Positions 1 through 62,371 of a DNA stretch of 62,371 nt are shown in pieces. Made by a program: the position numbers and the translations under genes. Source of the stretch: an archaeon (lineage in GTDB: Archaea; Nanobdellota; Nanobdellia; Pacearchaeales; UBA284); assembly GCA_020343435.1 (NCBI GenBank), contig CP070794.1, forward strand, positions 519,341 to 581,711, in the 5' to 3' direction. A model generated the notes under the pieces. That model was not told where the DNA came from and did no database searches. It saw only the letters and a program-made list of their open reading frames with translations. Position 1 is the first letter of the stretch. The number at the start of each line of letters is the position of its first letter.

Positions 1-195
1 AATATTGTGAAAAGAAAAAATTGTAAAAAATAGAAAAGTATTTAAAGAAAAATTTGTTTAAGATTACATAAAAAATATTTTAAAAGAGGTTACAATGCCA
101 AAAAGAAAGAAGAAAACCAAAAAGAAAGCAAAGAAAAGAAAGAAGCGAAGGTAAAAGTCTAAATTTCTTATTTTTATTTTTTTCTTTTTTTATTT

Positions 196-558
196 TTATA
201 ATTCTGTGATTCCTTCCCGTGTTAATACTACAAACTTAACTCCTACAGGTATCTTTAATAAAGCTGAGATCAAAGCTATGTGTTCCTTACCTGAACCAGA
301 AGCAATATTCAAAGCTACTTCTATTCCTTTAATCTTATCTTTAAGTTTTTCTCTGATTTCTCCAACTAGTTCTTTAACTGTTTTATCAAAATTAAAAAAA
401 TATAATTCTGAATATTTTGCAAAATCAAATTGTTTTATTCTTTGTTTAGCAAACTCCGGGCATACAAGGATAACTTTATCCCAACTCCCTCTTTTAACTA
501 ACCCTGCAACTTGTCCCCAAGTGCCTTTTCCTGTAGAGATCAAACCAATAAATTCCAT
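196..558 (-). CDS. conserved hypothetical protein (120 aa)
   Basis: Uninterrupted ORF with background-like K/E/I/V composition. The overlapping + ORF 206..604 has S/T/P/L-rich antisense-type composition. No family recognised. Confidence 0.55.
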   Translation of the reverse strand: MEFIGLISTGKGTWGQVAGLVKRGSWDKVILVCPEFAKQRIKQFDFAKYSELYFFNFDKTVKELVGEIREKLKDKIKGIEVALNIASGSGKEHIALISALLKIPVGVKFVVLTREGITEL

Positions 559-609
559 TATTCAAAATAATGACATAGAATTTATAAGGATTATTAGGTT
601 CTAATATGC

Positions 610-1053
610 ATGAAAGAGGACTCTCTTGGGGAAATAACGTTAAGAAAATATGAAAAACCTTATGATTTAAAAGAAAGGGACTTAGCTAAAAAGGTTTGTT
701 TAAGTTTGGGTTTATTACAACCAGGAGACTCTAGAGATATTGTGGTGGATGTTTTGTTAGTTTTAAAAAAAGCTGCTAAAGATAAAAAAGAATTAACTTC
801 TGATGAAATAAAAGATTTAGCTATAAAATCAAGAGAAGATAATAATTTAGAACTAAAAGGGATTGCAGAATCTAACATAAGAAGACAATTAAAAAAATTA
901 AGGAATATTTTTCTTGTTGAAAAAAAAGCAAATAAATATTCTATTACTGAATGGTCTAAATTCTCAGATTTGTTTGATGAAAAGATAGAAAAGTTTTATC
1001 TCTCTAGTATAACCCAAAGGATAAAAGAGTATCTAGAAGAGTTTGATAAATAA
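610..1053 (+). CDS. hypothetical protein, possibly a small helical DNA-binding (winged-helix-like) protein
   Basis: Clean 147-aa ORF with K/E-rich helical composition, directly upstream of the L1 operon. The fold assignment is a guess. Confidence 0.5.
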   Translation: MKEDSLGEITLRKYEKPYDLKERDLAKKVCLSLGLLQPGDSRDIVVDVLLVLKKAAKDKKELTSDEIKDLAIKSREDNNLELKGIAESNIRRQLKKLRNIFLVEKKANKYSITEWSKFSDLFDEKIEKFYLSSITQRIKEYLEEFDK

Positions 1054-1120
1054 AAACCTTTAAAAAGGGATTTTATTTAAACTAATTACCGTTAAGACTA
1101 CTTTAAGGTAGGAGGTAAAA

Positions 1121-1747
1121 ATGAAATTTAAAGAAGCTTTGAAAGAACTAAGAGAAAAGACAAAGAAAAGAAACTTTGATCAAACTTTAGATCTAATTCT
1201 TAATCTTAAGAGTTTTGATATAAAAAAGGATGCAGTAGGGATTGTTGTTTCATTACCTAATACTTATAAGAAAGTTAAGGTGTGTGCTTTTTTAGAATCC
1301 TCAATAAAATCTGATGTTCTTGAAAGAGTTATTAGTAAAAATGAGATAGATAAATTTGATCTAAAAGAAATGAAGAAGATGTCAAAAGAGATGGATTTCT
1401 TTATTGCTAATGCTAAACTAATGCCTCTTGTAGCTAAAAAGTTTGGAAAAGTTCTTGGAGCAATAGGAAAGATGCCTGATCCAAAAATTGGTGGAGTTGT
1501 ATCTCAAGAGAGTACAGAAGCCATACAAAACGCAGTAAATAAACTAAAAAATATTGTGAAAACAAGAACTAAAGAAAAGAGTATAAAATTAGCTGTGGGA
1601 AAAGAGAGTAAAACAGATGAAGAATTAATTCAAAATTTAGAAAGAGTTTTTAAAGATATTGTTGAAAAATTGCCTAAAAAAGAACTAAATGTAAAAAATG
1701 TTATGCTAAAATTTACTATGGGTCCAGCTATACAAGTTAAAAAATGA
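1121..1747 (+). CDS. rpl1: 50S ribosomal protein L1
   Basis: GGAGGT at 1111..1116, 4 nt before the ATG. 208 aa with an L1-like sequence (FDQTLDLILNLK, AKLMPLVAKKFGKVLG). First gene of the canonical archaeal L1-P0-P1 operon. Confidence 0.92.
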   Translation: MKFKEALKELREKTKKRNFDQTLDLILNLKSFDIKKDAVGIVVSLPNTYKKVKVCAFLESSIKSDVLERVISKNEIDKFDLKEMKKMSKEMDFFIANAKLMPLVAKKFGKVLGAIGKMPDPKIGGVVSQESTEAIQNAVNKLKNIVKTRTKEKSIKLAVGKESKTDEELIQNLERVFKDIVEKLPKKELNVKNVMLKFTMGPAIQVKK

Positions 1748-2514
1748 AAAAAGTAAATGAACAAAAGAAAAAATTATTAGAAGAACTAATTAATGATATA
1801 AAGAACTCTAAAACAGTAATGATAGTTTCTATTGAAAATGTACCTTCACTACAATTCCAAAGAGCTAAAAAAGAATTGAAAGACATAGCAAGATTAAAGG
1901 TTATTAAGAAGACAATATTAACAAGGGCCTTAAATAAAATAACTTCTGAAAAGAAAGGAATAGATAAGTTAAATGAAAAAACAGATGGAAATTTTGCAAT
2001 CCTATTCTCAGATAAAGATGCATTTGAAATCTCAGCAGATCTCAATAAAGGAAAACAACCAGCAAAAGCAAAAGCTGGTCAAAAAGCACCTGAAGAAATT
2101 GTGGTTGAGGCCGGACCAACAGATTTACCAGCAGGTCCTGCAATCTCTCAACTAAGTCAATTTGGAATAAAGGCGGGCGTTGAAGGGGGAAAGATCGCTA
2201 TAAAAGAAAAAAAAGTTATTGCTAAAAAAGGAGAAACAATAACCCAACCAATGGCAGAATTACTTTCAACATTAGATATAACTCCATTCTCTGTTGGAGT
2301 TCTTCCAAGAGCTGCTTATGATTCAACAAATTCAAAGATATATTTAGATATTAACGTAGATCCTGAAGTTGCTCTTGAAAAATTAAAAGAGTTTTCATCT
2401 GAAGCTCTAGGATTAGCTATGAAAATAGAATATCTTTGTAAAGACACAGTTAAATTCATATTAGCAAAGGCCTCTAACGAGGTAGATATGCTATCAAAAA
2501 ATTTAAAAAACTAA
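1744..2514 (+). CDS. rplP0: 50S ribosomal protein L10 / acidic stalk protein P0
   Basis: ATGA overlap with rpl1. Its size and its position between L1 and P1 match P0, and the N-terminal L10 domain is recognisable. Confidence 0.9.
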   Translation: MKKVNEQKKKLLEELINDIKNSKTVMIVSIENVPSLQFQRAKKELKDIARLKVIKKTILTRALNKITSEKKGIDKLNEKTDGNFAILFSDKDAFEISADLNKGKQPAKAKAGQKAPEEIVVEAGPTDLPAGPAISQLSQFGIKAGVEGGKIAIKEKKVIAKKGETITQPMAELLSTLDITPFSVGVLPRAAYDSTNSKIYLDINVDPEVALEKLKEFSSEALGLAMKIEYLCKDTVKFILAKASNEVDMLSKNLKN

Positions 2515-2529
2515 ACTGGATTGAAAAAA

Positions 2530-2826
2530 ATGGAATACATATATGGTGCCTTGCTTTTGCACAAACTAGGAAAAGAAGTTAATGAAGAAAACTTGAAGAA
2601 AGTTGTAGAAGCAACAGGAGCCCAAGTAGATGAAACTAAGGTAAAGAGCGTTATAGCTAGTTTGAAAGATGTTGACATTGACAAAGTATTAAGTGAAGCT
2701 GCAACAATGCCTGCACCAAGTGGGGGAGCAGCATCAAAGGGAGAAAAGAAAGAAGATACCGCTCCAAAGGAAAAAGAGAAATCTGCTGAAGAGGCTGCTG
2801 AAGGTTTAGCTGCTCTATTTGGCTAA
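2530..2826 (+). CDS. rpl12: 50S ribosomal stalk protein P1 (L12)
   Basis: MEYIYGALLLH N-terminus, an Ala/Glu/Lys hinge and a conserved GLAALFG C-terminus. The track ORF starts at TTG 2521; ATG 2530 is preferred. Confidence 0.9.
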   Translation: MEYIYGALLLHKLGKEVNEENLKKVVEATGAQVDETKVKSVIASLKDVDIDKVLSEAATMPAPSGGAASKGEKKEDTAPKEKEKSAEEAAEGLAALFG

Positions 2827-2828
2827 AG

Positions 2829-3275
2829 ATGAATGCACTCATCCTGAGCATGATCTTGAGTTTTGTCCCGATTTCAGAGCTCAGGTTAGCTATACCCTTG
2901 GCAATAGCTTCTAATGTTAATCCTTTTATTGCATTTATCGCATGTTTAGCTATTAATCTTTTAGTTGCTCCTTTTGTTTTCTTTGCATTAGATAAGATTT
3001 ATACTAAGGTCTTTAAAAAATCCTTAAGAGAACATGGAATAATCCAAAAATTAAGTAAGAAAAAAATTACTAAAAAAGTAGAAAAATATGGATTTATGGC
3101 ATTAGTTCTTTTTGTTGCAGTTCCTTTACCAGTTACAGGTGCTTGGACAGGAAGTCTAGTTGCATGGATTTTGGGATTAAATGAAAAGAAATCTATTTTA
3201 GCAATCTCTATAGGGATAACTATTGCTGCAGTAATAGTAACTCTTGCTTCTATCGGTGTTTTTTCACTGATTTAA
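2829..3275 (+). CDS. small multidrug-export-like membrane protein (COG2426-like)
   Basis: Four predicted TM helices. The N-terminal ISELRLAIPLAIA motif is typical of this family. Confidence 0.5.
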   Translation: MNALILSMILSFVPISELRLAIPLAIASNVNPFIAFIACLAINLLVAPFVFFALDKIYTKVFKKSLREHGIIQKLSKKKITKKVEKYGFMALVLFVAVPLPVTGAWTGSLVAWILGLNEKKSILAISIGITIAAVIVTLASIGVFSLI

Positions 3276-3783
3276 GAATTCTTTTTATATCTGAATAAAC
3301 TGGAACATCTTTTATCTTAAAAATCTTAATACACAAGAACCATATTAAAACAACAAAAGCTATACTGACATACCAAAAAACAATATGAGTTTTGAAAAAC
3401 AAGTTATTTCCAGCTTCTAAAAAAGCTATTGAGATATTTAACCTTATTAAATTTAGAACTAAGAACATTGTTGAAGCCAATAAAAAGATCCAAATTCGTT
3501 TAATGAATTTAAGATTAGGAGTTAATAGATTTAACAAAACCAACAATAAATAAGCACTTCCTCCAACACAAGCAGGAATTATCTCTACAGATACTTGGTT
3601 AACAAAAATAAGGTTTCCAGCAACCATTACTTTGGTAAAAAACAAAGATAATATTCCATACGATAACCAGATAGTTAATGGTTTAAAGATAAAATAAAAA
3701 GTTGCTGAGAATAAAACAGCTATTATAGCTAAGATATACCTTAAAACAGACCAACCCATCCTTTCCATAATTAAGAAAGACAA
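3250..3783 (-). CDS. archaeosortase/exosortase-family membrane protein (short form)
   Basis: Polytopic 177-aa protein with ordered Cys..Arg..His candidates in TM context (IIPACVGGSAY, LNLIRLNISIAF, KTHIVFWY), as in exosortase/archaeosortase. Confidence 0.5.
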   Translation of the reverse strand: MSFLIMERMGWSVLRYILAIIAVLFSATFYFIFKPLTIWLSYGILSLFFTKVMVAGNLIFVNQVSVEIIPACVGGSAYLLLVLLNLLTPNLKFIKRIWIFLLASTMFLVLNLIRLNISIAFLEAGNNLFFKTHIVFWYVSIAFVVLIWFLCIKIFKIKDVPVYSDIKRILKSVKKHR

Positions 3784-3798
3784 AATTTATTTATATAG

Positions 3799-4338
3799 TT
3801 GTTCTTTCCAAGAATCATGAAGAAATGGTTACCAGTGATTTTTGCAGGCATAGCAATGATCTTATTCCTTGCAATAGACAGAACTATATTAACTTTGATT
3901 GAATCTATCAGATTTTCAGCATTAGATTCTTTTTTCTCAGCACTATTGCTCATCCAAACAGAACCATACCTAGAGATATGGATAATAGTGATAATGTTTT
4001 TTATTATTATCAAGAATAAAGATAAATTGTTCCCACGGTTTATTATATCTTTTATTATAGTCAGCGTAATTACTCTTATCTTAAAAAATGTTGTAGGAAG
4101 AGTTAGACCACTCGGGCAAGATCTCAAATCTTTCCCTTCAGGACATGCAACAGTGATATTCTCTACTTTTCCATTCTTAAAGAATAAAATAGTTAGAATT
4201 GTTTGGTTTACTTTTGCAATACTTTTAGTATTTACAAGAGTATATTTCCAAATCCATTACCCAAGTGATGTAATGGCAGGATTTATAATAGGGTATGGTA
4301 TTGGTTTAATTGTAGAAAAATGGAACATCAAGTTTTAA
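3799..4338 (+). CDS. PAP2-family (type 2 phosphatidic acid / polyprenyl-PP) phosphatase
   Basis: All three PAP2 motifs are present: KNVVGRVRP, PSGH, TRVYFQIHYPSDV. Multi-TM protein. Confidence 0.8.
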   Translation: MFFPRIMKKWLPVIFAGIAMILFLAIDRTILTLIESIRFSALDSFFSALLLIQTEPYLEIWIIVIMFFIIIKNKDKLFPRFIISFIIVSVITLILKNVVGRVRPLGQDLKSFPSGHATVIFSTFPFLKNKIVRIVWFTFAILLVFTRVYFQIHYPSDVMAGFIIGYGIGLIVEKWNIKF

Positions 4339-4907
4339 GACAAGTTTTACATATGATTATTGGAGCTGCAGTAATAGTCGGCTTACTTTTAGTTCCTAGA
4401 CCATTAAGTTTAATAATTTTATTTGGAATTTTTTTAATTGCTGTCCTTTTATCTCTCCTTTCTAGGAAATGGAAGATTCCTGGAGTGAACTATTTCCTTT
4501 CCACAATTGGGAAAGAGGATGAAAAGAAATTTCCAGGTAAAGGATTTATTTTCTTTTTAGCAGGTTGTTTAATTGCTGTAAAACTGTTTCCAATAGACAT
4601 TGCTCTCGCTGCCATAGTTGTTCTAACTTTTGGAGATTCTATTGCTAATCTTACAAGAAAACTTTTAGTGAGAAAATCTAAAAGATTATTCAAAAACTTT
4701 AAAGGTTCTATAGTTGGATTAGTGGTATCTTTCTTTGTGGCATTATTATTTGTTCCAGTAGCTTATGCAGGAGTTGCTGCAGTAATCGGAATGTTGTCTG
4801 AATCTGTAGCTATAAAATTAGGGGAAGGAGAGGCAGATGATAACTTAATAATTCCTCTGGCAGCAGGAACAGCATTATATGTTCTTAGATTTGTGTTTGG
4901 AGTTTAA
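4320..4907 (+). CDS. polyprenol/dolichol kinase-like (CTP-transferase 1 superfamily) membrane protein
   Basis: Polytopic protein. FGDSIANL...KNFKGSIVG resembles the GDxxA...K(T/S)xEG motif of dolichol/phytol kinases. The start may be an internal Met. Confidence 0.45.
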   Translation: MEHQVLRQVLHMIIGAAVIVGLLLVPRPLSLIILFGIFLIAVLLSLLSRKWKIPGVNYFLSTIGKEDEKKFPGKGFIFFLAGCLIAVKLFPIDIALAAIVVLTFGDSIANLTRKLLVRKSKRLFKNFKGSIVGLVVSFFVALLFVPVAYAGVAAVIGMLSESVAIKLGEGEADDNLIIPLAAGTALYVLRFVFGV

Positions 4908-4944
4908 TAAAAAGGTTTAAATAAATTCTAAATTTTATTGAACC

Positions 4945-6396
4945 ATGGAAAACAAATTAGATAAAATAATGGATGTGGCTTTGAAAAGAGGTTTTTTTTG
5001 GCCATCAGCAGAGAATTATTCAGATAAACAAGCAGGTTTTTTTGATTATGGTCCAAATGGGAGGGCTCTCAAAGAGAATATAATAAGGATATGGAGAAAA
5101 GAGCTTGTTAACAAAGAAGGGATGATTGAAATAGATGGATGTCAAATTCTTCCAAAATCTGTTTTTGTTGCTTCTGGACATCTAACAAGTTTTAATGATC
5201 CATTAATTACATGTAAAAAATGTAAGTTCAAAATAAGAGCAGATCAACTAATTCAAGAAAGGACTAAGAAAGAAGTTCCGGAAAAACTTTCCATGGATGA
5301 ATATGATAAATTAATTAAAAAGAATAAGATTAAATGTCCAAAATGTAAATCTGAATTTAGTAAGACTGGAATATGGAACCTAATGTTCCCTCTGGGGATT
5401 GGAACTGAAAGAAAGGAGGCATATCTTCGTGGAGAATCTTGCCAATCTATCTTCACAAGTTTTCCAAGAATCTTTAAAACTTCTAGGAAAAATTTGCCCT
5501 TTGGGATAGCACAAACAGGAAAAGTCTTTAGAAACGAAATATCTCCAAGACAAAATCTTCTTAGAACCAGGGAGTTTAACCAAGCAGAAATAGAAGTATT
5601 CTTTAATCCTGAAACTGAAAATGATTTCAAGCTTAAAGAAACTAAATTAAATTTTCATATTAAAAATAAAGTCCAAAGAATTTCAGTTAAGGAAGCAGTA
5701 AAGAAAAAGATAATAATCAGTAATTTGATTGCTCATTACTTGGTCTTGCTTAAAGAGTTTCATGAAAAATTAGGGATTTCAGAAAAAGAAATGAGGTTTA
5801 GAAAACTAGAAGATAAAGACAAGCCATTCTATTCAAAAGAAACATGGGATTTTGAAGTTCTGACATCTACTGGATGGTTAGAATTAGTGGCTTGTAATCA
5901 TAGGTCTGATTATGATTTGAAAGGCCATGGAAGGATTTCAAAACAAAAACTAGATGTTGTGGATGAAAAAACTGGAAAGAGAGTCCTTCCAAATGTATTT
6001 GAACTCTCTGCAGGGATAGATAGGATACTTTATGCTTTATTAGAACTAAATTACAAAGAAGATAAGAAAAATGAAAGAACATTATTTTCATTTAAACCAA
6101 AATTAGCTCCTGTTTTTGTAGCAATATTCCCTTTAGTAAATAAAGAAGGGATGCCAAAAGTAGCTAAAGAGATATTTAATCAATTAAATGAAGAATTTGA
6201 TTGTTTTTATGATGAATCTGGTTCTATTGGAAGAAGGTATAGGAGACAGGACGAGATAGGAACTCCTTTCTGTATTACTGTAGATGGCCAAACTCTAAAA
6301 GATAAGACAGTAACTCTTAGATTTAGAGATGATCTAAAACAGATTAGAGTAAAAATAACAGATCTAGCAAAAAAGTTAAAAGACCTTAAAATTTAA
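4945..6396 (+). CDS. glyS: glycine--tRNA ligase (archaeal/eukaryal type)
   Basis: Class II motifs (FRNEISPRQNLLRTREFNQAE), an N-terminal RGFFWPS...GFFDYGPNG and a C-terminal anticodon-binding domain. Confidence 0.92.
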   Translation: MENKLDKIMDVALKRGFFWPSAENYSDKQAGFFDYGPNGRALKENIIRIWRKELVNKEGMIEIDGCQILPKSVFVASGHLTSFNDPLITCKKCKFKIRADQLIQERTKKEVPEKLSMDEYDKLIKKNKIKCPKCKSEFSKTGIWNLMFPLGIGTERKEAYLRGESCQSIFTSFPRIFKTSRKNLPFGIAQTGKVFRNEISPRQNLLRTREFNQAEIEVFFNPETENDFKLKETKLNFHIKNKVQRISVKEAVKKKIIISNLIAHYLVLLKEFHEKLGISEKEMRFRKLEDKDKPFYSKETWDFEVLTSTGWLELVACNHRSDYDLKGHGRISKQKLDVVDEKTGKRVLPNVFELSAGIDRILYALLELNYKEDKKNERTLFSFKPKLAPVFVAIFPLVNKEGMPKVAKEIFNQLNEEFDCFYDESGSIGRRYRRQDEIGTPFCITVDGQTLKDKTVTLRFRDDLKQIRVKITDLAKKLKDLKI

Positions 6397-6405
6397 TTCT
6401 CATGT

Positions 6406-6476
6406 GGGCCTGTAGTATAATGGTATTATACGCCCTTGGCTAGGGTGTGACCCGCGTTCGAATCGCGGCAGGTCCA
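6406..6476 (+). tRNA. tRNA-Ala (anticodon GGC)
   Basis: Cloverleaf with acceptor GGGCCTG/CAGGTCC including the G3:U70 alanine identity pair, T-arm CCGCG-TTCGAAT-CGCGG and anticodon stem CGCCC/GGGTG with loop TTGGCTA. Position 37 reads as U, which is unusual. Confidence 0.8.
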
Positions 6477-6540
6477 TTTAATTCTAAGAATTAATTATTA
6501 AAAAAAGAAAAAAGAAAAATAAGAATCAAAGATTATAGGC

Positions 6541-6762
6541 TTATTTCCCGCCTACAAATGCGCTCAAAATAGCCAGAATTGCGATAATGATCCATAGAAC
6601 CATCCATAGTGTGTTACCTACTGATGCAATTATAAATAGAATTGCAGCAATAAAGAACAAGATCACAAAGATCACGTTCAACTTACCTTTTCCTAGCAAT
6701 AACTGTAGTAACCATCCGACCAATATCAAAATTACTGCTACTTCGACTAATCCAAATGGCAT
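6541..6762 (-). CDS. small membrane protein (73 aa, 2-3 TM)
   Basis: The ORF is hydrophobic throughout. The opposite-strand ORF 6587..6769 has antisense-type composition. Confidence 0.5.
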   Translation of the reverse strand: MPFGLVEVAVILILVGWLLQLLLGKGKLNVIFVILFFIAAILFIIASVGNTLWMVLWIIIAILAILSAFVGGK

Positions 6763-6972
6763 TTTTTAACCTCCTTTAATTGTTTTATATAAGGGTATTG
6801 GTGTTTTTAAAGTTTATGAAACTACGTTTAGACACAAGTTATAGAACAAGATTTAAATAGTAAAAATACTTTGAGAAAGTATGCCTAAGAAAATAAGAGA
6901 GAATTTTGAAGAGGAATTAGAACAAGCTGAAGATTCAGAACCAAAATTAATGTATATAGGCTAATTCTAAAA

Positions 6973-7365
6973 ATGGATTGTATCTTTTGTAAGATTGTAA
7001 ATGGTGAGATTCCTTGCTATAAGATCTATGAAGATGAGAGATTCATAGCATTCTTAGATGTTAGTCCATTAAGTCCGGGGCATACATTGCTTATCCCAAA
7101 GAAACATGTTCGGTGTGTTGAGGATTACGAACCCTATGGAAAATACTGGGAAACTGTAAGAAATCTTTCTAAAATACTCCAAAAAGTATTCAAACCAGAA
7201 ACAATCTCTTATATAGTATATGGATTAGGAGTAGAACATGCACATATCCATTTAGTCCCAATATACAAAGATATAGATCCTACAAAGAAACTAGAAAAAG
7301 AAGTCATAAAGATCCCAGAAAAAGAAATGAAAGAAATAGCTAAAAAAATACGAAAAGAGATATAA
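6973..7365 (+). CDS. HIT-family nucleotide hydrolase/transferase
   Basis: Histidine triad HAHIHLVP and N-terminal CIFCKI. Confidence 0.88.
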   Translation: MDCIFCKIVNGEIPCYKIYEDERFIAFLDVSPLSPGHTLLIPKKHVRCVEDYEPYGKYWETVRNLSKILQKVFKPETISYIVYGLGVEHAHIHLVPIYKDIDPTKKLEKEVIKIPEKEMKEIAKKIRKEI

Positions 7366-7387
7366 AGTCTAACCTATTTCTCAAATA

Positions 7388-8908
7388 ATGAAATTAACAC
7401 CAAGAGAGTATCAGAAAAGGATATTTGAAACTTGTACAAAGAAGAATTGTTTAGTTGTACTTCCAACAGGTTTAGGAAAAACCTTAATAGCTTTAATGCT
7501 AGCAAAAGAAAGGGTGAACAAATTTCCTGGATCTAAAATCCTCTTTCTTGCTCCAACCAGACCATTAGTAGAACAGCACTATCATTCTTTCAAAAAAGAT
7601 TCTGATTTTGAAAATATGCATATATTTACAGGAAAAATTAATTCTAAAAAAAGAAAAGAAATATGGAAAAATGCTCAGATAATCTTCTCAACACCACAAT
7701 GTATTCAAAACGATCTAAAAAACCATTTAATAGATCTTAAAGAGGTATCTTTACTAATTGAGGATGAAGCACACAGATGTTTGAAGAATTACAGTTATAC
7801 ATTTGTTGCTAAAAAATACATAGATCAAGCAAAGAATTCTAGATTATTAGGACTAACAGCTTCTCCATCTTCAGAAAAAGAAAAGATAAGAGAGATATGT
7901 AAGAATCTTGATATAAAGGATGTTGAAATAAGAACCCGTTTTAGCGAAGATGTTAAACCTTATTTACAAGAATTAACTACAGATATAATAAAAGTAGAAT
8001 TCCCTCCAGAATTAAAAGCTATTAGGTCTTTTCTAAAAAAGATTTATGATAAGAAGATTGATGAATTAAAGAAAAGAAAATTCTTATTCCAAAGAGTCAA
8101 TAAAATAACTTTATTAGATTTACAAAAGAATTTGATGAGAAAAATAACAACAGGAAACAAACATTTCAATATTTTAAGAGCTGTCTCAATATGTGCTCAG
8201 GCAATAAAGATACAACATGCATTAGAACTACTAGAAACACAAACAGTTGAAACATTAAATTATTATCTACAAGGATTATACGATCAGGCTAGAAAAAAAC
8301 AAAGTAAAGGGGTAGTCCGGTTAGTGAACAGTAAAGAGTTCCAAGAAGCTTATTTATTAGCAATAAGTCTAAAAAATACAGATTTTGAACATCCTAAATT
8401 AGAAAGGTTAAAAGAACTTATTAAAGAGGAATTTAAAGAAGGTTTTAAGGCAATAGTTTTCTCCCAGTACAGAGATAGTGTTAATAAGATAAATAAAGAA
8501 CTAACTTCTGCAGGATTTAAATCAAATGTTTTTATTGGGCAAGCTTCAGGAAGATTAGATGGATTATCTCAAAAAGAACAACAACAAATATTACAAAAGT
8601 TTAAAGATAATAAAATAAATATGCTTGTCTCAACAAGTATTGGTGAAGAAGGGTTAGATATCCCTGAAGTTAATATGGTTGTTTTCTATGAACCTGTTCC
8701 TTCTGCTATAAGGAAAATCCAGAGGAGAGGAAGAACAGCTAGATTAAAACCAGGTAAGTTGGTAATTCTAATGACTAAAGGAACAAGAGATGAATCTTAT
8801 CACTGGGCAGCACATTATAAAGAGAAAAAAATGCATGAAGCGTTGGAAGATTTCAAAAACGGATTACAGAAAAAACAAAAAGATTTCTCTGATTTTAGAC
8901 AAGCATAA
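7388..8908 (+). CDS. hef: Hef/FANCM-family SF2 helicase (helicase-only, no ERCC4 nuclease domain)
   Basis: Walker A LPTGLGKT, DEAH box (IEDEAHRC), LTASP, motif VI QRRGRTAR and an inserted helical domain between the RecA lobes. Confidence 0.8.
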   Translation: MKLTPREYQKRIFETCTKKNCLVVLPTGLGKTLIALMLAKERVNKFPGSKILFLAPTRPLVEQHYHSFKKDSDFENMHIFTGKINSKKRKEIWKNAQIIFSTPQCIQNDLKNHLIDLKEVSLLIEDEAHRCLKNYSYTFVAKKYIDQAKNSRLLGLTASPSSEKEKIREICKNLDIKDVEIRTRFSEDVKPYLQELTTDIIKVEFPPELKAIRSFLKKIYDKKIDELKKRKFLFQRVNKITLLDLQKNLMRKITTGNKHFNILRAVSICAQAIKIQHALELLETQTVETLNYYLQGLYDQARKKQSKGVVRLVNSKEFQEAYLLAISLKNTDFEHPKLERLKELIKEEFKEGFKAIVFSQYRDSVNKINKELTSAGFKSNVFIGQASGRLDGLSQKEQQQILQKFKDNKINMLVSTSIGEEGLDIPEVNMVVFYEPVPSAIRKIQRRGRTARLKPGKLVILMTKGTRDESYHWAAHYKEKKMHEALEDFKNGLQKKQKDFSDFRQA

Positions 8909-8938
8909 ATTTAAAAGTTAAAAAAACAAGAAGATAAA

Positions 8939-9178
8939 ATGGCAGAACATGAAGTAAGAGTCTATTCAACACCAACATGTCCATGGTGCTGTGTGGCTAA
9001 AGACTTTTTGAAGAAAAATAATATAGAATTTGAAGATATAGATGTTTCAATAGATGAAATCGCAGCCCAAGAAATGGTGGATAAGACAGGACAAATGGGA
9101 GTTCCTGTTATAGAGATAGATGGAAAATTCATTGTTGGATTTAATGAAGAAAAGCTAAAAGAGATGTTAGGATTGTAA
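8939..9178 (+). CDS. glutaredoxin-like protein
   Basis: 79 aa with a CPWC active site in a thioredoxin-fold context and GVPVIEIDG. Confidence 0.8.
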   Translation: MAEHEVRVYSTPTCPWCCVAKDFLKKNNIEFEDIDVSIDEIAAQEMVDKTGQMGVPVIEIDGKFIVGFNEEKLKEMLGL

Positions 9179-9703
9179 AGGAATCTCTAAAAGATCTGAA
9201 TAAAGGGGCCCTTTGTTTGTTAAAACAGATTTCTTTAATTTAATTGAATCTACTACAAAAGATTTCTTCTTTATTTTTATTTTGCTCACAGAATCTAAGA
9301 ATTTTGGCTTATCTTTGATTGTTTTAATCCTAGCTAGAGTTATATGACTCTTAGAATCTTCTTCTTTGGTTTTAATCCCAGATAAAACAGAATTTATTTC
9401 ATCGTAAAGTCTCTTAATTTCTGAACTTGGTTCTAAAGAAACCCAGAGAACCCTGATATAGTTTTTATCTGGAAAGAACCCAATGTTTCCCAAACTAACA
9501 TTAAATTTTTTGAATTTAAGTTCTTGAATCTTTTCTTGAATCTGCTTAACTTTAAGGTCATCTATTTCTCCAAAGAACTTTAGAGTTAAATGTAAATTTC
9601 TTCTTTCTACAAATTTAGCATTAACTAATCCTATTTTACCTCTTAGATTAAATAGAAAATCCTTAATTTCAGATGGCAAATCAATAGCTATAAAGCAACG
9701 CAT
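9167..9703 (-). CDS. thpR: RNA 2',3'-cyclic phosphodiesterase (2H family, ThpR/LigT)
   Basis: Two HxTx motifs: HLTLKF and HITLAR. Confidence 0.85.
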   Translation of the reverse strand: MRCFIAIDLPSEIKDFLFNLRGKIGLVNAKFVERRNLHLTLKFFGEIDDLKVKQIQEKIQELKFKKFNVSLGNIGFFPDKNYIRVLWVSLEPSSEIKRLYDEINSVLSGIKTKEEDSKSHITLARIKTIKDKPKFLDSVSKIKIKKKSFVVDSIKLKKSVLTNKGPLYSDLLEIPLQS

Positions 9704-10401
9704 TTTATCAGTTTAACTAAAAATTTAAGGTTTTTATTATTTTTATCTTTCTTAGGGTTAAATTCTACAATATCTAAAACTTTGGGTTTTAATTCTTTTA
9801 TGAAACTACAAACTTGATTAAAATTCAATCCTTTTTTTCTAGGATATGTTACTGCATCGAAATGTTTCTGAGAAAAAATATCCATATCTAAACTTAAGTA
9901 AATATTTTTAAATTTTTGAATTTGTTTAATTAAATTCTTATCTTTAATAAATTCTGAAACTCTGATTATTTTAACTCTTTTTTTCATCAGGAATTGTTTT
10001 TCTTTTTTGAATATTTTATTAGGCCCAATTAAGAAAACTGGAATTTTTTTATGATTTAACAATGCTCTTAACCATTCTTCATGTGTTGGTTCTTTTATGT
10101 AAGGCATAGAATCTGCATGAGAATCTAAGATAACTAAACAAGAATTTTTATTTATCTTAAAAAAGGCCTTAGTTAAAGGAAAAGAAATAGAATGATCTCC
10201 CCCAAGAAAGATATTCCTTTTATTTATCTTAAAAATATTCATAGATTTCCTAAAAATCCTAGATTGTGAACTCTCCACATCAAAATTATCTACTCTAATT
10301 TGATGAAATCCTTTTTTTAGGGCTTTTTCAACCAAATCTGGAGCTAATTCACACCCTTTAGTTCTACTTAAACCATGAATTAAAGGAACTTTTACAATCA
10401 T
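9688..10401 (-). CDS. arginase/agmatinase-family ureohydrolase (short form)
   Basis: Metal-binding motifs GGDHSIS, DSHAD and SLDMDIF. Confidence 0.75.
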   Translation of the reverse strand: MIVKVPLIHGLSRTKGCELAPDLVEKALKKGFHQIRVDNFDVESSQSRIFRKSMNIFKINKRNIFLGGDHSISFPLTKAFFKINKNSCLVILDSHADSMPYIKEPTHEEWLRALLNHKKIPVFLIGPNKIFKKEKQFLMKKRVKIIRVSEFIKDKNLIKQIQKFKNIYLSLDMDIFSQKHFDAVTYPRKKGLNFNQVCSFIKELKPKVLDIVEFNPKKDKNNKNLKFLVKLIKCVAL

Positions 10402-10644
10402 CCTCTAAGAAACGAAGGTAAATTTAAATTCTTTTCTAAGAAGATACTATAATATATATTTCAAGAATTGTATTTTAAAGTTCAAGAATGTATTTAAAAG
10501 AAAAGTGAGTTATTATAACAAGGCTTTCGGGGAAAAAGTTTTATTCTTTTTCTTTTTTTTATTTTTAGAAACATTTAAAAAATCATTTAATATGTATTTA
10601 GTAAGAGAACTCTAAGGTTAAGGGACAGAAAAGGAGGTAAAAAG

Positions 10645-10845
10645 ATGACAGGTAGCTGCAGAGACTTAAGAAGGTATATGAATGACCCAAAAGTTGTACA
10701 AGCTTTTGGAAAAATTCTTACAGGCAGATCACATTACACCCCAGTTATAGAAACTAGGCCTCCTGAATGTCCAAATTGTAAGGTTACTCTTACAGGTGAT
10801 GAAAAGTTTTGTCCTGAATGTGGAACTAAAATAGAAAAAAAGTAA
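10645..10845 (+). CDS. zinc-ribbon protein (66 aa)
   Basis: AGGAGGT 6 nt upstream of the ATG. CPNC...CPEC ribbon at the C-terminus. Confidence 0.6.
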   Translation: MTGSCRDLRRYMNDPKVVQAFGKILTGRSHYTPVIETRPPECPNCKVTLTGDEKFCPECGTKIEKK

Positions 10846-11640
10846 TTATTTTTTAGCTAAATCTGATATTTCTTTTATTTTTCTTATAGTTAACTCTTCT
10901 CCTATTTTTATAGCTTCTTTAGTCATATCAAATTCTAAAGTAGACATATTTATTTTTGGTCTTAAAACAACTAGATTTTTCTTATATTTTTTTAATGCGT
11001 TTTCAGATATGTGATTCTGGATTATATCCATAGATCTTTCGAATATATCCATAAAACCATATTTTTTCTTTTTAGGAATTTGGGATACTGGCCTTGTAAC
11101 ATTGACAGCAATTACTTTTTTTGCTAATCTAAATCCCTCATCAATAGGAAGAGGATTATCAACTCCTCCATCTACCAAAAGCATATCATCTTTGTGGACA
11201 GGAGGAAAGATTATTGGAATTGCTGTGCTTGCTAGGATTGCTTGAACTAAATTTCCTTTATCCAACATTACTCTTTTACCAGATAAGAGATCTACAGTCC
11301 CAGCAACGAACCCCTTGGGAAGATCTTCTATTTTTATATCCCCAAGCATCTTTCTGTACTCTTTCTCTAATTTTTTTGTTTGGATTAATCCTCCTTTAGA
11401 AGGCCAAAATGATAAAATTCTTTTTAGTTGTTTTTTTGTTTTATGAGTTAATTCCTCTTCAAAAGCATAAAGTTTTCCAGCAGAATACATCCCTCCAACC
11501 ATTGCCCCAGCAGAAACTCCAACAATTAAATCAGGAACAATATTTATTCTATCTAAAACTTTTAGAACGCCAATATGGCACATCCCTCTAGCTCCTCCTC
11601 CACTAAGAACAAGAGTAAGATTATATTTTTTCTTAACCAT
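10846..11640 (-). CDS. patatin-like phospholipase
   Basis: Oxyanion GGGARG, nucleophile elbow GVSAG and catalytic DGG. Confidence 0.88.
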   Translation of the reverse strand: MVKKKYNLTLVLSGGGARGMCHIGVLKVLDRINIVPDLIVGVSAGAMVGGMYSAGKLYAFEEELTHKTKKQLKRILSFWPSKGGLIQTKKLEKEYRKMLGDIKIEDLPKGFVAGTVDLLSGKRVMLDKGNLVQAILASTAIPIIFPPVHKDDMLLVDGGVDNPLPIDEGFRLAKKVIAVNVTRPVSQIPKKKKYGFMDIFERSMDIIQNHISENALKKYKKNLVVLRPKINMSTLEFDMTKEAIKIGEELTIRKIKEISDLAKK

Positions 11641-11715
11641 GAGTTAAATAAAAAAACTATGATTAAAAATGTTTCTAAAGAAAGGTATAAAAATAATATC
11701 TACTTACTCTAAAAA

Positions 11716-12063
11716 ATGAAAACTAGGAAGTTGCTAAAACTTTCTTTAATTGTTGCACTAGTTGGATTATTTATCCTAATAATTCTTGTTAACAATGTAG
11801 AACCTGATTCAACTGCAATTTCAAATATAAATGAAAGAATGTTGGACCAATGGGTTAAAATAACTGGTGAAGTCACTAATTCTAAAGAAATTTCAACTGA
11901 AATGGGGAAATTAACATTATTTACAGTTCAAGATTATACAGATTCTATAAGCGTTGTTTTCTATGATGAAATTGAGTTATCAGATAACGCTGAAGTTACT
12001 GGAACAGTTTCAGAATATGAAGGACAAATCCAGATCATAGCTAGAAAGATAAGATGCTTCTAA
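11716..12063 (+). CDS. membrane-anchored OB-fold protein
   Basis: N-terminal TM helix followed by an OB-like beta-rich region (VKITGEVTN...GQIQIIARK). Confidence 0.5.
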   Translation: MKTRKLLKLSLIVALVGLFILIILVNNVEPDSTAISNINERMLDQWVKITGEVTNSKEISTEMGKLTLFTVQDYTDSISVVFYDEIELSDNAEVTGTVSEYEGQIQIIARKIRCF

Positions 12064-13247
12064 TAATACTTGCCATTGTTTTAGGAATAATTGCAGGAAC
12101 AATAACTGGATTAATTCCTGGAATTCATATTAATCTTGTGGCATTGTTATTATTCTTTTCTTCTGCTTTTTTATTGCAATACACAACCCCTCTTATTTTG
12201 GTAACTTTTATTATTTCTATGGCTATAACTCATACTTTTATAGATTTTATTCCAAGTGTTTTTCTTGGAGCTCCGAATGAGGATACTGCTCTTAGTATCC
12301 TTCCGGGACATCGCTATTTGCTGAAAGGAAAGGGATATGGGGCAGTTAAATTAACTTTAATAGGTTCTTTTTTTGGTTTATTGATCGCTCTGGCAATTTC
12401 TCCAGCATTTATTGTTGCTTCCCCCTTATTTTATCCTTACCTCTATAAAGCAATCCCTTTTCTTTTAATATTTATATCTGGATTCTTAATATTAAAAGAA
12501 AAACAGAAGATTTGGGCGCTAGTTATTTTTATGTTATCTGGAATCCTTGGTTTTGCTTCATTGAATTTTGTATTAGTTAAACAACCTTTATTTCCGTTAT
12601 TTACTGGTTTGTTTGGTTCCTCTTTACTAACTGTGAGTTTTTTACAAAAAGTTAAGGTTCCTAAACAAAAAATAAAAGATATCCCTATAAAGAAAAAAGA
12701 AATAAAAGATGCTTTAGGATTGAGCATATTATCTGGATCTTTAGTTTCTTTTTTACCTGGTGTTGGAAGTGCTACAGCAGCAGTTATATCTAGTGGAATA
12801 AAAAAATTAACTGAAAAATCTTTTTTAGTTTTAGTTGGGGCCATTAATACAATTGTAATGTTTCTTAGTTTTGTTGCTCTATATTCTATCAACAAACCCA
12901 GAACAGGAATTGCTGTTTTTGTTGGGAAGTTCTTACCAGCATTAACAATGAATCAATTATGGATATTTCTTATTGTGGGTTTGATAGCAGGTTGTATTGC
13001 TTTATTTGTAGCTCTTTTCTGGGCAAGATTCTTCTCAAAAAAAGTTATGAAAACAGATTACAAAAAATTATCTTTACTAATTTTAATATTCTTAGTCGCA
13101 ATAACGCCTATAATAAGTGGGTGGGCTGGTCTTTTTATTTTATTGATAGGAACAGCTATAGGAATCGCAACAAGCATTATTGGTGTTAAGAAAATATTTA
13201 TGATGGGTTCTTTACTTATTCCAGTTATAATTTGGAATATTGTTTAA
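12054..13247 (+). CDS. TctA/DUF112-like polytopic membrane protein
   Basis: About 10-12 TM helices. N-terminal GxxxGLIPGIH is typical of DUF112. Confidence 0.55.
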   Translation: MLLIILAIVLGIIAGTITGLIPGIHINLVALLLFFSSAFLLQYTTPLILVTFIISMAITHTFIDFIPSVFLGAPNEDTALSILPGHRYLLKGKGYGAVKLTLIGSFFGLLIALAISPAFIVASPLFYPYLYKAIPFLLIFISGFLILKEKQKIWALVIFMLSGILGFASLNFVLVKQPLFPLFTGLFGSSLLTVSFLQKVKVPKQKIKDIPIKKKEIKDALGLSILSGSLVSFLPGVGSATAAVISSGIKKLTEKSFLVLVGAINTIVMFLSFVALYSINKPRTGIAVFVGKFLPALTMNQLWIFLIVGLIAGCIALFVALFWARFFSKKVMKTDYKKLSLLILIFLVAITPIISGWAGLFILLIGTAIGIATSIIGVKKIFMMGSLLIPVIIWNIV

Positions 13248-14542
13248 ATACACTCTAAACAAAGTTTATCTTTAGAAAAACCAGTTGCTTCTTCTAAATC
13301 TTCAACAGTCCCATAATTTAAACTATCTAACATTAATTCTTTTCTTAAATTTTCTATAGTCATCCTTCTTGCAGCACAATCTTTATCTTTTCTAGTAGTT
13401 TTACCATATGGACAAGCATGCATTAAAGGAGGAAAAGCAATCACAGCATGAACTTCTTTAGCTCCATATTGCCTAAGAATCTTAACTCTATTGAACATCT
13501 GAGTCCCCCTAACAATACTATCATCTACTAAAATTATCTTTTTACCTTCTATAGCAGATTTTATAGGAATTAATTTAGTTCTAGCTTCTTCATCTCTTAC
13601 ACTCTGTTGACTAGGGGTATAACTCCTATCAGAATAATCATACCTAACAAAAACTTCAGAATAAGGTGATTTAGATCCTTGAGCAAAACCTATGGCGTGC
13701 CACCTTCCAGAATTTGGAATTGGGGAAACAATATCAGCGTTAATAGGATATCTTCTTGCTAAAGCTTTTCCCATTTTTGCTCTAACCCCTGAAACTTGTC
13801 TTCCATCTATGATTGAAGCTGGGTGTGCTGTATATATCCATTCAAAAGTACCATATCTTACAAAAGGTAAATTTATTTTTGCAACTGTGTTTATACCTTC
13901 GTTGGTTATAAAAACAATTTCTCCAGGTTCAACATCTCTTAAAACTTTAAAACCAGTATTTTCAAAAGAATTACTCTCTGAAGAAATTGCAAAACCTTCA
14001 TTTTTTTGACCTAAAACTAAAGGTTTCCTTCCATAACCTCTTGCTGCATATATTCCTTTCTCTGTTAAAGCAATTATAGCAAAATCTCCTTTCATGACTT
14101 GTAAAAGTTTTTTAATACCATCAACAAAACTTGCCTCTTTAGATATTACTTTTGCAATTAAAACTGTATCTACAATTTCTTCTGGAGATTTGTATCCTGA
14201 AAAACTAGAACCATCTTTCAGTAAATCATTCTTAAGATTTTCATAATTACTTACATTTCCGTCAAATGCAAGAATCATACTTCCTACTTTAGATAATTCA
14301 GAGACTGGCTGCCTGTCTGTAGTAACGCAACCAATACCCATATTTGCTTGTATATCTATTAATTCACTAATGGGAAACTGCTGCCTAATTAAACCCTTAT
14401 GTGTTTTAACTGTCAATTTTCCATTATAAAAAAATGCCAAACCACAATAATCTTGGGCTCGGTGCTGTAAATAAAAAGTTCCTAATCGTAAATCATTAAC
14501 ACAATTTCCTTCTTTTAAAACAACCCCACATATGCCAGCCAT
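13244..14542 (-). CDS. purF: amidophosphoribosyltransferase-like (Ntn-GATase + PRTase)
   Basis: MAGI propeptide followed by CGV (Ntn Cys). PRPP loop ILVDDSIVRGTQ. Cys ligands (ACPYG, CLEC) indicate the Fe-S type. Confidence 0.8.
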   Translation of the reverse strand: MAGICGVVLKEGNCVNDLRLGTFYLQHRAQDYCGLAFFYNGKLTVKTHKGLIRQQFPISELIDIQANMGIGCVTTDRQPVSELSKVGSMILAFDGNVSNYENLKNDLLKDGSSFSGYKSPEEIVDTVLIAKVISKEASFVDGIKKLLQVMKGDFAIIALTEKGIYAARGYGRKPLVLGQKNEGFAISSESNSFENTGFKVLRDVEPGEIVFITNEGINTVAKINLPFVRYGTFEWIYTAHPASIIDGRQVSGVRAKMGKALARRYPINADIVSPIPNSGRWHAIGFAQGSKSPYSEVFVRYDYSDRSYTPSQQSVRDEEARTKLIPIKSAIEGKKIILVDDSIVRGTQMFNRVKILRQYGAKEVHAVIAFPPLMHACPYGKTTRKDKDCAARRMTIENLRKELMLDSLNYGTVEDLEEATGFSKDKLCLECI

Positions 14543-14597
14543 AAGATGTTTACTATTCTCTTGCCTTTAAATAATTTTATACTTAAAAATAATCATA

Positions 14598-17500
14598 TTA
14601 CTCCGTACATTTTTTAAACCATTTATCTAATTTCTCTTGTTTTTCTTTCTCAACCCCAAACACACTTTCAATACTTTGTTTAACTAACATTAAACTCTGT
14701 TTTGTATAAGGAGAAATATTAAATTCTTCTGCTAATCTAATTGCAGGTTCTAAATATTTTTTAATAGAACCCTCTGCTATTGTAAAAATAATTCTTCCTC
14801 CACATCTCAAACATTTTCCAGCTAAAGGAGGTCTCCTATATTTTTCATTACATTTAACGCATCTGAACTGTTGTCTTGTAAATTTATGAAAATTTCCTTT
14901 AATATCTCTAACAAAATGTCTATCAATCACTAATCTTGCAACATCACTTGTATTTACTGCTCTTAATTTCCTAGCTAAATCCATCTGCCTTTCAACTTTT
15001 TCAGGCATTGTTGCTAAAGTTTTGTAAGCACTACAATTAGTTCCAGAATTAATATTAGAAGTGTGATGAGTAAACCATAATCCTTCAAAGGTTCTATCTC
15101 CTTGCCCCATTCTATCCTCAATTCTTGAAATCTCAACATCTTTGGGGTGCATTCCTTTCTCAGCAGCCATATATAATTCTAAAGGATACTCTTTAACAGT
15201 ATCTATATTATAAACCATTTCATCAACTTCATTTGATCTTAATCTAGAATTTAAAACAACAGGTGAATCTTGAGTTCCTCCCCTGTGTATAGGTAAGAAT
15301 TCTCTTGAAAAATTTAAAAAAGCATCTAATAACAACATCATTCCTGCTTCATCCCCATCACAATCTCTTCTAACAGCTCCGTGAATAAAAGGAGAAGCTA
15401 AAAATCCTTGAGTATCTGAAAATCCAACTATTCTTGCTGCAATGCCTGCTGCATTGTGTGGTGCAATTCCAATAACATAATGTCCTGCTAAATCCTCTTT
15501 GGTTTCTAAATTATAATATGGTTTTAATCCATAGAAATTAACAAGTAATGCATCTAAAAACTTAGTTGCTCTGAAGAAAAAATCATCTGCAGGAATATCT
15601 AAAGAATCTTTTGCACATGGTAAAATAATATCACAAGGTTTTATTTCTAAAATCTGATCGTCATTAGTTAATTCTTTACCTTCATAATCTTGAGTATAAC
15701 CTAATTCTTTTAATTTATCTATACTAACTCTAACTTCTTTAGGTTTAAAATGTGTGATAGGAACTTCACTACAATCAAAACGCATAGATCCATCTTTATT
15801 TACAGCTAAACCAAATGCTGCTCTTAAAATTCCTTTGCATAAATGTTCTGGGGTGTGATTTTCATTAGAAGTTCCTCTAACTCCCTTAACAAGTTTGGGG
15901 TTAATAGTAATAAACTCATAAGTTTTATTTGCTCTTTCTAAAGCGTTTTTAAAATAATCTTTGATATTAATTCTCTGGGTAGAATAAGTTTGGCCTTTTC
16001 CATGTAAATTACAGAAATTAGTATCTATTTTTTTAGTACATTTAGAGCAATAGAATAATTTTTTGTTTTCTTTTCCACAAAAATCACAAATAGGATAAAC
16101 ACTTTCTTTTTTACATTCTTCACAATAATAGATTGGAAAATCTGCTTTTACTGTTCCAACCTCAACTGCAGTTTGAAGACTTCTCATTCTTCCTCCCTCT
16201 TCTCCAATAGGAAATAAACTATTTGGAGATCCAGTTAATTCTCGAGGTTTTGCTTTTTCAGGTCTTCCCATTCTAGAGCCAATAAAGGTCCCTGCTTTAT
16301 CTTTGATTTTAAATTTTGAGTTCTTGTTTATGAATTCTAAGATAGAATCATCAGATTTTTCAAATTGTCTTGCTAATTCTTTAGCTTTTTCTATAAGATC
16401 ACTTTCTAATCCTAAGTTTAAGAACAAAGAGTTCCATGTTGTCTTTTCTAAAACAACATTAGCAGTAGTAACTTGGTGTTCAACTCCTGCTATTTCTAAA
16501 GCTCTTTTAGCATTTGCATATTTTTCTCTATTTAAGGTTTCATAAGGTAAGAGTAATTTTCCTTCAACAATCTTTGATTCAGATAACCAATCTAGAAAAG
16601 CTATAAAATTCTCTCTTTTAACTTGACTCCAAAAAAATATGAATTCTGGATGTAATGGAATATTGAGAACTTCGCTTATTTTTTTAGCATTATCTAAAGT
16701 TATTTTCTCTTTGAATAATTTTTCTATTTCTTCATTGGGTTTGTATTTCAAAGTTTCTTTAACTTGAATTCTCCACCATTCTGGTACATATCCTGGAGGT
16801 AACAAATTATGGTTTCTATCATAAAAATCACCATAACTTACTAACATATCTCCAACATATAGAATCTCATCTATATCTTTAACGTATTTTTCTGCTGCTT
16901 CTCTTGTTCCAACATAAACAACAGAACCATCTTTCAATTTTATTATAGGACCATCAATAGAATCACACAAACCTATTGCTGTACCTTTAGTTGGTTTTTC
17001 TAACTTTAATTGTGTTGCTGAAGCGATAAAATCACTCAAAATTTTCATAGTTGAAGAACTGATAGCAAGAGAACTATAACCGCTTGTTCTTGCTCTTCCA
17101 TAACGTAATCTAAATGCTCCGCTCCTAGAAGGATGACCAAAAATAGGACGACCAGCTACAGCATCTTGAATGTAAGTTCCTGTTTCTTCGGATGTTTTTT
17201 GTGCGATTAGTCTCTTTTGAAAGTTTACAAAATCTTCTAAAAAATCCCAATCAGATAATTTAAATCCTCTTTCTCTCAACTTCTTAATTCTTGGTACAAC
17301 TTTTTTAGCTTTCTGTGCTAATTGTTCAGAAACAACTAAACTATAACCACTTCTTAATCTATTGGTTTCGACTCTGTCAAGATCTTTATAGTTACTTACC
17401 TCTCTATTTTCAGAAGCTAGCCCATCTATTTGGACAGGACAATTTTTTATTAGAAAGTGTATCTCTTCTTCAGAAGCTATATACTGTAAATTAGTAATCC

Positions 17501-18089
17501 TTTCATGATAATCATGAATTTCTGTAGCAGCTCTACGAATTTCAATATCTGTAGGATCATACTTAGCATAACCAAAAGTTTCTCTTAGATAGTCTGCTAA
17601 GACTAATGAAATGGCTCCAGCAGTGGCTCCAGCAGATCTTATGGGTCCAGAGTAATAAACTGCGAGATAATCCCTTCCGTCTTTTGTTTTTTTTAACTTA
17701 AGGTGAGTATACCCTTCTAAGGGAGAAATAACCACGCCCATAGTCAAATAAGCTAGCCCGATACATATCCCAGCATCTATTCCTTCTAAAAGATCTTTAA
17801 ATTTACAAAATCTTTCTTTAGCAACTTCCTCGGCAATTTTGAATGCTACTGCAGGATCTAAGAAACCATACTGTTTTTCTAGCTCTTTAAATCTCTTTTC
17901 AATTTGTTCATTTTTTATCTGTGGATATTTTAAACTCACAACACCCAGTGCTCTTTGAGCTAATGTTGTTGTTAGGTCGATTTCCACATTGGGTTTAGGA
18001 TCTAATCCTTTTTTTCTTGCTTCTGTTGCTAAATCATATTCTTGATGAACTTTTTCTTCTATCTCTTTGAAATAGTTTTGTAAAGACAT
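14598..18089 (-). CDS. dp2: DNA polymerase II (PolD) large subunit DP2
   Basis: 1163 aa with DP2-specific conserved blocks and Zn fingers (CEECK...CDFCG; CVKCNEKYRRPPLAGKCLRCGG). Immediately downstream of dp1. Confidence 0.95.
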   Translation of the reverse strand: MSLQNYFKEIEEKVHQEYDLATEARKKGLDPKPNVEIDLTTTLAQRALGVVSLKYPQIKNEQIEKRFKELEKQYGFLDPAVAFKIAEEVAKERFCKFKDLLEGIDAGICIGLAYLTMGVVISPLEGYTHLKLKKTKDGRDYLAVYYSGPIRSAGATAGAISLVLADYLRETFGYAKYDPTDIEIRRAATEIHDYHERITNLQYIASEEEIHFLIKNCPVQIDGLASENREVSNYKDLDRVETNRLRSGYSLVVSEQLAQKAKKVVPRIKKLRERGFKLSDWDFLEDFVNFQKRLIAQKTSEETGTYIQDAVAGRPIFGHPSRSGAFRLRYGRARTSGYSSLAISSSTMKILSDFIASATQLKLEKPTKGTAIGLCDSIDGPIIKLKDGSVVYVGTREAAEKYVKDIDEILYVGDMLVSYGDFYDRNHNLLPPGYVPEWWRIQVKETLKYKPNEEIEKLFKEKITLDNAKKISEVLNIPLHPEFIFFWSQVKRENFIAFLDWLSESKIVEGKLLLPYETLNREKYANAKRALEIAGVEHQVTTANVVLEKTTWNSLFLNLGLESDLIEKAKELARQFEKSDDSILEFINKNSKFKIKDKAGTFIGSRMGRPEKAKPRELTGSPNSLFPIGEEGGRMRSLQTAVEVGTVKADFPIYYCEECKKESVYPICDFCGKENKKLFYCSKCTKKIDTNFCNLHGKGQTYSTQRINIKDYFKNALERANKTYEFITINPKLVKGVRGTSNENHTPEHLCKGILRAAFGLAVNKDGSMRFDCSEVPITHFKPKEVRVSIDKLKELGYTQDYEGKELTNDDQILEIKPCDIILPCAKDSLDIPADDFFFRATKFLDALLVNFYGLKPYYNLETKEDLAGHYVIGIAPHNAAGIAARIVGFSDTQGFLASPFIHGAVRRDCDGDEAGMMLLLDAFLNFSREFLPIHRGGTQDSPVVLNSRLRSNEVDEMVYNIDTVKEYPLELYMAAEKGMHPKDVEISRIEDRMGQGDRTFEGLWFTHHTSNINSGTNCSAYKTLATMPEKVERQMDLARKLRAVNTSDVARLVIDRHFVRDIKGNFHKFTRQQFRCVKCNEKYRRPPLAGKCLRCGGRIIFTIAEGSIKKYLEPAIRLAEEFNISPYTKQSLMLVKQSIESVFGVEKEKQEKLDKWFKKCTE

Positions 18090-18090
18090 T

Positions 18091-19638
18091 TTAACTAAAA
18101 TCTAACACATTTATTTTTCTTGTTTTAAGATTAAATAAACAAACTTTTCCTGGATCTGGTTCATGACCTAATTTTTCTTGATATCCTGTTTTAGATTGCC
18201 AACAAGAACAAGATATACCTAAAACACCATTATAATTGATAATTCCACTTCTATGCATATGACCTGTAACAACAATATCTGGGATTTTTCTTATAGATAG
18301 GAAATCATAGAGTTCCGGAAGTGCTGTAGTTGAAGCATGAGTTGGTGCTAGATGCCTTTTCTTTAACAAGAATTTTAAAACTGTTTCAGGATTTAGTTTT
18401 GCATTAGATAATCTCAAAGAGTCTATAGCATCCATATAATAATCTACAGATCTACCATGATAGAGCAAAACATTAAATCCCTCAAAGCTATCTGTTTTTC
18501 CAATATTGATTATGCAAGGGTTTGTAGTGATAATTGTGTTATCTAATCCATATAATCTTGGAGCAATTTTTGGATCAAAAATAGGCTGAGGTTCTATTAA
18601 TCTAACAGCATCATGATTACCTGGACAAATAATTATAGTTATATCTTTCCTGATCTTACTTATTATTTCAGCAATTTTATCATACTGTTCATAGATATCT
18701 TTGATTAGTAATTCTTTTTCTTGAGCAGGATAAACTCCAACACTATCTGCTAAATCTCCAACAATAAAAAGATATTTTATTTTTTTAGATAGTTCTTTTT
18801 GTTTTTCATTACCAATCTCTCCATTAAGCCATGAAATAAATTTAAGAAAACTTTTTTCTAAGAATTTATCAGAACCAAAATGTAAATCTGCAGTAAAGAT
18901 AGCATATTCTTCTTCTTGAGCCTTTTTTATCTCTCTTAAACCGATGTCTGGGAAGATGAGATCATTAGCAAATAAAATTTCTTGAGTTCCAGAAGCTTTT
19001 ATTGCAATAACTTCATCTAAAGCTAAGTCTTCTGCTATATCAAATAACTCTTTTCTATTCCTATTAACAACCACTGGAATCTTTCCAGTAGGGTCTTCTA
19101 TTTCTAATAATAAATTTTTATTTTTAGTGTGTCTCTTGAGGGTTACTAGACCTATAATAGAAACGCTTCGTCTATTCCCATAGATCTTTCCTATACTTGT
19201 TAAACCTTCTAACCCCCTATCTTGCAACAAAGCTTTGAAAAATTGATATCTATCTCTGAGGTTTGTTACAAAATCTTCAACAGTAATTTTTTTAGGTTTT
19301 GTGTCATACTCTTCTATAATCTCTACTTTTCTTGTAGATAAGATTTCTTCTCTCTTTTCTTCAATTTCTTCTTTTATATCTTTAATATATTTTCCAGATA
19401 AGCATTCTAATACTTCTTTGAATTTATCAAAAGGGTCTTCTCTTAGTTTTTCTAAGATTTTAGGGATATGTGAAACCAAAAATTCCTTGGTAATATGTTT
19501 TGGTGGATTAAGTTCTAAGATTAAATTAGATAAGATAGAGTCATCTACTGCGCTAATTATCCCTACAGCTTCTTCTTTCAAAATTGAAGGCTCAATTAAG
19601 TAACCCTTAGCCATTAATTCTTGAATAAACTTCATCAT
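18091..19638 (-). CDS. dp1: DNA polymerase II (PolD) small subunit DP1
   Basis: Calcineurin-like phosphoesterase motifs DLHFGS, GDLADSVG, GNHD and GHMH. OB domain upstream. Confidence 0.93.
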   Translation of the reverse strand: MMKFIQELMAKGYLIEPSILKEEAVGIISAVDDSILSNLILELNPPKHITKEFLVSHIPKILEKLREDPFDKFKEVLECLSGKYIKDIKEEIEEKREEILSTRKVEIIEEYDTKPKKITVEDFVTNLRDRYQFFKALLQDRGLEGLTSIGKIYGNRRSVSIIGLVTLKRHTKNKNLLLEIEDPTGKIPVVVNRNRKELFDIAEDLALDEVIAIKASGTQEILFANDLIFPDIGLREIKKAQEEEYAIFTADLHFGSDKFLEKSFLKFISWLNGEIGNEKQKELSKKIKYLFIVGDLADSVGVYPAQEKELLIKDIYEQYDKIAEIISKIRKDITIIICPGNHDAVRLIEPQPIFDPKIAPRLYGLDNTIITTNPCIINIGKTDSFEGFNVLLYHGRSVDYYMDAIDSLRLSNAKLNPETVLKFLLKKRHLAPTHASTTALPELYDFLSIRKIPDIVVTGHMHRSGIINYNGVLGISCSCWQSKTGYQEKLGHEPDPGKVCLFNLKTRKINVLDFS

Positions 19639-20870
19639 AAACTTAATGAATCCATTAAGATAAGATTAATCCTGTCCACAAGGTTTTCAGGTAAATCTAA
19701 TCTTATCTCCCGGGTCCGTCCATATCGACCCTTACTTATGACCTTTGCGTTGATTAATCCTTGCATATCAAACTCTGCAATTATATCACTAATACGTCGC
19801 TGAGTAAGGATTTCTGTCCGTGTTTTCTTACAAAGATCACGGTATAAATTATAAACATCTCCTGTAAAGATTTTTTCTTCTTTCTTTTCTCTCTTAATTC
19901 TTCTTAGTAACTGAATTACAGAAAGGAATGCTAATTGAAATTGTTTAGGTTGAGTTTCAACAGCAATTAATAATTTATCAGATTCTATCTTATCTTTAGC
20001 TCTATCAACATAATCTAAGCTTATTTTTTCTTTACTATCTCTTTCAACTAGTTCTCCTGCAATTCTTAATAAATCTAGGGCTCTTCTTGCATCCCCATGT
20101 TCTCTAGCTGCTAATGCTGAACATTTTTCTATAACCCCTCCATCTACTACTTTTTCTTTAAATGCTTCTTTAGCTCTTTTCTTTAGAATATCCTGTAATT
20201 GTAATGCATTATATGGGGCAAATAATATTTCTTCTTCTGATAAAGAGGATTTAACTCTTGGATCTAGAGTATCTAAGAATTTTAAATCATTTGAAATTCC
20301 CACAACAGTGATCTGTGCTTTAGTTAACTCTGTGTTTAGTCTTGTGAAGTTGTATAAGAATTCATCCCCAATCCTTTTTACTGCTTGGTCTATTTCATCT
20401 AAGATAACTATTAAGATTTGCTTTTGAACATCTACTATATCTATGAATTTTTTATATAACTGGTCTGTTGGTAAACCAGTGGCTGGGACTTTTCCTCCTA
20501 ATTTGTGGATTAATTCAGCAAGTATTCGGTATTCTGTATCAGCTACTTTTCTTAATTTACAATTAACATAAGGCATTAACAAAGAAACCCCTAATTTATC
20601 TGCTTTTTTCAATAACTGATTTCTAACATACTGGGTTACTAGGGTTTTTCCTGTTCCAGTTAATCCATATAAGAATAGGTTTGAGGGTCTTTCTAACCTT
20701 AAACTAGGTGCTATTATTGATGCTACCTGTGCAATCTGCCTTTTTCTATGAGGGATATCCTCAGGATTATAATTAGATTGAAGAGTTATCTTATTTTGAA
20801 AGATGCTTTGTTTTACAAAAGAATCAAAAATTTCATCAACCTCCTTGATATCCTCTTTTTTCTTCACCAT
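19635..20870 (-). CDS. orc1: Orc1/Cdc6 replication initiator
   Basis: AAA+ Walker A GLTGTGKT, Walker B VILDEID and a C-terminal winged helix. Adjacent to the predicted origin. Confidence 0.95.
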   Translation of the reverse strand: MVKKKEDIKEVDEIFDSFVKQSIFQNKITLQSNYNPEDIPHRKRQIAQVASIIAPSLRLERPSNLFLYGLTGTGKTLVTQYVRNQLLKKADKLGVSLLMPYVNCKLRKVADTEYRILAELIHKLGGKVPATGLPTDQLYKKFIDIVDVQKQILIVILDEIDQAVKRIGDEFLYNFTRLNTELTKAQITVVGISNDLKFLDTLDPRVKSSLSEEEILFAPYNALQLQDILKKRAKEAFKEKVVDGGVIEKCSALAAREHGDARRALDLLRIAGELVERDSKEKISLDYVDRAKDKIESDKLLIAVETQPKQFQLAFLSVIQLLRRIKREKKEEKIFTGDVYNLYRDLCKKTRTEILTQRRISDIIAEFDMQGLINAKVISKGRYGRTREIRLDLPENLVDRINLILMDSLSL

Positions 20871-20918
20871 GATTTTTAAATAGATCTTATCTTTAAAAAT
20901 ATTTATGTTCTAAAGAAA

Positions 20919-20948
20919 CCACACTCAGACCTTCATTTCCTGTGGAAG
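20919..20948 (-). repeat. ORB-like origin recognition box (copy 1)
   Basis: The minus strand reads CTTCCACAGGAAATGAAGGTCTGAGTGTGG, resembling archaeal ORB elements (TTCCA-N-TGGAAA core plus a G-rich tail). Confidence 0.6.
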
Positions 20949-21000
20949 TAAACACCGTCGATTTGTGCTTCTTCATGAAATACTCTATTAACCTTAATTT

Positions 21001-21070
21001 CTTATAGAACCTATATAATAATATAATATATATAATATAATATATAAATATTTATAAATAAAAATAAAAA
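21001..21070. repeat. AT-rich duplex-unwinding element with (TATAA/ATATA)n microrepeats
   Basis: ctatataataatataatatatataatataatatataaatatttataaataaaaataaaaa lies between the two ORB-like boxes. Confidence 0.6.
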
Positions 21071-21098
21071 GACCGAGGAGAAGAATTCTTTATAAATG

Positions 21099-21126
21099 TT
21101 TCTACAGGAAACAAGGGGGTGAGACT
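21099..21126 (+). repeat. ORB-like origin recognition box (copy 2, inverted relative to copy 1)
   Basis: TTTCTACAGGAAACAAGGGGGTGAGACT shares the TTC-N-ACAGGAAA core and the G-string with copy 1. Confidence 0.6.
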
Positions 21127-21170
21127 AATTTTCATTAATTTTATAAATATATAATGAAACACTCTTAATT

Positions 21171-21701
21171 ATGTTTGGACTTCCAAAAGTTTTTCCACAA
21201 AGTAAAGAATTAAAACAAATTATAGAAAGCCACGGCTGGACAACATATAGAATTCCTCATGGAGAAAGACCAATCTGGTACCAAATTGAAAGAGAAAACC
21301 CAGCAGAAACATTTGAGGTCGGGGACCATTCTTATTTTTTTGTTCCAATTCCTAACCAAAGGCAAACATGGAGAGATGCTTATGGTATTACTAAAAGTCT
21401 TGGACCATCTTTAGAGGTAGATCCAACTTATGAGGGATTATTAGCAGTTTATCATGGGTCTCCAAAAGCAGGGAGAGCTAATGAAGTATTATTCACAAGA
21501 ATGATTTTACACGAAGGAAACCAAACAGCTCTTTTTAGCCCCAAAATTCCCCAGTATCCAGATCCAAGTAAAGCTTTACTAAGAACAGATTTATTATTGC
21601 CAATATTTGAAGATCATTTTAGGATCATTACAATGGAAGATCTAAAAAGAGAACCAAAAATAGCGGTCGTTATTGTAGATGATAGACACGAAACTAACTG
21701 A
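21171..21701 (+). CDS. hypothetical protein (176 aa), atypical composition
   Basis: Clean ORF. TTTATAAAT sits about 25 nt upstream, suggesting a leaderless mRNA. P/G/R/E/H-rich and unlike its neighbours. No family recognised. Confidence 0.65.
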   Translation: MFGLPKVFPQSKELKQIIESHGWTTYRIPHGERPIWYQIERENPAETFEVGDHSYFFVPIPNQRQTWRDAYGITKSLGPSLEVDPTYEGLLAVYHGSPKAGRANEVLFTRMILHEGNQTALFSPKIPQYPDPSKALLRTDLLLPIFEDHFRIITMEDLKREPKIAVVIVDDRHETN

Positions 21702-21821
21702 AACTAATTAACTCAACTATAATAATCCTTTTAAACCAAAAGGAAAATCCAATACCCTCACTAAATTACAGAAAAACTTAAATACAGAAAAATTTATAAA
21801 GAAAACAGATTAACTATTAAA

Positions 21822-22079
21822 ATGAATGAAAAAAAATTAGCCCGAGACATTCTAAATAAACTTGTAGTAACAAAAGAAGGTAAAAGATTAGGTCTTGTAA
21901 AAGATGTAACTTTTGAAACAAGAAGTGGAGAATTAATTCACATCGTAGCTTCCTCACCAACACAACATGCTCAATCTTTAAACATAGAGAGAGGCAAAGG
22001 GGGAGAACTTTTAATTCCATTCTCATCTATTCTAGCAATAGGTGACTTCGTTGTTGTAAGCGAAGAAGAAATGCGTTAA
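21822..22079 (+). CDS. PRC-barrel domain protein
   Basis: 85 aa with the PRC-barrel pattern (LVVTKEGKRLGLVKDVTFE...LIPFSSILAIGDFVVV). Confidence 0.75.
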   Translation: MNEKKLARDILNKLVVTKEGKRLGLVKDVTFETRSGELIHIVASSPTQHAQSLNIERGKGGELLIPFSSILAIGDFVVVSEEEMR

Positions 22080-22090
22080 ACTTTTTAAAA

Positions 22091-22507
22091 ATGCCAATAG
22101 CAGGTTTTGGATTCAATAAAATATTTGCAGAAAAGCACGAAGCTGTTGCAGGTCAAGTAAAAGTAGATCTAAAAATAGATTTCAAAGATATAAAAAAAGA
22201 AGAGATTAAAATACAGGAACAAGAGGCTGTAAGAATTTCTTTTAATTTCTCAATAACTTATACTCCTAAAATAGCAGAAATAGCTATAGAAGGAGAACTT
22301 TTATTTTTAGAAGATCCAAAAGTAATCAAAACAATTGTTGATAAATGGAAAGATAAAAAGTTAGACGAATCAGTTCAACAAGGAATATTTAATTTTATTC
22401 TTAGTAAATGTACTATAAAGGCTCTTACAATAGAAGAAGAACTTGGAATCCCCTTACATATGCCTTTTCCAAGAGTAAAAGAAGTTAAAGAAAAAGAGAA
22501 GAAGTAA
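22091..22507 (+). CDS. hypothetical protein (138 aa)
   Basis: Clean ORF, tightly spaced between PRC-barrel and methyltransferase genes. No family recognised. Confidence 0.6.
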   Translation: MPIAGFGFNKIFAEKHEAVAGQVKVDLKIDFKDIKKEEIKIQEQEAVRISFNFSITYTPKIAEIAIEGELLFLEDPKVIKTIVDKWKDKKLDESVQQGIFNFILSKCTIKALTIEEELGIPLHMPFPRVKEVKEKEKK

Positions 22508-22509
22508 AG

Positions 22510-23163
22510 ATGCGTCCTAATGAAGAAAAACTATGGACTGGAATTATTCTTGGAGAGGACTTGGATAAGCATATGGATAATGTTGGTCAAGCAGAGATCA
22601 ACGCAAAATTCGTAAAAGACCTTCTTAAAGAATTTCCACTAGAAACTAACTTATTAGTAGAAGGCTGTGGAACTGGTCAAATGTTTGATTACATTTCTCC
22701 TTCAGAACTAGGAAAAAATTTAAACTTCATTTTTGCAGATATTACTTCTTCTTTTTTGGGAAAAGTTAAAGAAAGATTGAACAAATTTCCAGGAACAAAC
22801 TACAAAATAGAAGTAGATGATATTGAGAACACCAAAATAAAAGAAGAGATTGAAGGGATTTTAATTGTTTTGGTATTGCAACATGTTGAATGGCAGAAGG
22901 CACTGGAGTCCATGTCAACATTAGAACCTAAAAGATTTTATATTATAACTCAAGAACAACCAAAAGAGCTTCCAATTGTAACAGATGTTGTAAAACTTCC
23001 AGGAACCATAAACAGATATGCTGAGATGGGACAACAGATTTTAGTTAAAAGAGAAGAGTTAATTGAAGAAATGAAGAATTTAGGATACAGACTTCTTAAA
23101 GATGATAAAAGAACTTGCCCAGGCAGTAAAATAATGGCTGGATTTGTTTTTGAAAAGAAATAA
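22510..23163 (+). CDS. class I SAM-dependent methyltransferase
   Basis: Motif I LVEGCGTGQ and downstream Rossmann-fold motifs. Confidence 0.7.
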   Translation: MRPNEEKLWTGIILGEDLDKHMDNVGQAEINAKFVKDLLKEFPLETNLLVEGCGTGQMFDYISPSELGKNLNFIFADITSSFLGKVKERLNKFPGTNYKIEVDDIENTKIKEEIEGILIVLVLQHVEWQKALESMSTLEPKRFYIITQEQPKELPIVTDVVKLPGTINRYAEMGQQILVKREELIEEMKNLGYRLLKDDKRTCPGSKIMAGFVFEKK

Positions 23164-23170
23164 TTCTAAA

Positions 23171-23252
23171 CGCTAGGAGGAGGATTCGAACCTCCATGTC
23201 CAAAAGGACAGCGGTTTTCGAGACCGCCGCATTACCATTCTGCCATCCTAGC
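23171..23252 (-). tRNA. tRNA-Ser (anticodon CGA)
   Basis: Minus strand: acceptor GCTAGGA/TCCTAGC, anticodon stem GCGGT/ACCGC with loop CTCGAAA, a long variable arm (TGTCCTTTTGGACAT) and T-arm GGAGG-TTCGAAT-CCTCC. Confidence 0.85.
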
Positions 23253-23270
23253 TCAATCTAAGAAACATAA

Positions 23271-23789
23271 TCAGACTTTATATTTATTATTCTTAATCTG
23301 TATTGTTGCATAAACATAGAGCTCTTCAAAAAATAGTTTCTTCTTTGCAATAACTTTTGCCTTATATCCTTTAAACAAATCCTTCTTAGAAGTAAGAGAG
23401 CTTAATACTAAGAGTATCTTTCCATTAGCTTTCAGATGCTTTCTAGCGTCTCTCAGAAACTTTTCAACAACTTCAGAACCTTTTTTACCTCCTTCTAGGT
23501 CTTTATACTTAACAGAACCTTTACAAGGTAAATAAGGAGGATTAAAGAAGATAACATCAAACTTTTCATTAATATTAGAGAATAAATCAGATTGAATAGC
23601 TCTTATCCCTAATTTTTTTACATATTCAACACATTCAGGATCAATATCTACAGCAAGAACATCTTTAGAATATTTAGAAGCTTCTTTAGCAATAATACCA
23701 GAACCTGTTCCCATATCTAACACAGATCCTTTAGCATACTTCTTAACAACAGATCTTAGTAACTCTGAATCTTCTTTTGGTTTATACAT
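23271..23789 (-). CDS. NPPY-motif methyltransferase (HemK/Mtq2-like N5-glutamine MTase)
   Basis: VLDMGTGSGIIA (motif I) and IFFNPPYLP (motif IV). Confidence 0.75.
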   Translation of the reverse strand: MYKPKEDSELLRSVVKKYAKGSVLDMGTGSGIIAKEASKYSKDVLAVDIDPECVEYVKKLGIRAIQSDLFSNINEKFDVIFFNPPYLPCKGSVKYKDLEGGKKGSEVVEKFLRDARKHLKANGKILLVLSSLTSKKDLFKGYKAKVIAKKKLFFEELYVYATIQIKNNKYKV

Positions 23790-23864
23790 TTTACAAACAA
23801 GTTATTCGGTTTATACCTATTATTATACAATAAAGCTTTTAAATTTTCAACATATTAAATAATA

Positions 23865-24155
23865 ATGCCACGCATCAGTAAGGAAAAAGAGAAGAAGATA
23901 AAGGAGGCTATTTTGCATCTTTTATTTGAGAATTCACCGAAGCTATTATTCACAGTTCAGGTAGCTAGAGAACTTGCTAGAGACGAAGAGTACACTAAAA
24001 AATTATTATTAGATCTAGAGAACCAAGAATTAGCTATCTCTGTTAAAAAGAACAGCCAAGGAGATGATTATAGTAGAAGAATAAGATGGAGGCTTTCAAA
24101 CAAAGCATACAGCACTTATCAAGATTTATTTGAGAAAAAGAACAAATTTTTATAA
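23865..24155 (+). CDS. small putative winged-helix DNA-binding protein
   Basis: 96 aa with an HTH-like core (FTVQVARELARDEEYTKKLLLDLE). Only 2 nt upstream of the next gene. Confidence 0.5.
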   Translation: MPRISKEKEKKIKEAILHLLFENSPKLLFTVQVARELARDEEYTKKLLLDLENQELAISVKKNSQGDDYSRRIRWRLSNKAYSTYQDLFEKKNKFL

Positions 24156-24157
24156 AA

Positions 24158-24772
24158 ATGGATGAAAGGTTAAGGGAAGCATTTACTAAAATAAAAGAAG
24201 AAATGCTTAGTTTACACCAGGAAATTTCAGAGTTAAAACAACAAATTTCTCATATTTATTCGGTTTTAGAAGAAAACCAGGACTTCGACACATCTCCTGA
24301 CTTCGACAGACACTTCGACACATCTTCGACAGATAATCATACAAATTTAAGGGATTTAGCCCTTAATTTCCAAAGTTCCATAGGAAATGAAGGGGTTTCG
24401 ACAGACAGACAGACAGACAACAGACACTTCGACACATCTTCGACACAGTTAAAGCGAACTTCTAACATGGTTTTAGATCTTAAAGAATTCCAACGAAAAT
24501 TCAGAAATTTAACACAACAAGAGTTCTTAATTTTTTCTGCATTATATATGTTAAGTGAAAAAAAGAAAAACATAACTTACAAAGATTTAGCAGAAAAAAC
24601 TAGACTTACTGAAAGTTCTGTAAGAGATTATGTGGGTAGGATTATTAGTAAAGGAATCAGTATAATCAAAACTAAAGCTAATAATAAGCAGATTATACTT
24701 AGTATACCGTCGGAATTCAGAGAAGTAGCTACATTAGATGTTTTAGCTAGAATTAGGGCTGAAGAATACTAG
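24158..24772 (+). CDS. coiled-coil / low-complexity-repeat / C-terminal HTH protein
   Basis: N-terminal coiled coil, an internal repeat (RHFDTSST twice, encoded by a 25/26-nt direct repeat at 24307 and 24421) and a C-terminal HTH (ITYKDLAEKTRLTESSVRDYVGRI). Confidence 0.6.
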   Translation: MDERLREAFTKIKEEMLSLHQEISELKQQISHIYSVLEENQDFDTSPDFDRHFDTSSTDNHTNLRDLALNFQSSIGNEGVSTDRQTDNRHFDTSSTQLKRTSNMVLDLKEFQRKFRNLTQQEFLIFSALYMLSEKKKNITYKDLAEKTRLTESSVRDYVGRIISKGISIIKTKANNKQIILSIPSEFREVATLDVLARIRAEEY

Positions 24773-24988
24773 TTCTACGTTTAACCGAATACTTTTCTAT
24801 TATACACTATATTTAGGATATATTGTGTTTTTATAATATTTTTTTCCATATATTGTGTCTTTTTTATCCTTATCTTTTACCTCTTTTTAATCTAACACTC
24901 ACTTTTACTTATTTAAACATCCTTTTCTTATGTTTTAAGGTAAAAAACACCCCTATTTAACCCTCACTTTTCATATTTCTAAACTAAC

Positions 24989-25615
24989 TTAAACGAACTT
25001 TTTACCTCTCTTTACCTTCTTCTTAAAACTCTTGAGTAAGTTCTCTCTTACTTCATCACTAATAGAGTATCTTTTCTTATTTCCATCAATAGCTTCACTT
25101 ATCAATTCTTTACCTTTTTGTTTTATTGAATTGATCTGACCACGCACTGTATTTTTTTGTTTTCCAAGTAGTGCTGCAACATTTTCACAACTTAATTTCA
25201 TATCACTATTCAACAAAATCCACACAATTAATCGCTCTGATGGACTTAGGCTACTCAGAATTTCATTGAAAAATGGTGTTTTTTGAAGTGTTTGAACAGG
25301 TGTTTGAACACTTTGAACACCTGTCTGTTTATGTTTAAACAGGTGTTTATGTTTAAACACTTCCTGTTTAGGGGGGTGTTTAAGCATTAATGCAGGGTTC
25401 TTTATCCCGTCGATATCTTCCTTAATCTGCAAAATTTCTTCCATTAGGTGTTCAAACTTTTCTTCGAAGTGTTTATCTTTTGTATGTAAGTGTTTAATCC
25501 AGCCCGAAATATGCGAAATATCGCCTTTTACAGCATCAAAAGAATCTCTGATTTCCTTAAATTTATCTCCCCTTTTTCCGAAAAACAAAAAACCCATGTA
25601 AGTTTTAATAAACAT
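24989..25615 (-). CDS. coiled-coil / low-complexity-repeat / C-terminal HTH protein (architectural paralog of 24158..24772)
   Basis: Same three-part layout: coiled coil, repeats (FKHKHLFKHKQTGVQSVQTPVQTLQ) and an HTH (LSCENVAALLGKQKNTVRGQINSI). Confidence 0.6.
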   Translation of the reverse strand: MFIKTYMGFLFFGKRGDKFKEIRDSFDAVKGDISHISGWIKHLHTKDKHFEEKFEHLMEEILQIKEDIDGIKNPALMLKHPPKQEVFKHKHLFKHKQTGVQSVQTPVQTLQKTPFFNEILSSLSPSERLIVWILLNSDMKLSCENVAALLGKQKNTVRGQINSIKQKGKELISEAIDGNKKRYSISDEVRENLLKSFKKKVKRGKKFV

Positions 25616-25754
25616 TTCTTTTTAAACTTTTCTGAAAAATTAAAAAAAACTTTGTCAAAAGTTTTTTATTAATTTCAAAATGAAAATCAGAAAAAAATAA
25701 ATTAAAACTTTTAATAAAGGATAAATTTATATATATGATAAATCTTATTCCCTT

Positions 25755-26201
25755 ATGAAGAGGTGTCTACATTGTAACAAGGAATTAATTCTTCCTAAAA
25801 CAAATAATAATTACTTAAAATCCAATTTTAGGCTTAAAAAATTCTGTAATGATAGGTGTAGAATAGATTTTCATAATAAATTTAAGAAAGAGGAATATAT
25901 TACACAAGAAACAGAACATGAGATTAAATTAAAAGAATTAAACAAGATCTTAAGCGGCAACATAGTGTCTTTAACTCGTAAGAGAAATGCTTACAATCCA
26001 GACATCATCAAAAAAGAAATAGACTATGAATTAGAAATCTTCAGAAAAATGCATCATTTAAAGGAAAAAGCAAGAAAATGGGATTCAACAAGAAAACATA
26101 TTTTAATCATCACTCTATCCGACCAAACAAGGGATTTATTTGATGAAGTTTATTTTTTTGATCCCACAGTAGGTCTAATTAAGGAAAAAACGAACGCCTA
26201 A
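25755..26201 (+). CDS. zinc-finger protein (148 aa)
   Basis: N-terminal CLHC...CNDRC. The remainder is K/E-rich and helical. Confidence 0.5.
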   Translation: MKRCLHCNKELILPKTNNNYLKSNFRLKKFCNDRCRIDFHNKFKKEEYITQETEHEIKLKELNKILSGNIVSLTRKRNAYNPDIIKKEIDYELEIFRKMHHLKEKARKWDSTRKHILIITLSDQTRDLFDEVYFFDPTVGLIKEKTNA

Positions 26202-26377
26202 AACTTTTAGGCTAAATAGGAAAAGTTCCTGCATAGGGGTTAAAGTTCGCATTAATACACTAAAGAACCCTAAAACTTCGTCTAAGAAACATTAAAAGTA
26301 GTTCTAAAATCTATATGCGAACGTTATCATTTAAAAGTTGGGATAAAAGTTTTTATATGCGAACGGAATTTATTATT

Positions 26378-26815
26378 ATGGCAATTGTCAAATGTGCTAA
26401 ATGTGGAAAAGAAGAGGAACATCATGCAAAAGGATTATGTTACAGGTGTTATAGAAAGTATTCCTGGAAACCTAAAAAAATCATCTGTAAAAGATGTGGT
26501 AGAGAAAGGTATCACCATTCTCAAGGATATTGCACTCCTTGTTTTAATTTTCTTTATCATTTAGATGCCATCAAAGCACATAATTACAGAAAATGGCATA
26601 ATGTAGATCTTGAGACTTATAGAAAGATTACAGAAAAATGTGTTCTTTGCGGTTTTGATAAAGTAGTTGAATTACATCATTTAGATGGCAAACATGAAAA
26701 TAATTCTGAAAAGAATCTTATAGGGTTATGCCCTAATCACCATAAAATGCTTCACGATTTCAAATATAGAAATGATATTTTAAATCAATTAAAAGAAAAA
26801 GGATTTGGGGATTAG
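26378..26815 (+). CDS. HNH endonuclease with two N-terminal zinc ribbons
   Basis: CAKCGK..GLCYRCY and CKRCGR..GYCTPCF ribbons. HNH core ELHHLDG...N...LCPNHHKMLH. The track ORF starts at 26315; ATG 26378 is preferred. Confidence 0.8.
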   Translation: MAIVKCAKCGKEEEHHAKGLCYRCYRKYSWKPKKIICKRCGRERYHHSQGYCTPCFNFLYHLDAIKAHNYRKWHNVDLETYRKITEKCVLCGFDKVVELHHLDGKHENNSEKNLIGLCPNHHKMLHDFKYRNDILNQLKEKGFGD

Positions 26816-27296
26816 AGAAAAAATGAAAAAATTCTTTATAAAAGAGTTTATAAAAAATATTAAACAAGCAAAAAAAGAATTTGGAGACCCAAAAAAGAGA
26901 TGTAAAAAAGTAGGCATAGCTTCGTTTGGAACAATAGAGAGATATATCAAATTAATTCTTTACTTTAAATGGTATTACTTTCTGGTTATAGCCTTGTTAT
27001 TTGTAGGATGTATACATGTGGTCAACCTTCTTACTATAGATAAAGGGAGCTATTTTTTAGTAGCTCTGATTGGTTTGTTTTTTCAGGCTATAGCTTCATT
27101 CTTTTTTATAAAAAATAGTCTATTCAAAAATAAGTATCAAATGGCTTTAGAAAGCGCTACTTATACAGGAAACAATCCCGAAATAGTAAAAGCACATGTA
27201 GAAAACAACTTTAATCATACAATTGGTTGGATGTTCCTCATGATCGGGATTATCTTTCAATTTGTAGCTTTAATTTTAAGTATATCTATCCATTAA
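26805..27296 (+). CDS. membrane protein (3-4 TM)
   Basis: Hydrophobic ORF overlapping the HNH stop. An alternative start is at 26823. Confidence 0.5.
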   Translation: MGIREKMKKFFIKEFIKNIKQAKKEFGDPKKRCKKVGIASFGTIERYIKLILYFKWYYFLVIALLFVGCIHVVNLLTIDKGSYFLVALIGLFFQAIASFFFIKNSLFKNKYQMALESATYTGNNPEIVKAHVENNFNHTIGWMFLMIGIIFQFVALILSISIH

Positions 27297-27309
27297 ATCA
27301 TAATAACAA

Positions 27310-27894
27310 CTACTTCTTAAATAAAAAATCTTTAGATAAAAATTTCCTTTTAACCAATACTTTTACTAAGAACTTTTGAGCAGCCTTCAATTTAAGATCT
27401 ATCCCCTCAAAATAAGAATTTGTTAGAATAATCTCCTTTTCTTTTCCTTGACTATCTAGGTAATTTAGATAAGATTGGAATTTTATATCCCGACCATTTT
27501 TTTCTTGTTTGAAATAAATAACTCCATGCGCCCACCTATTTCTTTCATCTCTTAAAGAAGTCAGATGTTTCTTTAATTGTTTTAATTCTAGTTCCTTAAT
27601 ACCTTTCTTCTCTTTTATTATTTCACATAATAGTTCTATCCTCTGCCCAAGGCTAACTCCCCTATTGTTTAATATATTATTTCGAAAAACGTTCCTTAAA
27701 TTCGATTTTTTATGTAACATAAAATTTTCAATTAAGATATTTATTATTAACTCCATTTCAATAATATAATCTAAAAAGTTGCCTCTTATACACTTTAGGT
27801 CACGCGTTTGTTTTCTAACATCGATCAGTTCCTCTGGGTTAAGCATTTCTTTTGATTTATCTAAAAATTTGATATGATAGTGCCCATCAATCAT
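27310..27894 (-). CDS. HEPN-superfamily protein (predicted RNase/Abi-like)
   Basis: All-helical 194-aa protein with an Rx4H motif in a typical context (LRDERNRWAHG). Confidence 0.55.
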   Translation of the reverse strand: MIDGHYHIKFLDKSKEMLNPEELIDVRKQTRDLKCIRGNFLDYIIEMELIINILIENFMLHKKSNLRNVFRNNILNNRGVSLGQRIELLCEIIKEKKGIKELELKQLKKHLTSLRDERNRWAHGVIYFKQEKNGRDIKFQSYLNYLDSQGKEKEIILTNSYFEGIDLKLKAAQKFLVKVLVKRKFLSKDFLFKK

Positions 27895-27990
27895 TTTTCT
27901 TCTCCCTTAGCCATCCTTTTCACAATAATCCGAACTTTATAGAATTTTCTAAAGAAAAACATTTTAATATCTTAATAGGCTAAAGTAACT

Positions 27991-28506
27991 ATGGTACACA
28001 TAAATATAGAAATCAAAGCAAAGATAACTAATCCCGAGCAAATAAGAACTATTCTAAAAGTAAAAAATGCAGATTTTAAAGGAGAAGACCACCAAATTGA
28101 TACTTATTTTAAAGTTAGTAAAGGAAAATTAAAACTAAGAGAAGGAAAAATCGAAAATGATTTAATTTATTATCAAAGAGAAGAAGAAACTGGTCCAAAA
28201 CAGTCAAATGTTATATTCTTTAGTTTTGATCCTAAATCTTCTCTAAAAGATGTTTTAACTAAATCTTTAGGGGTTCTAGGGGTAGTAACTAAAAAAAGAG
28301 AGATTTATTTCATTGATAATATTAAATTCCATATAGATAAGATTAAAGAGTTAGGAACTTTTCTTGAAATCGAAGCAAGAGATGAGAAAGGTAATATTGG
28401 TAAGGAGAAATTAATTGAACAATGTAATTTTTTCAAGAATTTATTTAAGATTTCAGAAAAAGATTTAATCTCAGTTTCTTATCTAGATTTACTAAAACTT
28501 AACTGA
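27991..28506 (+). CDS. CYTH-domain protein (CyaB-like class IV adenylate cyclase / triphosphatase)
   Basis: N-terminal ExExK (NIEIKAK). Size and beta-barrel pattern match CYTH. Confidence 0.8.
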   Translation: MVHINIEIKAKITNPEQIRTILKVKNADFKGEDHQIDTYFKVSKGKLKLREGKIENDLIYYQREEETGPKQSNVIFFSFDPKSSLKDVLTKSLGVLGVVTKKREIYFIDNIKFHIDKIKELGTFLEIEARDEKGNIGKEKLIEQCNFFKNLFKISEKDLISVSYLDLLKLN

Positions 28507-29436
28507 TTTCTTAAGCATATTCTTAGTTAACACTATCATCTCTTTCATGTATTTCTTCCTATCTTGTGGCATTTTCTTCATAGAAACATAAGCCCATAAA
28601 AAGAAATCAATATTACAAAACAAGATAATAGGAATAATTGCTTTCTTCTCTTTTTTACTTAATTTACTAACTTTTTCATACTCTCTTAAAAATATCTTAG
28701 CTTTCTTAACATCTACTCTGCCATTAGCACAAGCTAAATCTCTTATTGAAACAGCAACATCCACAACTCTTGGGGCATAGTTTGTTTCATCAAAATCAAT
28801 AATCCCATCTAACTTTCCATTATAAAACATAACATTACTTGGATCAAAATCACTATGAATAAACAATCTATTTTCTGGAACATCAATCTTTATTTTCTTA
28901 AAAAGATCTTTAAAATAATCTCTGTATTGTAAAGCTAATCTATCTTCTTCAGTTTTCTCTTTAATATTTTTCATTTTTCTAAAACCTCTTAGAACTCTTT
29001 GAATAGAGATGTCTTTAGTTGGTTTCTCTTTAATATTTTTAATGTATTTATGATAAATAGCTAAAGCTTTTGCCATCTGTTTCATCTGTATTAGATTAGC
29101 TTTTTTTCTGTTATTTCCTCTAAGCATTCTATAAACCCAGACTTTTTTATTACCAAACTTTAAAATGTTCTTAGAATCCCTTGTTTTAAGAGGATAAGGA
29201 ACAGAATAAGGAAAACCACTCTCATTTAGAAAATATAATACTCTAAATTGCAGTTTCAAATGCTCTACTTTATATCGGGTAGTGTCTCCAACAATTCTAA
29301 TTATGAATTTTCCTTTATTAGTTTTAAGAATATAATTATAATTAGCTAAACCTCCTTCAATAAGTTTGTAATTCAACATCTTTCCGAGATCAAATTGTTT
29401 AGCAACTTCTAAGATCTCTTTTTTTGATAGTTTCAT
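28492..29436 (-). CDS. aminoglycoside-phosphotransferase-fold kinase (homoserine kinase II / choline kinase-like)
   Basis: Catalytic loop HSDFDPSNVMF and metal-binding IDFDE. Confidence 0.75.
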   Translation of the reverse strand: MKLSKKEILEVAKQFDLGKMLNYKLIEGGLANYNYILKTNKGKFIIRIVGDTTRYKVEHLKLQFRVLYFLNESGFPYSVPYPLKTRDSKNILKFGNKKVWVYRMLRGNNRKKANLIQMKQMAKALAIYHKYIKNIKEKPTKDISIQRVLRGFRKMKNIKEKTEEDRLALQYRDYFKDLFKKIKIDVPENRLFIHSDFDPSNVMFYNGKLDGIIDFDETNYAPRVVDVAVSIRDLACANGRVDVKKAKIFLREYEKVSKLSKKEKKAIIPIILFCNIDFFLWAYVSMKKMPQDRKKYMKEMIVLTKNMLKKSVKF

Positions 29437-29488
29437 AGAAGAATTTATTCACTAACACTTAAAAGGTTAACTAAAGAAAGAGCATAAA

Positions 29489-30040
29489 TTAATTAGGACT
29501 CTGTGTTCTTCCTTCTCCCCAAAATGGAACAGGCATTACTAAGACCACCTTCATATCAATTCCAAATTCAGTATCCACCCTGTCCTGTCTGTATCCTTCT
29601 CTTCTAAGTTGTTCTACATATTGCTGAACATCATTAAAATCTGGGTAGGTTCTTATTCCTTCTAAGAAATCTTCATAAGCAATCCCTCCGTGCCCTCTAA
29701 CCAAATTTCCAACATAACTATCATTTAATGTAAATGCTGGAACAGGCACACGGTTTCCTTTAATCACCATTGTTGGGATCTCCCCATTCAAAGCACGAAG
29801 AAGACTATATAGATTTCTTTTAAGATCATCAACTGTATCTCCCTTTTCTTTTCTTTTTAAAAGAGCATAAACTTTATCCCTTTTTAATATACCCTCTATA
29901 TGGCCTGGCTCAACAACATCATCCATAGTACATTTTCCTCCTTCTTTGGTCATAGTCATGCCAGTATCATAAATCCCAACATTTCTATCTCTAAATGCTC
30001 TTACTATTCTACTTGTCATCATTGGGGAATATTTTTTCAT
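29489..30040 (-). CDS. hypothetical protein (183 aa), atypical composition, leader-motif gene A
   Basis: Clean ORF, G/R/V/D-rich, preceded by the conserved leader. No family recognised. Confidence 0.7.
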   Translation of the reverse strand: MKKYSPMMTSRIVRAFRDRNVGIYDTGMTMTKEGGKCTMDDVVEPGHIEGILKRDKVYALLKRKEKGDTVDDLKRNLYSLLRALNGEIPTMVIKGNRVPVPAFTLNDSYVGNLVRGHGGIAYEDFLEGIRTYPDFNDVQQYVEQLRREGYRQDRVDTEFGIDMKVVLVMPVPFWGEGRTQSPN

Positions 30041-30076
30041 TTTAATTCAGAATAAGGTCTGAGGCCTATCACCTCT
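30041..30076 (-). promoter_or_regulatory. conserved 5' leader copy A (anti-16S box + hairpin)
   Basis: Gene-sense: AGAGGTGATAGGCCTCAGACCTTATTCTGAATTAAA followed by ATG. A TATA-like TTCTATAAAG lies about 19 nt upstream. Confidence 0.6.
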
Positions 30077-30112
30077 ATCTCTACAATTTTAAGAACTTTA
30101 TAGAACTTTCTT

Positions 30113-30676
30113 TCAAACAATTTTTTCAATTTTTTTCAAAGTTTCTTTCAGATTCCCGACTTTTCTAGTTTCAGGAATTCCGAAAATAGGAATTTTAATT
30201 TTATTTTTCCCAAGTTTTTTAATTAAAATTTCAAAAAATACTCCTTTTTCTTTAGATAAAACCGAAATAGATCCTTTTCTTACTGGAGTAACATCCACAC
30301 CACAACTAGGACTTCCATTAACTCCCAAAATAAAAGTAATTTTGTAATTATTTTTTTGATAATCTTTTATTTTTTTAATCAAATCATCACTAATTTTAGA
30401 GCAAGTTTTTCTATAACTTAAAGTATCATACCTCTGTTTTGTATCATCTCCTAATGGCCTTCCAATACCTAATTCTGCTTGTTCAGGACAAGGAATTTGA
30501 ATAATCCCAATTTTATGCTTTTTTAATAAATTTATTAAAGGGTCAATCATTGCAGGAAAATTCGCAACACCCTGAACTTTAGAATTCTGATTTATAAGAC
30601 AATGAGCAAGAAATGCAATTTTTCTACTTCTTTTATCTTTCATCTCTCTCTTGAATAACACATTTATTTTCAACAC
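30113..30676 (-). CDS. DUF523-like (TudS-type) Cys-cluster protein
   Basis: AHCLINQNSKV, IPCPE and GSPSCG resemble the three-Cys DUF523 pattern. The start is probably the internal Met at 30643. Confidence 0.45.
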   Translation of the reverse strand: MLKINVLFKREMKDKRSRKIAFLAHCLINQNSKVQGVANFPAMIDPLINLLKKHKIGIIQIPCPEQAELGIGRPLGDDTKQRYDTLSYRKTCSKISDDLIKKIKDYQKNNYKITFILGVNGSPSCGVDVTPVRKGSISVLSKEKGVFFEILIKKLGKNKIKIPIFGIPETRKVGNLKETLKKIEKIV

Positions 30677-30947
30677 AACTACAATTGAAATCTACACGTA
30701 AATAAGTATAATATACTGGCCCCAAAAAAGTCCATTTAGCACTACTACAACTTTCATCTTTGTTTATACACCCACAAGCTGATTTTACACAATCAGACTT
30801 TATAGAACATTGAATATTGCAATTATCTCTATTCCTATTCCATCCAGCACATTGTGTAGAACTTATAGCTATCCGAATACCTACATAAGCAAACCAGAAT
30901 ACAATAATAGCAATAACAATAATAAGTATAATCCTGCCCGTTTTCAT
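30633..30947 (-). CDS. membrane-anchored Cys-rich small protein
   Basis: N-terminal TM helix followed by more than 10 Cys in about 70 aa. Confidence 0.55.
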   Translation of the reverse strand: MKTGRIILIIVIAIIVFWFAYVGIRIAISSTQCAGWNRNRDNCNIQCSIKSDCVKSACGCINKDESCSSAKWTFLGPVYYTYLRVDFNCSCVENKCVIQERDER

Positions 30948-30981
30948 CTACCTCTAAGAATTCTTAGAGATTTAAACTTAA

Positions 30982-31350
30982 CTAAGATATAATATAGTTA
31001 AGAATAGTTCCAATACCATACCCCACAACTCCCATAAAAATGTATGCACCGAGTTTTATAGTTTCTGAGATCCCAGCACTAGTCCAATAAGCCCATGCTT
31101 TATACCCATGTTCTCTTCTCTCTCTATGCGCTTCCCATAAGAATGCTCCAGGTACCAATAACAAACCATCACTTTGTATTGTTCTACTAACTAAATTATC
31201 ATTAGGACCATAAAAAACAGTATCTGTTAGTTTATCAAAAAGTTTATCAGATCTAGAACGAGTATCTTCTAAAGGAGCTCTTCTTGGGATTACATTTCCA
31301 GGGATTACAAAAGCTGTTCTATCTGTTGCAGTTGATCCACTTTTATCCAT
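30982..31350 (-). CDS. hypothetical protein with C-terminal TM helix, atypical composition
   Basis: Clean ORF with a CACAATAAT-TTTTATAAG box upstream. No family recognised. Confidence 0.6.
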   Translation of the reverse strand: MDKSGSTATDRTAFVIPGNVIPRRAPLEDTRSRSDKLFDKLTDTVFYGPNDNLVSRTIQSDGLLLVPGAFLWEAHRERREHGYKAWAYWTSAGISETIKLGAYIFMGVVGYGIGTILNYIIS

Positions 31351-31402
31351 CTTTCAACAATTATTCTTTAACTTATAAAAATTATTGTGATTAAGAAAAG
31401 GT

Positions 31403-31816
31403 TTAACCAGAAGATTGTTGTTCTCGTATTTGTTCCACAATTTCTCTCCATCGCCTTTCATAACGTCCAACTGCGCACATCCCCCCAACATAACCTCCGA
31501 ATCCAAGAATACCTAAACCAAGAATAGTAAATGCTCCTTGTGTAGTTGTCCTATGGCCTTTCTCCTGCATTTCATCTCTTTCCACTTCAGTAATGTATCC
31601 ACCATTATACTGTCTAGATAATCCCGCATCCTGAATAATGGGTACAACTGAAAAAACTACAGCTGCAAGTCCAGCTAAACCCGCTGATACAAGACTCACT
31701 AAAGCAGCATTTTTAATTCTTCTTATTACTTTCTCGTAATATTGTTTCCTCTCTTTTAAATAATTTATATCAGCAGAACCTTCTTCAATTACTCTCATAG
31801 AACTTTCTTCACTCAT
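31403..31816 (-). CDS. hypothetical membrane protein (2 TM), atypical composition
   Basis: Clean ORF with a CGCAATAAT-GCTTTTAAATTT box upstream. Confidence 0.6.
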   Translation of the reverse strand: MSEESSMRVIEEGSADINYLKERKQYYEKVIRRIKNAALVSLVSAGLAGLAAVVFSVVPIIQDAGLSRQYNGGYITEVERDEMQEKGHRTTTQGAFTILGLGILGFGGYVGGMCAVGRYERRWREIVEQIREQQSSG

Positions 31817-31875
31817 GCTTTAACAATACTTCCCAAATTTAAAAGCATTATTGCGGTTAATTGATTTATTTTTAT

Positions 31876-32481
31876 CTAAGAATGATCAGGATCAATCTTT
31901 GTAGAAATTTCAACATCTCTTATTGGGTGCTTTGCTAAAAAATCGTTGAGTAATCTAAGACGTGACTTACCAACAACTTGAGCTTTTCCTGGAGTAAAAG
32001 CATATTGGCCACTAACTAACCTTTCATTTAAAGAATCTATTTCTTTTTGAGGATTTTTTACTAATTTTGCAATATCAATATATCCAGGAAATCCATTGTA
32101 TACTCTATATGTATCTGAAGCTCCAACTACTCTATCATTATGGTGAATAGTAAACCAAAATCTAAGCATTTCAACATAATTTTTTAAATAAGCTTGTTTA
32201 ACTTCAAAAGGAAGGGGCTTTTGCTCATTCATTCTCTTAACAATTTCTTCTGCCCTATCTTTTGTACTCATATGATCTAAAGTGATTATTTGTGCAGACT
32301 TTTCAACAAATTGTGGTAAAGGAATATATTCTCCTGGAGAAATTAGAATTTCTAAAGTACTAAAACCCCTTGCAGGACTCTTAATTAAAGTACATTTAGA
32401 AAGATCTAAACCATAAATTCTTTGATAGACTACATCCATCACACTTTCCACATCATACTGTTCTGTTGTGGGTGTTGCCAT
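31876..32481 (-). CDS. hypothetical protein (201 aa), atypical composition, leader-motif gene B
   Basis: Clean ORF preceded by the conserved leader. No family recognised. Confidence 0.7.
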   Translation of the reverse strand: MATPTTEQYDVESVMDVVYQRIYGLDLSKCTLIKSPARGFSTLEILISPGEYIPLPQFVEKSAQIITLDHMSTKDRAEEIVKRMNEQKPLPFEVKQAYLKNYVEMLRFWFTIHHNDRVVGASDTYRVYNGFPGYIDIAKLVKNPQKEIDSLNERLVSGQYAFTPGKAQVVGKSRLRLLNDFLAKHPIRDVEISTKIDPDHS

Positions 32482-32517
32482 TTTAATTCAGAATAAGGTC
32501 TGAGGACCAACACCCCC
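32482..32517 (-). promoter_or_regulatory. conserved 5' leader copy B
   Basis: Gene-sense: GGGGGTGTTGGTCCTCAGACCTTATTCTGAATTAAA followed by ATG. It shares 27 identical nt, including the ATG, with copy A. Confidence 0.6.
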
Positions 32518-32605
32518 AATCTTATGATTTTAAGGGACTATATAAATTTTATTGAGATTTATTTAGCACAATAATCTTTAAAAATTAATAGAGGATCAAG
32601 GTAAC

Positions 32606-33196
32606 ATGAGAACTGGCGGGGGGCATCAACAATTAGCTGAGAGAATACTTAATAATGGATATAGTCCTGAGCCTTCAGCTCATTTAAACACTTTAACAGG
32701 TCAATTAAATAGTTGTCCAGAAGGATCTAAGATAAGACCTAAACTTGAAGCTGCTATTTCCTTTCTTGAACAGACATATAAGTTACAAAGACCTAAAATA
32801 GTAAGTAAAAAAGAGAGAGATAAAATTAGAAGAGATATGCATAGAATCATAAGAAGAGATAAAGGATCTTTTGATTCTAGTTATAGAACAAAAAGATTTG
32901 AAGAACCAGAGAGTACAGGAGTAAGACCAGCAATTATTAGACTGAGACTTGACAGATATCGTTCAGAACATTCTAGAGTTACTAGAGCATTTTGGGAACA
33001 ATTTTCAAAAGAAGAATTGCTAGATTATCTAAACAGTATTCCTGGAACAAATGTCACTAGATTTAGACTTGAAAATAGAGCATTAGCAGGGGTTCTTAAA
33101 AATAAATACAGTATAGATCTAACAAGTCATTTCGCTAGTAGAAGAGCTAGAGAAAGAGAAGTTGGTTTTAAAAGGAATCTTTATGATGGATGGTGA
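32606..33196 (+). CDS. hypothetical basic (Arg-rich) protein (196 aa)
   Basis: Clean ORF with CACAATAATCTTTAAAAATT upstream. No family recognised. Confidence 0.65.
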   Translation: MRTGGGHQQLAERILNNGYSPEPSAHLNTLTGQLNSCPEGSKIRPKLEAAISFLEQTYKLQRPKIVSKKERDKIRRDMHRIIRRDKGSFDSSYRTKRFEEPESTGVRPAIIRLRLDRYRSEHSRVTRAFWEQFSKEELLDYLNSIPGTNVTRFRLENRALAGVLKNKYSIDLTSHFASRRAREREVGFKRNLYDGW

Positions 33197-33198
33197 TT

Positions 33199-33369
33199 TT
33201 ATTTTCTAGATTCTTTAAATGCAAAATACATAAGAATTATAAGCAATGCATTAAGAACCACAAGCAAAAATATTCCTGATGCTTTTGATAGAGTTGGAAG
33301 TTTGAATAATACATAAACTGTATAAATAATCACAAGAATAGCTGCTCCTAAAAAATTACCTCTTACCAT
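33199..33369 (-). CDS. small hydrophobic protein (56 aa, 2 TM)
   Basis: Hand-translated: MVRGNFLGAAILVIIYTVYVLFKLPTLSKASGIFLLVVLNALLIILMYFAFKESRK. Below the ORF-track cutoff. Third gene of a tandem trio. Confidence 0.4.
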   Translation of the reverse strand: MVRGNFLGAAILVIIYTVYVLFKLPTLSKASGIFLLVVLNALLIILMYFAFKESRK

Positions 33370-33376
33370 CTTTTTT

Positions 33377-33526
33377 TCAAGTATAGTTAGTATTTAGATC
33401 TTTCTTTAAAAGATGAATTAATCTAAAATTTTTTCTTTTTAATAAGACACCTAATAAAAATCGAATTAGATTAGCAATTCCTATAACTATAAGAACTATG
33501 CAAATCCAAAATAAAATTTGATTCAT
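33377..33526 (-). CDS. small hydrophobic protein (49 aa, 1 TM)
   Basis: MNQILFWICIVLIVIGIANLIRFLLGVLLKRKNF... A paralog is at 34652..34741. Confidence 0.4.
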   Translation of the reverse strand: MNQILFWICIVLIVIGIANLIRFLLGVLLKRKNFRLIHLLKKDLNTNYT

Positions 33527-33529
33527 TTT

Positions 33530-33706
33530 TTATTTAACCTTTAGCAACCTAAACTTTGAAGATCCTATAAAAACAATCCCTAAAATCACAAGAAATATAG
33601 GAAAAGTACTTTCTCCCATAAAATCTCCAATAAAAAGAACTACTGCAGCTATCATAAATGCTAGTCCAAAAAAGAACATAAATTTATTGCCTTTATTTTG
33701 ATCCAT
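33530..33706 (-). CDS. small hydrophobic protein (58 aa, 2 TM)
   Basis: MDQNKGNKFMFFFGLAFMIAAVVLFIGDFMGESTFPIFLVILGIVFIGSSKFRLLKVK. A TATA-like box lies about 20 nt upstream. Confidence 0.4.
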   Translation of the reverse strand: MDQNKGNKFMFFFGLAFMIAAVVLFIGDFMGESTFPIFLVILGIVFIGSSKFRLLKVK

Positions 33707-33797
33707 GTATTCCTAAGAATTATTACAAATTTAAAGTTAACTACAAAACAACTTTTATCACAACAATTATTATAAATTCAAATGTAGTTAAAATAAT

Positions 33798-34187
33798 ATG
33801 GGAGAAGGGGATTATGTAAGAAATCCAAACAGTATCTGTACTATAGCTAGAGAAGAAAGTGATAGATTATTAAGAGGACTAGAACCAAAATACGCGTTTT
33901 TAATTCCTTTCAAAGACCCAGCTACTGGCGAAGAAAGAGTAGATATAACTGAACAACCTCCTTACTTAGCAAAAGGAAGGTTTGTTTATAGAATAGTCCA
34001 ACCAGAAGAACTTGGGAGGTTAGGCAAAGCGAGAGTAGTGAATCCCCGCACTCATGGAGAAAGAGAAACAGACTTTCCAAGAGCAGCTTTAATTCAAGCA
34101 ATTCATTTCCATATTCTTGGGCACAGAACTGGTCTTATGCGAGAAACCCAAGGTACAAAACGTCCAGCACCAGTATACCAACCATAA
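33798..34187 (+). CDS. hypothetical protein (129 aa), atypical composition
   Basis: Clean ORF with CACAACAATTATTATAAAT upstream. Confidence 0.65.
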   Translation: MGEGDYVRNPNSICTIAREESDRLLRGLEPKYAFLIPFKDPATGEERVDITEQPPYLAKGRFVYRIVQPEELGRLGKARVVNPRTHGERETDFPRAALIQAIHFHILGHRTGLMRETQGTKRPAPVYQP

Positions 34188-34245
34188 CTTTTCTTATTGT
34201 TATCACTTAATAGTAACATTTATAAACTCTATTTCTCACAGAATT

Positions 34246-34629
34246 ATGATTAAAATGAAAAGAATATTATATGGTCTAGGAATTACAGGAGCTTTGATAG
34301 CTACTGCTTACTCTGCAGTCCCAAGAGTTCAATCATATGTTCAAGCACGTTTACCAGGACTTTATCAAATGGTAGATAATGTTACTTCTTTGTTTCAAGA
34401 CACTAAGAAAGGATTATGTGAGTTAGGTGGAGTTGATGATCTATCTGAACTAGAGAGAAGCACCGGCGATATAATTAGAGATGCTATTGCTGGAGCTGGG
34501 TTACTTGATGAAAAGATTGGAATTCCAAGCATCAGAGAAGTTACGTCTCCTGAGGCAGCAGAACAACAAAGACAGAATATCAAGGCAAGTTTGGAAGCTG
34601 CAGTTGATGCTGGTTTATTTAAAGAATAG
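34246..34629 (+). CDS. hypothetical protein with N-terminal signal/anchor helix
   Basis: Start moved to ATG 34246 (MIKMKRILYGLGITGALIATAYSA). The track start 34117 overlaps the previous gene. TTTATAAA lies about 27 nt upstream. Confidence 0.6.
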   Translation: MIKMKRILYGLGITGALIATAYSAVPRVQSYVQARLPGLYQMVDNVTSLFQDTKKGLCELGGVDDLSELERSTGDIIRDAIAGAGLLDEKIGIPSIREVTSPEAAEQQRQNIKASLEAAVDAGLFKE

Positions 34630-34651
34630 AACTAAACTCTCTATTTTTTTA

Positions 34652-34741
34652 TTACCTTAAAAATCTTAATAAAAATAAAATTAAATTAGTAATCCCTATA
34701 GCTAGAAGAACTATACAAATCCAAAACAAAATTTTATTCAT
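34652..34741 (-). CDS. small hydrophobic peptide (29 aa)
   Basis: MNKILFWICIVLLAIGITNLILFLLRFLR. ATGA overlap with the stop of 34738..35679. The first 20 residues and the DNA resemble 33377..33526. Confidence 0.35.
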   Translation of the reverse strand: MNKILFWICIVLLAIGITNLILFLLRFLR

Positions 34742-35679
34742 TTTTTGTAATCCAACTTATCAGCAAAACCTTCAGGAACTTGGCTCAAATCAACTTCAGA
34801 ACCAAATACATCTTTAGTAACATTTAACAGTTTATCTAATAAAACCTGTGGGTCAATTCCAACAAGTTTTGCAGTAACTAAATCAACATCAATAGAATTC
34901 TTGCCTCCAACAATCAAATTAAGATTTTCTTTTAATCTTCCATTTAAAGGGGCGGGACCATCTATTGCTCTAAATATCCCCTCATTAATAAAAACAGAAT
35001 TAAAAAGAGCACGGTAAATTTTATTCATATCTAAAACTGAAAAAGGAAGAATTTTCATTTCATGATCATGATATCTTGGGGATCTTTTTGGGTCAGGAAT
35101 CAAACCAAAGAGATTTTTAGTAGATAGAGTCATCCCCACATCAGCAGTTTTAATTTTTGCAAAATCAATAAAAAAAGGATTTTTTAAATTCCAGAGTTTT
35201 TTAGGAACAGTTGCATATAATTCTTTATGTTTTACAGGAGAAAATTTCTTTTCCACCAACTCTTGAATGATTTTAGGATCAACTACTTCATTTTTCCAAC
35301 ATTCTTCAGTAATATTAACATATTCTACATTATATTTTTTAAAAACATCTTTTATACCAGTAGATTCAAGAAACCATTTATCCTGTTCTCTTAGAAAATC
35401 TTTTTTATCATCCATATTCTTTTCATCAACTAACTCTTCTCCTTTTTCTAGTAGTGGTTTGTTTCTCCAAGCAGTATGGCTTTCAATAACTATTTTTCTT
35501 CCATTTAAACATCTGAGAATCCATTCTAATGGTGTGGCTTCTGTAAAATGTCCTTTAGAAGCTTCTACCCAATTAGGTTTTATAATAAAAGTATCTCCTT
35601 GTAAGTTTAACTGATCTATAAACTTCTTAAACTCTTCAAAAGTTTTTACTTTTTCAAAAAATACATTACCAACTCTCAT
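34738..35679 (-). CDS. DUF362-like protein
   Basis: 313 aa. The N-terminal FIIKPNWV resembles the DUF362 signature. Background-like composition. Confidence 0.55.
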   Translation of the reverse strand: MRVGNVFFEKVKTFEEFKKFIDQLNLQGDTFIIKPNWVEASKGHFTEATPLEWILRCLNGRKIVIESHTAWRNKPLLEKGEELVDEKNMDDKKDFLREQDKWFLESTGIKDVFKKYNVEYVNITEECWKNEVVDPKIIQELVEKKFSPVKHKELYATVPKKLWNLKNPFFIDFAKIKTADVGMTLSTKNLFGLIPDPKRSPRYHDHEMKILPFSVLDMNKIYRALFNSVFINEGIFRAIDGPAPLNGRLKENLNLIVGGKNSIDVDLVTAKLVGIDPQVLLDKLLNVTKDVFGSEVDLSQVPEGFADKLDYKK

Positions 35680-35753
35680 CAGATCTCAAGAATTCTAAAA
35701 GATTTAAGTGTTTCGCTAATTACAATAATTATTAAAAACATTAAAGAGATTAA

Positions 35754-36194
35754 ATGAAAATGGATCTTGATGAAGTAACAGAAAGGGCAACAATAAAGTT
35801 TGGTAAGCCAATAAGTTGGACTGAAGCTGAAAGAATGTTGGGTTATGTTGCTCAAAGGACCGGTTTAGAGATGGGTTATACTGTTGAACAAAGAAAAAGA
35901 ATAAAACCAGATAAAACAGATCCAGATTCTATTCCAGAACCACAATATGATTTTGTGATAGTTGAAGCAGGAGCAATGCATAATGAAGAATTGGCTTGTG
36001 TAGGAACTTTTTTTCTTACAATCCCCCCGGAAGAAAGAGGAGATGGAACAATAGCTGATAGATTAGTATTCCCTACCCTTCCTGGGATGCCTCTTAAAGC
36101 GCATGGTGAGAAAGCAATAAAATTGTGGGACGATGTAAGAACAGCAGTTGCAGAATATTTTCAACAACCACAAGAATCTCCTGAATCACAATAA
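35754..36194 (+). CDS. hypothetical protein (146 aa), atypical composition
   Basis: Clean ORF with TACAATAATTATTAAAAA upstream. Confidence 0.65.
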   Translation: MKMDLDEVTERATIKFGKPISWTEAERMLGYVAQRTGLEMGYTVEQRKRIKPDKTDPDSIPEPQYDFVIVEAGAMHNEELACVGTFFLTIPPEERGDGTIADRLVFPTLPGMPLKAHGEKAIKLWDDVRTAVAEYFQQPQESPESQ

Positions 36195-36225
36195 TCCTTT
36201 TAAATTTGAAAATAATTGTTGAAAT

Positions 36226-36789
36226 ATGGCACCATATGCAGTATTAGATGGAGGAAAAGATAGCCAAGGAGACCCAAGTGGAAGACCAAAAGAAGAAAGA
36301 GAAGGTGGTCGTAAGATATACTTCAAAAGGAAAATCAGAGAAAGAGAAACTCAAGAACCGCCTAGAAGGGGAACAATGGTATTTTATAATGGGATAGACG
36401 AATCATTGCGGGATGTTGATATAGTTAGACCAGGGAATTGGTATGTTGTTGAATCTGATCAAAAAGGACAAGAAAGACAAAGAAGGACCCATGGGTTATC
36501 AATAAAGATAGTTGGAAAAGGCCATTTAGGATACTGGCAATATGAGTTAATAGTTAAAAAAAACGGCTTAATTGTAGAAGGGCATTATCCTACAGAACCA
36601 TGTCAAATTGAAGATCTTGCAAGGATAGTAAAGCGAAGTATAGCAGATTATGGTCCAAAAGAAGGTGTTAATATTGGAGAGGTAGTGAGTACTTATGAGT
36701 ATTTTAGACCTGGAGAAAGGGATTTGTTATTCCAACTTCTCAAAGAGGAACAAGAGCCTAATGGTAATAAAAGATTAGCACCAGTATAA
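36226..36789 (+). CDS. hypothetical protein (187 aa) with disordered basic N-terminus
   Basis: Clean ORF. CACAATAATCCTTTTAAATT upstream overlaps the previous stop codon. Confidence 0.65.
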   Translation: MAPYAVLDGGKDSQGDPSGRPKEEREGGRKIYFKRKIRERETQEPPRRGTMVFYNGIDESLRDVDIVRPGNWYVVESDQKGQERQRRTHGLSIKIVGKGHLGYWQYELIVKKNGLIVEGHYPTEPCQIEDLARIVKRSIADYGPKEGVNIGEVVSTYEYFRPGERDLLFQLLKEEQEPNGNKRLAPV

Positions 36790-36840
36790 AGATAATTATC
36801 TTTTCAGTTAATTATTTAAACAAATAAAAATGAATAATTT

Positions 36841-36881
36841 AGAGGTGATAAAAACCTCAGATAGAGTTCTGAGTGGAAAAA
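36841..36881 (+). promoter_or_regulatory. conserved 5' leader copy E
   Basis: AGAGGTGATAAAAACCTCAGATAGAGTTCTGAGTGGAAAAA followed by ATG. TATA-like ATTATTTAAAC lies about 17 nt upstream. Confidence 0.6.
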
Positions 36882-37310
36882 ATGATATTAGAACCAAATT
36901 ATAAGCATTTAGCCCATCAAATACTTGCTCGTGAGAGAAGATATACTCAAATATGTAGTCCTACACCAAAACCCATCACAGCATTTTGGCAAGAAGGTAT
37001 ATACAATGGAGCATATCAAATACTTTTTCCTACACAACCAGAAATTGCTTTAGTGACAAAAAGCAATAACCCTATAATCCCAGAAGTTCTTGAAGAATTG
37101 CGTAGACAAGATCCTGGAAGATTAGAATTAAATGTAGACCCAGAGATTAAATTTGATCTTTCTCCAAGATATATACTGAGATTATTTTTAGATGAAAAAA
37201 GATTAGGTATGGTAACAGAAGAACAAAAAGATTTTGCAGAAAGAAATCTTTCAAGATCCTCTATTGTTATTTTAAATTTTAGTCTTGGTTCAGATCCAAG
37301 GGATAATTAA
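36882..37310 (+). CDS. hypothetical protein (142 aa), leader-motif gene E
   Basis: The track ORF begins at GTG 36873, inside the leader. ATG 36882 is preferred by analogy with the other four copies. Confidence 0.65.
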   Translation: MILEPNYKHLAHQILARERRYTQICSPTPKPITAFWQEGIYNGAYQILFPTQPEIALVTKSNNPIIPEVLEELRRQDPGRLELNVDPEIKFDLSPRYILRLFLDEKRLGMVTEEQKDFAERNLSRSSIVILNFSLGSDPRDN

Positions 37311-37371
37311 TACATTTATAAATTTAATGTAACACAACAATCCTTAAAACTTAAGAAAGAATTCTAAAGTT

Positions 37372-38397
37372 ATGCCTTTTGATCCCATAGCACTTGCAAA
37401 AGAAACAGAAGCAAAAGCTGTTGACGGAAATAAAAGAAAATATAATATTTTCAGAGCTGAAAACTATTATGGCCAAATAGCAACTGCTCGTGGAACCGGT
37501 TGTAATTCAAGATGTGTTTTTTGTTGGATAAATCCTTCAAGAGATGATCCTACAAAATATGGAACTTTCCATACTCCACAACAAGTTTATGATAAACTTG
37601 TAGAGGTTTCTTCTAACGAATTTGGAAGATTAATGTTAGCTAATACAGCAAGGATCTCAGGATGTGAACCTACAATAGGAAAAGACCATTTGCTTTCTTT
37701 AATAGATTTACTTAAAACAAAATATGATTCTACTCCAACTCCAGAAGTAGGTTTTAAGCAAGAATTTGCATCTTTCTTACTTGAAACAAACGGTTTTTTA
37801 TTAGGAAACGATCCAAGTTTCATTAAAGCATTAAGAGAATTTGGAGATTATGTTTATGTAAGACTTTCTTTTAAAGCAGGAACCCCAGAAGCTTTAGAAA
37901 GAAAAACTGGTGTAGATAGAAAAGCTTTTGAATTACCTTTCTTAGCTTTAAGACAACTAGCTACTTATAAAATGAATTATAGAATTGCAGCAATGTCTTC
38001 TGATCCAGTTTTAATGCCTCAAGAAGAAAGAAGAGGTCTTTTAGAATCCATTACAAACACTTTGGGTTTTCTTCCAACAATAGATGAAGAAGATGCACAT
38101 CCTTTTGGAATAACTGTTAAAAGATTAAAAGCTGCAGGAATAATCCAAGATGCAGAAGAATTAGGAAAACAAAGCTATGAAGATCCTCATTCTTCCTTAA
38201 CTAGAGTACAAGATACAAAAGTAAGAATAAGAACTGACGAAGGAGTAATAACCACAGACCCCCCAGAAGCACTTAGAAGATTAATTCATGATTCTGAACT
38301 AAGAACTAAAGAAGTTGATAGAACCCGTTGCGCATCTTGTAGAAATCCTTGGCATGGTTATGATATTGAAGATGATCTTGATCCAAAACTAGGTTAA
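37372..38397 (+). CDS. radical SAM domain protein
   Basis: CX3CX2C cluster motif (GCNSRCVFCW), a GGE-like SGCEPTIG and a C-terminal extension of about 100 aa containing CASC. Confidence 0.75.
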   Translation: MPFDPIALAKETEAKAVDGNKRKYNIFRAENYYGQIATARGTGCNSRCVFCWINPSRDDPTKYGTFHTPQQVYDKLVEVSSNEFGRLMLANTARISGCEPTIGKDHLLSLIDLLKTKYDSTPTPEVGFKQEFASFLLETNGFLLGNDPSFIKALREFGDYVYVRLSFKAGTPEALERKTGVDRKAFELPFLALRQLATYKMNYRIAAMSSDPVLMPQEERRGLLESITNTLGFLPTIDEEDAHPFGITVKRLKAAGIIQDAEELGKQSYEDPHSSLTRVQDTKVRIRTDEGVITTDPPEALRRLIHDSELRTKEVDRTRCASCRNPWHGYDIEDDLDPKLG

Positions 38398-38552
38398 CCT
38401 TTCACCTTAGGCATTATCCAAAATGCAATAATCGCAGCAATAATAAGAATTATTAAAAATAATAATGGAGAGATTATTTTAAAACCTATAAAAATCATAT
38501 TAAGAACTAGAATTATTACAATAATCAAAGAGATTATCTGCTTAGCTCTCAT
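38394..38552 (-). CDS. small hydrophobic protein (52 aa, 2 TM)
   Basis: MRAKQIISLIIVIILVLNMIFIGFKIISPLLFLIILIIAAIIAFWIMPKVKG. Lies 30 nt downstream of gene D. Confidence 0.4.
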   Translation of the reverse strand: MRAKQIISLIIVIILVLNMIFIGFKIISPLLFLIILIIAAIIAFWIMPKVKG

Positions 38553-38582
38553 TTTAATCTCAACAAAAAGAAGAATTTAAAG

Positions 38583-39158
38583 TTATCCTTTAGGAACTCG
38601 AATCATAAAGTCATCTTCTCCACTATCTTCTCCCTCTAAAGAAATTCTCCCTAAATTTGCAGCCCCTGTAGCAATTATATCTTTTTTTATCGCAGCCTTT
38701 CTTGTATGAGGAAGGACTCTCATCAATTGAGCATTAATGGCACCAACCAAATTTCTAAATGCAGTTTCTAATCTGTCATGATGACTACAAGAAGGAGGAA
38801 CACGTTCTAATCTTAATATTTCTTCAAGAGCTTCTAACAATTCTCTTGGAGTCCTTCCAACCCCACAACAGGAGATTTGGGAGTATTTGTTTGGCAATTG
38901 ACAAGACCATATACCTGCTGGAGAGGGTGTATAGATCACAGCCATACCCTTTTTATGAGGAGTTGGTCTCATTCTTTGAACAGACCCAACATATTGCCCT
39001 CTTTTATCCCCAACCTCTTCTTCAATAGTTGTTAATTGATAATCATCTACAAAAGTTCGAAACCCTTCTTCAAGATCGAGCTGTGCTATGCCTTCTATTC
39101 CTGTTGAAACCAACATCCCATTTGAAAAATAAATTCTGTTTTGGCCTTTTAATCTCAT
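38583..39158 (-). CDS. hypothetical protein (191 aa), leader-motif gene D
   Basis: The track start GTG 39191 lies inside the leader; ATG 39158 is preferred. Cys pairs present (SCQL..SCCG, SCSHH). Confidence 0.65.
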   Translation of the reverse strand: MRLKGQNRIYFSNGMLVSTGIEGIAQLDLEEGFRTFVDDYQLTTIEEEVGDKRGQYVGSVQRMRPTPHKKGMAVIYTPSPAGIWSCQLPNKYSQISCCGVGRTPRELLEALEEILRLERVPPSCSHHDRLETAFRNLVGAINAQLMRVLPHTRKAAIKKDIIATGAANLGRISLEGEDSGEDDFMIRVPKG

Positions 39159-39195
39159 CTTCACTCCCCAGAATTTGCTGAGGCTAACCACCTCT
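39159..39195 (-). promoter_or_regulatory. conserved 5' leader copy D
   Basis: Gene-sense: AGAGGTGGTTAGCCTCAGCAAATTCTGGGGAGTGAAG followed by ATG. TTTTATAAATAG lies about 18 nt upstream. Confidence 0.55.
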
Positions 39196-39257
39196 AAAAT
39201 TATTAACTATACCCTATTTATAAAATTAACTAAAAAAAAGAAAAAAAGAAAAAGAAA

Positions 39258-39536
39258 CTAAAATCTTCTTCTATTAAATTCTCTCTTAGGTCTATCTCCC
39301 ATAGGCTTTGCTTCAGAAACCTTAATTTCTCTACCATCTACAGATTTTCCATTAAAGTCTGATATAGCTTTTTTAGCAGCCTTATCATCATCTATAGTTA
39401 CAAATCCGAAACCCTTTGATCTTCCTGAAAACTTGTCTTTGATCAAAGTAGCTTCACTAACTTCATAACCTTCGAAAATCTTTTTCAAACCTTCATCGTC
39501 AACACTAAAAGGTAAATTTCCTACATATAACTTCAT
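39258..39536 (-). CDS. RRM-domain RNA-binding protein
   Basis: RNP2 LYVGNL, RNP1 KGFGFVT and a basic tail. 92 aa. Confidence 0.85.
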   Translation of the reverse strand: MKLYVGNLPFSVDDEGLKKIFEGYEVSEATLIKDKFSGRSKGFGFVTIDDDKAAKKAISDFNGKSVDGREIKVSEAKPMGDRPKREFNRRRF

Positions 39537-39684
39537 TTTTATCCTCCTGATCTTTTATATAATCTAAATTAAGAATAAGCTCTTAACACGAATACTTTTC
39601 ACGAAATTTAACTAACATAATCCCTCCTACCCATAGGAGTTTATAAAGTTAATGTTTTTAAAAGACAACCTACTAATCTAAAAA

Positions 39685-39903
39685 ATGAGAGAAAATACTA
39701 AAAAAACCCCAAAAACTTGGAAAATTATCTTAATAGTAATCTTAGTCATCATACTATTGCTTCTTTTAAGATCTGCACCAACAGATTGCGAGCCTCCATT
39801 AATGGATCATGGAGATGGTTGCTGCATGGATGCAAATAACAATAATCTTTGTGATAGTGTTGAAAAAATTAATACAACCAACCAAACCAATTTATCTACT
39901 TAA
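39685..39903 (+). CDS. small membrane-anchored Cys-containing protein
   Basis: N-terminal TM helix followed by C..CC..C. 72 aa. Confidence 0.45.
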   Translation: MRENTKKTPKTWKIILIVILVIILLLLLRSAPTDCEPPLMDHGDGCCMDANNNNLCDSVEKINTTNQTNLST

Positions 39904-39911
39904 CTAAAAAT

Positions 39912-40241
39912 TCATTCTTCTTCATCCCAAAGTTCTCCAAAACTAAACGTCTCTCTTAAATTAGCTATAGCTCTTCTACTTGCAATATCCTCTTCCCATT
40001 GTGCTTGGGCGCTTAAAACATCCCACAAAAAATAAGGGATATCACATCTCCAAATCTCCCCTTCAAACAAGGGAGCTCTACACATTCCTCCATCATAACC
40101 AGTAATTACTTCAACAAGATGATGTCTTGCTTGTTCTGGGGGCATAGGCCAAACCCGAGAATATAGACCACAATACTTTTCAAAAATAGTTTGTTCAAGA
40201 TCGTCAGTTGGATTAGCAATAAGGTAGTTCCCTCTGTGCAT
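39912..40241 (-). CDS. hypothetical protein (109 aa), atypical composition
   Basis: Clean ORF with CACAATAATTCTTTTAAAC upstream. W/E/R-rich with an acidic tail. Confidence 0.6.
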   Translation of the reverse strand: MHRGNYLIANPTDDLEQTIFEKYCGLYSRVWPMPPEQARHHLVEVITGYDGGMCRAPLFEGEIWRCDIPYFLWDVLSAQAQWEEDIASRRAIANLRETFSFGELWDEEE

Positions 40242-40281
40242 ATTATTTGGTAAGGTTTTTAGTTTAAAAGAATTATTGTGT

Positions 40282-40749
40282 TTAAGCGAAACTTAGATAA
40301 TTCAAAACAGCAGCAAAAGTAACCCAAACTAAGTAAGGAACAAGCATCCAAGCAGATTTCTTATCAACTTTTCTTACAACCAAAATCATAGCTAAAATAG
40401 AGAACCATAAAATAATTATCTCAATAAAAGCTCCTCTAACATTTCTTAATCCAAAATAAAGATAACTCCATAAAACATTAAGAACAAAATTAATCCCAAA
40501 AACTATCCCTATTTTTAATTTATCCTTCTCTTTAGCATTAATCCAAGCAAAGTATAGTGCTAATGCAATTAAAATAAATAAAATAGTCCAAGCTATAGGA
40601 AAAACAAAATTAGGAGGGGTAATAGAAGGCTTAATACTCTCATACCATTGAGTAGAGGTTCCCTGAGATGTGAAAACACTCCCCAAAAATGCCACAATAA
40701 ATATTATAACAAATGCAAGAACAAAAGTTAAAACATTAAGTTTAGCCAT
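40282..40749 (-). CDS. tspO: TspO/MBR tryptophan-rich sensory protein
   Basis: Five TM helices. WYESIKPSITPPNFVFPIAWTILFILIALALY is typical of TspO. Confidence 0.85.
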   Translation of the reverse strand: MAKLNVLTFVLAFVIIFIVAFLGSVFTSQGTSTQWYESIKPSITPPNFVFPIAWTILFILIALALYFAWINAKEKDKLKIGIVFGINFVLNVLWSYLYFGLRNVRGAFIEIIILWFSILAMILVVRKVDKKSAWMLVPYLVWVTFAAVLNYLSFA

Positions 40750-41443
40750 TATTTCTTTTAGAACCCTCCCTTTTTATTCTTTTCTTTATTGCTTTAGCTA
40801 TAAAAATTATTGCGATTATGATACCAGCTAGAATAATCAATCCGATGAGTAGGAATAAACCAATCATATTCCAGAAAGATAAAAGAACAGATTTTCCAAA
40901 ATATCTTTTTAGTTTAGGCATTGATATTATTGCATTTATTGCCTCCCCAAGAGGGAATTCCTCCTTTTTACCAACAACAAGAACATATTTTCCATAATTT
41001 TGATTTTCTTCATTAAAAACTTTAATGATGTATGTTCCCGAACCAACTATCTCAGTATATTCTGGACCCTCCAAATAATAATCTCCTGCGAATTCTTCAA
41101 AATATTCTCCCCAAGAAGCTAAACTTCCATTAATAACCAAAGAATAATCTCCAGAAATTATTTCAAAAGAATAAATATTCTGTTCTTCAATACACTCCCC
41201 AGAAGAACAAGGAATAACTGGCTGTAAAACTTGAACATATAATTGAAAATCTTTATCAGACCTAATCATAAAGTACTCTTCTTGTCCATTCAAAGCAGAA
41301 TAAAATGCTTGTGAAACTTCTGGATTATTTATTTCATAAGGTTCCTGAACAGAAGGATTATTTTCAACAAATCTTGGCTGATGAGAGGATACAAAAGAAA
41401 TGCATAATACAAATAAAATTAAAAGTAATAATATCTTTTTCAT
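40742..41443 (-). CDS. secreted protein with C-terminal TM anchor
   Basis: Signal peptide MKKILLLLILFVLCISFVSS, a soluble domain and a C-terminal TM helix plus basic tail. Confidence 0.6.
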   Translation of the reverse strand: MKKILLLLILFVLCISFVSSHQPRFVENNPSVQEPYEINNPEVSQAFYSALNGQEEYFMIRSDKDFQLYVQVLQPVIPCSSGECIEEQNIYSFEIISGDYSLVINGSLASWGEYFEEFAGDYYLEGPEYTEIVGSGTYIIKVFNEENQNYGKYVLVVGKKEEFPLGEAINAIISMPKLKRYFGKSVLLSFWNMIGLFLLIGLIILAGIIIAIIFIAKAIKKRIKREGSKRNNG

Positions 41444-41467
41444 ACTAATTTAATGAAATTAATTTAT

Positions 41468-41797
41468 TTAAACTTTACAGAACTTACATCTTTTCTTTAA
41501 AAGCTCTTTCTGTTTTTTAACAGATTGCCATTTGTAATCTTGAAAAGATTTCCCCCTAGCTTTTTTCTTATCTAAACAAGATTTGTGATTATACCCTCTT
41601 CTTTCCATCTCATTAATTATCTCTTCATGTTTTTTGTAAAGAGCTTTTAATTTTCCTCTCCATCTTTTAGTTTCAGGGTGATTACAGAACCCTTTAAGAT
41701 CTTTGGTTATTATACTCCACATAGCATGAAGCTCATTATGTTCCCCAAGTAGATGTTGTCTACAAAGATTTTTCACATGAATATCCCAAATTCTCAT
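41468..41797 (-). CDS. pyrimidine-dimer DNA glycosylase (T4 DenV-like family)
   Basis: MRIWDIHVKNLCRQHLLGEHNELH matches the N-terminal signature of the family. Confidence 0.8.
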   Translation of the reverse strand: MRIWDIHVKNLCRQHLLGEHNELHAMWSIITKDLKGFCNHPETKRWRGKLKALYKKHEEIINEMERRGYNHKSCLDKKKARGKSFQDYKWQSVKKQKELLKKRCKFCKV

Positions 41798-41843
41798 TTT
41801 AACTTACCAAAATTAATTCTTTAGAAATGATTTGTTTTTAAAT

Positions 41844-42455
41844 TTATTCACATTTCCCTGGTTTGTAGTATTCAACCATTTCATCTCCACAAGCATTACA
41901 ATCGTTAGAGTAATTATCTATTTTTCTTGTTCCATTATAACCACAAACAGGAGCATATAGAGCATAACAAACTTCAGCATCTCTACTTTCAGGAGAACAA
42001 TAAAATTTAGAATCGGTCACATTCAACTCTCCCATATAAATCATAATTTTTTGTTCAAGTCTTTCAAACTCAACATCATAACACCCAGGACATCTATAAG
42101 CAATTATATTTACCACAGTTAATCCATAATTACTTACATATTGTAAAACATACTCTCTAGCTATACTAATAGCATCTCTAAATGGTTCGTCAATCTCCCA
42201 TTCTCTTAAACAAACTTTAAGAGTTGCATTATAAGAATAACCTGCAGGATTCAAACAACCATATTCATCCCTTTGTCCACCAACAAGCTCTTCAACAAAA
42301 ACTTCTCCAGTATCTGTTCTACATTGTCGAGGATGAGATTCTGTTACAGGATAACCTGCTTCAACACACTCTTCAAAATTAGTCACAATTTCAACAACAC
42401 ATCCTGCTATTAAAAGAATTCCACAAAGCAAAATTATTAATTCAATATATTTCAT
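41844..42455 (-). CDS. secreted/lipoprotein-like Cys-rich protein with C-terminal Kazal-like module
   Basis: Start set at ATG 42455 (ATGA overlap with the upstream stop). MKYIELIILLCGILLIAGC is lipobox-like. C-terminal CYALYAPVCGYNGTRKIDNYSNDCNAC resembles Kazal. Confidence 0.55.
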   Translation of the reverse strand: MKYIELIILLCGILLIAGCVVEIVTNFEECVEAGYPVTESHPRQCRTDTGEVFVEELVGGQRDEYGCLNPAGYSYNATLKVCLREWEIDEPFRDAISIAREYVLQYVSNYGLTVVNIIAYRCPGCYDVEFERLEQKIMIYMGELNVTDSKFYCSPESRDAEVCYALYAPVCGYNGTRKIDNYSNDCNACGDEMVEYYKPGKCE

Positions 42456-42778
42456 AGTTTTATTCCCTTGGACCATCTACCTAAGAACCAAGCATATTTT
42501 TTATCTCCTGATAGCGCATAAATCCAACTCATCAACCAAGATAATACAATAATTATTATTAATATAATAAAAATTGCTGTTCCCAAAATTGGAATTAAAT
42601 TCAATAAGAGTTTTAATATCATAACAACAACATAAGCAATAAAGATAACTAAACTTTGTTTAGCATAAAACATAACATACCTATCTTTTCTCCAAGCAAT
42701 AATTGCAACAACAAACCCTATTATACTTAAAAGAGCTGTTAAAAATGCAAATATCTTTGAATCCTCTTTTTTAGACAT
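42452..42778 (-). CDS. DUF4870-like small membrane protein
   Basis: Three TM helices. ...WRKDRYVMFYAKQSL... is the typical family motif. Confidence 0.55.
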   Translation of the reverse strand: MSKKEDSKIFAFLTALLSIIGFVVAIIAWRKDRYVMFYAKQSLVIFIAYVVVMILKLLLNLIPILGTAIFIILIIIIVLSWLMSWIYALSGDKKYAWFLGRWSKGIKL

Positions 42779-42786
42779 GATTATAC

Positions 42787-43428
42787 CTATCTTCTAGTCT
42801 TTTTAAGATTTTCTAGCACTTTCAAGCCATCTTCTTTCAAAGGTTCTTTATATAATTCATTGACCAACCATAATCCAGATTCTCTAATTTTTTCTTTAGG
42901 AGAGAATAATCCTAACCAGTTTTTAGAAGGTTTGCATTTCTTACATAAAGAAACTGTTGAAATTATTTTAGATTCTAATTCTAGTCTTTTTTCTTTATTT
43001 TTAATTTCAAAGACAACAAAACTAAAATTCTCTTGGATATATCTCGAAACTCTTTTCTCAATCTGTCTTTGTTTTCCAAAATCAATTAAGTTAGAGAACT
43101 TTTCTTTGTTTTCTCTAGTAGTTAAATCCAATTCCCAGAACTTAAGAAAAGGATCTTTTTCTTTATTTAACAGAGCCCTTCCAATGTTTTTTCTAAAGAT
43201 ACTTCTATCTTTATTCTCATTTAGAAAATGTTGTTTTAATCTAGATCTTAGTTGATCTTTTCCAGTATGTGTCCCTATCCTAACAATTCTATCAAAACCA
43301 TTTATTTTTTCTCCTTTTTCAAATAAAATATAGATTCCATTTAGAGGAATTTCATTTTCATTAAAAGGAAAATAAAATCTTTTCATTTCATTAAAAATCT
43401 CATGTAATCTTTCACAAACTTTACTCAT
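42787..43428 (-). CDS. GIY-YIG-like nuclease-superfamily protein
   Basis: NGIYILFE...IVRIGTHTG...LRSRLKQH...N follows the GIY/YIG/R/N order. Confidence 0.55.
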   Translation of the reverse strand: MSKVCERLHEIFNEMKRFYFPFNENEIPLNGIYILFEKGEKINGFDRIVRIGTHTGKDQLRSRLKQHFLNENKDRSIFRKNIGRALLNKEKDPFLKFWELDLTTRENKEKFSNLIDFGKQRQIEKRVSRYIQENFSFVVFEIKNKEKRLELESKIISTVSLCKKCKPSKNWLGLFSPKEKIRESGLWLVNELYKEPLKEDGLKVLENLKKTRR

Positions 43429-43838
43429 TTTGAATTTTCTTTTAAAAATTTTAAAATTTTCCCAAAACCAAGACCTTTTAGGGGTTCTTTATAATTTCTG
43501 ATAAAGGGAGTTAATAGTTCTCTATATCTTTTTCCAGTAAGAAAGATTACTTCATCTTTCTGAAAATCGACAACCTTTCTTAATTGGTTTAATACCTTAT
43601 TAGCCCATTCTTTTCTTTTCTTAAGAAGCATTTTATTAAGAGTTAAATTATATGGTTCTATTTCATCATCTAAATTTAGTAAACCATGTTTAGCAGATAA
43701 TATAAAGATTTTATCTGGACTTAACTTTCTAGCATATCTCAAACTAAATTTAAAATAAGGGCTAATATACAGATCTTTTGTTTTAGCTCGATATTTTAGT
43801 TTTGTACTAACACAAGATAATAAAACAATTCTTTTCAT
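43425..43838 (-). CDS. DUF6884-like protein
   Basis: LLSCVSTK...DLYISPYF...ILSAKHGLL...EPYNLTL pattern. ATGA overlap with the GIY-YIG gene. Confidence 0.45.
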   Translation of the reverse strand: MKRIVLLSCVSTKLKYRAKTKDLYISPYFKFSLRYARKLSPDKIFILSAKHGLLNLDDEIEPYNLTLNKMLLKKRKEWANKVLNQLRKVVDFQKDEVIFLTGKRYRELLTPFIRNYKEPLKGLGFGKILKFLKENSK

Positions 43839-43839
43839 T

Positions 43840-44778
43840 TTAAAATAATTTTAAAAATTTTTCTATGGGGTATTTTTTTAATATGTTAAAGACCTTGCTT
43901 CTTTTATCAAACCATCTATTAATAAATTTTTTACGATCGGGGTTTTTTTTTAAAGATCCAACAGCATATCTTACAGATTTCAATATTCTGTACATCATAA
44001 AATAATAACAAGCTTTTTTTTCTTCAGAATTTAATTTTATTCTATTTTGAAATGTTTTCAAGAAAACCTTCATCTTTTTCTCTAATACTTTATTCTTTCC
44101 AACTAAAACTTTTCCCATGAATGTGGCAATATCATGAACTAAAAAATCTGTATGTGCATCATCAAAATCTAGGATTGCTGTCAGTTTATTTCCCTTAACT
44201 AAAATATTACTCACAGTTAAATCTGCATGTATAATCGATCTTCTAATTTTCTTCCTATCTAAGGTTCTAATCTTTTCAACAATTTCATCAAAGTTTTTTT
44301 GTAATTTAAAATCCCTAAATTTTTCAACAGTTTTCTTTTTCTTAAACTGATGATACGGCCCCCAATAATCTTTACTTCTAAATCTTAATTTAGATAATCT
44401 CTTATTCATTAAAGCAAATTTATCTGCACAATCTTTTATCAAAGTCATAGAAAACGTTTTAGGATGTTTGCCTTCTGCAAATTTTTGAATTACTAGATAC
44501 TTTTTCTTGTAAGGAAAGATAATCTTTTTATCTCTAGTTTCTATATCTTGGGCTACAGGAACTAACTTTTTCAAGGATTCAATTATTCTTATCTGATATC
44601 TTACATGCTTTATGTTACATTCAAAAACTTTCAAAATAAATTTTCCCTTACTAGTCCTTAACAAATAAATAGTGTTACTTAAAGCATAAGGGATATGTTT
44701 ATGAGATCTATATCTGCCAATAGAATACCAATCTAAAATCTTTTCAAAATCACTTTTATTTAACTTAGTTAAGATCAT
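43840..44778 (-). CDS. aminoglycoside-phosphotransferase-fold kinase (second copy)
   Basis: HADLTVSNILV and LDFDD. The N-terminus is similar to 28492..29436. Confidence 0.7.
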   Translation of the reverse strand: MILTKLNKSDFEKILDWYSIGRYRSHKHIPYALSNTIYLLRTSKGKFILKVFECNIKHVRYQIRIIESLKKLVPVAQDIETRDKKIIFPYKKKYLVIQKFAEGKHPKTFSMTLIKDCADKFALMNKRLSKLRFRSKDYWGPYHQFKKKKTVEKFRDFKLQKNFDEIVEKIRTLDRKKIRRSIIHADLTVSNILVKGNKLTAILDFDDAHTDFLVHDIATFMGKVLVGKNKVLEKKMKVFLKTFQNRIKLNSEEKKACYYFMMYRILKSVRYAVGSLKKNPDRKKFINRWFDKRSKVFNILKKYPIEKFLKLF

Positions 44779-44814
44779 TTTAAAATTAGTAAAAAGAATT
44801 ATAAAAACTTAACT

Positions 44815-46431
44815 TTAAACCTTACCTTCATAAAATCCTTTAGTTACCCCTTCCTTTGTACGTTTTTTAATCCATTCTTTTAGGGGTATAGAAAACTTTT
44901 TTTCTACATAAGCTCTGTAGTAAGGTCCAACATTATAAGTACAAAAAGAATATAATCTTCCTTCTGGAGATGGGAAGTAAATACCACATCTTCTAACCCT
45001 ATCAATTTCATAATTGTAATTATCTAAGAAGTGCATAGAAGCAACAAATACCATCTTCCAAGGATTTTTTCCAAATTTTTCTTTTTCTTTGGCACCTGTA
45101 AAACTACGCATAAATTTAACAAATTCTCCAAAACCCATCCCTTTTGGAGCTTTATCTTTTCTGAAATATTTTTTTAAACCAAGGAAAGCTTTCACAACAT
45201 TTATTCCTCTAACTAATTTACTTTTTCCTTTTAATTTCCTTGATAAGTCATCAATATATTTCATTACTCCTTCAACATTTAAGAACTTAGAAATAGGAAC
45301 TGCTTCCTTAGTTTTTTTATTAACACAAAGATAAGTTCCCAAACCACAGTGAGCATGAGGAGTTGTGATCATATGTTTTGTTTTTTCTGGGTTTAAAACA
45401 TCTAATAATCTTGAAAATGGACTAGCTATACTCATTGGGAACCAATCATATTTTTTTATTAATCCTTTAGTTTGTTTTTCAGCTTCAGTTGCTAAATCTG
45501 TTAATGTAAATCTCTTAGCCAGTCTTTCTTTAGGATCCATTCTTCCTGTAAAAGAAACAGGCTGCAAACTAATAGAAGTAACACAATCAGTATCTATTGC
45601 AAACTGGATAATATCTCCAATATTTTTATCTGTCTCTCCCCTCACAACAGTTGTAACTAAACATATAGTCATTCCAGCTTTACCAATCTCTTCAACAGCT
45701 TTCTTTTTTATTTCCCAAAGATTGGATATTCTTCTAGTATATTTATATGCTTCATTATTTGTCCCATCAAATTGTAAATAAACAACATTTAATCCAGCTT
45801 CTGCACTCTTTTTAGTAAATTCAGGATCTTTTGCAAATTTAATACCATTGCTTGCTGCTTGAAGATAAGAAATCCCCATTTTTTTAGCAGCTCTTAGAGC
45901 ATCAAACCATATAGGAGACAAGGTTGGTTCTCCACCAGAGAACTGTACTGCAACAGCAGCAACTGGCCGCAAGCCACGAACTACTTTTATCATTCCTTTA
46001 ACCTGTTCTAAGGTAGGTTCATAAACATAACCTGCTGAATTTGAGTTAGCAAAACAAACAGGACACCGCATATTACATCTATTTGTTAAATCAATATTTA
46101 TTAAACAAGGAGTCCCAATATGATGATCACATAATCCACAAGACTCTGGACAAGATTTGTATTTAGTTATTGGCTTTTCTTGACCATAACCATCTTCAAA
46201 AGTAAGCATCTCGTTTCTTTTAAAGAAAACAGCATCATCACTTAAACATTCCTTAATTGAACCATGTTCTTTACATGTTTTCTCCATAAAAACTTTATTG
46301 TCTTTTTCATAGATTTTAGCATCTAGGTGTTTTAAACAAACAGGACATAAACTTTCTACAGTTCTAGGCCAACTTAAAGGAATCTTTTGCTTTGGAAAAT
46401 TCAATTCCCTTGCCTTTTCAAATTCATCCAT
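44815..46431 (-). CDS. multi-cluster radical SAM enzyme, tetraether lipid synthase (Tes / GDGT-MAS)-like
   Basis: The radical SAM motif CNMRCPVC is certain. An N-terminal rubredoxin-like CPVC...CKEHG and an extra CPESCGLCDHHIGTPC cluster match the COG1964/MJ0619-type layout. The Tes assignment is tentative. Confidence 0.55.
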   Translation of the reverse strand: MDEFEKARELNFPKQKIPLSWPRTVESLCPVCLKHLDAKIYEKDNKVFMEKTCKEHGSIKECLSDDAVFFKRNEMLTFEDGYGQEKPITKYKSCPESCGLCDHHIGTPCLINIDLTNRCNMRCPVCFANSNSAGYVYEPTLEQVKGMIKVVRGLRPVAAVAVQFSGGEPTLSPIWFDALRAAKKMGISYLQAASNGIKFAKDPEFTKKSAEAGLNVVYLQFDGTNNEAYKYTRRISNLWEIKKKAVEEIGKAGMTICLVTTVVRGETDKNIGDIIQFAIDTDCVTSISLQPVSFTGRMDPKERLAKRFTLTDLATEAEKQTKGLIKKYDWFPMSIASPFSRLLDVLNPEKTKHMITTPHAHCGLGTYLCVNKKTKEAVPISKFLNVEGVMKYIDDLSRKLKGKSKLVRGINVVKAFLGLKKYFRKDKAPKGMGFGEFVKFMRSFTGAKEKEKFGKNPWKMVFVASMHFLDNYNYEIDRVRRCGIYFPSPEGRLYSFCTYNVGPYYRAYVEKKFSIPLKEWIKKRTKEGVTKGFYEGKV

Positions 46432-46477
46432 TTTTCAACTTTAAAAATAAACTCTAGAAGGTATATCTATTTAAATA

Positions 46478-46816
46478 TTGGATAGTTTCCCCAAGGATAC
46501 TATGAAAAAAGAAATACTCTACCATAAAAAAATAGGATTTATTGGAGAAAAATGGACCTCTTTAATCTTATTGGAGATATATGGTAGTCAATCAAAATGG
46601 AAAAGATTCTCTGAACTTAAAAAGAGCCTTGGAAACATAACTTCCAAAACCCTTTCAACTAAACTAAAAAGATTAGAAAAAGAGAAGCTAATAAAAAAAA
46701 GAGTAGATAATTCAGTAGTTCCAATAAAATCAGAGTATTCTTTAACTATTGCTGGCAAAGATTTTATTAATATACTTGAGAGCATGGAAGAATGGGCTAT
46801 GAAATGGAAATACTAA
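46478..46816 (+). CDS. HxlR-family winged-helix transcriptional regulator
   Basis: KWTSLILLEIY...RFSELKKSL.NITSKTLSTKLKRLEKEKLIKKR. ATG 46502 is an alternative start. Confidence 0.75.
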   Translation: MDSFPKDTMKKEILYHKKIGFIGEKWTSLILLEIYGSQSKWKRFSELKKSLGNITSKTLSTKLKRLEKEKLIKKRVDNSVVPIKSEYSLTIAGKDFINILESMEEWAMKWKY

Positions 46817-46850
46817 CAAAATTTAAATAACAAGTTCGCTTTAAAATTCT

Positions 46851-47666
46851 ATGAAAAAAGAGGAAGCTCTCAAAACTTTAGAAACAGAACTAAAACTTAG
46901 AGGATTCTCTGATAAAACTATCACAAACTATTCATGGTTTGTAAATAAATTCTACAATCATCACAACAAAGAACAAATGAATTCTCAAGATGTAAAATCT
47001 TATTTAGCGTCGCTAATAGATTCAAAATCTTCAAGTACTGTTGCTTTAGCTGCAGCATCCCTAAAATTCTTTTTTACAGAAATATTAAAACAAGAATTAA
47101 CTGTTAAATTACCCAAAAAAGAAAGAAGATTACCAGAATTCTTAACAAAACAAGAAATGAAATCATTAATTGCTGCAGCAGAAACAAAAAAATCAAAATT
47201 AATGATAAAATTTCTTTATGCAACTGGTTTGAGAGTTTCAGAAGCAGTAAATCTTAAAGTAGAGGATATTAATTTTGATGATAGAATTGGAAAAATAAGG
47301 AAAGGTAAAGGGAAAAAAGACAGATTATTCTTGTTACCAGAAGCTTTATCTTTAGAACTTAAATCTTACTTAGAAAAAAAAGAACACCAGTTCTTATTTT
47401 CAAAAACAAAAGCTCTAACAACAAGGAATCTACAAAAAATAATAAAAAAAACAGCAGCAAAAGCAGGATTAACCAAAAAAGTAACCCCACACACCTTAAG
47501 ACACTCTTATGCTACTCATTTACTAGATTTGGGAACAGATATTAGAAAGATTCAAACCCTTTTAGGACATGAAAACCTACAAACTACACAGATTTATACC
47601 CATGTTTCAACAGAAGAACTCAAAAAAGTACCCAATCCTTTAGATGCTTTAGAGCAAGATTTATAA
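46851..47666 (+). CDS. xerA: tyrosine recombinase XerA-like
   Basis: Catalytic R (ATGLRVSEA), HTLRHSYATHLL and LGHENLQTTQIYTHV. SAM-like N-terminal domain. Confidence 0.88.
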   Translation: MKKEEALKTLETELKLRGFSDKTITNYSWFVNKFYNHHNKEQMNSQDVKSYLASLIDSKSSSTVALAAASLKFFFTEILKQELTVKLPKKERRLPEFLTKQEMKSLIAAAETKKSKLMIKFLYATGLRVSEAVNLKVEDINFDDRIGKIRKGKGKKDRLFLLPEALSLELKSYLEKKEHQFLFSKTKALTTRNLQKIIKKTAAKAGLTKKVTPHTLRHSYATHLLDLGTDIRKIQTLLGHENLQTTQIYTHVSTEELKKVPNPLDALEQDL

Positions 47667-47727
47667 ATTAGCTTTTTCTACACTTGTTAAAGGAGTTAGA
47701 TATGACTTCTTAAGTTAGGAGGAATAA

Positions 47728-47964
47728 ATGCAATTCAAGAAAAAGCGTTTCTTTCCAAGACAACCTACAGAAATAACATGCGCAGAGTGCGGTAAGAAGG
47801 ATACAGTACCTTTTAAGCCAAGAGAAGGCTCAAAGGTATTATGTAAAGCCTGTTTCCTTAAAAGTAAGGGAATAGAGCCTAGGAAAGACGAGCAACCTGC
47901 TGAAAAAGCTGAGGAAAAACCGGAAGAAACACAAGAAGAGAAAATAGAAGAAACTCAAGACTAA
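47728..47964 (+). CDS. CxxC-x17-CxxC zinc-ribbon protein with acidic tail
   Basis: CAEC, then exactly 17 residues, then CKAC. AGGAGGA lies 4 nt upstream of the ATG. Confidence 0.7.
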   Translation: MQFKKKRFFPRQPTEITCAECGKKDTVPFKPREGSKVLCKACFLKSKGIEPRKDEQPAEKAEEKPEETQEEKIEETQD

Positions 47965-48008
47965 AATTTTGAGGAAAAACATATATACTTTTCTTTCTTC
48001 TTTTTTTT

Positions 48009-48647
48009 ATGTTAAAGGAACTAATTAACGAGTTTTACTCTAGTAAGGAAAAGGACAAGGAAAAGGTAGCATTCTACATAAGTGATGCTGGAAAATGCCC
48101 TAGAGCTGTCTGGTTTTCTTTGAAAAATTACCCCAAAAAACCAATAACTGCTAGAGTTATGCGAATCTTTGAGCATGGAGATTATACTCATATGAGGATT
48201 ATGGGAGCATTATTTTCCTTGGGATTAGTAAAAGCAGTAGAAATCCAGATCCCAGATAATGAATTCATACATGGAAGAGCTGATGCGATCATAACTTTAG
48301 ATAATGAACCAGCAATTTTAGAGATCAAAAGCATAAATAGCTTCAAATTTAAGAATACTAAACCAGAAAAAGACCATGTTTTACAATTACAACTATATTT
48401 GCATTATTTTAAGTTAAAGAAAGGGGTTCTAATCTATGAAAATAAAGATAATCAAGAACTAAAAGAATATGTTATTCATTATGATGAAAAACTAGTTAAT
48501 GAATTGTTAACTGGATTCAAAGGCATAAAGAAACATGCTGACGAAAACAAACCTCCAATTATCCCAGAAGATTTAGAAGAGTGGAGATGTAATTACTGTG
48601 TTTATTTAGATTCATGTAAAAAAATAGAAGATGAGAGAGGTAAATGA
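48009..48647 (+). CDS. Cas4-like PD-(D/E)xK nuclease with 4-Cys cluster (stand-alone)
   Basis: N-terminal Cys (GKCPRAVWF), GRADAI, LEIKS, QLQLY and C-terminal CNYCVYLDSC. Confidence 0.8.
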   Translation: MLKELINEFYSSKEKDKEKVAFYISDAGKCPRAVWFSLKNYPKKPITARVMRIFEHGDYTHMRIMGALFSLGLVKAVEIQIPDNEFIHGRADAIITLDNEPAILEIKSINSFKFKNTKPEKDHVLQLQLYLHYFKLKKGVLIYENKDNQELKEYVIHYDEKLVNELLTGFKGIKKHADENKPPIIPEDLEEWRCNYCVYLDSCKKIEDERGK

Positions 48648-49344
48648 ACTTATTGATAAAATTGAGATTATTCAGAAGAAAAAACTATTTGTAAAAAGCC
48701 CAAAAATAAAAAAAGCATTTGATTATCAAAAAACACAAGAAAAATATTATGGAAGAGAGCTTGATAATCTAACTAAAAAAATAAAAGAATCTTTCTTAAC
48801 AAGACAAATTCAGGAATCTAGCCCAACTTTTAAGAAATTTAGAGAAATAAATAAACTAATTCAACAAAAGTCTCCACAAAGTTTAGAAAAATCTAAGATA
48901 TTACTAAAAGATCTGTACAAGAATATCCCAGAAGCTCCAAAAAAATTAATGAAATTCAAATTACCTTTAATTCCAAAAGTAATTGAGCCAGAAGTTAAGT
49001 CTAATTTAACAGAAGCAGAAATGTGTTATAATAATAACTGTTATAGATCTGTTCTAATGTTATGTGCTAAAATCCTTGAAATAGCACTCCACAGGAAATA
49101 TTATGATATCACTAACAAAGATATGCTAGAAAAAGCACCAGATTTAACTTTAGGAAACTTAATCAAAAGAATCAAAGCAGAAGGATTCCATTTTGATCCA
49201 GGATTATCTAATCAAATTTCTTTAATTAATCAACTAAGAATTCACAGTGTTCATAAAAAACAGATACCTTTAGAGCCTTCAAGAGACCAGGCCCTAGCCA
49301 CAATCCATTACACTTTAGATACATTAAAAAGACTGTTTAAGTAA
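48631..49344 (+). CDS. DUF4145/HEPN-superfamily protein
   Basis: C-terminal helical domain: EAEMCYNNNCYRSVLMLCAKILEIAL...LINQLRIHSVHKK (Rx4H). 17-nt overlap with the Cas4-like gene. Confidence 0.6.
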   Translation: MREVNELIDKIEIIQKKKLFVKSPKIKKAFDYQKTQEKYYGRELDNLTKKIKESFLTRQIQESSPTFKKFREINKLIQQKSPQSLEKSKILLKDLYKNIPEAPKKLMKFKLPLIPKVIEPEVKSNLTEAEMCYNNNCYRSVLMLCAKILEIALHRKYYDITNKDMLEKAPDLTLGNLIKRIKAEGFHFDPGLSNQISLINQLRIHSVHKKQIPLEPSRDQALATIHYTLDTLKRLFK

Positions 49345-49375
49345 CCTTTTTAAAAGATAACAGACTTCTTAAAAA

Positions 49376-49669
49376 ATGCCTGAAATAGCTTTAATTGGGT
49401 TTGAAGGATTAGATGAATCAGAGCTTAAATCCATCAATGAGATCCTAGTCAAAAGACTTAAAAAACTAAAAATAGACTATAGTTTGCTAAGAATCAACTT
49501 AAAACAGCATAAACATGCCAAGCATTTTATGCATGAATTGACAGTGAATTTGTCTAGAGCTAAGGGAAGACCAATACTAGCAAAGATAAGTGATAAGAAC
49601 TTATACAAGGCTTTAGATAAGGTAATGGAAAGACTATTAAGTGAAGTAAAACATAAGATAAGGAAATAA
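49376..49669 (+). CDS. possible ribosome hibernation factor (HPF/RaiA, S30AE-like) homolog
   Basis: 97 aa. Secondary-structure-like pattern, and a C-terminal ...DKNLYKALDKVMERLLSEVKHKIRK that resembles HPF ...DMYAAID..DKL.RQL.KHK. Directly upstream of rpl21e. Confidence 0.4.
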   Translation: MPEIALIGFEGLDESELKSINEILVKRLKKLKIDYSLLRINLKQHKHAKHFMHELTVNLSRAKGRPILAKISDKNLYKALDKVMERLLSEVKHKIRK

Positions 49670-49670
49670 A

Positions 49671-49925
49671 ATGTTAGCAAGAAAGCGTGTAAAGGATAAG
49701 GGGAAGAAAAGACTTAGTAAGTACTTTAAAGAGTACAAACCAGGGGATAGAGTAGCCCTAGTTATCGACTTATCAGAACAAAAAGGACGTTTTTTTAAAC
49801 GATTCCAAGGCATGACAGGAACCATAGAAAAGAAACAAGGTAATGCTTATGTAGTGAAATTTTTAAATGGAAGAGTCATTAAGAGAGTAATAACAACCAG
49901 TCCACACCTAAAAGCAATAAAATGA
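49671..49925 (+). CDS. rpl21e: 50S ribosomal protein L21e
   Basis: KYFKEYKPGDRVALVID...GMTGTIEKKQGNAYVV. Canonical L21e-RpoF-DUF655 gene order. Confidence 0.9.
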   Translation: MLARKRVKDKGKKRLSKYFKEYKPGDRVALVIDLSEQKGRFFKRFQGMTGTIEKKQGNAYVVKFLNGRVIKRVITTSPHLKAIK

Positions 49926-50245
49926 TAAAAGAAACAAAACCAGTCTCTTTAGCTGAAGTTAAAGAGATCTTATCCAAAGAAGAATCAGAAAGAGCAAAAG
50001 CTTTACTTGGATTTATCAAGAAATTCACAAAATTAACACCTAAAAAAGCTAAAGAAATGGAAAAAGAATTATCAGATCTGAAGATATTCAGTTTGAAACC
50101 AAAAGATATCGTAAAAATCATAGACTTGATGCCTGAGGATACAGAAGATTTAAGGAAAATCCTTACAGGATCAGAAATTTCACTAAAACAAGATGAGATC
50201 ACAAAAATACTTGAAGTTGTTAAAAAACACAAAACAGCTAAATGA
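49922..50245 (+). CDS. rpoF: DNA-directed RNA polymerase subunit Rpo4 (RpoF)
   Basis: ATGA overlap with rpl21e. Size and helical pattern are typical, and the position is conserved. Confidence 0.75.
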   Translation: MIKETKPVSLAEVKEILSKEESERAKALLGFIKKFTKLTPKKAKEMEKELSDLKIFSLKPKDIVKIIDLMPEDTEDLRKILTGSEISLKQDEITKILEVVKKHKTAK

Positions 50246-50256
50246 AAAGGTAGAAA

Positions 50257-50790
50257 ATGAAAGAAGAAAAAGCTATCATCCTAGACTTCCTACCAAACGG
50301 CTATCCTCTCGAAGGAAGGAGAGGACCTGTAGCACAAGCTGTAGGTTTACAACACTTTACTCTTCTTGAACTTATTCCAAGACGTTCTATAAAACTAGAT
50401 CTTAAAGAAGAAGTTTACATTGGCCCTGATAAAAGGGAAAAAATTTATTTCATAAGAGGAAGATTAAGAAAAGACAAACTAACAGAGACAGCTAAACTTC
50501 AACTAAGAGATTTTGTAGAGAAAACAGTGGCAGAACAAGAGGAAAAATTCACAGAATTCTTTAACACCTGTGAAGCAATCAATAGAAGAATACACCAACT
50601 AGAACTTTTACCTGGTTTGGGAAAGAAATACACAGATTTAATCATAGAAGAAAGGGAAAAACAACCATTTAAGGACTTCGAAGACTTAAAGCAAAGACTT
50701 AAAAACATGCCAGACCCTAAAAAAGTTATTGAGAGACGGCTTTTAGAAGAGCTAACTCAAGAAGTAAGGCACAGATTATTTGCAGGTTAA
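50257..50790 (+). CDS. DUF655 (archaeal conserved, HhH-containing) protein
   Basis: ILDFLPNGYP N-terminus and a C-terminal HhH. Conserved position after rpoF. Confidence 0.75.
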   Translation: MKEEKAIILDFLPNGYPLEGRRGPVAQAVGLQHFTLLELIPRRSIKLDLKEEVYIGPDKREKIYFIRGRLRKDKLTETAKLQLRDFVEKTVAEQEEKFTEFFNTCEAINRRIHQLELLPGLGKKYTDLIIEEREKQPFKDFEDLKQRLKNMPDPKKVIERRLLEELTQEVRHRLFAG

Positions 50791-50791
50791 G

Positions 50792-51253
50792 ATGACAGAA
50801 AAAGGAAAAGACATAGTGAGAATTTTTGGAACAGATATACCTGGAAATATGCCTGTTTATCCTGGATTAACTAAAATCAAAGGAGTTTCTTGGACTTTTT
50901 CAAATGCTTTATGCTATCTTTTAAAGTTAGATAAAAAAAAGAAAATAGGAACTTTATCAGACGCTGAAATAAAAAAAGTAATGGATTTTATTAAGAATCC
51001 TAAGCTACCAAAATGGCTTCTTAACAGAAGAAATGATGTTGAAACAGGAGAAGCTTCTCATTTAATCACTACAGATCTTGATTTGAAAAAAGAATTTGAT
51101 ATTAGAAGATTAAAAAAGATAAAATCTTACAAAGGGTACAGACACTGGTTAGGAAGGCCAGTAAGAGGACAAAGAACAAGATCTCATTTCAGATCTAAAA
51201 AGAAAGCAAGGACAATAGGAGTTAAAAAACCAAAAACATCAAGTAAGAAATAA
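50792..51253 (+). CDS. rps13: 30S ribosomal protein S13
   Basis: IVRIFGTDIPGN...YKGYRHWLGRPVRGQRTRS. ATG 50792 follows the DUF655 stop. Confidence 0.9.
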   Translation: MTEKGKDIVRIFGTDIPGNMPVYPGLTKIKGVSWTFSNALCYLLKLDKKKKIGTLSDAEIKKVMDFIKNPKLPKWLLNRRNDVETGEASHLITTDLDLKKEFDIRRLKKIKSYKGYRHWLGRPVRGQRTRSHFRSKKKARTIGVKKPKTSSKK

Positions 51254-51255
51254 AA

Positions 51256-51714
51256 ATGGGAGACCCAAAAAGATCAAGAAAACGATATGCAAGACCAAAA
51301 CGTCCATATGATTCAACAAGAATCTCAGAAGAAAAGAATTTATTAAAAAAATATGGATTAAAAAACAGGAGAGAGATCTGGACAGCAGAAGCAAAACTAA
51401 AAAAATTCAGAAATGAAGCAAAAAAATTAATTCTTAATCCTGAAAAACAAGAAGAATTCCTAAAACATCTTAATAAATTGGGATTAATAGAAAAAGATGC
51501 AAATATCGACGATGTTTTAGCTTTAACAAAAGAAAAAATCTTAGACAGAAGATTTCAAACAGTTGTTTTAAAGAAGAAACTATCCAAATCAGTAAAACAA
51601 GCAAGACAATTAATAACTCATAAAAAAGTTAAAATAGGAAAAAGCATCTGTAATGTTCCAGGAAGAATAATTAAAGTTGAAGAAGAATCAAAAATAGCAT
51701 TAAAAAATGGTTGA
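51256..51714 (+). CDS. rps4: 30S ribosomal protein S4
   Basis: MGDPKRSRKRYARPKRPYD N-terminus and an S4 domain. S13-S4-S11 gene order. Confidence 0.9.
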   Translation: MGDPKRSRKRYARPKRPYDSTRISEEKNLLKKYGLKNRREIWTAEAKLKKFRNEAKKLILNPEKQEEFLKHLNKLGLIEKDANIDDVLALTKEKILDRRFQTVVLKKKLSKSVKQARQLITHKKVKIGKSICNVPGRIIKVEEESKIALKNG

Positions 51715-52099
51715 TAAGAAAGAAATAACTGCAATAGCAAACATTTTAGCTACATACAACAATACTGTAGTTCATTTAACAGATTCTGCAGGAAATACTT
51801 TAGCAACCGTAACAGGCGGACAAGTAACAAAACACTCTAGATTAAAAGCAAATCCAACTGTAGCAATGTTTGTAGCTAAAAAAGCAGCTGAAAAAGCTAA
51901 AGAATTGGGAATCAAAAGCATATTTGTTAGAGTTCGAGGAAGAGGAGGGAAATTATCCCCCACACCTGGTCCAGGAGCTAATGCAGCAATAAAAACATTA
52001 GCAAAAGGTGGACTGAAAATTTTAAATATAACAGCTACCACCCCTATGGCAAGAGGAGGACCAAAAGCTAAGGGTGGAAAGAGAGGAAGAAGACCATGA
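51707..52099 (+). CDS. rps11: 30S ribosomal protein S11
   Basis: IANILATYNNTVVHLTD...VRVRGRGG...GPGANAAIKTLAKGGLKI. Confidence 0.92.
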   Translation: MVDKKEITAIANILATYNNTVVHLTDSAGNTLATVTGGQVTKHSRLKANPTVAMFVAKKAAEKAKELGIKSIFVRVRGRGGKLSPTPGPGANAAIKTLAKGGLKILNITATTPMARGGPKAKGGKRGRRP

Positions 52100-52863
52100 A
52101 AATAGAAAAAATAAAATCAACATCAGGAAAAGCTACTTTTATTGTCAGAGGAATTGATTTTAGTTTTGCAAATGCTTTAAGAAGAAGTGTTTCAGAGATT
52201 CCTGTTTTAGCAGTTGATACTGTTGAATTTTATAAAAATGATTCTGCATTATATGATGAATTCTTAGCTCATAGACTAGGATTAGTTCCATTAAAAGCTC
52301 CAAAAACATTTACATTAAGATCCAAATGTACTTGTAAAGGAAAAGGATGCTTAAAATGCACAGCAAGTTTCAAATTAAAAGCAAAAGGATCAAAAACAGT
52401 TTATACATCAGAATTAAAAGGTAGGGGAGCAGAAATAGCATTAAAAGAAATCCCAATAGTTCTTCTAGAAAAAGATCAAGAATTAGAATTATCAGCTGAA
52501 GCAATCTTAGAGACAGCAAAAGAACATGCAAAATTCTCAACAGGATTAACTTGGTTTAATGCATTACCTGAAATCACAATAAAAGGATGTGATGCTTGTG
52601 GTAAATGCATAGAAATCTGCCCAAAAGGAGTAATTAAACTTAAAGACAAAGGAATAACAATCAATTCTCTAAACTGTGATATGTGTGAAGCATGTGTAGA
52701 TCTTTGTAAAGATCTCAAAGATGCTATCTCAATGAAACCAAGTGAAACAGATTTCTTATTTAATATTGAAAGTTTTGGTCAACTGGAACCAAAGAAAATA
52801 TTCTCAGAATCAGTAAAAGCTTTAGATGCTAATCTAAAGACCTTAACAAAAGCTGTGAAATAA
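52096..52863 (+). CDS. rpoD: DNA-directed RNA polymerase subunit Rpo3 (RpoD) with 4Fe-4S-type insert
   Basis: FANALRRSVSEIPVLAVD. Ferredoxin-like CDACGKCIEICP / CDMCEACVDLC. Follows rps11. Confidence 0.88.
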   Translation: MKIEKIKSTSGKATFIVRGIDFSFANALRRSVSEIPVLAVDTVEFYKNDSALYDEFLAHRLGLVPLKAPKTFTLRSKCTCKGKGCLKCTASFKLKAKGSKTVYTSELKGRGAEIALKEIPIVLLEKDQELELSAEAILETAKEHAKFSTGLTWFNALPEITIKGCDACGKCIEICPKGVIKLKDKGITINSLNCDMCEACVDLCKDLKDAISMKPSETDFLFNIESFGQLEPKKIFSESVKALDANLKTLTKAVK

Positions 52864-52896
52864 GGTTTAAATATATTTTTTCTTTAATAATATCAT

Positions 52897-52980
52897 GCGG
52901 GAGTGCCGGAGCGGTCAAACGGGATGCGTTAAGGCCGCATTGGGTTAGTCCCTACGCAGGTTCGAATCCTGTCTCCCGCA
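52897..52980 (+). tRNA. tRNA-Leu (anticodon AAG as read)
   Basis: Acceptor GCGGGAG/CTCCCGC, anticodon stem ATGCG/CGCAT with loop TTAAGGC (anticodon at 52931..52933), a long variable arm and T-arm GCAGG-TTCGAAT-CCTGT. Confidence 0.8.
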
Positions 52981-53014
52981 TAACCTTTAAAAACCTTGGA
53001 TAACAGACATTAAA

Positions 53015-53371
53015 ATGGCAAGTAAAACAAAGATAAACAAAGCAGCTCATAAGAAGAATTCTGAGCTTAAAGAATTAATATTCTTACTTAAGAAAAAACC
53101 AGAATTACTAACTTTAGCTAAATATTTATCCTTACCAAGAAGAAAAGCTATAACAGTTAATCTAGATAAAATCAATAAACATAGTAAAGGAGGAGAAACA
53201 GTGTTTGTTCCAGGAAAAGTGCTAGGAAAAGGAGAATTAAACCATAAAATAACTTTAACATCATTCAGAGTTTCAGAATCTGCACTAAATTCTCTAAAAA
53301 AATCAGGGTCAGTATTCAAACCAATACATGAATTTGTAAAATCTTCTAAACAATTTAAGTTAATATTATAA
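53015..53371 (+). CDS. rpl18e: 50S ribosomal protein L18e
   Basis: Basic 118-aa protein in the canonical rpoD-L18e-L13-S9 position. VFVPGKVLGKGEL motif. Confidence 0.85.
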   Translation: MASKTKINKAAHKKNSELKELIFLLKKKPELLTLAKYLSLPRRKAITVNLDKINKHSKGGETVFVPGKVLGKGELNHKITLTSFRVSESALNSLKKSGSVFKPIHEFVKSSKQFKLIL

Positions 53372-53372
53372 A

Positions 53373-53780
53373 ATGGAAATAATTTTAGATGCAACAAATG
53401 CTGTGGTAGGAAGATTAGCTGTTTTTGCAGCAAAAAAAGCATTAGAAGGTAATAAAATAATAATTCTTAATTCAGAAAAAGCAATAATAACAGGAAATCC
53501 AAAATTAGTTTTAGCAAGACACCTTCAAAAATCACGATTAGGTGTTGGAGTTCAAAAAGGACCAAATATTCCTAAAAGAGCTGAAATGATTTTAAGAAGA
53601 ATCATAAGAGGAATGCTTCCATGGAAAAGAACAAAGGGAAGAGAAGCATACAAAAGAATTAAATGTTTTTTAGGAATCCCAACAAAATATAAAGATAAAG
53701 AAATGAAAAAGTTTGAAAAACCAATAAAAACTAAAACAATAACCTTAGAAAGATTAAGTCAATTAGTAAGACAAAAATGA
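53373..53780 (+). CDS. rpl13: 50S ribosomal protein L13
   Basis: ILDATNAVVGRLAVFAAKKAL...RGMLPWKRTKGREA. Confidence 0.9.
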   Translation: MEIILDATNAVVGRLAVFAAKKALEGNKIIILNSEKAIITGNPKLVLARHLQKSRLGVGVQKGPNIPKRAEMILRRIIRGMLPWKRTKGREAYKRIKCFLGIPTKYKDKEMKKFEKPIKTKTITLERLSQLVRQK

Positions 53781-54199
53781 AAAAAATAAAAACAAAAAAC
53801 ATAGTTGTTTCAGGTAAAAGAAAAACAGCTATTGCTAAAGCAACAATAAAACCAGGAACAGGAAAAGTGACTATAAATAAAAAATCTCTTTCATGCTTTA
53901 ATCAGTTCCAACAATTAGCTCTAAAAGAACCATTTATTTTAGCAAGAAAAACCTTAAAAGATCAATTAAAAACAGTCGACATCCTTGTTAATGTTAGAGG
54001 AAGCGGAGCTGAATCTCAAGTTGAAGCTTCAAGACTTGCTATTGCACGAGCAATCATAGCTTATTTTAAAAAAGCAGAATTAAGAAAAACATTTTTAGCT
54101 TATGACAGAGGATTACTTGTTGCAGATACAAGAAGAAAAGAAGCTTGTAAACCTAATGATTCAAAAGCAAGAGCTAAAAGACAAAAATCATATAGATAA
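53777..54199 (+). CDS. rps9: 30S ribosomal protein S9
   Basis: GKRKTAIAKATIKPGTG...VRGSGAESQVEASRLAIARA...RRKEACKPN...RQKSYR. Confidence 0.9.
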   Translation: MKKIKTKNIVVSGKRKTAIAKATIKPGTGKVTINKKSLSCFNQFQQLALKEPFILARKTLKDQLKTVDILVNVRGSGAESQVEASRLAIARAIIAYFKKAELRKTFLAYDRGLLVADTRRKEACKPNDSKARAKRQKSYR

Positions 54200-54201
54200 A
54201 A

Positions 54202-54444
54202 ATGCCAAAACCTAAACACCAAAGACTAAAACCATTAGCACTAGGGTTAGGATTTGTTGTAGCTGCCTTAATTTTTACAATATTCCTAGCTTTTTTTCCA
54301 GGGGGTTTAGTATGGATAACTAAGTTTTATGCTGGTTTTATCCCAGGAACTACTAATTTCTTAGCAGTAATCTTCTGGATAATAGATTGTTTCATCTTCG
54401 GGTTGCTAGTAGCAGTATTTTACAATCTTTTTGTAAAAAAATAG
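54202..54444 (+). CDS. small membrane protein (80 aa, 2 TM)
   Basis: Hydrophobic ORF 2 nt after rps9, occupying the slot where rpoN normally follows. Confidence 0.5.
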   Translation: MPKPKHQRLKPLALGLGFVVAALIFTIFLAFFPGGLVWITKFYAGFIPGTTNFLAVIFWIIDCFIFGLLVAVFYNLFVKK

Positions 54445-54446
54445 TT

Positions 54447-54605
54447 CTACACAACAATCCCAAGAATGATAACTATTCCTACAATTATTAGATATATCCC
54501 TATTAACCATCTTAGTAATTTTGGAAATGCAATTATAAGAATCCCCAAAATTATTGCTATGATAGCTAAAATCAATGCAGGAACAAAAGCAATTAATTCT
54601 GCCAT
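54447..54605 (-). CDS. small hydrophobic protein (52 aa, 2 TM)
   Basis: Hand-translated: MAELIAFVPALILAIIAIILGILIIAFPKLLRWLIGIYLIIVGIVIILGIVV. Lies 30 nt downstream of the permease. Preferred over track ORF 54406..54621, which is in another frame and has N/C/Y/S-rich junk-like composition. Confidence 0.4.
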   Translation of the reverse strand: MAELIAFVPALILAIIAIILGILIIAFPKLLRWLIGIYLIIVGIVIILGIVV

Positions 54606-54635
54606 GTAAATAATAAATCAAAATTCTTTATAAAA

Positions 54636-55850
54636 TTATTCGTATCTTAGAGCTTCTACTGGTTTCAATCTTGAAGCTCTCACAGCTGGTAATGTTCCAG
54701 CAACACATCCAACAACAAAAGAGAACACTAATGCTCCTATTATTAACCATGCTGGGAATGAAACTTGTAATAAAGAACTTCCTAAAGCACCATATGCAAT
54801 TGCTTGAGCCATTTTTCCTAATCCAATTCCTATAGCAACTCCAATTAACCCACCAACTAATCCAAGCATTCCAGCTTCAATTAAAAATATACTTAGAATA
54901 TTAGAATTCTTTGCTCCAATAGATTTCATAATCCCAATTTCTCTAGTTCTTTCTAAAACAGAAGTATACATTGTGTTCATAATCCCAATTCCACCAACTA
55001 AAAGAGAGATTGCAGCAATACCAATCAATACAGCTTGTAAAATACCCAAAATATTCTGAAAACTCTCAAATAATTGTTCTGCAGTCTGAACAGTAAATGT
55101 TTCTTCACCTTCTTTTTCATCTCTAAACCTTCTTAACTCCCTTGCAATTCTCTCAGCAATTTCAACAGGATCTTCTCCTTGAATAACTTTAGCATAAAGT
55201 TGTGTCTCTTCTTCTCCCAAATTCATAATATCTCTCATAACTTCTTTAGAAATTAGAACAGACTCATCATCATAAGGATTTCCAGTACTTTCTAAAACTC
55301 CAACAACTCTAAACTCAACCCCCTCAATCTCTATTTTCTTACCAAGATCTACTGGCTTTTCCCATAATCCCCCAGAAACATGACCATAACCAACAACAGC
55401 CTTGTATTTATCATCTGGTTTTAGAAATCTTCCTTCTTCAATCTTAAAAGCCTGAACTTCTTCAAATCTCATATCATCTCTCGGGTCCACACCAGATATA
55501 AAAGCAATTTCTAATTCATCTCTATACTTTATAACTCCTGTTTTAAACACAATTCCTACAACTCCAAAAACTCCTTTCGTCTTTTCAACAACTTCCATAT
55601 CTCTTGTTGTTAATAATAATGATTGACCTGAAGCTGATCCTGGTGGTCCCAGGGATTTACTCTGGATGATTACCTTATCTTTTCCCAGATTCTCAAATTG
55701 TTCAGCTACAGAAGATTCTAATCCCTGTCCTATGGAAATTAAAGCAACAACAGCAGCTATTCCAATAAAAATTCCTAGAATTGTTAGAAAACTTCTTGTT
55801 CTTCTGTTTCTTAGATTTTTAAAAGACAGATTAAAATAATCTATTATCAT
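54636..55850 (-). CDS. ABC transporter permease, FtsX/MacB type
   Basis: N-terminal TM helix, a large extracytoplasmic domain and three C-terminal TM helices with the FtsX pattern (GIMKSIGA). Confidence 0.88.
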   Translation of the reverse strand: MIIDYFNLSFKNLRNRRTRSFLTILGIFIGIAAVVALISIGQGLESSVAEQFENLGKDKVIIQSKSLGPPGSASGQSLLLTTRDMEVVEKTKGVFGVVGIVFKTGVIKYRDELEIAFISGVDPRDDMRFEEVQAFKIEEGRFLKPDDKYKAVVGYGHVSGGLWEKPVDLGKKIEIEGVEFRVVGVLESTGNPYDDESVLISKEVMRDIMNLGEEETQLYAKVIQGEDPVEIAERIARELRRFRDEKEGEETFTVQTAEQLFESFQNILGILQAVLIGIAAISLLVGGIGIMNTMYTSVLERTREIGIMKSIGAKNSNILSIFLIEAGMLGLVGGLIGVAIGIGLGKMAQAIAYGALGSSLLQVSFPAWLIIGALVFSFVVGCVAGTLPAVRASRLKPVEALRYE

Positions 55851-57034
55851 TATGAATTATTCATTTGTTGTAATCTTTTTCTTCTTCTCTTCTTAGCACT
55901 AAAGAAAATAATTAGGAAAACAATAATAATTATAATTACAATTAGAGCCCAAGGAAATCTAGGAACCAGACCAAGAGCTTGAGCTTCTCTAATTGTGTAG
56001 ACCTTAACATTAAATGTTTCATAATCTCTATATTCTTTATTAGAAGAATCTTTATATTCTAATTCAAATTGCAAAGATATTCTCTCTTTTTTAGGAAGAA
56101 TTTCAAATTCTACAACCTCATAGTCATCAGATTCTATGTTCCCAATATATTCATATCCTTTTTTGAAATCATAATCAGGAGAATCTAGTAATCTAATCTC
56201 AGCAAAATTAACTTCAGCCAATCCTTTATTCAGTATCTTAACTTCTATCTTAGAATTCATTCCAATAACTAAATTGTTTTCTTCAATAGTTATAGCAATA
56301 TCAGGTTCTTCAAAAACTTCTAATGAGATTGTATCACTTTTTTGATAAGAATTCCCATAAGCATCAGAGTAAGAGATTAGTAATGGTATTTTGTAAATTT
56401 GAATCTCTGCAGTTGAAAGAACATCCACAGTGAAACTTACTTGTCTTTCTTCACCATCATTTAATTCATCAATTCTCCTTTCAGTTACACTTTCAGGTGC
56501 AAAAGGTAATTCTTCTATTGCTAATTTTAGAATAATTTCTTTTATTTCTGATTCAGCAGTATTTTTTACTTTTATTTTAATATCAGCTTGATCTCCTGGT
56601 GCTACTTTTTCAGGATTTGTTATAACATCAGTAACTTGCAGATAAACTTGTCTTGGCGCAATAGTTATCTCAAAATCTTCTTTAAAAGAATCATCTCCAA
56701 GCTTGTACTCTAGACTTACTTCTTCAATTCCTTCCCTTGCTGAACCATCTACATAAATTTTATATGCAATAGTTTTAGTTTCTCCTGGTTCAAGTGAAGA
56801 AATGAATCTATCTTTTCCAGATGCTAAGGTAAAATCATTTCCAACATCTAATTCAAATGAAATATTCTCTAATAAAGCAAATTGATGATTAGTTACTTCA
56901 AATTCTAAATCAACTAAATCTCCGGGATGGACTGGATAAGGATCATAAGTTAAAGAAACATCTAATCCATCTGCTGCCACAGTTGGGACTAGAAAAACTG
57001 CTAACAACATCATTAATAAGATTGTTTTATTCAT
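55850..57034 (-). CDS. secreted repeat (CARDB/COG1361-like) protein with C-terminal sorting-signal-like tail
   Basis: Start set at the Met of signal peptide MNKTILLMMLLAVFLVPTVAA. Repeated beta-sandwich-like modules. Tail: VPRFPW, then a TM helix, then KKRRRKR. Confidence 0.7.
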   Translation of the reverse strand: MNKTILLMMLLAVFLVPTVAADGLDVSLTYDPYPVHPGDLVDLEFEVTNHQFALLENISFELDVGNDFTLASGKDRFISSLEPGETKTIAYKIYVDGSAREGIEEVSLEYKLGDDSFKEDFEITIAPRQVYLQVTDVITNPEKVAPGDQADIKIKVKNTAESEIKEIILKLAIEELPFAPESVTERRIDELNDGEERQVSFTVDVLSTAEIQIYKIPLLISYSDAYGNSYQKSDTISLEVFEEPDIAITIEENNLVIGMNSKIEVKILNKGLAEVNFAEIRLLDSPDYDFKKGYEYIGNIESDDYEVVEFEILPKKERISLQFELEYKDSSNKEYRDYETFNVKVYTIREAQALGLVPRFPWALIVIIIIIVFLIIFFSAKKRRRKRLQQMNNS

Positions 57035-57266
57035 CTTTCCTACCAGCACGCCACCTATAATAAACAGGAACCAAACTAGCTGGAAGCCATTTTTCAGGTT
57101 TCCTAATATTAGATCCTTCAACAAATCTTGTCAGACCCTCTCTTGCTCTATGAGAGATATATCTAGCTGTTTCAGTAGCTCCCCTAATCTTCTCTATCAA
57201 AGGTGTTCTTTCCACCCACTCTCCCAAAGCTCTCATCTTATCTCTTAAAGTATATTTTCCTTTCAT
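57027..57266 (-). CDS. hypothetical small Arg-rich protein (79 aa)
   Basis: ATGA overlap with the ATPase stop and an 8-nt overlap with the next start, suggesting translational coupling in an operon. Confidence 0.45.
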   Translation of the reverse strand: MKGKYTLRDKMRALGEWVERTPLIEKIRGATETARYISHRAREGLTRFVEGSNIRKPEKWLPASLVPVYYRWRAGRKDE

Positions 57267-57964
57267 TTTACAACTCCGTCTTTAATATGAACTATCTTTT
57301 TAGCTTTTTTGGCGATAGATTGATCATGTGTAATTATAATAATTGTTTTTCCTTTTTTGTTCAAATCCTGTAATAGTTTTAAAATATCTTTTCCTGTTTT
57401 AGAATCTAAATTTCCAGTAGGTTCATCAGCCAATATAATCTTAGGATCATTTGCTAAAGCTCTTGCAATAGCAACTCTTTGTTGTTCTCCTCCACTTAAT
57501 TCTCCAGGTTTATGATGCATTCTATGTCCCAATCCAACTTGTTTTAATACCAGTTCAGCTCTATCAGATCTTTCTCCAGCAGAATATCCTTGAAATAACA
57601 TTGGTAACATAACATTTTCTTTTGCAGATAATGTTTGAATTAAGTTAAATTGTTGGAATACAAATCCTATTGTCTTCCCTCTTGTTTGAGCTAATTCAGA
57701 TTCAGTCATATGAGAGATATCTAAACCTTCTAATAGAATTCTTCCACATTCAGGAACATCTAACGCCCCTATTAAATTCATTAATGTACTTTTTCCAGAT
57801 CCTGATGGACCAACAACAGCTAAAAAATCACCTTCTTTAACTGTAAGAATAGCATTTTTTACAGCTTGAACTGCTGTATGTCCCTTTCCATAAGTTTTAC
57901 AAACTTTATCTAGTTGAATTGCTTGTTTCATTTTTAAGTTTTTTTCATCCAGATTTTTTTCCAA
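57263..57964 (-). CDS. ABC transporter ATP-binding protein (MacB/LolD-like)
   Basis: Walker [10 protein letters not shown], signature LSGGEQQR and Walker [12 protein letters not shown]. Confidence 0.92.
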
Positions 57965-58259
57965 TTTTTATACTATATACATACATTTTTCCATTTATCC
58001 TAACTCCTAAATCCTTTAAGAAACAACGAATTGCTTCCTGACCCTGAGAAAAGACCTCTGGAGGGATGGTTTCCTCTAAGATTCCCTCTAATTCTTTTCC
58101 GAAATCTCCACTTGTCTCAAATTCTCTTCTTTCAGTTACTCTTCCAAATATCCCTTCTTCAGCAGCTTCTTTTTCAATAGATCCTGCTTCTAAATAGTAG
58201 CCAGCAGTGAAACCATAAGCCACTGCATCGTTTTTTATTGATTTTAATATCATCGTCAT
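57945..58259 (-). CDS. hypothetical acidic protein (104 aa), leader-motif gene C
   Basis: First gene of the ABC operon, preceded by the conserved leader. No family recognised. Confidence 0.6.
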   Translation of the reverse strand: MTMILKSIKNDAVAYGFTAGYYLEAGSIEKEAAEEGIFGRVTERREFETSGDFGKELEGILEETIPPEVFSQGQEAIRCFLKDLGVRINGKMYVYSIKIGKKSG

Positions 58260-58295
58260 TTATCTCAGAATTCGGTTCTGAGGCCGATCACCTCT
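58260..58295 (-). promoter_or_regulatory. conserved 5' leader copy C
   Basis: Gene-sense: AGAGGTGATCGGCCTCAGAACCGAATTCTGAGATAA followed by ATG. 7-bp hairpin CTCAGAA/TTCTGAG. GGTATTTAAAGAG lies about 19 nt upstream. Confidence 0.6.
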
Positions 58296-58371
58296 TAATT
58301 TTAAGCTCCATTTACTCTTTAAATACCTTGCTATGCAAAGTTTTAAATATCGTTATTTTACCTTTAATATA

Positions 58372-58569
58372 ATGATAATTCCAGTAAGATGTTTTTCATG
58401 TGGAAAACCTATTGCTCATCTATGGGAAAAATTCAAGGAAAGAGTAAAAAAAGGAGAAAATCCTAAAAAAGTCCTAGATGATTTAGGTTTAGAAAGATAC
58501 TGTTGCAGAGCAGTATTCTTAGGACACACAGATTTACTAGAATTAGTCTCTAAATTCAAGAAGTTCTAA
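58372..58569 (+). CDS. rpoN: DNA-directed RNA polymerase subunit Rpo10 (RpoN)
   Basis: MIIPVRCFSCGKPIAHLWEKF...RYCCR. TTTTAAATAT lies about 25 nt upstream of ATG 58372. The track start 58333 is rejected. Confidence 0.9.
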   Translation: MIIPVRCFSCGKPIAHLWEKFKERVKKGENPKKVLDDLGLERYCCRAVFLGHTDLLELVSKFKKF

Positions 58570-58828
58570 ACTTTTTCCTAGTTCTTTGCTTACATTCTGA
58601 ACACTCTACAGAGATTTTTCCTTTACTTAACCTAGTTTTTCCTCTCAAAATAGAATTACATTTATGACAGAACCTATCTCTGAACTTAGCAGGAATCCTA
58701 TAATTAACATGTTTAGCTATTTTTCTAGCTTTTTTAATCAACTTAGAAGAATTCTTTTCATTAGAAAAAGCTTTTTCAAATAAATCATTAACTTCTTTCT
58801 TAACTTCTTCAGAAACTCTAACTCTCAT
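58556..58828 (-). CDS. rnp4: RNase P protein component 4 (Rpp21/Rnp4)
   Basis: Helical N-terminus plus a Zn ribbon CHKC...CSEC typical of Rpr2/Rpp21. Confidence 0.8.
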   Translation of the reverse strand: MRVRVSEEVKKEVNDLFEKAFSNEKNSSKLIKKARKIAKHVNYRIPAKFRDRFCHKCNSILRGKTRLSKGKISVECSECKQRTRKKFRTS

Positions 58829-58838
58829 TTATTAAAAA

Positions 58839-58955
58839 GCGAAGGCAGCTTGAAGGTTTCCCCTCGATCTGAGAGTACAGCCAGCAACGTAAGCAGCTTA
58901 ACTTCCGTGTTCGGAAAGGGAACGGGTGTTTCCTACTTACTATGACCGCCTTCAA
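58839..58955 (-). rRNA. rrf: 5S ribosomal RNA
   Basis: The minus strand reads GAAGGCGGTCATAGTAAGTAGGAAACACCCGTTCCCTTTCCGAACACGGAAGTTAAGCTGCTTAC...CTGCCTTC. Helix I closes (GAAGGCGG/CTGCCTTC), and the loop C/helix III CCGAAC...GAAGTTAAGC signature is present. Confidence 0.85.
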
Positions 58956-59033
58956 TTTGGACAATAGATTTTACCTTTTAAAGTTTTCTCTTAAACGAAA
59001 GCTTTTATAATAGATTATCCTTCTCCAAATTAC

Positions 59034-59117
59034 GCAGGAGTGTCGGAGCGGTCAAACGAGACGGACTCAAGATCCGTTGGCTTAGTGCCTACGCAGGTTC
59101 GAATCCTGTCTCCTGCA
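59034..59117 (+). tRNA. tRNA-Leu (anticodon CAA)
   Basis: Acceptor GCAGGAG/CTCCTGC, anticodon stem ACGGA/TCCGT with loop CTCAAGA, and a long variable arm. The T-arm is identical to the tRNA at 52897. Confidence 0.88.
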
Positions 59118-59121
59118 TAAA

Positions 59122-60003
59122 ATGGCTTCAACAAATCAATCGCCTCATTTCCAAAAGGCAGAGCAAGAATACATATTAGCAGATACAAAACAAAAGAAAA
59201 TTCTAGCACTAAAGAAAATGATTTCTTTAGCTCCAAAACATAAGGGAGCTGAAAACTTAAGAAAAGACCTGAAAAGAAGATTAGCAAAACTAAAATATGT
59301 TAATGAAAAAGAAAGCAGAAAAGCAAAATCAACAAAAAATGCATTAAAAAAAGAAGCAGATGCAACTGTCTGTATTCTAGGATTCACAAACTCAGGGAAA
59401 TCTTCATTATTAGCTATCTTAACAAATGCTCACCCAGTTGTAACAGACATTCCTTTTACAACAATAAGCCCAGAACAAGGAGTTTATGATTATGGTGGTT
59501 GTAAAATACAAACCATAGAAATACCAGCTATAGAAAAATCAGATCTAGAATCCCTATCTTTTTCAAGATCTGCTGACTTAGTCATATTTCTTATCACAAG
59601 TAAAGAAGAATTAAAACAAGCTAAGGAAACTTTAAGTAAATTTAAAATAAAGAATTATTTAATAGTTCAAAATAAATTAGACCTTTTTAATCTAAACAAT
59701 ACTAAAATAGCAGTTTCTTGTAAAACTAGGGAAGGTATTCTCAATCTAAAAAAAGAAATCTTTGAAAACCTTGGGTTAGTAAGAATATTCACAAAAGAGA
59801 GATTCAAAAAAAGAGCAGAACCAATGATTTTAGAAAAAGGATCTACAATTAAAGATCTAGCAAAAAAAGTTCATAAAGATTTTCTTAAGGATTTTAATTA
59901 TGCTTTACTTTGGGGACCAAGCGCAAGGTTCCAAGGTCAAAGAGCAGGATTAAATCATGTTCTAAAAGACCAAGATATGGTAGAAATTTATCTTAAGAAG
60001 TAG
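59122..60003 (+). CDS. DRG/Obg-family GTPase with C-terminal TGS domain
   Basis: G1 GFTNSGKSS, G4 NKLD and a TGS-like C-terminus (VRIFTK...GSTIKDLAKKVHKDF...VEIY). Confidence 0.85.
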   Translation: MASTNQSPHFQKAEQEYILADTKQKKILALKKMISLAPKHKGAENLRKDLKRRLAKLKYVNEKESRKAKSTKNALKKEADATVCILGFTNSGKSSLLAILTNAHPVVTDIPFTTISPEQGVYDYGGCKIQTIEIPAIEKSDLESLSFSRSADLVIFLITSKEELKQAKETLSKFKIKNYLIVQNKLDLFNLNNTKIAVSCKTREGILNLKKEIFENLGLVRIFTKERFKKRAEPMILEKGSTIKDLAKKVHKDFLKDFNYALLWGPSARFQGQRAGLNHVLKDQDMVEIYLKK

Positions 60004-60574
60004 TACAGTTTCCAGGAAGAAAATCTAATAGAGAAAGATATACCATTATCTCTTCTAATTTTTCTTCAATCATCTGGTCATAATATGGAGAATTAGGATT
60101 GCCCCCATATGAAAAAGTTATAATAGTACCATTTTCTTTATCAACAGAAAGGGTATACTCATTTTCTTTGCTAGTTTCAAAGCTATCACACTCTAAAAAT
60201 GCAAAACTGTCTGTATCTAAAAATCTGTTATCTGGGGAAGTGATTGTTAGACTATAACTTCCATAATAAAAATTTCCCCCACCACCAGAATTACTTGGGG
60301 TCTCAATAAATTCAAAAATTACTCCATTAACTTCCCACCTTGTGTGGCTTACTTCTAAAATACTTCCATAGAGATCAACATCCTCTATTTCAAAACTTCC
60401 AAATCCTGAACGATAATCTTGTTTTAAAAAGGAATTTACAAATAAATGGTCCACAGTGATCCTTTGTTTTAAACCTCTATCTTCCTCACTTACAAATCCT
60501 CCTAAAAAAGTAACTAATAACAAAACGATTACAACAATGATAACTACCCAGATTATCCACCTGTTTTTAGCCAT
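59993..60574 (-). CDS. membrane-anchored hypothetical protein
   Basis: N-terminal TM helix (WIIWVVIIVVIVLLLVTFLGG) followed by a beta-rich soluble domain. Confidence 0.55.
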   Translation of the reverse strand: MAKNRWIIWVVIIVVIVLLLVTFLGGFVSEEDRGLKQRITVDHLFVNSFLKQDYRSGFGSFEIEDVDLYGSILEVSHTRWEVNGVIFEFIETPSNSGGGGNFYYGSYSLTITSPDNRFLDTDSFAFLECDSFETSKENEYTLSVDKENGTIITFSYGGNPNSPYYDQMIEEKLEEIMVYLSLLDFLPGNCTTS

Positions 60575-60651
60575 CTAAATATTAATGAACCTTCTTTTTT
60601 AAAACTTGTTTATAGTAAGATATTAAAAGAAATAATCCTGTTTCTCATTGT

Positions 60652-60725
60652 GGGCCCGTAGCTCAGTTGGATAGAGCACTTGCCTCCTAAGCAAGGGGTC
60701 GCAGGTTCAAATCCTGTCGGGCCCG
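60652..60725 (+). tRNA. tRNA-Arg (anticodon CCU)
   Basis: Acceptor GGGCCCG/CGGGCCC, D-arm GCTC-AGTTGGATA-GAGC, anticodon stem CTTGC/GCAAG with loop CTCCTAA and T-arm GCAGG-TTCAAAT-CCTGT. Confidence 0.88.
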
Positions 60726-60737
60726 TTAGAATATCTT

Positions 60738-61382
60738 TCATATTAATCCTAATTCTTTTAATTTTTTTAATGTTTCTTTATTTTTTGGCTTAGCAGTTAT
60801 GATTTGCGCCTCTTCTTTTATCCCCAGAGCAATATAAGCTCCTTTTTTGTAAAGTTTTCCAACTAAAGCAGAAGTAATAGCATCTAATTCATGATCTGTT
60901 ATTTCTTTTTTTTCTATGTCTCCTTTAAAGCCATACTCCTTGAGAGCTTTTCTCAAAATTTCTATCCCCTTTTTCTTTCTTGGAATTCCTAACAGATCTT
61001 GGGCAGAACCAGGATATGTTTCAATAACTTCGTAACCTTTTTTCTCAAATAGTTTCCTTAGTTTAATTCCACGATTAGTTAATTTTTGCATTCCTCCAAA
61101 ACCACATGGAAAGATTCTAATCCCAATCTTAACCATTTGTTTCTCTCCAACCCTCATACAACCATATTTTCTACATTTACAGTTGTAATCTAAACAACAT
61201 CTTCCTTTAGGATATCCCAATGGAGAATCTATTGTAACCAATTTAGAACCAGATCTCTCTACTTCTTCTATAATATCATCATCTGTGTAAAGGACCTTTG
61301 TCTTAGTATTAAAACCATTATTAATTGCAAATCCTGTTTGTCGTTTTTCAACTCCAGCAAGATCGATTCCTATGATTTTCAT
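60738..61382 (-). CDS. DUF429-like (RNase H-fold) protein
   Basis: MKIIGIDLAG...TGFAI...TIDSPLG pattern. Confidence 0.5.
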   Translation of the reverse strand: MKIIGIDLAGVEKRQTGFAINNGFNTKTKVLYTDDDIIEEVERSGSKLVTIDSPLGYPKGRCCLDYNCKCRKYGCMRVGEKQMVKIGIRIFPCGFGGMQKLTNRGIKLRKLFEKKGYEVIETYPGSAQDLLGIPRKKKGIEILRKALKEYGFKGDIEKKEITDHELDAITSALVGKLYKKGAYIALGIKEEAQIITAKPKNKETLKKLKELGLI

Positions 61383-61414
61383 ATCAAAACTAGAATATCA
61401 AACTTTATATTATT

Positions 61415-61981
61415 TTACAAAACATTTTTCTTCAGCTGTAAAAGATAAATAGCACTCCCAAAACAAAGTGCAGCCATTATTACAAATAATGGATGAAATC
61501 CAAATCTAGAAGCAATAAAACCACCAAGAGCAGCTCCACCAGCAGCTGTAAAGTAGTTCATACTTTCCCATAGTCCCCACTCTCTACCTGCTTTTTTTAC
61601 AGTAATATGTCTGCTATAAAGAGCATCAAAAGCAGGAGAATAAATAGCTTCTCCAATTCCTACAACAATCTGAACAGCAAAAAGAAACCATACAGAATTT
61701 ACAAAAATATACAAAACAAAGCCAGCACCCATTAAAACATAACCCCAAATAATAATCTTTTCATCTCTTCTCATCTTATCAGCGTATTTTCCAGATATTA
61801 GTGTAGTAACTCCAGCAGCTAAAGCAAATAATCCACCAGCAATTCCAGCTTCCAGAATATTTCCACCAACTTGTTCTGCAAATATAGCAAAAATAGGTCC
61901 TAACATAGCTCCTGCAATTAAAATTAAACCATTTGTAATAAGTAGAATTCTTAGAGCTTTGTTGAAAAACCACCTCTTCAT
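61415..61981 (-). CDS. half-size MFS-type membrane protein (6 TM)
   Basis: Six TM helices with an MFS motif-A-like GKYADKMRRDEK loop. At 188 aa it is half of a normal MFS transporter. Confidence 0.6.
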   Translation of the reverse strand: MKRWFFNKALRILLITNGLILIAGAMLGPIFAIFAEQVGGNILEAGIAGGLFALAAGVTTLISGKYADKMRRDEKIIIWGYVLMGAGFVLYIFVNSVWFLFAVQIVVGIGEAIYSPAFDALYSRHITVKKAGREWGLWESMNYFTAAGGAALGGFIASRFGFHPLFVIMAALCFGSAIYLLQLKKNVL

Positions 61982-62371
61982 TTTAATAATTTAACATCTC
62001 TTATTATCTTCCATGTTTTACCTTCTTCCAAATTTGGATCATAAAAAGTAGAATATTTTATTAATTCTTTTTCTGTGAACTCCTTCAATATTTTGCTTTC
62101 AAACAATTCAATATTATTCAAAAATAAATCAAACTTTTTCTTAGATAGTTTTTGTTTCTTTACAACAGGACAAAAAGTCCAAAGAAACCATATAAGTCTT
62201 CCTTTATAATATTCTATATCGAATGGAAAGACTTCACAATCAAAAGGCCTAACTTTATGTATATTGCATCTATGCCTTTTTCTATTATAAAATATGCAAA
62301 GACCATCTTTATCTTGTTTTAAAACCCAATACTTTTTCTTTTTTTTGTAGAAATCCTTTTTACCCACTTTT
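61978..62371 (-). CDS. YkgJ-family Cys-cluster protein (probably 5'-truncated by the window edge)
   Basis: CIFYNRKRHRCNIHKVRPFDCEVFPF signature. The reading frame stays open to the window end. The track start is a GTG at 62367. Confidence 0.65.
   Translation of the reverse strand, partial: KVGKKDFYKKKKKYWVLKQDKDGLCIFYNRKRHRCNIHKVRPFDCEVFPFDIEYYKGRLIWFLWTFCPVVKKQKLSKKKFDLFLNNIELFESKILKEFTEKELIKYSTFYDPNLEEGKTWKIIRDVKLLK

Follow-up and report, generated by a model that had tools for sequence, protein, structure and literature searches.

A candidate co-regulated set of lineage-specific genes with lysine-poor products in an AT-rich DPANN archaeon

An 11 kb region of the analysed window (a 62,371 nt stretch of DNA from an AT-rich DPANN archaeon) is best read as a native, co-regulated and lineage-specific regulon rather than as foreign or viral DNA, a reading to which we assign a probability of about 0.5. 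It follows from two properties of the genes concerned (hereafter trait genes; Table 1), namely a normal, lysine-poor make-up of their products and two conserved signals at their starts. Under this reading, the region would be native chromosome of an organism probably related to Woesearchaeota and rich in small proteins that are confined to the lineage and mostly soluble. Its genes, apparently transcribed singly under shared control, would constitute a regulon. Genes are named below by their first coordinate.

Table 1. Genes and start signals of the region, with outlying members and neighbouring genes
Feature	Positions	Strand	Description
ORF (A3)	21171..21701	+	outlying member, 176 aa, TATA only
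ORF	29489..30040	-	183 aa, soluble, lysine-poor, class B leader
Background-type	30113..30947	-	CD3072-family TudS-related desulfidase and 104-aa membrane protein; outside trait set
ORF	30982..31350	-	122 aa, hydrophobic C-terminal end, class A promoter
ORF	31403..31816	-	137 aa, two predicted TM helices, class A promoter
ORF	31876..32481	-	201 aa, soluble, class B leader
ORF	32606..33196	+	196 aa, strongly basic (net charge +16), arginine-rich, class A promoter
ORF	33798..34187	+	129 aa, top GC of set (0.40), K/(K+R) 0.25, class A promoter
ORF	34246..34629	+	124-127 aa, database start 34255, N-terminal hydrophobic anchor or signal, TATA only; singleton, no homolog among 1.84 billion representative proteins
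Background-type	34738..35679	-	DUF362 gene; outside trait set
ORF (A1)	35754..36194	+	144-146 aa, database start 35760, class A promoter
ORF	36226..36789	+	187 aa, class A promoter, singleton (exhaustive homolog search); N-terminal ~50 residues low complexity, G/P/R/E-rich
ORF (A2)	36882..37310	+	142 aa, class B leader
Radical SAM gene	37372..38397	+	341 aa, CxxxCxxC motif, class A promoter, low-K make-up
ORF	38583..39158	-	191 aa after start correction, class B leader, singleton
Background-type	39258..39536	-	RRM_1 RNA-binding protein, ordinary Shine-Dalgarno site; outside trait set
ORF	39912..40241	-	109 aa, acidic (net -11), K/(K+R) 0.11, class A promoter, singleton
ORF	57945..58259	-	outlying, 104 aa, class B leader, first in MacB/FtsX ABC-transporter operon, composition mildly atypical
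Class A box CACAATAAT	31381..31389	-	30 nt before ATG of 30982
Class A box CGCAATAAT	31847..31855	-	30 nt before ATG of 31403
Class A box	32567..32575	+	30 nt before ATG of 32606
Class A box CACAACAAT	33759..33767	+	30 nt before ATG of 33798
Class A box TACAATAAT	35721..35729	+	24 nt before ATG 35754, 30 nt before database ATG 35760
Class A box	36187..36195	+	30 nt before ATG of 36226
Class A box CACAACAAT	37333..37341	+	30 nt before ATG of 37372
Class A box	40272..40280	-	30 nt before ATG of 39912
Class B core GAGGTGATAGGCCTCAGA	30058..30075	-	for 29489; TATA ~25 nt upstream, ATG ~25 nt downstream
Class B core GGGGTGTTGGTCCTCAGA	32499..32516	-	leader of 31876
Class B core GAGGTGATAAAAACCTCAGA	36842..36861	+	upstream of 36882
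Class B core GAGGTGGTTAGCCTCAGC	39177..39194	-	leader of 38583
Class B core	58277-58294	-	leader of 57945..58259

All 12 ORFs that the initial annotation had singled out as dispersed and compositionally atypical lie at the coordinates given (12/12), and ~1-4 ORFs of at least 109 codons are expected by chance in the whole window. Their GC is 0.365, against 0.306 in the 77 other window ORFs (Mann-Whitney p = 6e-6). The described GC richness holds for the set overall but is limited to codon positions 1 (0.50 versus 0.40) and 2 (0.40 versus 0.31), and it is weak in 31876 and 36882 (0.318 and 0.317). At position 3 the two groups are alike (0.192 versus 0.200, p = 0.6), as they are in synonymous codon choice, AGA being the codon most used for Arg in each. 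The products contain 5.5% K versus 11.9% and 8.4% R versus 4.7% (1.8x), and G, P and Q are raised 1.4-1.6x; E, also listed as enriched, is up by just 1.16x. With a criterion independent of the original selection, K/(K+R) < 0.5, low-K genes are clustered in the region (11 of 18 genes, versus 2 of 70 outside; Fisher p = 6.5e-8). Of the outliers thought to share the trait, 21171 does so, whereas the operon 54636..58259 does so weakly (K/(K+R) 0.51-0.79).

Raised total GC and an amino-acid make-up typical of organisms with ~50% GC would be expected if the region had recently been acquired horizontally from a donor of higher GC, or in a chimeric assembly. This origin is disfavoured and very improbable: (i) host-like GC3 and synonymous codon choice indicate that the candidates are not recently imported GC-rich DNA; (ii) trait genes are interleaved with background-type genes (the desulfidase at 30113, DUF362 at 34738 and RRM at 39258), just as first described; (iii) an independent 1.9 kb contig from another assembly joins trait and background genes, and read depth is even across the cluster and its flanks; and (iv) exhaustive search of seven candidates (six in the region plus 21171) against 1.84 billion representative proteins returned no homolog in any well-sampled cellular lineage.

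Low lysine is common to the protein families represented here, since ~90 members from hosts of differing GC contain 5.6-6.1% K versus 12.0% in the window background. We propose that these families hold an ordinary ~6% K in every host, while AT mutation pressure may have driven the remaining proteome to 12% K; the silent sites of the same trait genes would have drifted fully. Weaker AT-driven amino-acid drift is reported for Buchnera (Palacios & Wernegreen 2002, as cited in PMC3129676) and for Prochlorococcus and marine communities (PMC3129676), and constrained or highly expressed genes are described there, with reference to the same study, as retaining GC-rich amino acids under AT pressure. 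The two cases share a gene subset with GC-rich codon positions 1 and 2 and silent sites as AT-rich as elsewhere. Here, however, the subset comprises small proteins of low conservation, singletons in many cases, rather than core genes, and the shift exceeds that of the organism's own ribosomal proteins (GC1+2 of 0.452 versus 0.385, p = 0.006), so that expression-linked constraint falls short of a full explanation.

The class A signal (CACAATAAT plus TATA, 30 nt before the ATG) precedes eight genes, including the radical SAM gene. The box occupies -39 to -31 and the TATA box comes next, 23-28 nt ahead of the ATG; this spacing points to leaderless mRNAs. When at most 1 mismatch is allowed at this fixed distance to the ATG, all eight instances lie at trait genes and none at background genes. 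Archaeal BRE/TATA promoters with leaderless mRNAs are well known, as are regulons based on alternative TFB/TBP pairs or on BRE-overlapping operators in Sulfolobus and Halobacterium. Class A resembles such promoters in having a TATA-like box ~26 nt before the start, AATAAT (BRE consensus RNWAAW) directly upstream and the start codon at the expected transcription start. It differs in that the BRE carries an invariant CAC extension and that the box marks one gene class and is kept in two other genomes. The AATAAT occupies the position at which TFB recognizes the BRE in archaea, and the box may therefore be a BRE with an extension, or else an operator that overlaps the BRE. It could be read by TFB itself, by a paralog of TFB or by a factor dedicated to it, and transcription of the class A genes would be coordinated and probably strong.

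The class B leader (GAGGTGAT..CCTCAGA..TCTGAG) occurs at five genes, none shared with the class A set; in each, a conserved stretch of ~40 nt lies downstream of a TATA box. Four core matches were found at up to 2 mismatches versus 0.19 expected, and a fifth copy with a longer loop was recognized by eye upstream of 36882. All five copies align, and the 56-nt leaders of 31876 and 29489 are 80% identical. The nominal GTG of 38583 lies inside its own leader motif, and the ORF therefore ends at 39158, not 39191. An anti-SD-like CCUC could pair either with an upstream SD-like GAGG or within the conserved CUCAGA/UCUGAG hairpin, and this alternative suggests that the leader controls translation; predicted leader folds are not more stable than those of shuffled sequence.

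One or other signal marks 13 of the 15 trait genes and none of the 73 other window genes (p~9e-14; p = 1.6e-8 with the objective low-K set). The claim of private expression signals stands to this extent, but a similar box lies 57-62 nt upstream of the SD-led starts of two background genes (CYTH 27991 and TspO 40282), so the class A box is not strictly private. We consider it unlikely that the region lacks a functional module and merely gathers unrelated lineage-specific small genes with a generic strong promoter, their make-up arising solely from stronger purifying selection or high expression. Such an assemblage would agree with the lack of similarity among the candidate proteins when the set is compared with itself, with distant homologs never being seen within 10 kb of each other, and with the known persistence of GC-rich amino acids in highly expressed or constrained genes (PMC3129676). 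Also, leaderless starts preceded by an equally spaced TATA box are the majority pattern among this organism's genes, and an A-rich BRE-like sequence precedes several background genes at 2 mismatches. By contrast, the strong clustering of low-K genes speaks for a module, as do the confinement of the CAC-bearing box to trait genes and the second, longer and unrelated class B signal, which likewise occurs at trait genes only, one of them 18 kb away. Highly expressed ribosomal protein genes have neither the box nor the low-K make-up, and three of the families are adjacent in a relative.

The candidates matched no family in Pfam, NCBIfam, PHROGs, PADLOC or the PDB, in line with the initial annotation, but three of the seven exhaustively searched ones have uncharacterised homologs: 35754 (family A1, ~40 representatives, one labelled Ca. 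Woesearchaeota), 36882 (A2, ~18) and 21171 (A3, ~55). The other four are singletons. Gene 29489 probably has uncharacterised homologs too, as residues 91-156 of its product resemble an 89-aa gene of an array on the related contig L005 (28% identity over 67 aa, E = 3e-7). AlphaFold models are confident for 35754 (pLDDT 83.7, pTM 0.77), with no match in the PDB, and for 36882 (pLDDT 90.4), with no match in the PDB or among viral folds. Such confidence (pLDDT 84 and 90) argues that A1 and A2 are real proteins, and the models predict two new folds.

In L005/L006, 21171(A3)-like, 29489-like and 36882(A2)-family genes are adjacent on one strand. The class A box is kept in two related lineages, L005/6 and L007/8/9, upstream of an A3-family gene (in L007, the homolog of 21171) and of neighbouring small genes; it is absent at family genes of more distant relatives. 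Signals restricted to trait genes in the window, conservation of the box in two other genomes and adjacency of three families together make a co-regulated, lineage-specific module, as originally proposed, a fair reading. Co-occurrence appears in the closest sampled relatives only, whereas genes of the better-sampled families stand singly, scattered among housekeeping genes, in distant ones.

We regard it as rather improbable that the genes are the remnant of an old integrated mobile element or virus, or were recruited from a pool of mobile genes common to Woesearchaeota-like archaea. In that case early capture would have allowed their silent sites to equilibrate with the host, and the shared promoter would belong to the element. 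The L005/L006 array is tight and same-strand, and its small genes, for which Pfam gives no match, all combine high GC1+2 with low GC3. Another A2-family member lies on a 6.6 kb contig of nearly all small unannotated genes, and one is arrayed on the same strand as a family-B polymerase. Composition deviates in both directions, family genes being GC-richer in AT-rich hosts and lower in GC3 than their neighbours in GC-richer hosts, a pattern also expected from a shared mobile gene pool. Genomic context is variable without conserved synteny, and the four singletons would fit as well. Phage-derived genomic islands and ORFan genes (Daubin & Ochman 2004, cited in PMC3129676) are similar in shortness, clustering, missing homologs and composition unlike the host. 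Against such an origin, silent sites and codon choice are the host's, the trait genes are individually oriented and served by separate promoters, and host-type genes lie between them. We found no integrase, replication, capsid or packaging gene in the region, no tRNA, integrase or att-like repeat at its flanks and no credible excision joint in the read data. The contig itself (648 kb) carries host-chromosome markers (PolD, Orc1/Cdc6 and ribosomal-protein operons). PHROGs, PADLOC, 50,697 phage records, 72,556 plasmids, IMG/VR and viral structure predictions yielded no match. To our knowledge, very few viruses of DPANN archaea are known, and absence from virus databases is therefore weak evidence. 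The foreign or viral origin first suggested for the set is not supported, and we retain the native regulon as the preferred reading.

A surface system, another possibility first envisaged, is not supported by the proteins. Hydrophobic anchors, expected in several, occur in 3 of the 12 candidates (31403, 30982 and 34246), and the other nine appear to be soluble. The basic product of 32606 is possibly a nucleic-acid binder. The radical SAM protein matched no named subfamily; its homologs (36-53% identity) come from uncultured archaea and certain bacteria, where they lie among housekeeping genes.

DPANN and other archaea are known to carry hypothetical protein families specific to their lineage (Meheust et al. 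2022, PMC9258230; Castelle et al. 2021, PMC8204110). The present genes share with them, as described, small size, lack of Pfam/KEGG annotation, restriction to one lineage and conservation across its members. They differ in that a dozen lie within 11 kb, with two specific expression signals and a make-up unlike the rest of the proteome. In brief, their unusual make-up does not mark these genes as foreign, and the putatively co-regulated set holds one very basic protein and one radical SAM enzyme besides two predicted new folds.

All 12 ORFs that the initial annotation singled out between 29489 and 40241 (hereafter candidates, named by start coordinate) exist, while only 1-4 ORFs of that length are expected by chance in the whole window. 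Compared with the 77 other ORFs of the window, the candidates are, as claimed, richer in GC (0.365 versus 0.306, p=6e-6); they contain less lysine (5.5% versus 11.9%), more arginine (8.4% versus 4.7%) and 1.4-1.6 times as much glycine, proline and glutamine. A criterion that does not depend on the first choice of genes (i.e. K/(K+R)<0.5) selects 11 of the 18 genes in this region and 2 of the 70 elsewhere (p=6.5e-8). Such a pattern is genuine and lies well outside what chance would give. We refer below to a lysine-poor set that consists of the candidates, the radical SAM gene 37372 and two outliers (i.e. 21171 and 57945). Host-type genes do lie between its members, so the described interleaving is borne out; the operon around 57945, said to share the trait, hardly does so.

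The compositional shift lies wholly in codon positions 1 (GC 0.50 versus 0.40) and 2 (0.40 versus 0.31). GC3 is 0.192 in the candidates and 0.200 in the others (p=0.6), and synonymous choice is alike, both for GC3 within every amino-acid family and for arginine codons. The candidate DNA is thus GC-richer only because the proteins are built from different amino acids. On the GC and codon-usage statistics proposed earlier, the candidates are distinct in GC but the same as their host in silent sites and codon choice.

Leaderless genes are in the majority in this organism, with a TATA-like box that lies 24-32 nt upstream of the ATG. The class A genes (see the table) also carry the box CACAATAAT (at most one mismatch), followed by two bases and TTwTAAA, and no background gene (i.e. 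ordinary lysine-rich gene of the window) has this box at that position with at most one mismatch. The archaeal BRE is the binding site of TFB. We take the AATAAT of the class A box to fit the BRE consensus, sitting as it does where TFB binds, and CAC is its predicted specific part. Among loci from other genomes with homologs of the set, the exact box is found at the same distance in L005, L006 and L017 and in L007, L008 and L009, where it precedes an A3-family gene (a relative of 21171) and its upstream neighbour; it is absent from more distant homolog loci. Two properties of a regulon are therefore seen: the same cis element at a fixed start distance in several genes, and its conservation upstream of orthologous genes in other genomes.

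Class B genes have a TATA box, about 20 nt and then a conserved leader, AGAGGTGAT..CCTCAGA..TTCTGAG..AAAATG, whose core gives 4 matches versus 0.19 expected. In all five copies, CTCAGA can pair with TCTGAG (in one copy via a G-U pair). The hairpin and an alternative pairing with an SD-like GAGG(UGAU) upstream both use the same anti-SD-like CUC (within CCUC), and with about 27-33 nt between it and the ATG, the SD-like element should act as an ordinary SD only if the hairpin brings the two closer. The leader looks like a translational switch, which remains a lead because a stable fold had to be rejected (z-scores -0.1 to -1.6, i.e. predicted folds no more stable than those of shuffled sequence). 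No known RNA family matches these leaders at E<=1 except for two chance snoRNA matches.

The expression signals had been called private, which is largely right: they mark 13 of the 15 lysine-poor genes and none of 73 others (p=9e-14). However, similar boxes (CACAATAAT and CGCAATAAT, each followed by TATA) occur 57-62 nt upstream of two ordinary genes with SD-led starts (i.e. CYTH 27991 and TspO 40282), so the class A box is not wholly restricted to the lysine-poor set. A reading on which the genes are unrelated and have no more than a strong promoter in common is one that we consider unlikely.

Features of the lysine-poor set and its surroundings (window coordinates unless a locus is named)
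Feature	Position	Signal or remark
Candidate 29489	start 29489	class B
Candidate 30982	start 30982	class A, box ends 30 nt before ATG
Candidate 31403	start 31403	class A, 30 nt
Candidate 31876	start 31876	class B
Candidate 32606	start 32606	class A, 30 nt
Candidate 33798	start 33798	class A, 30 nt
Candidate 34246	start 34246	
Candidate 35754 (A1)	start 35754	class A, 24 nt before first ATG, 30 nt before ATG of database gene call
Candidate 36226	start 36226	class A, 30 nt
Candidate 36882 (A2)	start 36882	class B
Radical SAM 37372	37372-38397	class A, 30 nt
Candidate 38583	corrected start 39158	class B
Candidate 39912	start 39912	class A, 30 nt
Outlier 21171 (A3)	21171-21701	
Outlier 57945	start 57945	class B, 18 kb away
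Class B leader region	30038-30110	
Class B leader region	32479-32551	
Class B leader region	36812-36884	
Class B leader region	39156-39228	
Class B leader region	58257-58329	
Class-A-like box CACAATAAT	27921-27929 (+)	
Class-A-like box CGCAATAAT	40806-40814 (-)	
Orc1/Cdc6	19635-20870	
Skew-switch region	19635-21701	
TudS-related desulfidase	30113-30676	
Membrane-peptide ORFs	33199-33706 (-)	
Membrane-peptide paralog	34652-34741 (-)	
DUF362	34738-35679	
RRM_1	39258-39536 (-)	
Second radical SAM	44815-46431	
MacB/FtsX operon	54636-58259	
A1 gene with MacB/FtsX	L016 2341-5208	
93-aa gene	L010 6967-7248	
93-aa gene	L013 11261-11542	

Searches of the ORFans against Pfam, NCBIfam, PHROGs, PADLOC and PDB sequences gave no match; for PADLOC, ten proteins were submitted (the nine ORFans 29489, 30982, 31403, 31876, 32606, 33798, 36226, 38583 and 39912, plus the radical SAM protein) and no anti-phage defence family was found. 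Paralogy among the ORFans was rejected, as their proteins show no similarity to one another. An exhaustive HMMER search against 1.84 billion representatives was run with 34246, 35754, 36226, 36882, 38583, 39912 and 21171. The claim that they belong to no family holds for four of these seven (i.e. 34246, 36226, 38583 and 39912), which are singletons matching only themselves, but uncharacterised homologs exist for 35754 (family A1, about 40 hits), 36882 (A2, about 18) and 21171 (A3, about 55). With 18-55 representatives each, these three behave as lineage-specific DPANN families, judged by the absence of Pfam and PDB matches, a single member labelled Candidatus Woesearchaeota at NCBI and archaeal gene neighbourhoods. 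A1 and A2 yield good family alignments, yet are too divergent for pattern-based locus searches. Their AlphaFold models are confident (pLDDT 83.7 for A1 and 90.4 for A2); a fold search of both against the PDB returned nothing (no E better than 0.06, TM under 0.4), and the A2 model has no fold match among viral predictions (BFVD). A helix-grip (Bet v 1/START) fold for A1 was rejected as not significant (TM 0.39 or less, E 0.06 or more). A Kyte-Doolittle scan detects hydrophobic segments in only 3 of the 12 candidates; the several TM anchors reported earlier amount to these three, and the proposed surface system, in which most members should have signal peptides or anchors, is not supported.

The radical SAM protein 37372 is recognised by Pfam (Radical_SAM, 3e-12) and has the CxxxCxxC motif as CNSRCVFC, with no named subfamily above 21 bits. 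Its homologs (36-53% identity) come from uncultured archaea and some bacteria, and those at about 50% identity lie beside rpS8e/LSm/rpL37e or HIT/PCNA. Beyond the enzyme and its motif, a radical SAM/RiPP-type cluster is not supported: there are no ORFan relatives near the homologs, no conserved neighbourhood and no SPASM/RiPP-recognition feature.

Members of the set occur together in the closest sampled relative but are scattered singly in distant genomes, so the expected synteny is confirmed in part. L005/L006 (2.2 kb, 35% GC) contain a tight array of genes on one strand. Its members are an A3-family gene, a gene of 89 aa that resembles 29489 (28% over 67 aa, E=3e-7), a single unknown gene, a gene of family A2 with 48% identity to 36882 and a further two unknown genes, the last of which carries the class A box. 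In distant genomes, family genes stand amid housekeeping genes without the class A box: A2 between an AIRS-domain protein and diphthamide synthase or, at a second locus, beside PolB; A3 between TRAM and Ogg genes; and A1 adjoining proteasome and aCPSF1 genes or, at a second locus, orthologs of the window's MacB/FtsX pair. No second family was found within 10 kb of a family gene at these distant loci.

In a Woesearchaeota MAG (L016), an A1-family gene directly adjoins a gene pair orthologous to the MacB/FtsX permeases of the window (E=1e-115), and in the window the first gene of the MacB/FtsX operon is the class B ORFan 57945; from this gene order, it is possible that the small proteins are tied to the transporter. 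Two related genomes (L010 and L013) have a 93-aa unannotated gene in an RNR/NUDIX/Cob_adeno_trans neighbourhood, with immediate flanking genes that are not alike. The L010 copy contains 3% lysine and 13% arginine and has low GC3, and no similarity to the window proteins was detected; the gene may be a further member of the lysine-poor class.

About 90 family members from hosts with 29-47% GC have mean lysine contents of 5.6-6.1% and arginine contents of 5.3-7.4%, and the window copies are alike, versus 12.0% lysine in the other window proteins. Low lysine is intrinsic to the families: the candidates come close to ordinary proteins in make-up, and the skew is that of the background. Constrained or highly expressed genes tend to resist AT-driven replacement (PMC3129676). 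The make-up of the candidates fits such resistance incompletely, because they exceed even ribosomal proteins in GC1+2 (0.452 versus 0.385); with lysine also far lower, a mere likeness to highly expressed ribosomal proteins was rejected. In GC-richer hosts, the family genes have a GC3 below that of their neighbours, which is compatible with a shared pool of mobile genes.

The foreign or viral origin suggested by the initial annotation finds no support, since silent sites match the host and no mobile or viral feature was found. The divergent silent sites and codon usage of a recent island are lacking. There are no tRNA genes between 23 kb and 52 kb of the window, no integrase in domain searches (including PHROGs) and no att-like repeats, the repeats present being promoter/leader motifs and one small-peptide paralog. 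PHROGs gave nothing below E=0.03, and no match was obtained by tblastn against phage records, in six IMG/VR scans or when 14 candidates were compared with 72,556 plasmids by tblastn. Each lysine-poor gene has its own promoter and orientation. In the best sample, depth is even over the cluster and its flanks (about 3-7x, with fragmentary contigs), and an independent 1.9 kb contig joins lysine-poor and background genes. The few excision joints are supported by no more than 20-23 nt that are AT-rich and are not credible. Recent transfer or an assembly artefact, to which the raised GC might point, is thus highly improbable. To our knowledge, viruses of DPANN archaea have barely been sampled, so these negatives only lower a viral reading. 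An old mobile-element remnant or a shared mobile pool would accommodate the GC3 of GC-richer hosts; the lack of mobile features makes it a doubtful explanation.

The window (30.7% GC) contains archaeal ribosomal-protein operons, a 5S rRNA, five tRNAs, both PolD subunits and Orc1/Cdc6, and its radical SAM protein is on record from one contig (647,887 bp). Exact look-ups of window proteins returned no entry. We infer that the source is a DPANN-type archaeon with a small genome. Its DNA is present in several sediment metagenomes, yet genome-collection scans with DUF362 and with the A3 trio gave no match, and a metagenome scan with the A2 pair gave no locus beyond the already known contig; the lineage is without a close sampled relative. 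Gene 21171 is separated from Orc1/Cdc6 and the PolD genes by a 300-bp spacer, and GC and AT skews switch sign in this stretch, which may hold the replication origin. Likely iron-sulphur enzymes are plentiful nearby (i.e. the TudS-related desulfidase, DUF362, the radical SAM protein 37372 and a second one with an HMPTM-type zinc ribbon). RRM proteins are, as far as we know, uncommon in archaea; the window encodes one of 92 aa (RRM_1, E=4.5e-19), whose gene has an ordinary SD site. In two samples, contig depth is higher at this gene (11.8 and 9.5 versus about 3-5), which suggests that a near-identical copy is common to related organisms. A seemingly empty 600-bp gap contains three short ORFs for membrane peptides (56, 49 and 58 aa, with one or two TM segments apiece), whose make-up is that of the background. 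A 29-aa paralog of the 49-aa peptide (MNQILFWICIVL...) lies within a direct repeat of 104 nt with 81% identity.

The reading that we favour, with a probability of roughly one half, is a native lineage-specific set of small genes that would share transcriptional control, five of them probably also translational control. On this native reading, the composition reflects family-intrinsic amino-acid content, not foreign DNA. A more tentative and less likely idea is that Woesearchaeota-like DPANN archaea may have a dedicated, conserved transcription programme based on an extended BRE (CAC-AATAAT) and a leader switch, or else that the set is a domesticated mobile element. In such a programme, a specialised TFB or another factor would read the extended BRE and, with the leader switch, would drive the production of new-fold lysine-poor proteins and the radical SAM enzyme. 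The set would then most likely serve in dealings with the host cell or in a starvation response; one concrete possibility is lysine sparing in an organism that is unable to make its own amino acids. The domesticated element would be the first of its type described in DPANN. No new kind of system has been shown so far.

For the search for genomic islands, a GC-rich patch in a very AT-rich genome can consist of drift-resistant proteins and is not necessarily foreign DNA; the two cases can be told apart by GC3 and synonymous codon usage. The genomes of DPANN archaea are tiny, a large part of their genes lacks a known function, and we know of almost nothing on their gene regulation. Here, a short invariant box, kept in two related lineages, and a conserved leader single out a defined set of genes, for two of which there are confident structure models that resemble no solved structure. 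The locus is thus a testable, well-defined entry point to the unannotated genes of DPANN archaea and to their regulation.

Follow-up and report, generated by a model that had tools for sequence, protein, structure and literature searches.

A putative bistable translation-initiation leader with a predicted pseudoknot in front of unrelated genes of Pacearchaeales and related archaea

In the window, by which we mean the whole analyzed stretch of 62,371 nucleotides, five genes are preceded by a short leader in which a strong Shine–Dalgarno (SD)-like box lies far from the start codon, with self-complementary sequence in between. The question is what such a leader does for these unrelated genes. All five copies were found with exactly the sequences, coordinates and strands given in the first-pass annotation of this DNA. 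Three helices have to be considered: P1 and P2, which are interleaved, and P0, which pairs the box with the 5′ part of P2. The copies and their parts are as follows.

30041..30076, (-) strand: leader copy A, extending from its box up to the last base ahead of the ATG; 42.4 bits with the covariance model
30068..30076, (-) strand: 5′ box of copy A, AGAGGTGAT, SD-like, at the inferred transcript 5′ end
30065..30067, (-) strand: putative P1 5′ strand of copy A, AGG, with its partner CCT at 30055-30057; family covariation
30058..30064, (-) strand: CCTCAGA of copy A; CCUC is the anti-SD mimic and candidate P0 partner of GAGG, UCAGA the putative P2 5′ strand
30055..30057, (-) strand: putative P1 3′ strand of copy A, CCT; family covariation
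30047..30051, (-) strand: putative P2 3′ strand of copy A, TCTGA, 5 bp
30097..30104, (-) strand: TATA-like box of copy A, TCTATAAA, 20 nt upstream of the box; promoter profile
29489-30040, (-) strand: gene of copy A, ATG at 30040-30038, 183-aa orphan
32482..32517, (-) strand: leader copy B, box GGGGGTGTT; 29.1 bits
32506-32508 and 32497-32499, (-) strand: putative P1 of copy B, GGT and ACC
32500-32505 and 32488-32492, (-) strand: P2 region of copy B, CCTCAG and TCTGA
32539..32546, (-) strand: TATA box of copy B, TTTATATA, 21 nt upstream of the box
31876-32481, (-) strand: gene of copy B, ATG at 32481, 201 aa
36841..36881, (+) strand: leader copy E, box at 36841-36849; 35.5 bits
36856-36861 and 36868-36873, (+) strand: putative P2 of copy E, CTCAGA and TCTGAG; P1 not convincing
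36813..36820, (+) strand: TATA-like box of copy E, TATTTAAA, 20 nt upstream of the box
36882-37310, (+) strand: gene of copy E, ATG at 36882, 142 aa, followed by a radical-SAM gene at 37372-38397
39159..39195, (-) strand: leader copy D, class II, box AGAGGTGGT at 39187-39195; 35.2 bits
39178-39183 and 39166-39171, (-) strand: putative P2 of copy D, CCTCAG and CTGGGG; without P1
39217..39224, (-) strand: TATA box of copy D, TTTATAAA, 21 nt upstream of the box
38583-39158, (-) strand: gene of copy D, ATG at 39158, 191 aa
58260..58295, (-) strand: leader copy C, box at 58287-58295, ATG at 58259; 46 bits
58284-58286 and 58273-58275, (-) strand: putative P1 of copy C, CGG and CCG
58276-58282 and 58264-58270, (-) strand: putative P2 of copy C, CTCAGAA and TTCTGAG
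58318..58325, (-) strand: TATA-like box of copy C, TATTTAAA, 22 nt upstream of the box
54636..58259, (-) strand: operon of five ORFs headed by copy C, in the order 104-aa orphan, ABC ATPase (57263-57964), 79-aa ORF, CARDB protein (55850-57124) and MacB/FtsX permease (54636-55850)

Copies A and B agree, as had been noted, at 27 of 27 nt up to and including the ATG. Their likeness spans TATA to ATG only, and the two are paralogous as a promoter-plus-leader module; the exact 27-mer has no match in the GTDB representative genomes. A possible sixth copy (61977..61948) was rejected, since a coding sequence begins there (atgAAGAGGTGG) and CCUCAG is lacking.

The pattern [AG]G[AG]GGTG-N2-10-CTCAG has five matches on both strands of the window, all of them the five leaders, compared with an expectation of 0.09 from 300 dinucleotide shuffles (maximum 1). 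With a downstream CTGR included, five matches stand against 0.007 expected. The hexamer GAGGTG is itself rarer in the window than expected (6 vs. 10.8), and the leaders hold four of the six occurrences. Two covariance models were run on the window with filters off and both recover exactly the five leaders; with model R2 these score 29–46 bits and the next match 9.7 bits (E about 2). Such a model built from the copies had been suggested in the first-pass annotation.

At the gathering thresholds Rfam 15 identifies in the window tRNAs and the 5S rRNA only. A permissive scan of leader C gave noise with E = 5–8, namely 2dG-I with 12.7 bits (threshold 51) and sR28 with 7 bits (threshold 39), and in four whole loci with canonical copies no permissive match overlaps a leader. 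In locus L028 there is a weak match to hsp17 (E = 0.33), situated away from the leader. Our literature search turned up no description of a leader of this kind in DPANN archaea, and the literal box sequence retrieves 16S primers only. This structured mRNA leader of about 40 nt is apparently undescribed to date.

The element is not confined to the window. We found about 85 copies in MAGs of Woese-/Pacearchaeota and Nanoarchaeia, and about 54 of the 82 matches of a genome-wide pattern scan fall into Woese-/Pace-/Nanoarchaeota, although these groups account for very little of the 596 Gb covered. The MAG CAZOGQ01 alone contains at least five copies (L001, L005, L018, L043, and L088). Leaders also occur in tandem, four in locus L082 and three in L029, and in L124 and L120 the leader is located 46–88 nt from the ATG. 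Five pattern matches in viral contigs were all judged to be chance, having the wrong GC content and neither TATA nor ATG context. We tentatively regard the element as a 5′ leader RNA, about 36–41 nt long, that acts in cis, is specific to the clade and is not private to the source genome; both the additional copies and the covariation that the earlier proposal implied are present in relatives.

A TATA-like 8-mer ends 20–22 nt upstream of each of the five boxes. This element had been recognized before, at a spacing given as about 17–20 nt. The TATA profile lies at -29..-22 from the first base of the box. For most genes of the window the promoters point to leaderless mRNAs, which had been missed previously, and in these genes the spacing from TATA to ATG is the same as the spacing from TATA to the box in the leaders. 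This geometry supports the earlier suggestion that the box forms the very 5′ end of the transcript: it would lie at the transcription start site, just where the leaderless genes carry their AUG.

The box is complementary to GGAUCACCUCC, which is present in 112 of 120 sampled 16S tails including one DPANN tail, and the proposed pairing with the 16S 3′ end holds for this near-universal tail as taken from other organisms. The 16S 3′ end of the clade is contained in none of the collected loci, and an anchored genome scan for 16S tails returned mostly bacteria and no Woese-/Pacearchaeota. In the five copies GAGGUGAU ends 27–32 nt upstream of the ATG, which is a distance typical of a split ribosome binding site (more than about 15 nt). 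The window also has SDs next to the start codon (GGAGGT at 1111, 10633, and 47717, correctly described before), and in nine promoters of related genomes, here called simple leaders, the same box is found 3–9 nt before the ATG. Judged by this position, the box behaves as a genuine SD in the simple leaders. A proximal SD is present in only about 8 of 58 pseudoknot leaders (count from the listing). The tail leading to the AUG is A-rich, C-poor and 8–12 nt long; its length is constrained with a mode of 9–11 nt, and about 85% of the copies keep the leader at a tightly limited distance from the AUG.

How does the sequence between box and tail fold? P2 in its usual form is CCUCAGA:UCUGAGg and comprises 6–7 bp in 69 of 78 copies. 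P1 is formed by the bases directly after the box and bases inside the P2 loop; it has 3–5 bp and is free in sequence. In the covariance model alignment the register of the 3-bp P1 is poor (58.9% of cells paired), and this helix was therefore analyzed by permuting the pairing partners among 77 non-redundant copies with 52 distinct helices. The Watson–Crick length is 2.74 bp with the cognate spacers and 2.11 ± 0.075 bp with swapped ones, a difference that is absent in 29 bacterial chance matches serving as control, and none of 2000 permutations reaches the cognate value. Double-sided changes number 16 compared with 6.4 ± 1.9. Allowing G-U pairs brings a gain of +0.48 in the cognate helices, allowing A-C a gain of +0.07, which favours the RNA of the sense strand. 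Copies D and E lack P1, as do about 14% of all copies; this counts against our preferred reading of the element given below.

For P2 a compensation of the pairing register is observed: the tail has GG in 9 of 15 copies lacking the A after CCUCAG versus 2 of 63 (Fisher 1.3e-6). The stem length of 5–7 bp and the U-G change in copy D had been described correctly, and the latter turns out to be one instance of this two-class shift. Two leaders of orthologous ABC-ATPase genes are also informative. L123 has a different and yet complementary P2 (ACUGGAG/UUCUAGU) together with an intact P1 (GGC/GCC), and L117 a divergent P2 which is still complementary (CUCUAAG/CUUAGAG). In the parsed copies loop L1 spans the 6–7-bp helix with 1–3 nt and loop L3 the 3–4-bp helix with 2–5 nt. 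Such sizes fit the classical rules for H-type pseudoknots. Since the covarying P1 is interleaved with P2, the predicted fold is a small H-type pseudoknot backed by covariation, from the permutation of P1 and from the register and the orthologues of P2, and not a simple hairpin. The hairpin proposed earlier between box and ATG thus survives as the pairing P2 while its simple form does not, and the idea of a selected leader RNA of the sense strand is supported.

Two other readings of the sequence were discarded. A K-turn or box C/D motif bound by L7Ae (GUGAU...CUGA) would need, between two helices, tandem G-A/A-G pairs beside a fixed 3-nt bulge, which cannot form because the gap between P1b and UGA is variable with 4–6 nt; moreover CUGA is Watson–Crick paired in P2 and the sR28 match is noise. 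An upstream ORF beginning at the GUG of the box is opposed by its varying frame and stop (D is in frame with the gene, A and C stop differently) and by the covariation of P1 as RNA.

The box has a second possible partner, which the first-pass annotation had overlooked. Its GAGG(U) can pair with the invariant CCUC of P2 to form P0, and P0 and P2 are mutually exclusive. As this CCUC can sequester the box, the element would be bistable. P0 pairs in 98.7% of the cells, a purine precedes CCUC in 73 of 78 copies, and the nested minimum free energy structure is P0 in 51 of 77. The calculated free energies are -7.18 ± 1.74 for P0 and -7.08 ± 1.60 for P2 and lie within 2 kcal/mol of each other in 54 of 78 copies; by these predictions the two helices are about equally stable and represent alternative states. 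P0 is without statistical support from covariation because both of its strands are nearly invariant. In L123 and L109, which have no CCUC, the box can pair elsewhere (with GCCUUA, or with AUCGCCUUA at 9 bp).

The five proteins downstream of the leaders are mutually unrelated, as claimed before, and have no Pfam match. The atypical composition ascribed to all five holds for A, D, and E, which are poor in lysine and rich in arginine (rank 5–9 of 92 by R/(R+K)); B and C deviate only mildly (ranks 22 and 32). For the protein of copy A no homologue beyond itself was found among 5.8 billion proteins. Copy C indeed heads the ABC operon, and a leader heads the orthologous MacB-type operon in about 20 relatives with only 50–60% protein identity. 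Altogether 61 downstream proteins fall into 29 Pfam families without a common theme, more than half of them having no domain; MacB-type ABC operons, M29 peptidase (2), GT2, CARDB (3), and radical SAM (3) recur. For a metabolite riboswitch these genes are too diverse.

Our best reading, still a tentative one, is that of a portable and bistable translation-initiation leader; on sequence grounds the translation of the unrelated genes is most likely controlled by it. Transcription would begin at the first A or G of AGAGGUGAU, and with this start the mRNA would open with the 8-nt SD. P0 would mask this SD in a hairpin beginning at base 2 of the transcript. With the pseudoknot formed, the SD would be accessible to the 30S subunit, and about 25 intervening bases would be folded away, giving a shorter path from SD to AUG as in the T4 genes 38 and 25. 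A split site like that of T4 gene 38 was one of the two functions proposed in the first-pass annotation. The ribosome itself, Mg2+ or temperature, or a protein could shift the balance between the states. The promoter-plus-leader module might set or gate translation initiation of any gene placed behind it, a portable role that is suggested because the default mRNA of the organism appears to be leaderless. A compaction to optimal SD–AUG spacing is not obvious because an H-type pseudoknot ends at opposite ends of its stack: a residual tail of 8–10 nt plus the pseudoknot stack compares with a spacing of 3–9 nt in the simple leaders. Going further, and here we are doubtful, one could see a third archaeal mode of initiation alongside the leaderless and the SD-proximal one: the 5′-terminal SD would capture the 30S subunit, this binding or a clade-specific factor would flip the masked hairpin into a pseudoknot delivering the AUG, and the module of about 70 nt would be a portable cassette copied by genome-reduced symbionts in front of new or acquired orphan genes.

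An unlikely alternative, the second function proposed in the first-pass annotation, is that of a regulon switch, in which the invariant CCUCAGA, UUCUGAG, and GAGGUG bind a clade-specific RNA-binding protein or a small ligand, one state is stabilized and the genes with a leader are co-regulated; it is compatible with our best reading because a trans factor would supply the trigger. All 78 canonical copies have the same sequence in the inner half of P2 (CAGA/UCUG), which is outside the reach of the two-state model and hints at a sequence-specific partner, and an invariant P2 core across distant genomes next to a free P1 is the pattern of sequence recognition. The balance of P0 and P2 also resembles riboswitch expression platforms, some target genes recur, and several copies per genome (five in the window, at least five in CAZOGQ01) would suit a regulon. 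This has to be set against the missing functional theme of the controlled genes and the lack of an Rfam riboswitch match; moreover the CCUC/GAG part of the invariance is already accounted for by the double pairing with the box, and the orthologous leaders L123 and L117 exchange the supposedly recognized P2 sequence with the pairing kept. The window also encodes a 92-aa RRM protein with conservation across the clade, which would be a possible partner, yet its gene never adjoins a leader at the other loci.

Rather improbable is a constitutive split ribosome binding site, where the pseudoknot merely folds the spacer so that the 5′-terminal SD serves the distant AUG, P0 being incidental and no switching taking place. 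The distance of 28–33 nt with a stable structure in between, the existence of simple leaders with the same box and the constrained tail would all fit, and there is a precedent in T4, where structures shorten the distance from 22 to 5 nt (gene 38) and from 27 to 11 nt (gene 25; PMC3014915). For this purpose, however, any stable hairpin would suffice, yet nearly all copies retain CCUC, which is exactly complementary to the core of the box, and a sequestering partner of the box reappears where CCUC is lost. There is also no evident reason to retain a 25-nt insert instead of a simple leader or none.

Exonucleases of the RNase J / aCPSF2 type, which degrade RNA from 5′ to 3′, occur in archaea, and the leader could serve as a 5′ stabilizer against them. 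Here the SD-bound 30S subunit, the P0 hairpin and/or the pseudoknot would block the exonuclease and prolong the half-life of the mRNA rather than increase initiation. The STAB-SD is a precedent (PMC4113751), the SD of our leader is placed at the inferred 5′ end with P0 beginning at nucleotide 2, and the long distances in L124 and L120 would be tolerated. We nevertheless think this improbable: a pure stabilizer has no need of the tight leader-to-AUG distance seen in most copies, and the same box is an ordinary SD in the simple leaders.

Finally, a DNA-level element, i.e., a palindromic operator for a transcription factor right behind the TATA box, or repeats left over from a mobile element and without RNA function, is very improbable in spite of its site directly after the promoter, where archaeal repressors bind, its inverted repeat CTCAGA/TCTGAG and the spread of copies within genomes by duplication, since the half-sites are 11 to 14 nt apart and thus variably spaced, the covariation of P1 comes with a G-U excess specific to one strand, the best-conserved part is the non-palindromic box, orientation and distance to the ATG are fixed, conservation ends at the ATG and the TATA box, and neither a transposase nor terminal repeats are present; the variable spacing, the G-U asymmetry and the asymmetric conserved box also led us to reject an operator for a dimeric transcription factor.

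Cis-regulatory RNAs have been described only rarely in archaea and, to our knowledge, not at all for the uncultivated DPANN lineages Woese-/Pacearchaeota. The putative leader would unite an unusual trio in one element: an SD at the inferred 5′ terminus, a built-in anti-SD copy and a pseudoknot. As it sits in a mostly leaderless organism, it offers a testable handle on how ribosomes recognize 5′ ends versus SDs. It singles out genes to which these symbionts may give an expression class of their own (the ABC exporter, surface proteins, many orphans), its covariance model can improve the annotation of start sites and operons in thousands of DPANN MAGs, and it could possibly be used as a compact expression module in archaeal synthetic biology.

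Among known systems, the STAB-SD of Bacillus thuringiensis cry3A likewise resembles an SD, lies close to the 5′ end of the mRNA at a long distance from the start codon, and is complementary to the 16S 3′ end, which it binds; it does not direct initiation but blocks RNase J1 (PMC4113751). It lies about 129 nt from the AUG without spacing constraint or pseudoknot, whereas the archaeal leader has a constrained tail and its box is a true SD in simple leaders. The ROSE and fourU thermometers share with our element the occurrence in multiple copies per genome before different genes and an SD sequestered by an internal complement. They mask, however, an AUG-adjacent SD in simple hairpins, control heat-shock or virulence genes, and have neither a pseudoknot nor a 5′-terminal SD.

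Closer in architecture are the preQ1-I/II and SAM-II/V riboswitches, small H-type pseudoknots (about 30–50 nt) of the 5′ UTR with alternative pairing involving the SD, one helix being conserved in sequence and one covarying. The archaeal leader differs from them in that it has no Rfam match, no coherent ligand-related gene set and none of their typical A-rich or U-rich loops; its SD is 5′-terminal and not beside the AUG, and several copies are found per genome. With the T4 genes 38 and 25 it shares an SD too distant from the AUG and an intervening RNA structure thought to join the two; as detailed above, this structure cuts the distance to 5 and 11 nt in the phage (PMC3014915), whereas the residual spacing stays long in the archaeal leader. 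The intervening structure is a hairpin in T4 and would be an H-type pseudoknot here, with the SD at the inferred mRNA 5′ end and a built-in anti-SD copy that can mask it. Also unlike its T4 counterparts, the leader is not the feature of one phage gene but a multi-copy family across a class.

All five leader sequences claimed in the first-pass annotation are present in the window exactly as given there:

30041-30076, minus strand, leader copy A
32482-32517, minus strand, leader copy B
36841-36881, plus strand, leader copy E
39159-39195, minus strand, leader copy D
58260-58295, minus strand, leader copy C

When both strands of the window were searched with the pattern [AG]G[AG]GGTG-N2-10-CTCAG, five sites were found, all of them leader copies, against a mean of 0.09 and a maximum of 1 in dinucleotide shuffles; with a downstream CTGR added, five were seen and 0.007 expected. 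GAGGTG itself is under its expectation in the window (6 vs 10.8), with four of these six sites inside leaders. The covariance-model check proposed in the annotation, run here on the window with two models (R1 and R2) and filters off, recovered the five copies and no others, R2 scoring them at 29-46 bits and the next-best match at 9.7 bits. A weak candidate at 61977 was rejected, being merely a coding start. In all five copies the ATG of a long ORF follows 28-33 nt downstream and a TATA-like 8-mer lies 20-22 nt upstream.

A scan of 185,579 species genomes with the pattern AGAGGTGRT-N2-6-CCTCAG-N4-9-TTCTGR matched 82 loci. About 54 of them come from MAGs of Woesearchaeota, Pacearchaeota or Nanoarchaeota/Nanoarchaeia, or from MAGs with other labels that are DPANN-like; the other 29 are scattered bacteria with no promoter or ATG context, a number close to the chance estimate. 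Relatives hold both further copies (these about 54 archaeal loci) and covariation (in helix P1, see below), the two things whose absence the annotation had set against its proposal. Copy C heads an operon for an ABC ATPase, a CARDB protein and a MacB/FtsX permease, in agreement with the earlier claim of an ABC-exporter operon, and the leader is kept at the head of this operon in relatives: among 80 orthologous loci (1.17 Mb) fetched via the MacB-type permease, at a protein identity of at most 59%, the covariance models place it there on the same strand in about 17, and four further loci have divergent versions. The remaining loci are at that gene mostly leaderless or operon-internal. The Micrarchaeota and Nanohaloarchaea loci and the viral contigs examined yielded no copies. 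Several DPANN-type loci (L004, L007, L017, L023, L107, L133 and others) are labelled Omnitrophota, 'bacterium' or 'uncultured Methanosarcinales'; they have about 30-39% G+C, archaeal promoters and the leader or the orthologous ABC operon, which suggests mislabelled or contaminated bins.

The window has a G+C content of about 31% and carries as archaeal markers both PolD subunits, Orc1/Cdc6, a 5S rRNA and five tRNAs. Most of its promoter-proximal genes have an ATG that follows the end of the TATA 8-mer by 19-24 nt; the default mRNA would accordingly be leaderless, and the host organism appears to use mainly leaderless mRNAs. The proximal GGAGGT which the annotation ascribed to ordinary genes is indeed seen, as a strong Shine-Dalgarno (SD) sequence 2-6 nt from the ATG, in six or seven window genes only. 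Upstream of the archaeal leader copies there is an A-rich BRE-like tract at -35 to -31 and a T-then-A TATA box at -29 to -22, counted from the first base of the box, the SD-like sequence at the 5′ end of the leader. Since the position of the TATA box fixes the transcription start in standard archaeal promoter geometry, the box's first A or G would be the start of the leader transcript. The AUG of the window's leaderless genes occupies this same position.

The box GAGGUGAU complements GGAUCACCUCC. Of 120 genomes sampled via an upstream anchor, 112 have this sequence as the end of their 16S gene, among them every archaeon sampled and one DPANN member. The claimed complementarity to the conserved archaeal 16S 3′ end holds for GGAUCACCUCC as read from the tails of these genomes; the proximal GGAGGU motifs of the window imply that the host anti-SD contains ACCUCC. 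Nine promoters in related loci have (A/T/G)GAGGTG at the TSS position, with plausible genes whose ATG comes 3-9 nt later (as in AGAGGTGAAAATG):

Simple leaders (box, then ATG): L143:14663, L158, L085:19096, L113, L123, L130:1744, L138:8571, L064, L013

With the SD first, these 5′ UTRs are minimal, about 10-16 nt long. As they share the box, the longer leader looks like a simple SD leader with an insert of about 25 nt between SD and spacer, and the box, judged from its sequence relations, is a real SD. A proximal SD is seen in about 8 of the 58 longer leaders listed, and the tail between the hairpin (P2, see below) and the ATG is A-rich and C-poor; in about 85% of copies its length falls within 8-12 nt.

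The CUCAGA:UCUGAG hairpin of the annotation (helix P2) is present, but it is only part of the fold and is interleaved with a covarying helix, P1. In P1, 3-5 nt after the box complement 3-5 nt after CCUCAG(A), and the pairs vary jointly (AGG/CCU, GGU/ACC, CGG/CCG, AGC/GCU, UCG/CGA, CAG/CUG; longer variants are AAGA/UCUU, GCUG/CAGC and CCUUG/CAAGG). With these spacers left free by the search pattern, the mean Watson-Crick helix over 77 non-redundant copies was 2.74 bp for cognate spacers against 2.11 ± 0.075 for swapped ones (0 of 2000 permutations); the bacterial chance matches, taken as control, gave no cognate-spacer effect. Allowing G-U lengthened the cognate helices far more than allowing A-C, as expected for an RNA of the gene's sense. 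Double-sided changes in P1, which the covariance model registers poorly, numbered 16 against 6.4 ± 1.9 (0 of 500 shuffles). Among the window copies, P1 is CGG/CCG in C and absent in D and E, while A and B differ by a register shift (AGG/CCU vs GGU/ACC) on the same 3′ sequence. Because the 3′ strand of P1 sits within the P2 loop the helices interleave, and the predicted fold is an H-type pseudoknot. In parsed copies L1 (1-3 nt) spans a 6-7-bp helix and L3 (2-5 nt) a 3-4-bp helix, which we read as classical H-type proportions.

The P2 core is invariant in the 78 canonical copies, so ordinary covariation is silent there. P2 is supported by its length (6-7 bp in 69 of 78 copies) and by register compensation: where the A after CCUCAG is missing and one A-U pair is lost, the first C gains a pairing partner, an additional G in the tail, in 9 of 15 copies vs 2 of the 63 others (Fisher p = 1.3e-6). 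Copy D belongs to this second class, of which the U-G-compatible change noticed before is one instance. Divergent leaders at the orthologous ABC-ATPase gene have the same architecture with other sequences: P2 is ACUGGAG/UUCUAGU with P1 GGC/GCC in L123 and CUCUAAG/CUUAGAG in L117, and in L084 and L099 a U-A replaces the canonical C-G or C·A.

CCUC makes up the outer part of P2 on its 5′ strand and is at the same time the ribosomal anti-SD core; it complements GAGG of the box (helix P0), and CACCUC is present in many copies. P0 cells are paired in 98.7%, single-base changes in the P0 core keep their pairing via G-U in four of five cases, and a purine facing U6 precedes CCUC in 73 of 78 copies. 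Sharing CUC, P0 and P2 are mutually exclusive. Of 77 copies, 51 have P0 and 23 have P2 as the nested-only minimum-energy fold, and the isolated helices have similar energies (P0 -7.18 ± 1.74, P2 -7.08 ± 1.60 kcal/mol; gap ≤2 kcal/mol in 54 of 78 copies). In L123 and L109, where CCUC is lost, the box has another possible partner, GCCUUA or AUCGCCUUA at 9 bp. Both strands of P0 being almost invariant, it gains no statistical covariation support; P0 is a candidate state argued from consistency, from energetics and from its explaining why CCUC and GAG are fixed while inner P2 pairs can change (L117).

Homology between copies A and B starts at the TATA box and reaches the ATG, with about 65% identity followed by the 27 identical nucleotides reported before (27/27). 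The similarity stops sharply at both borders and the proteins beyond are unrelated, which points to an expression module of ~70 nt duplicated or converted onto unrelated genes:

30041-30110, minus strand, promoter-plus-leader module of copy A
32482-32550, minus strand, paralogous promoter-plus-leader module of copy B

The leader has also multiplied within other genomes, with three leaders sharing one P1 in L029, at least five leaders in MAG CAZOGQ01 and four tandem leaders before small genes in L082. In the latter (L082:1372-2856) four consecutive genes (89-118 aa where called) each have their own promoter and leader at ~350-nt intervals, directly upstream of an archaeal SRP RNA gene (L082:2892-3094).

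The proteins behind the five window copies are soluble and mutually unrelated; none matched Pfam, and protein A had no relative among 5.8 billion proteins. Four of the copies lie in a Lys-poor and Arg-rich stretch of ~11 kb (29400-40300), whose genes are in the majority leaderless. The claim of atypical composition for all five genes holds in part, B and C being just mildly atypical. Most of the stretch is taken up by small orphan genes lacking Pfam domains; it also encodes a DUF362 protein, a 2-thiouracil-desulfurase-like protein and a radical-SAM enzyme, and could be an island that is variable or was acquired recently. Neighbouring features are:

28492-29436, minus strand, APH-family phosphotransferase gene, directly downstream of the leader-A-controlled gene
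39258-39536, minus strand, RRM_1 RNA-binding protein (92 aa, Pfam E = 4.5e-19) with its own proximal SD, directly upstream of copy D
43840-44778, minus strand, second APH-family phosphotransferase gene
58840-58953, minus strand, 5S rRNA gene
59034-59117, plus strand, tRNA-Leu(CAA)

RRM proteins are uncommon in archaea; homologues with 51-68% identity occur in the related loci L093 and L099, none of them adjoining leaders there. The 5S and tRNA genes lie about 550-750 nt past the leader C promoter. The window showed neither a 16S nor a 23S gene, so the 5S gene seems to be unlinked from both.

Sequence comparison establishes that the leader is a conserved RNA fold of the sense strand, offers CCUC two alternative pairings, and is fixed to a promoter on one side and to a start codon on the other. 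The SD would form the start of the transcript. The P0 state would mask it in a hairpin beginning at nucleotide 2, and the pseudoknot state would leave it free and compact the intervening bases. The leader could thereby set or gate translation initiation. Its closest working analogy is the split ribosome-binding site of T4 gene 38/25 (PMC3014915), from which the leader differs in that its residual SD-ATG spacing stays long and in its built-in anti-SD, which has no T4 counterpart. The 61 downstream proteins comprise ABC ATPases (4), radical-SAM (3), CARDB (3), M29 peptidases (2), homoserine dehydrogenase, DprA, a DnaB-like helicase, GT2, PALP and AlaE, and more than half lack a Pfam domain. Such a heterogeneous, mostly domain-less set argues against a metabolite riboswitch. 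It also speaks, together with the covariation among orthologues, against a regulon governed by a trans factor, which would fit the invariant inner P2 and which we consider rather unlikely. Possible, though quite unlikely, is a purely structural split ribosome-binding site. A 5′ stabiliser like STAB-SD (PMC4113751) would agree with the 5′-terminal box, with P0 beginning at nucleotide 2 and with two copies 46-88 nt from the ATG, yet the tail length is constrained and simple leaders exist, making this distinctly improbable. A DNA-level operator was rejected.

Structured 5′ leaders which mask or reposition the SD are a known kind. Rfam has no family for this leader, no paper on such a leader was found in the literature searched, and we know of no cis-regulatory RNA described so far in the lineage carrying it. 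Within the known kind, the leader forms a new family whose features are unusually combined.
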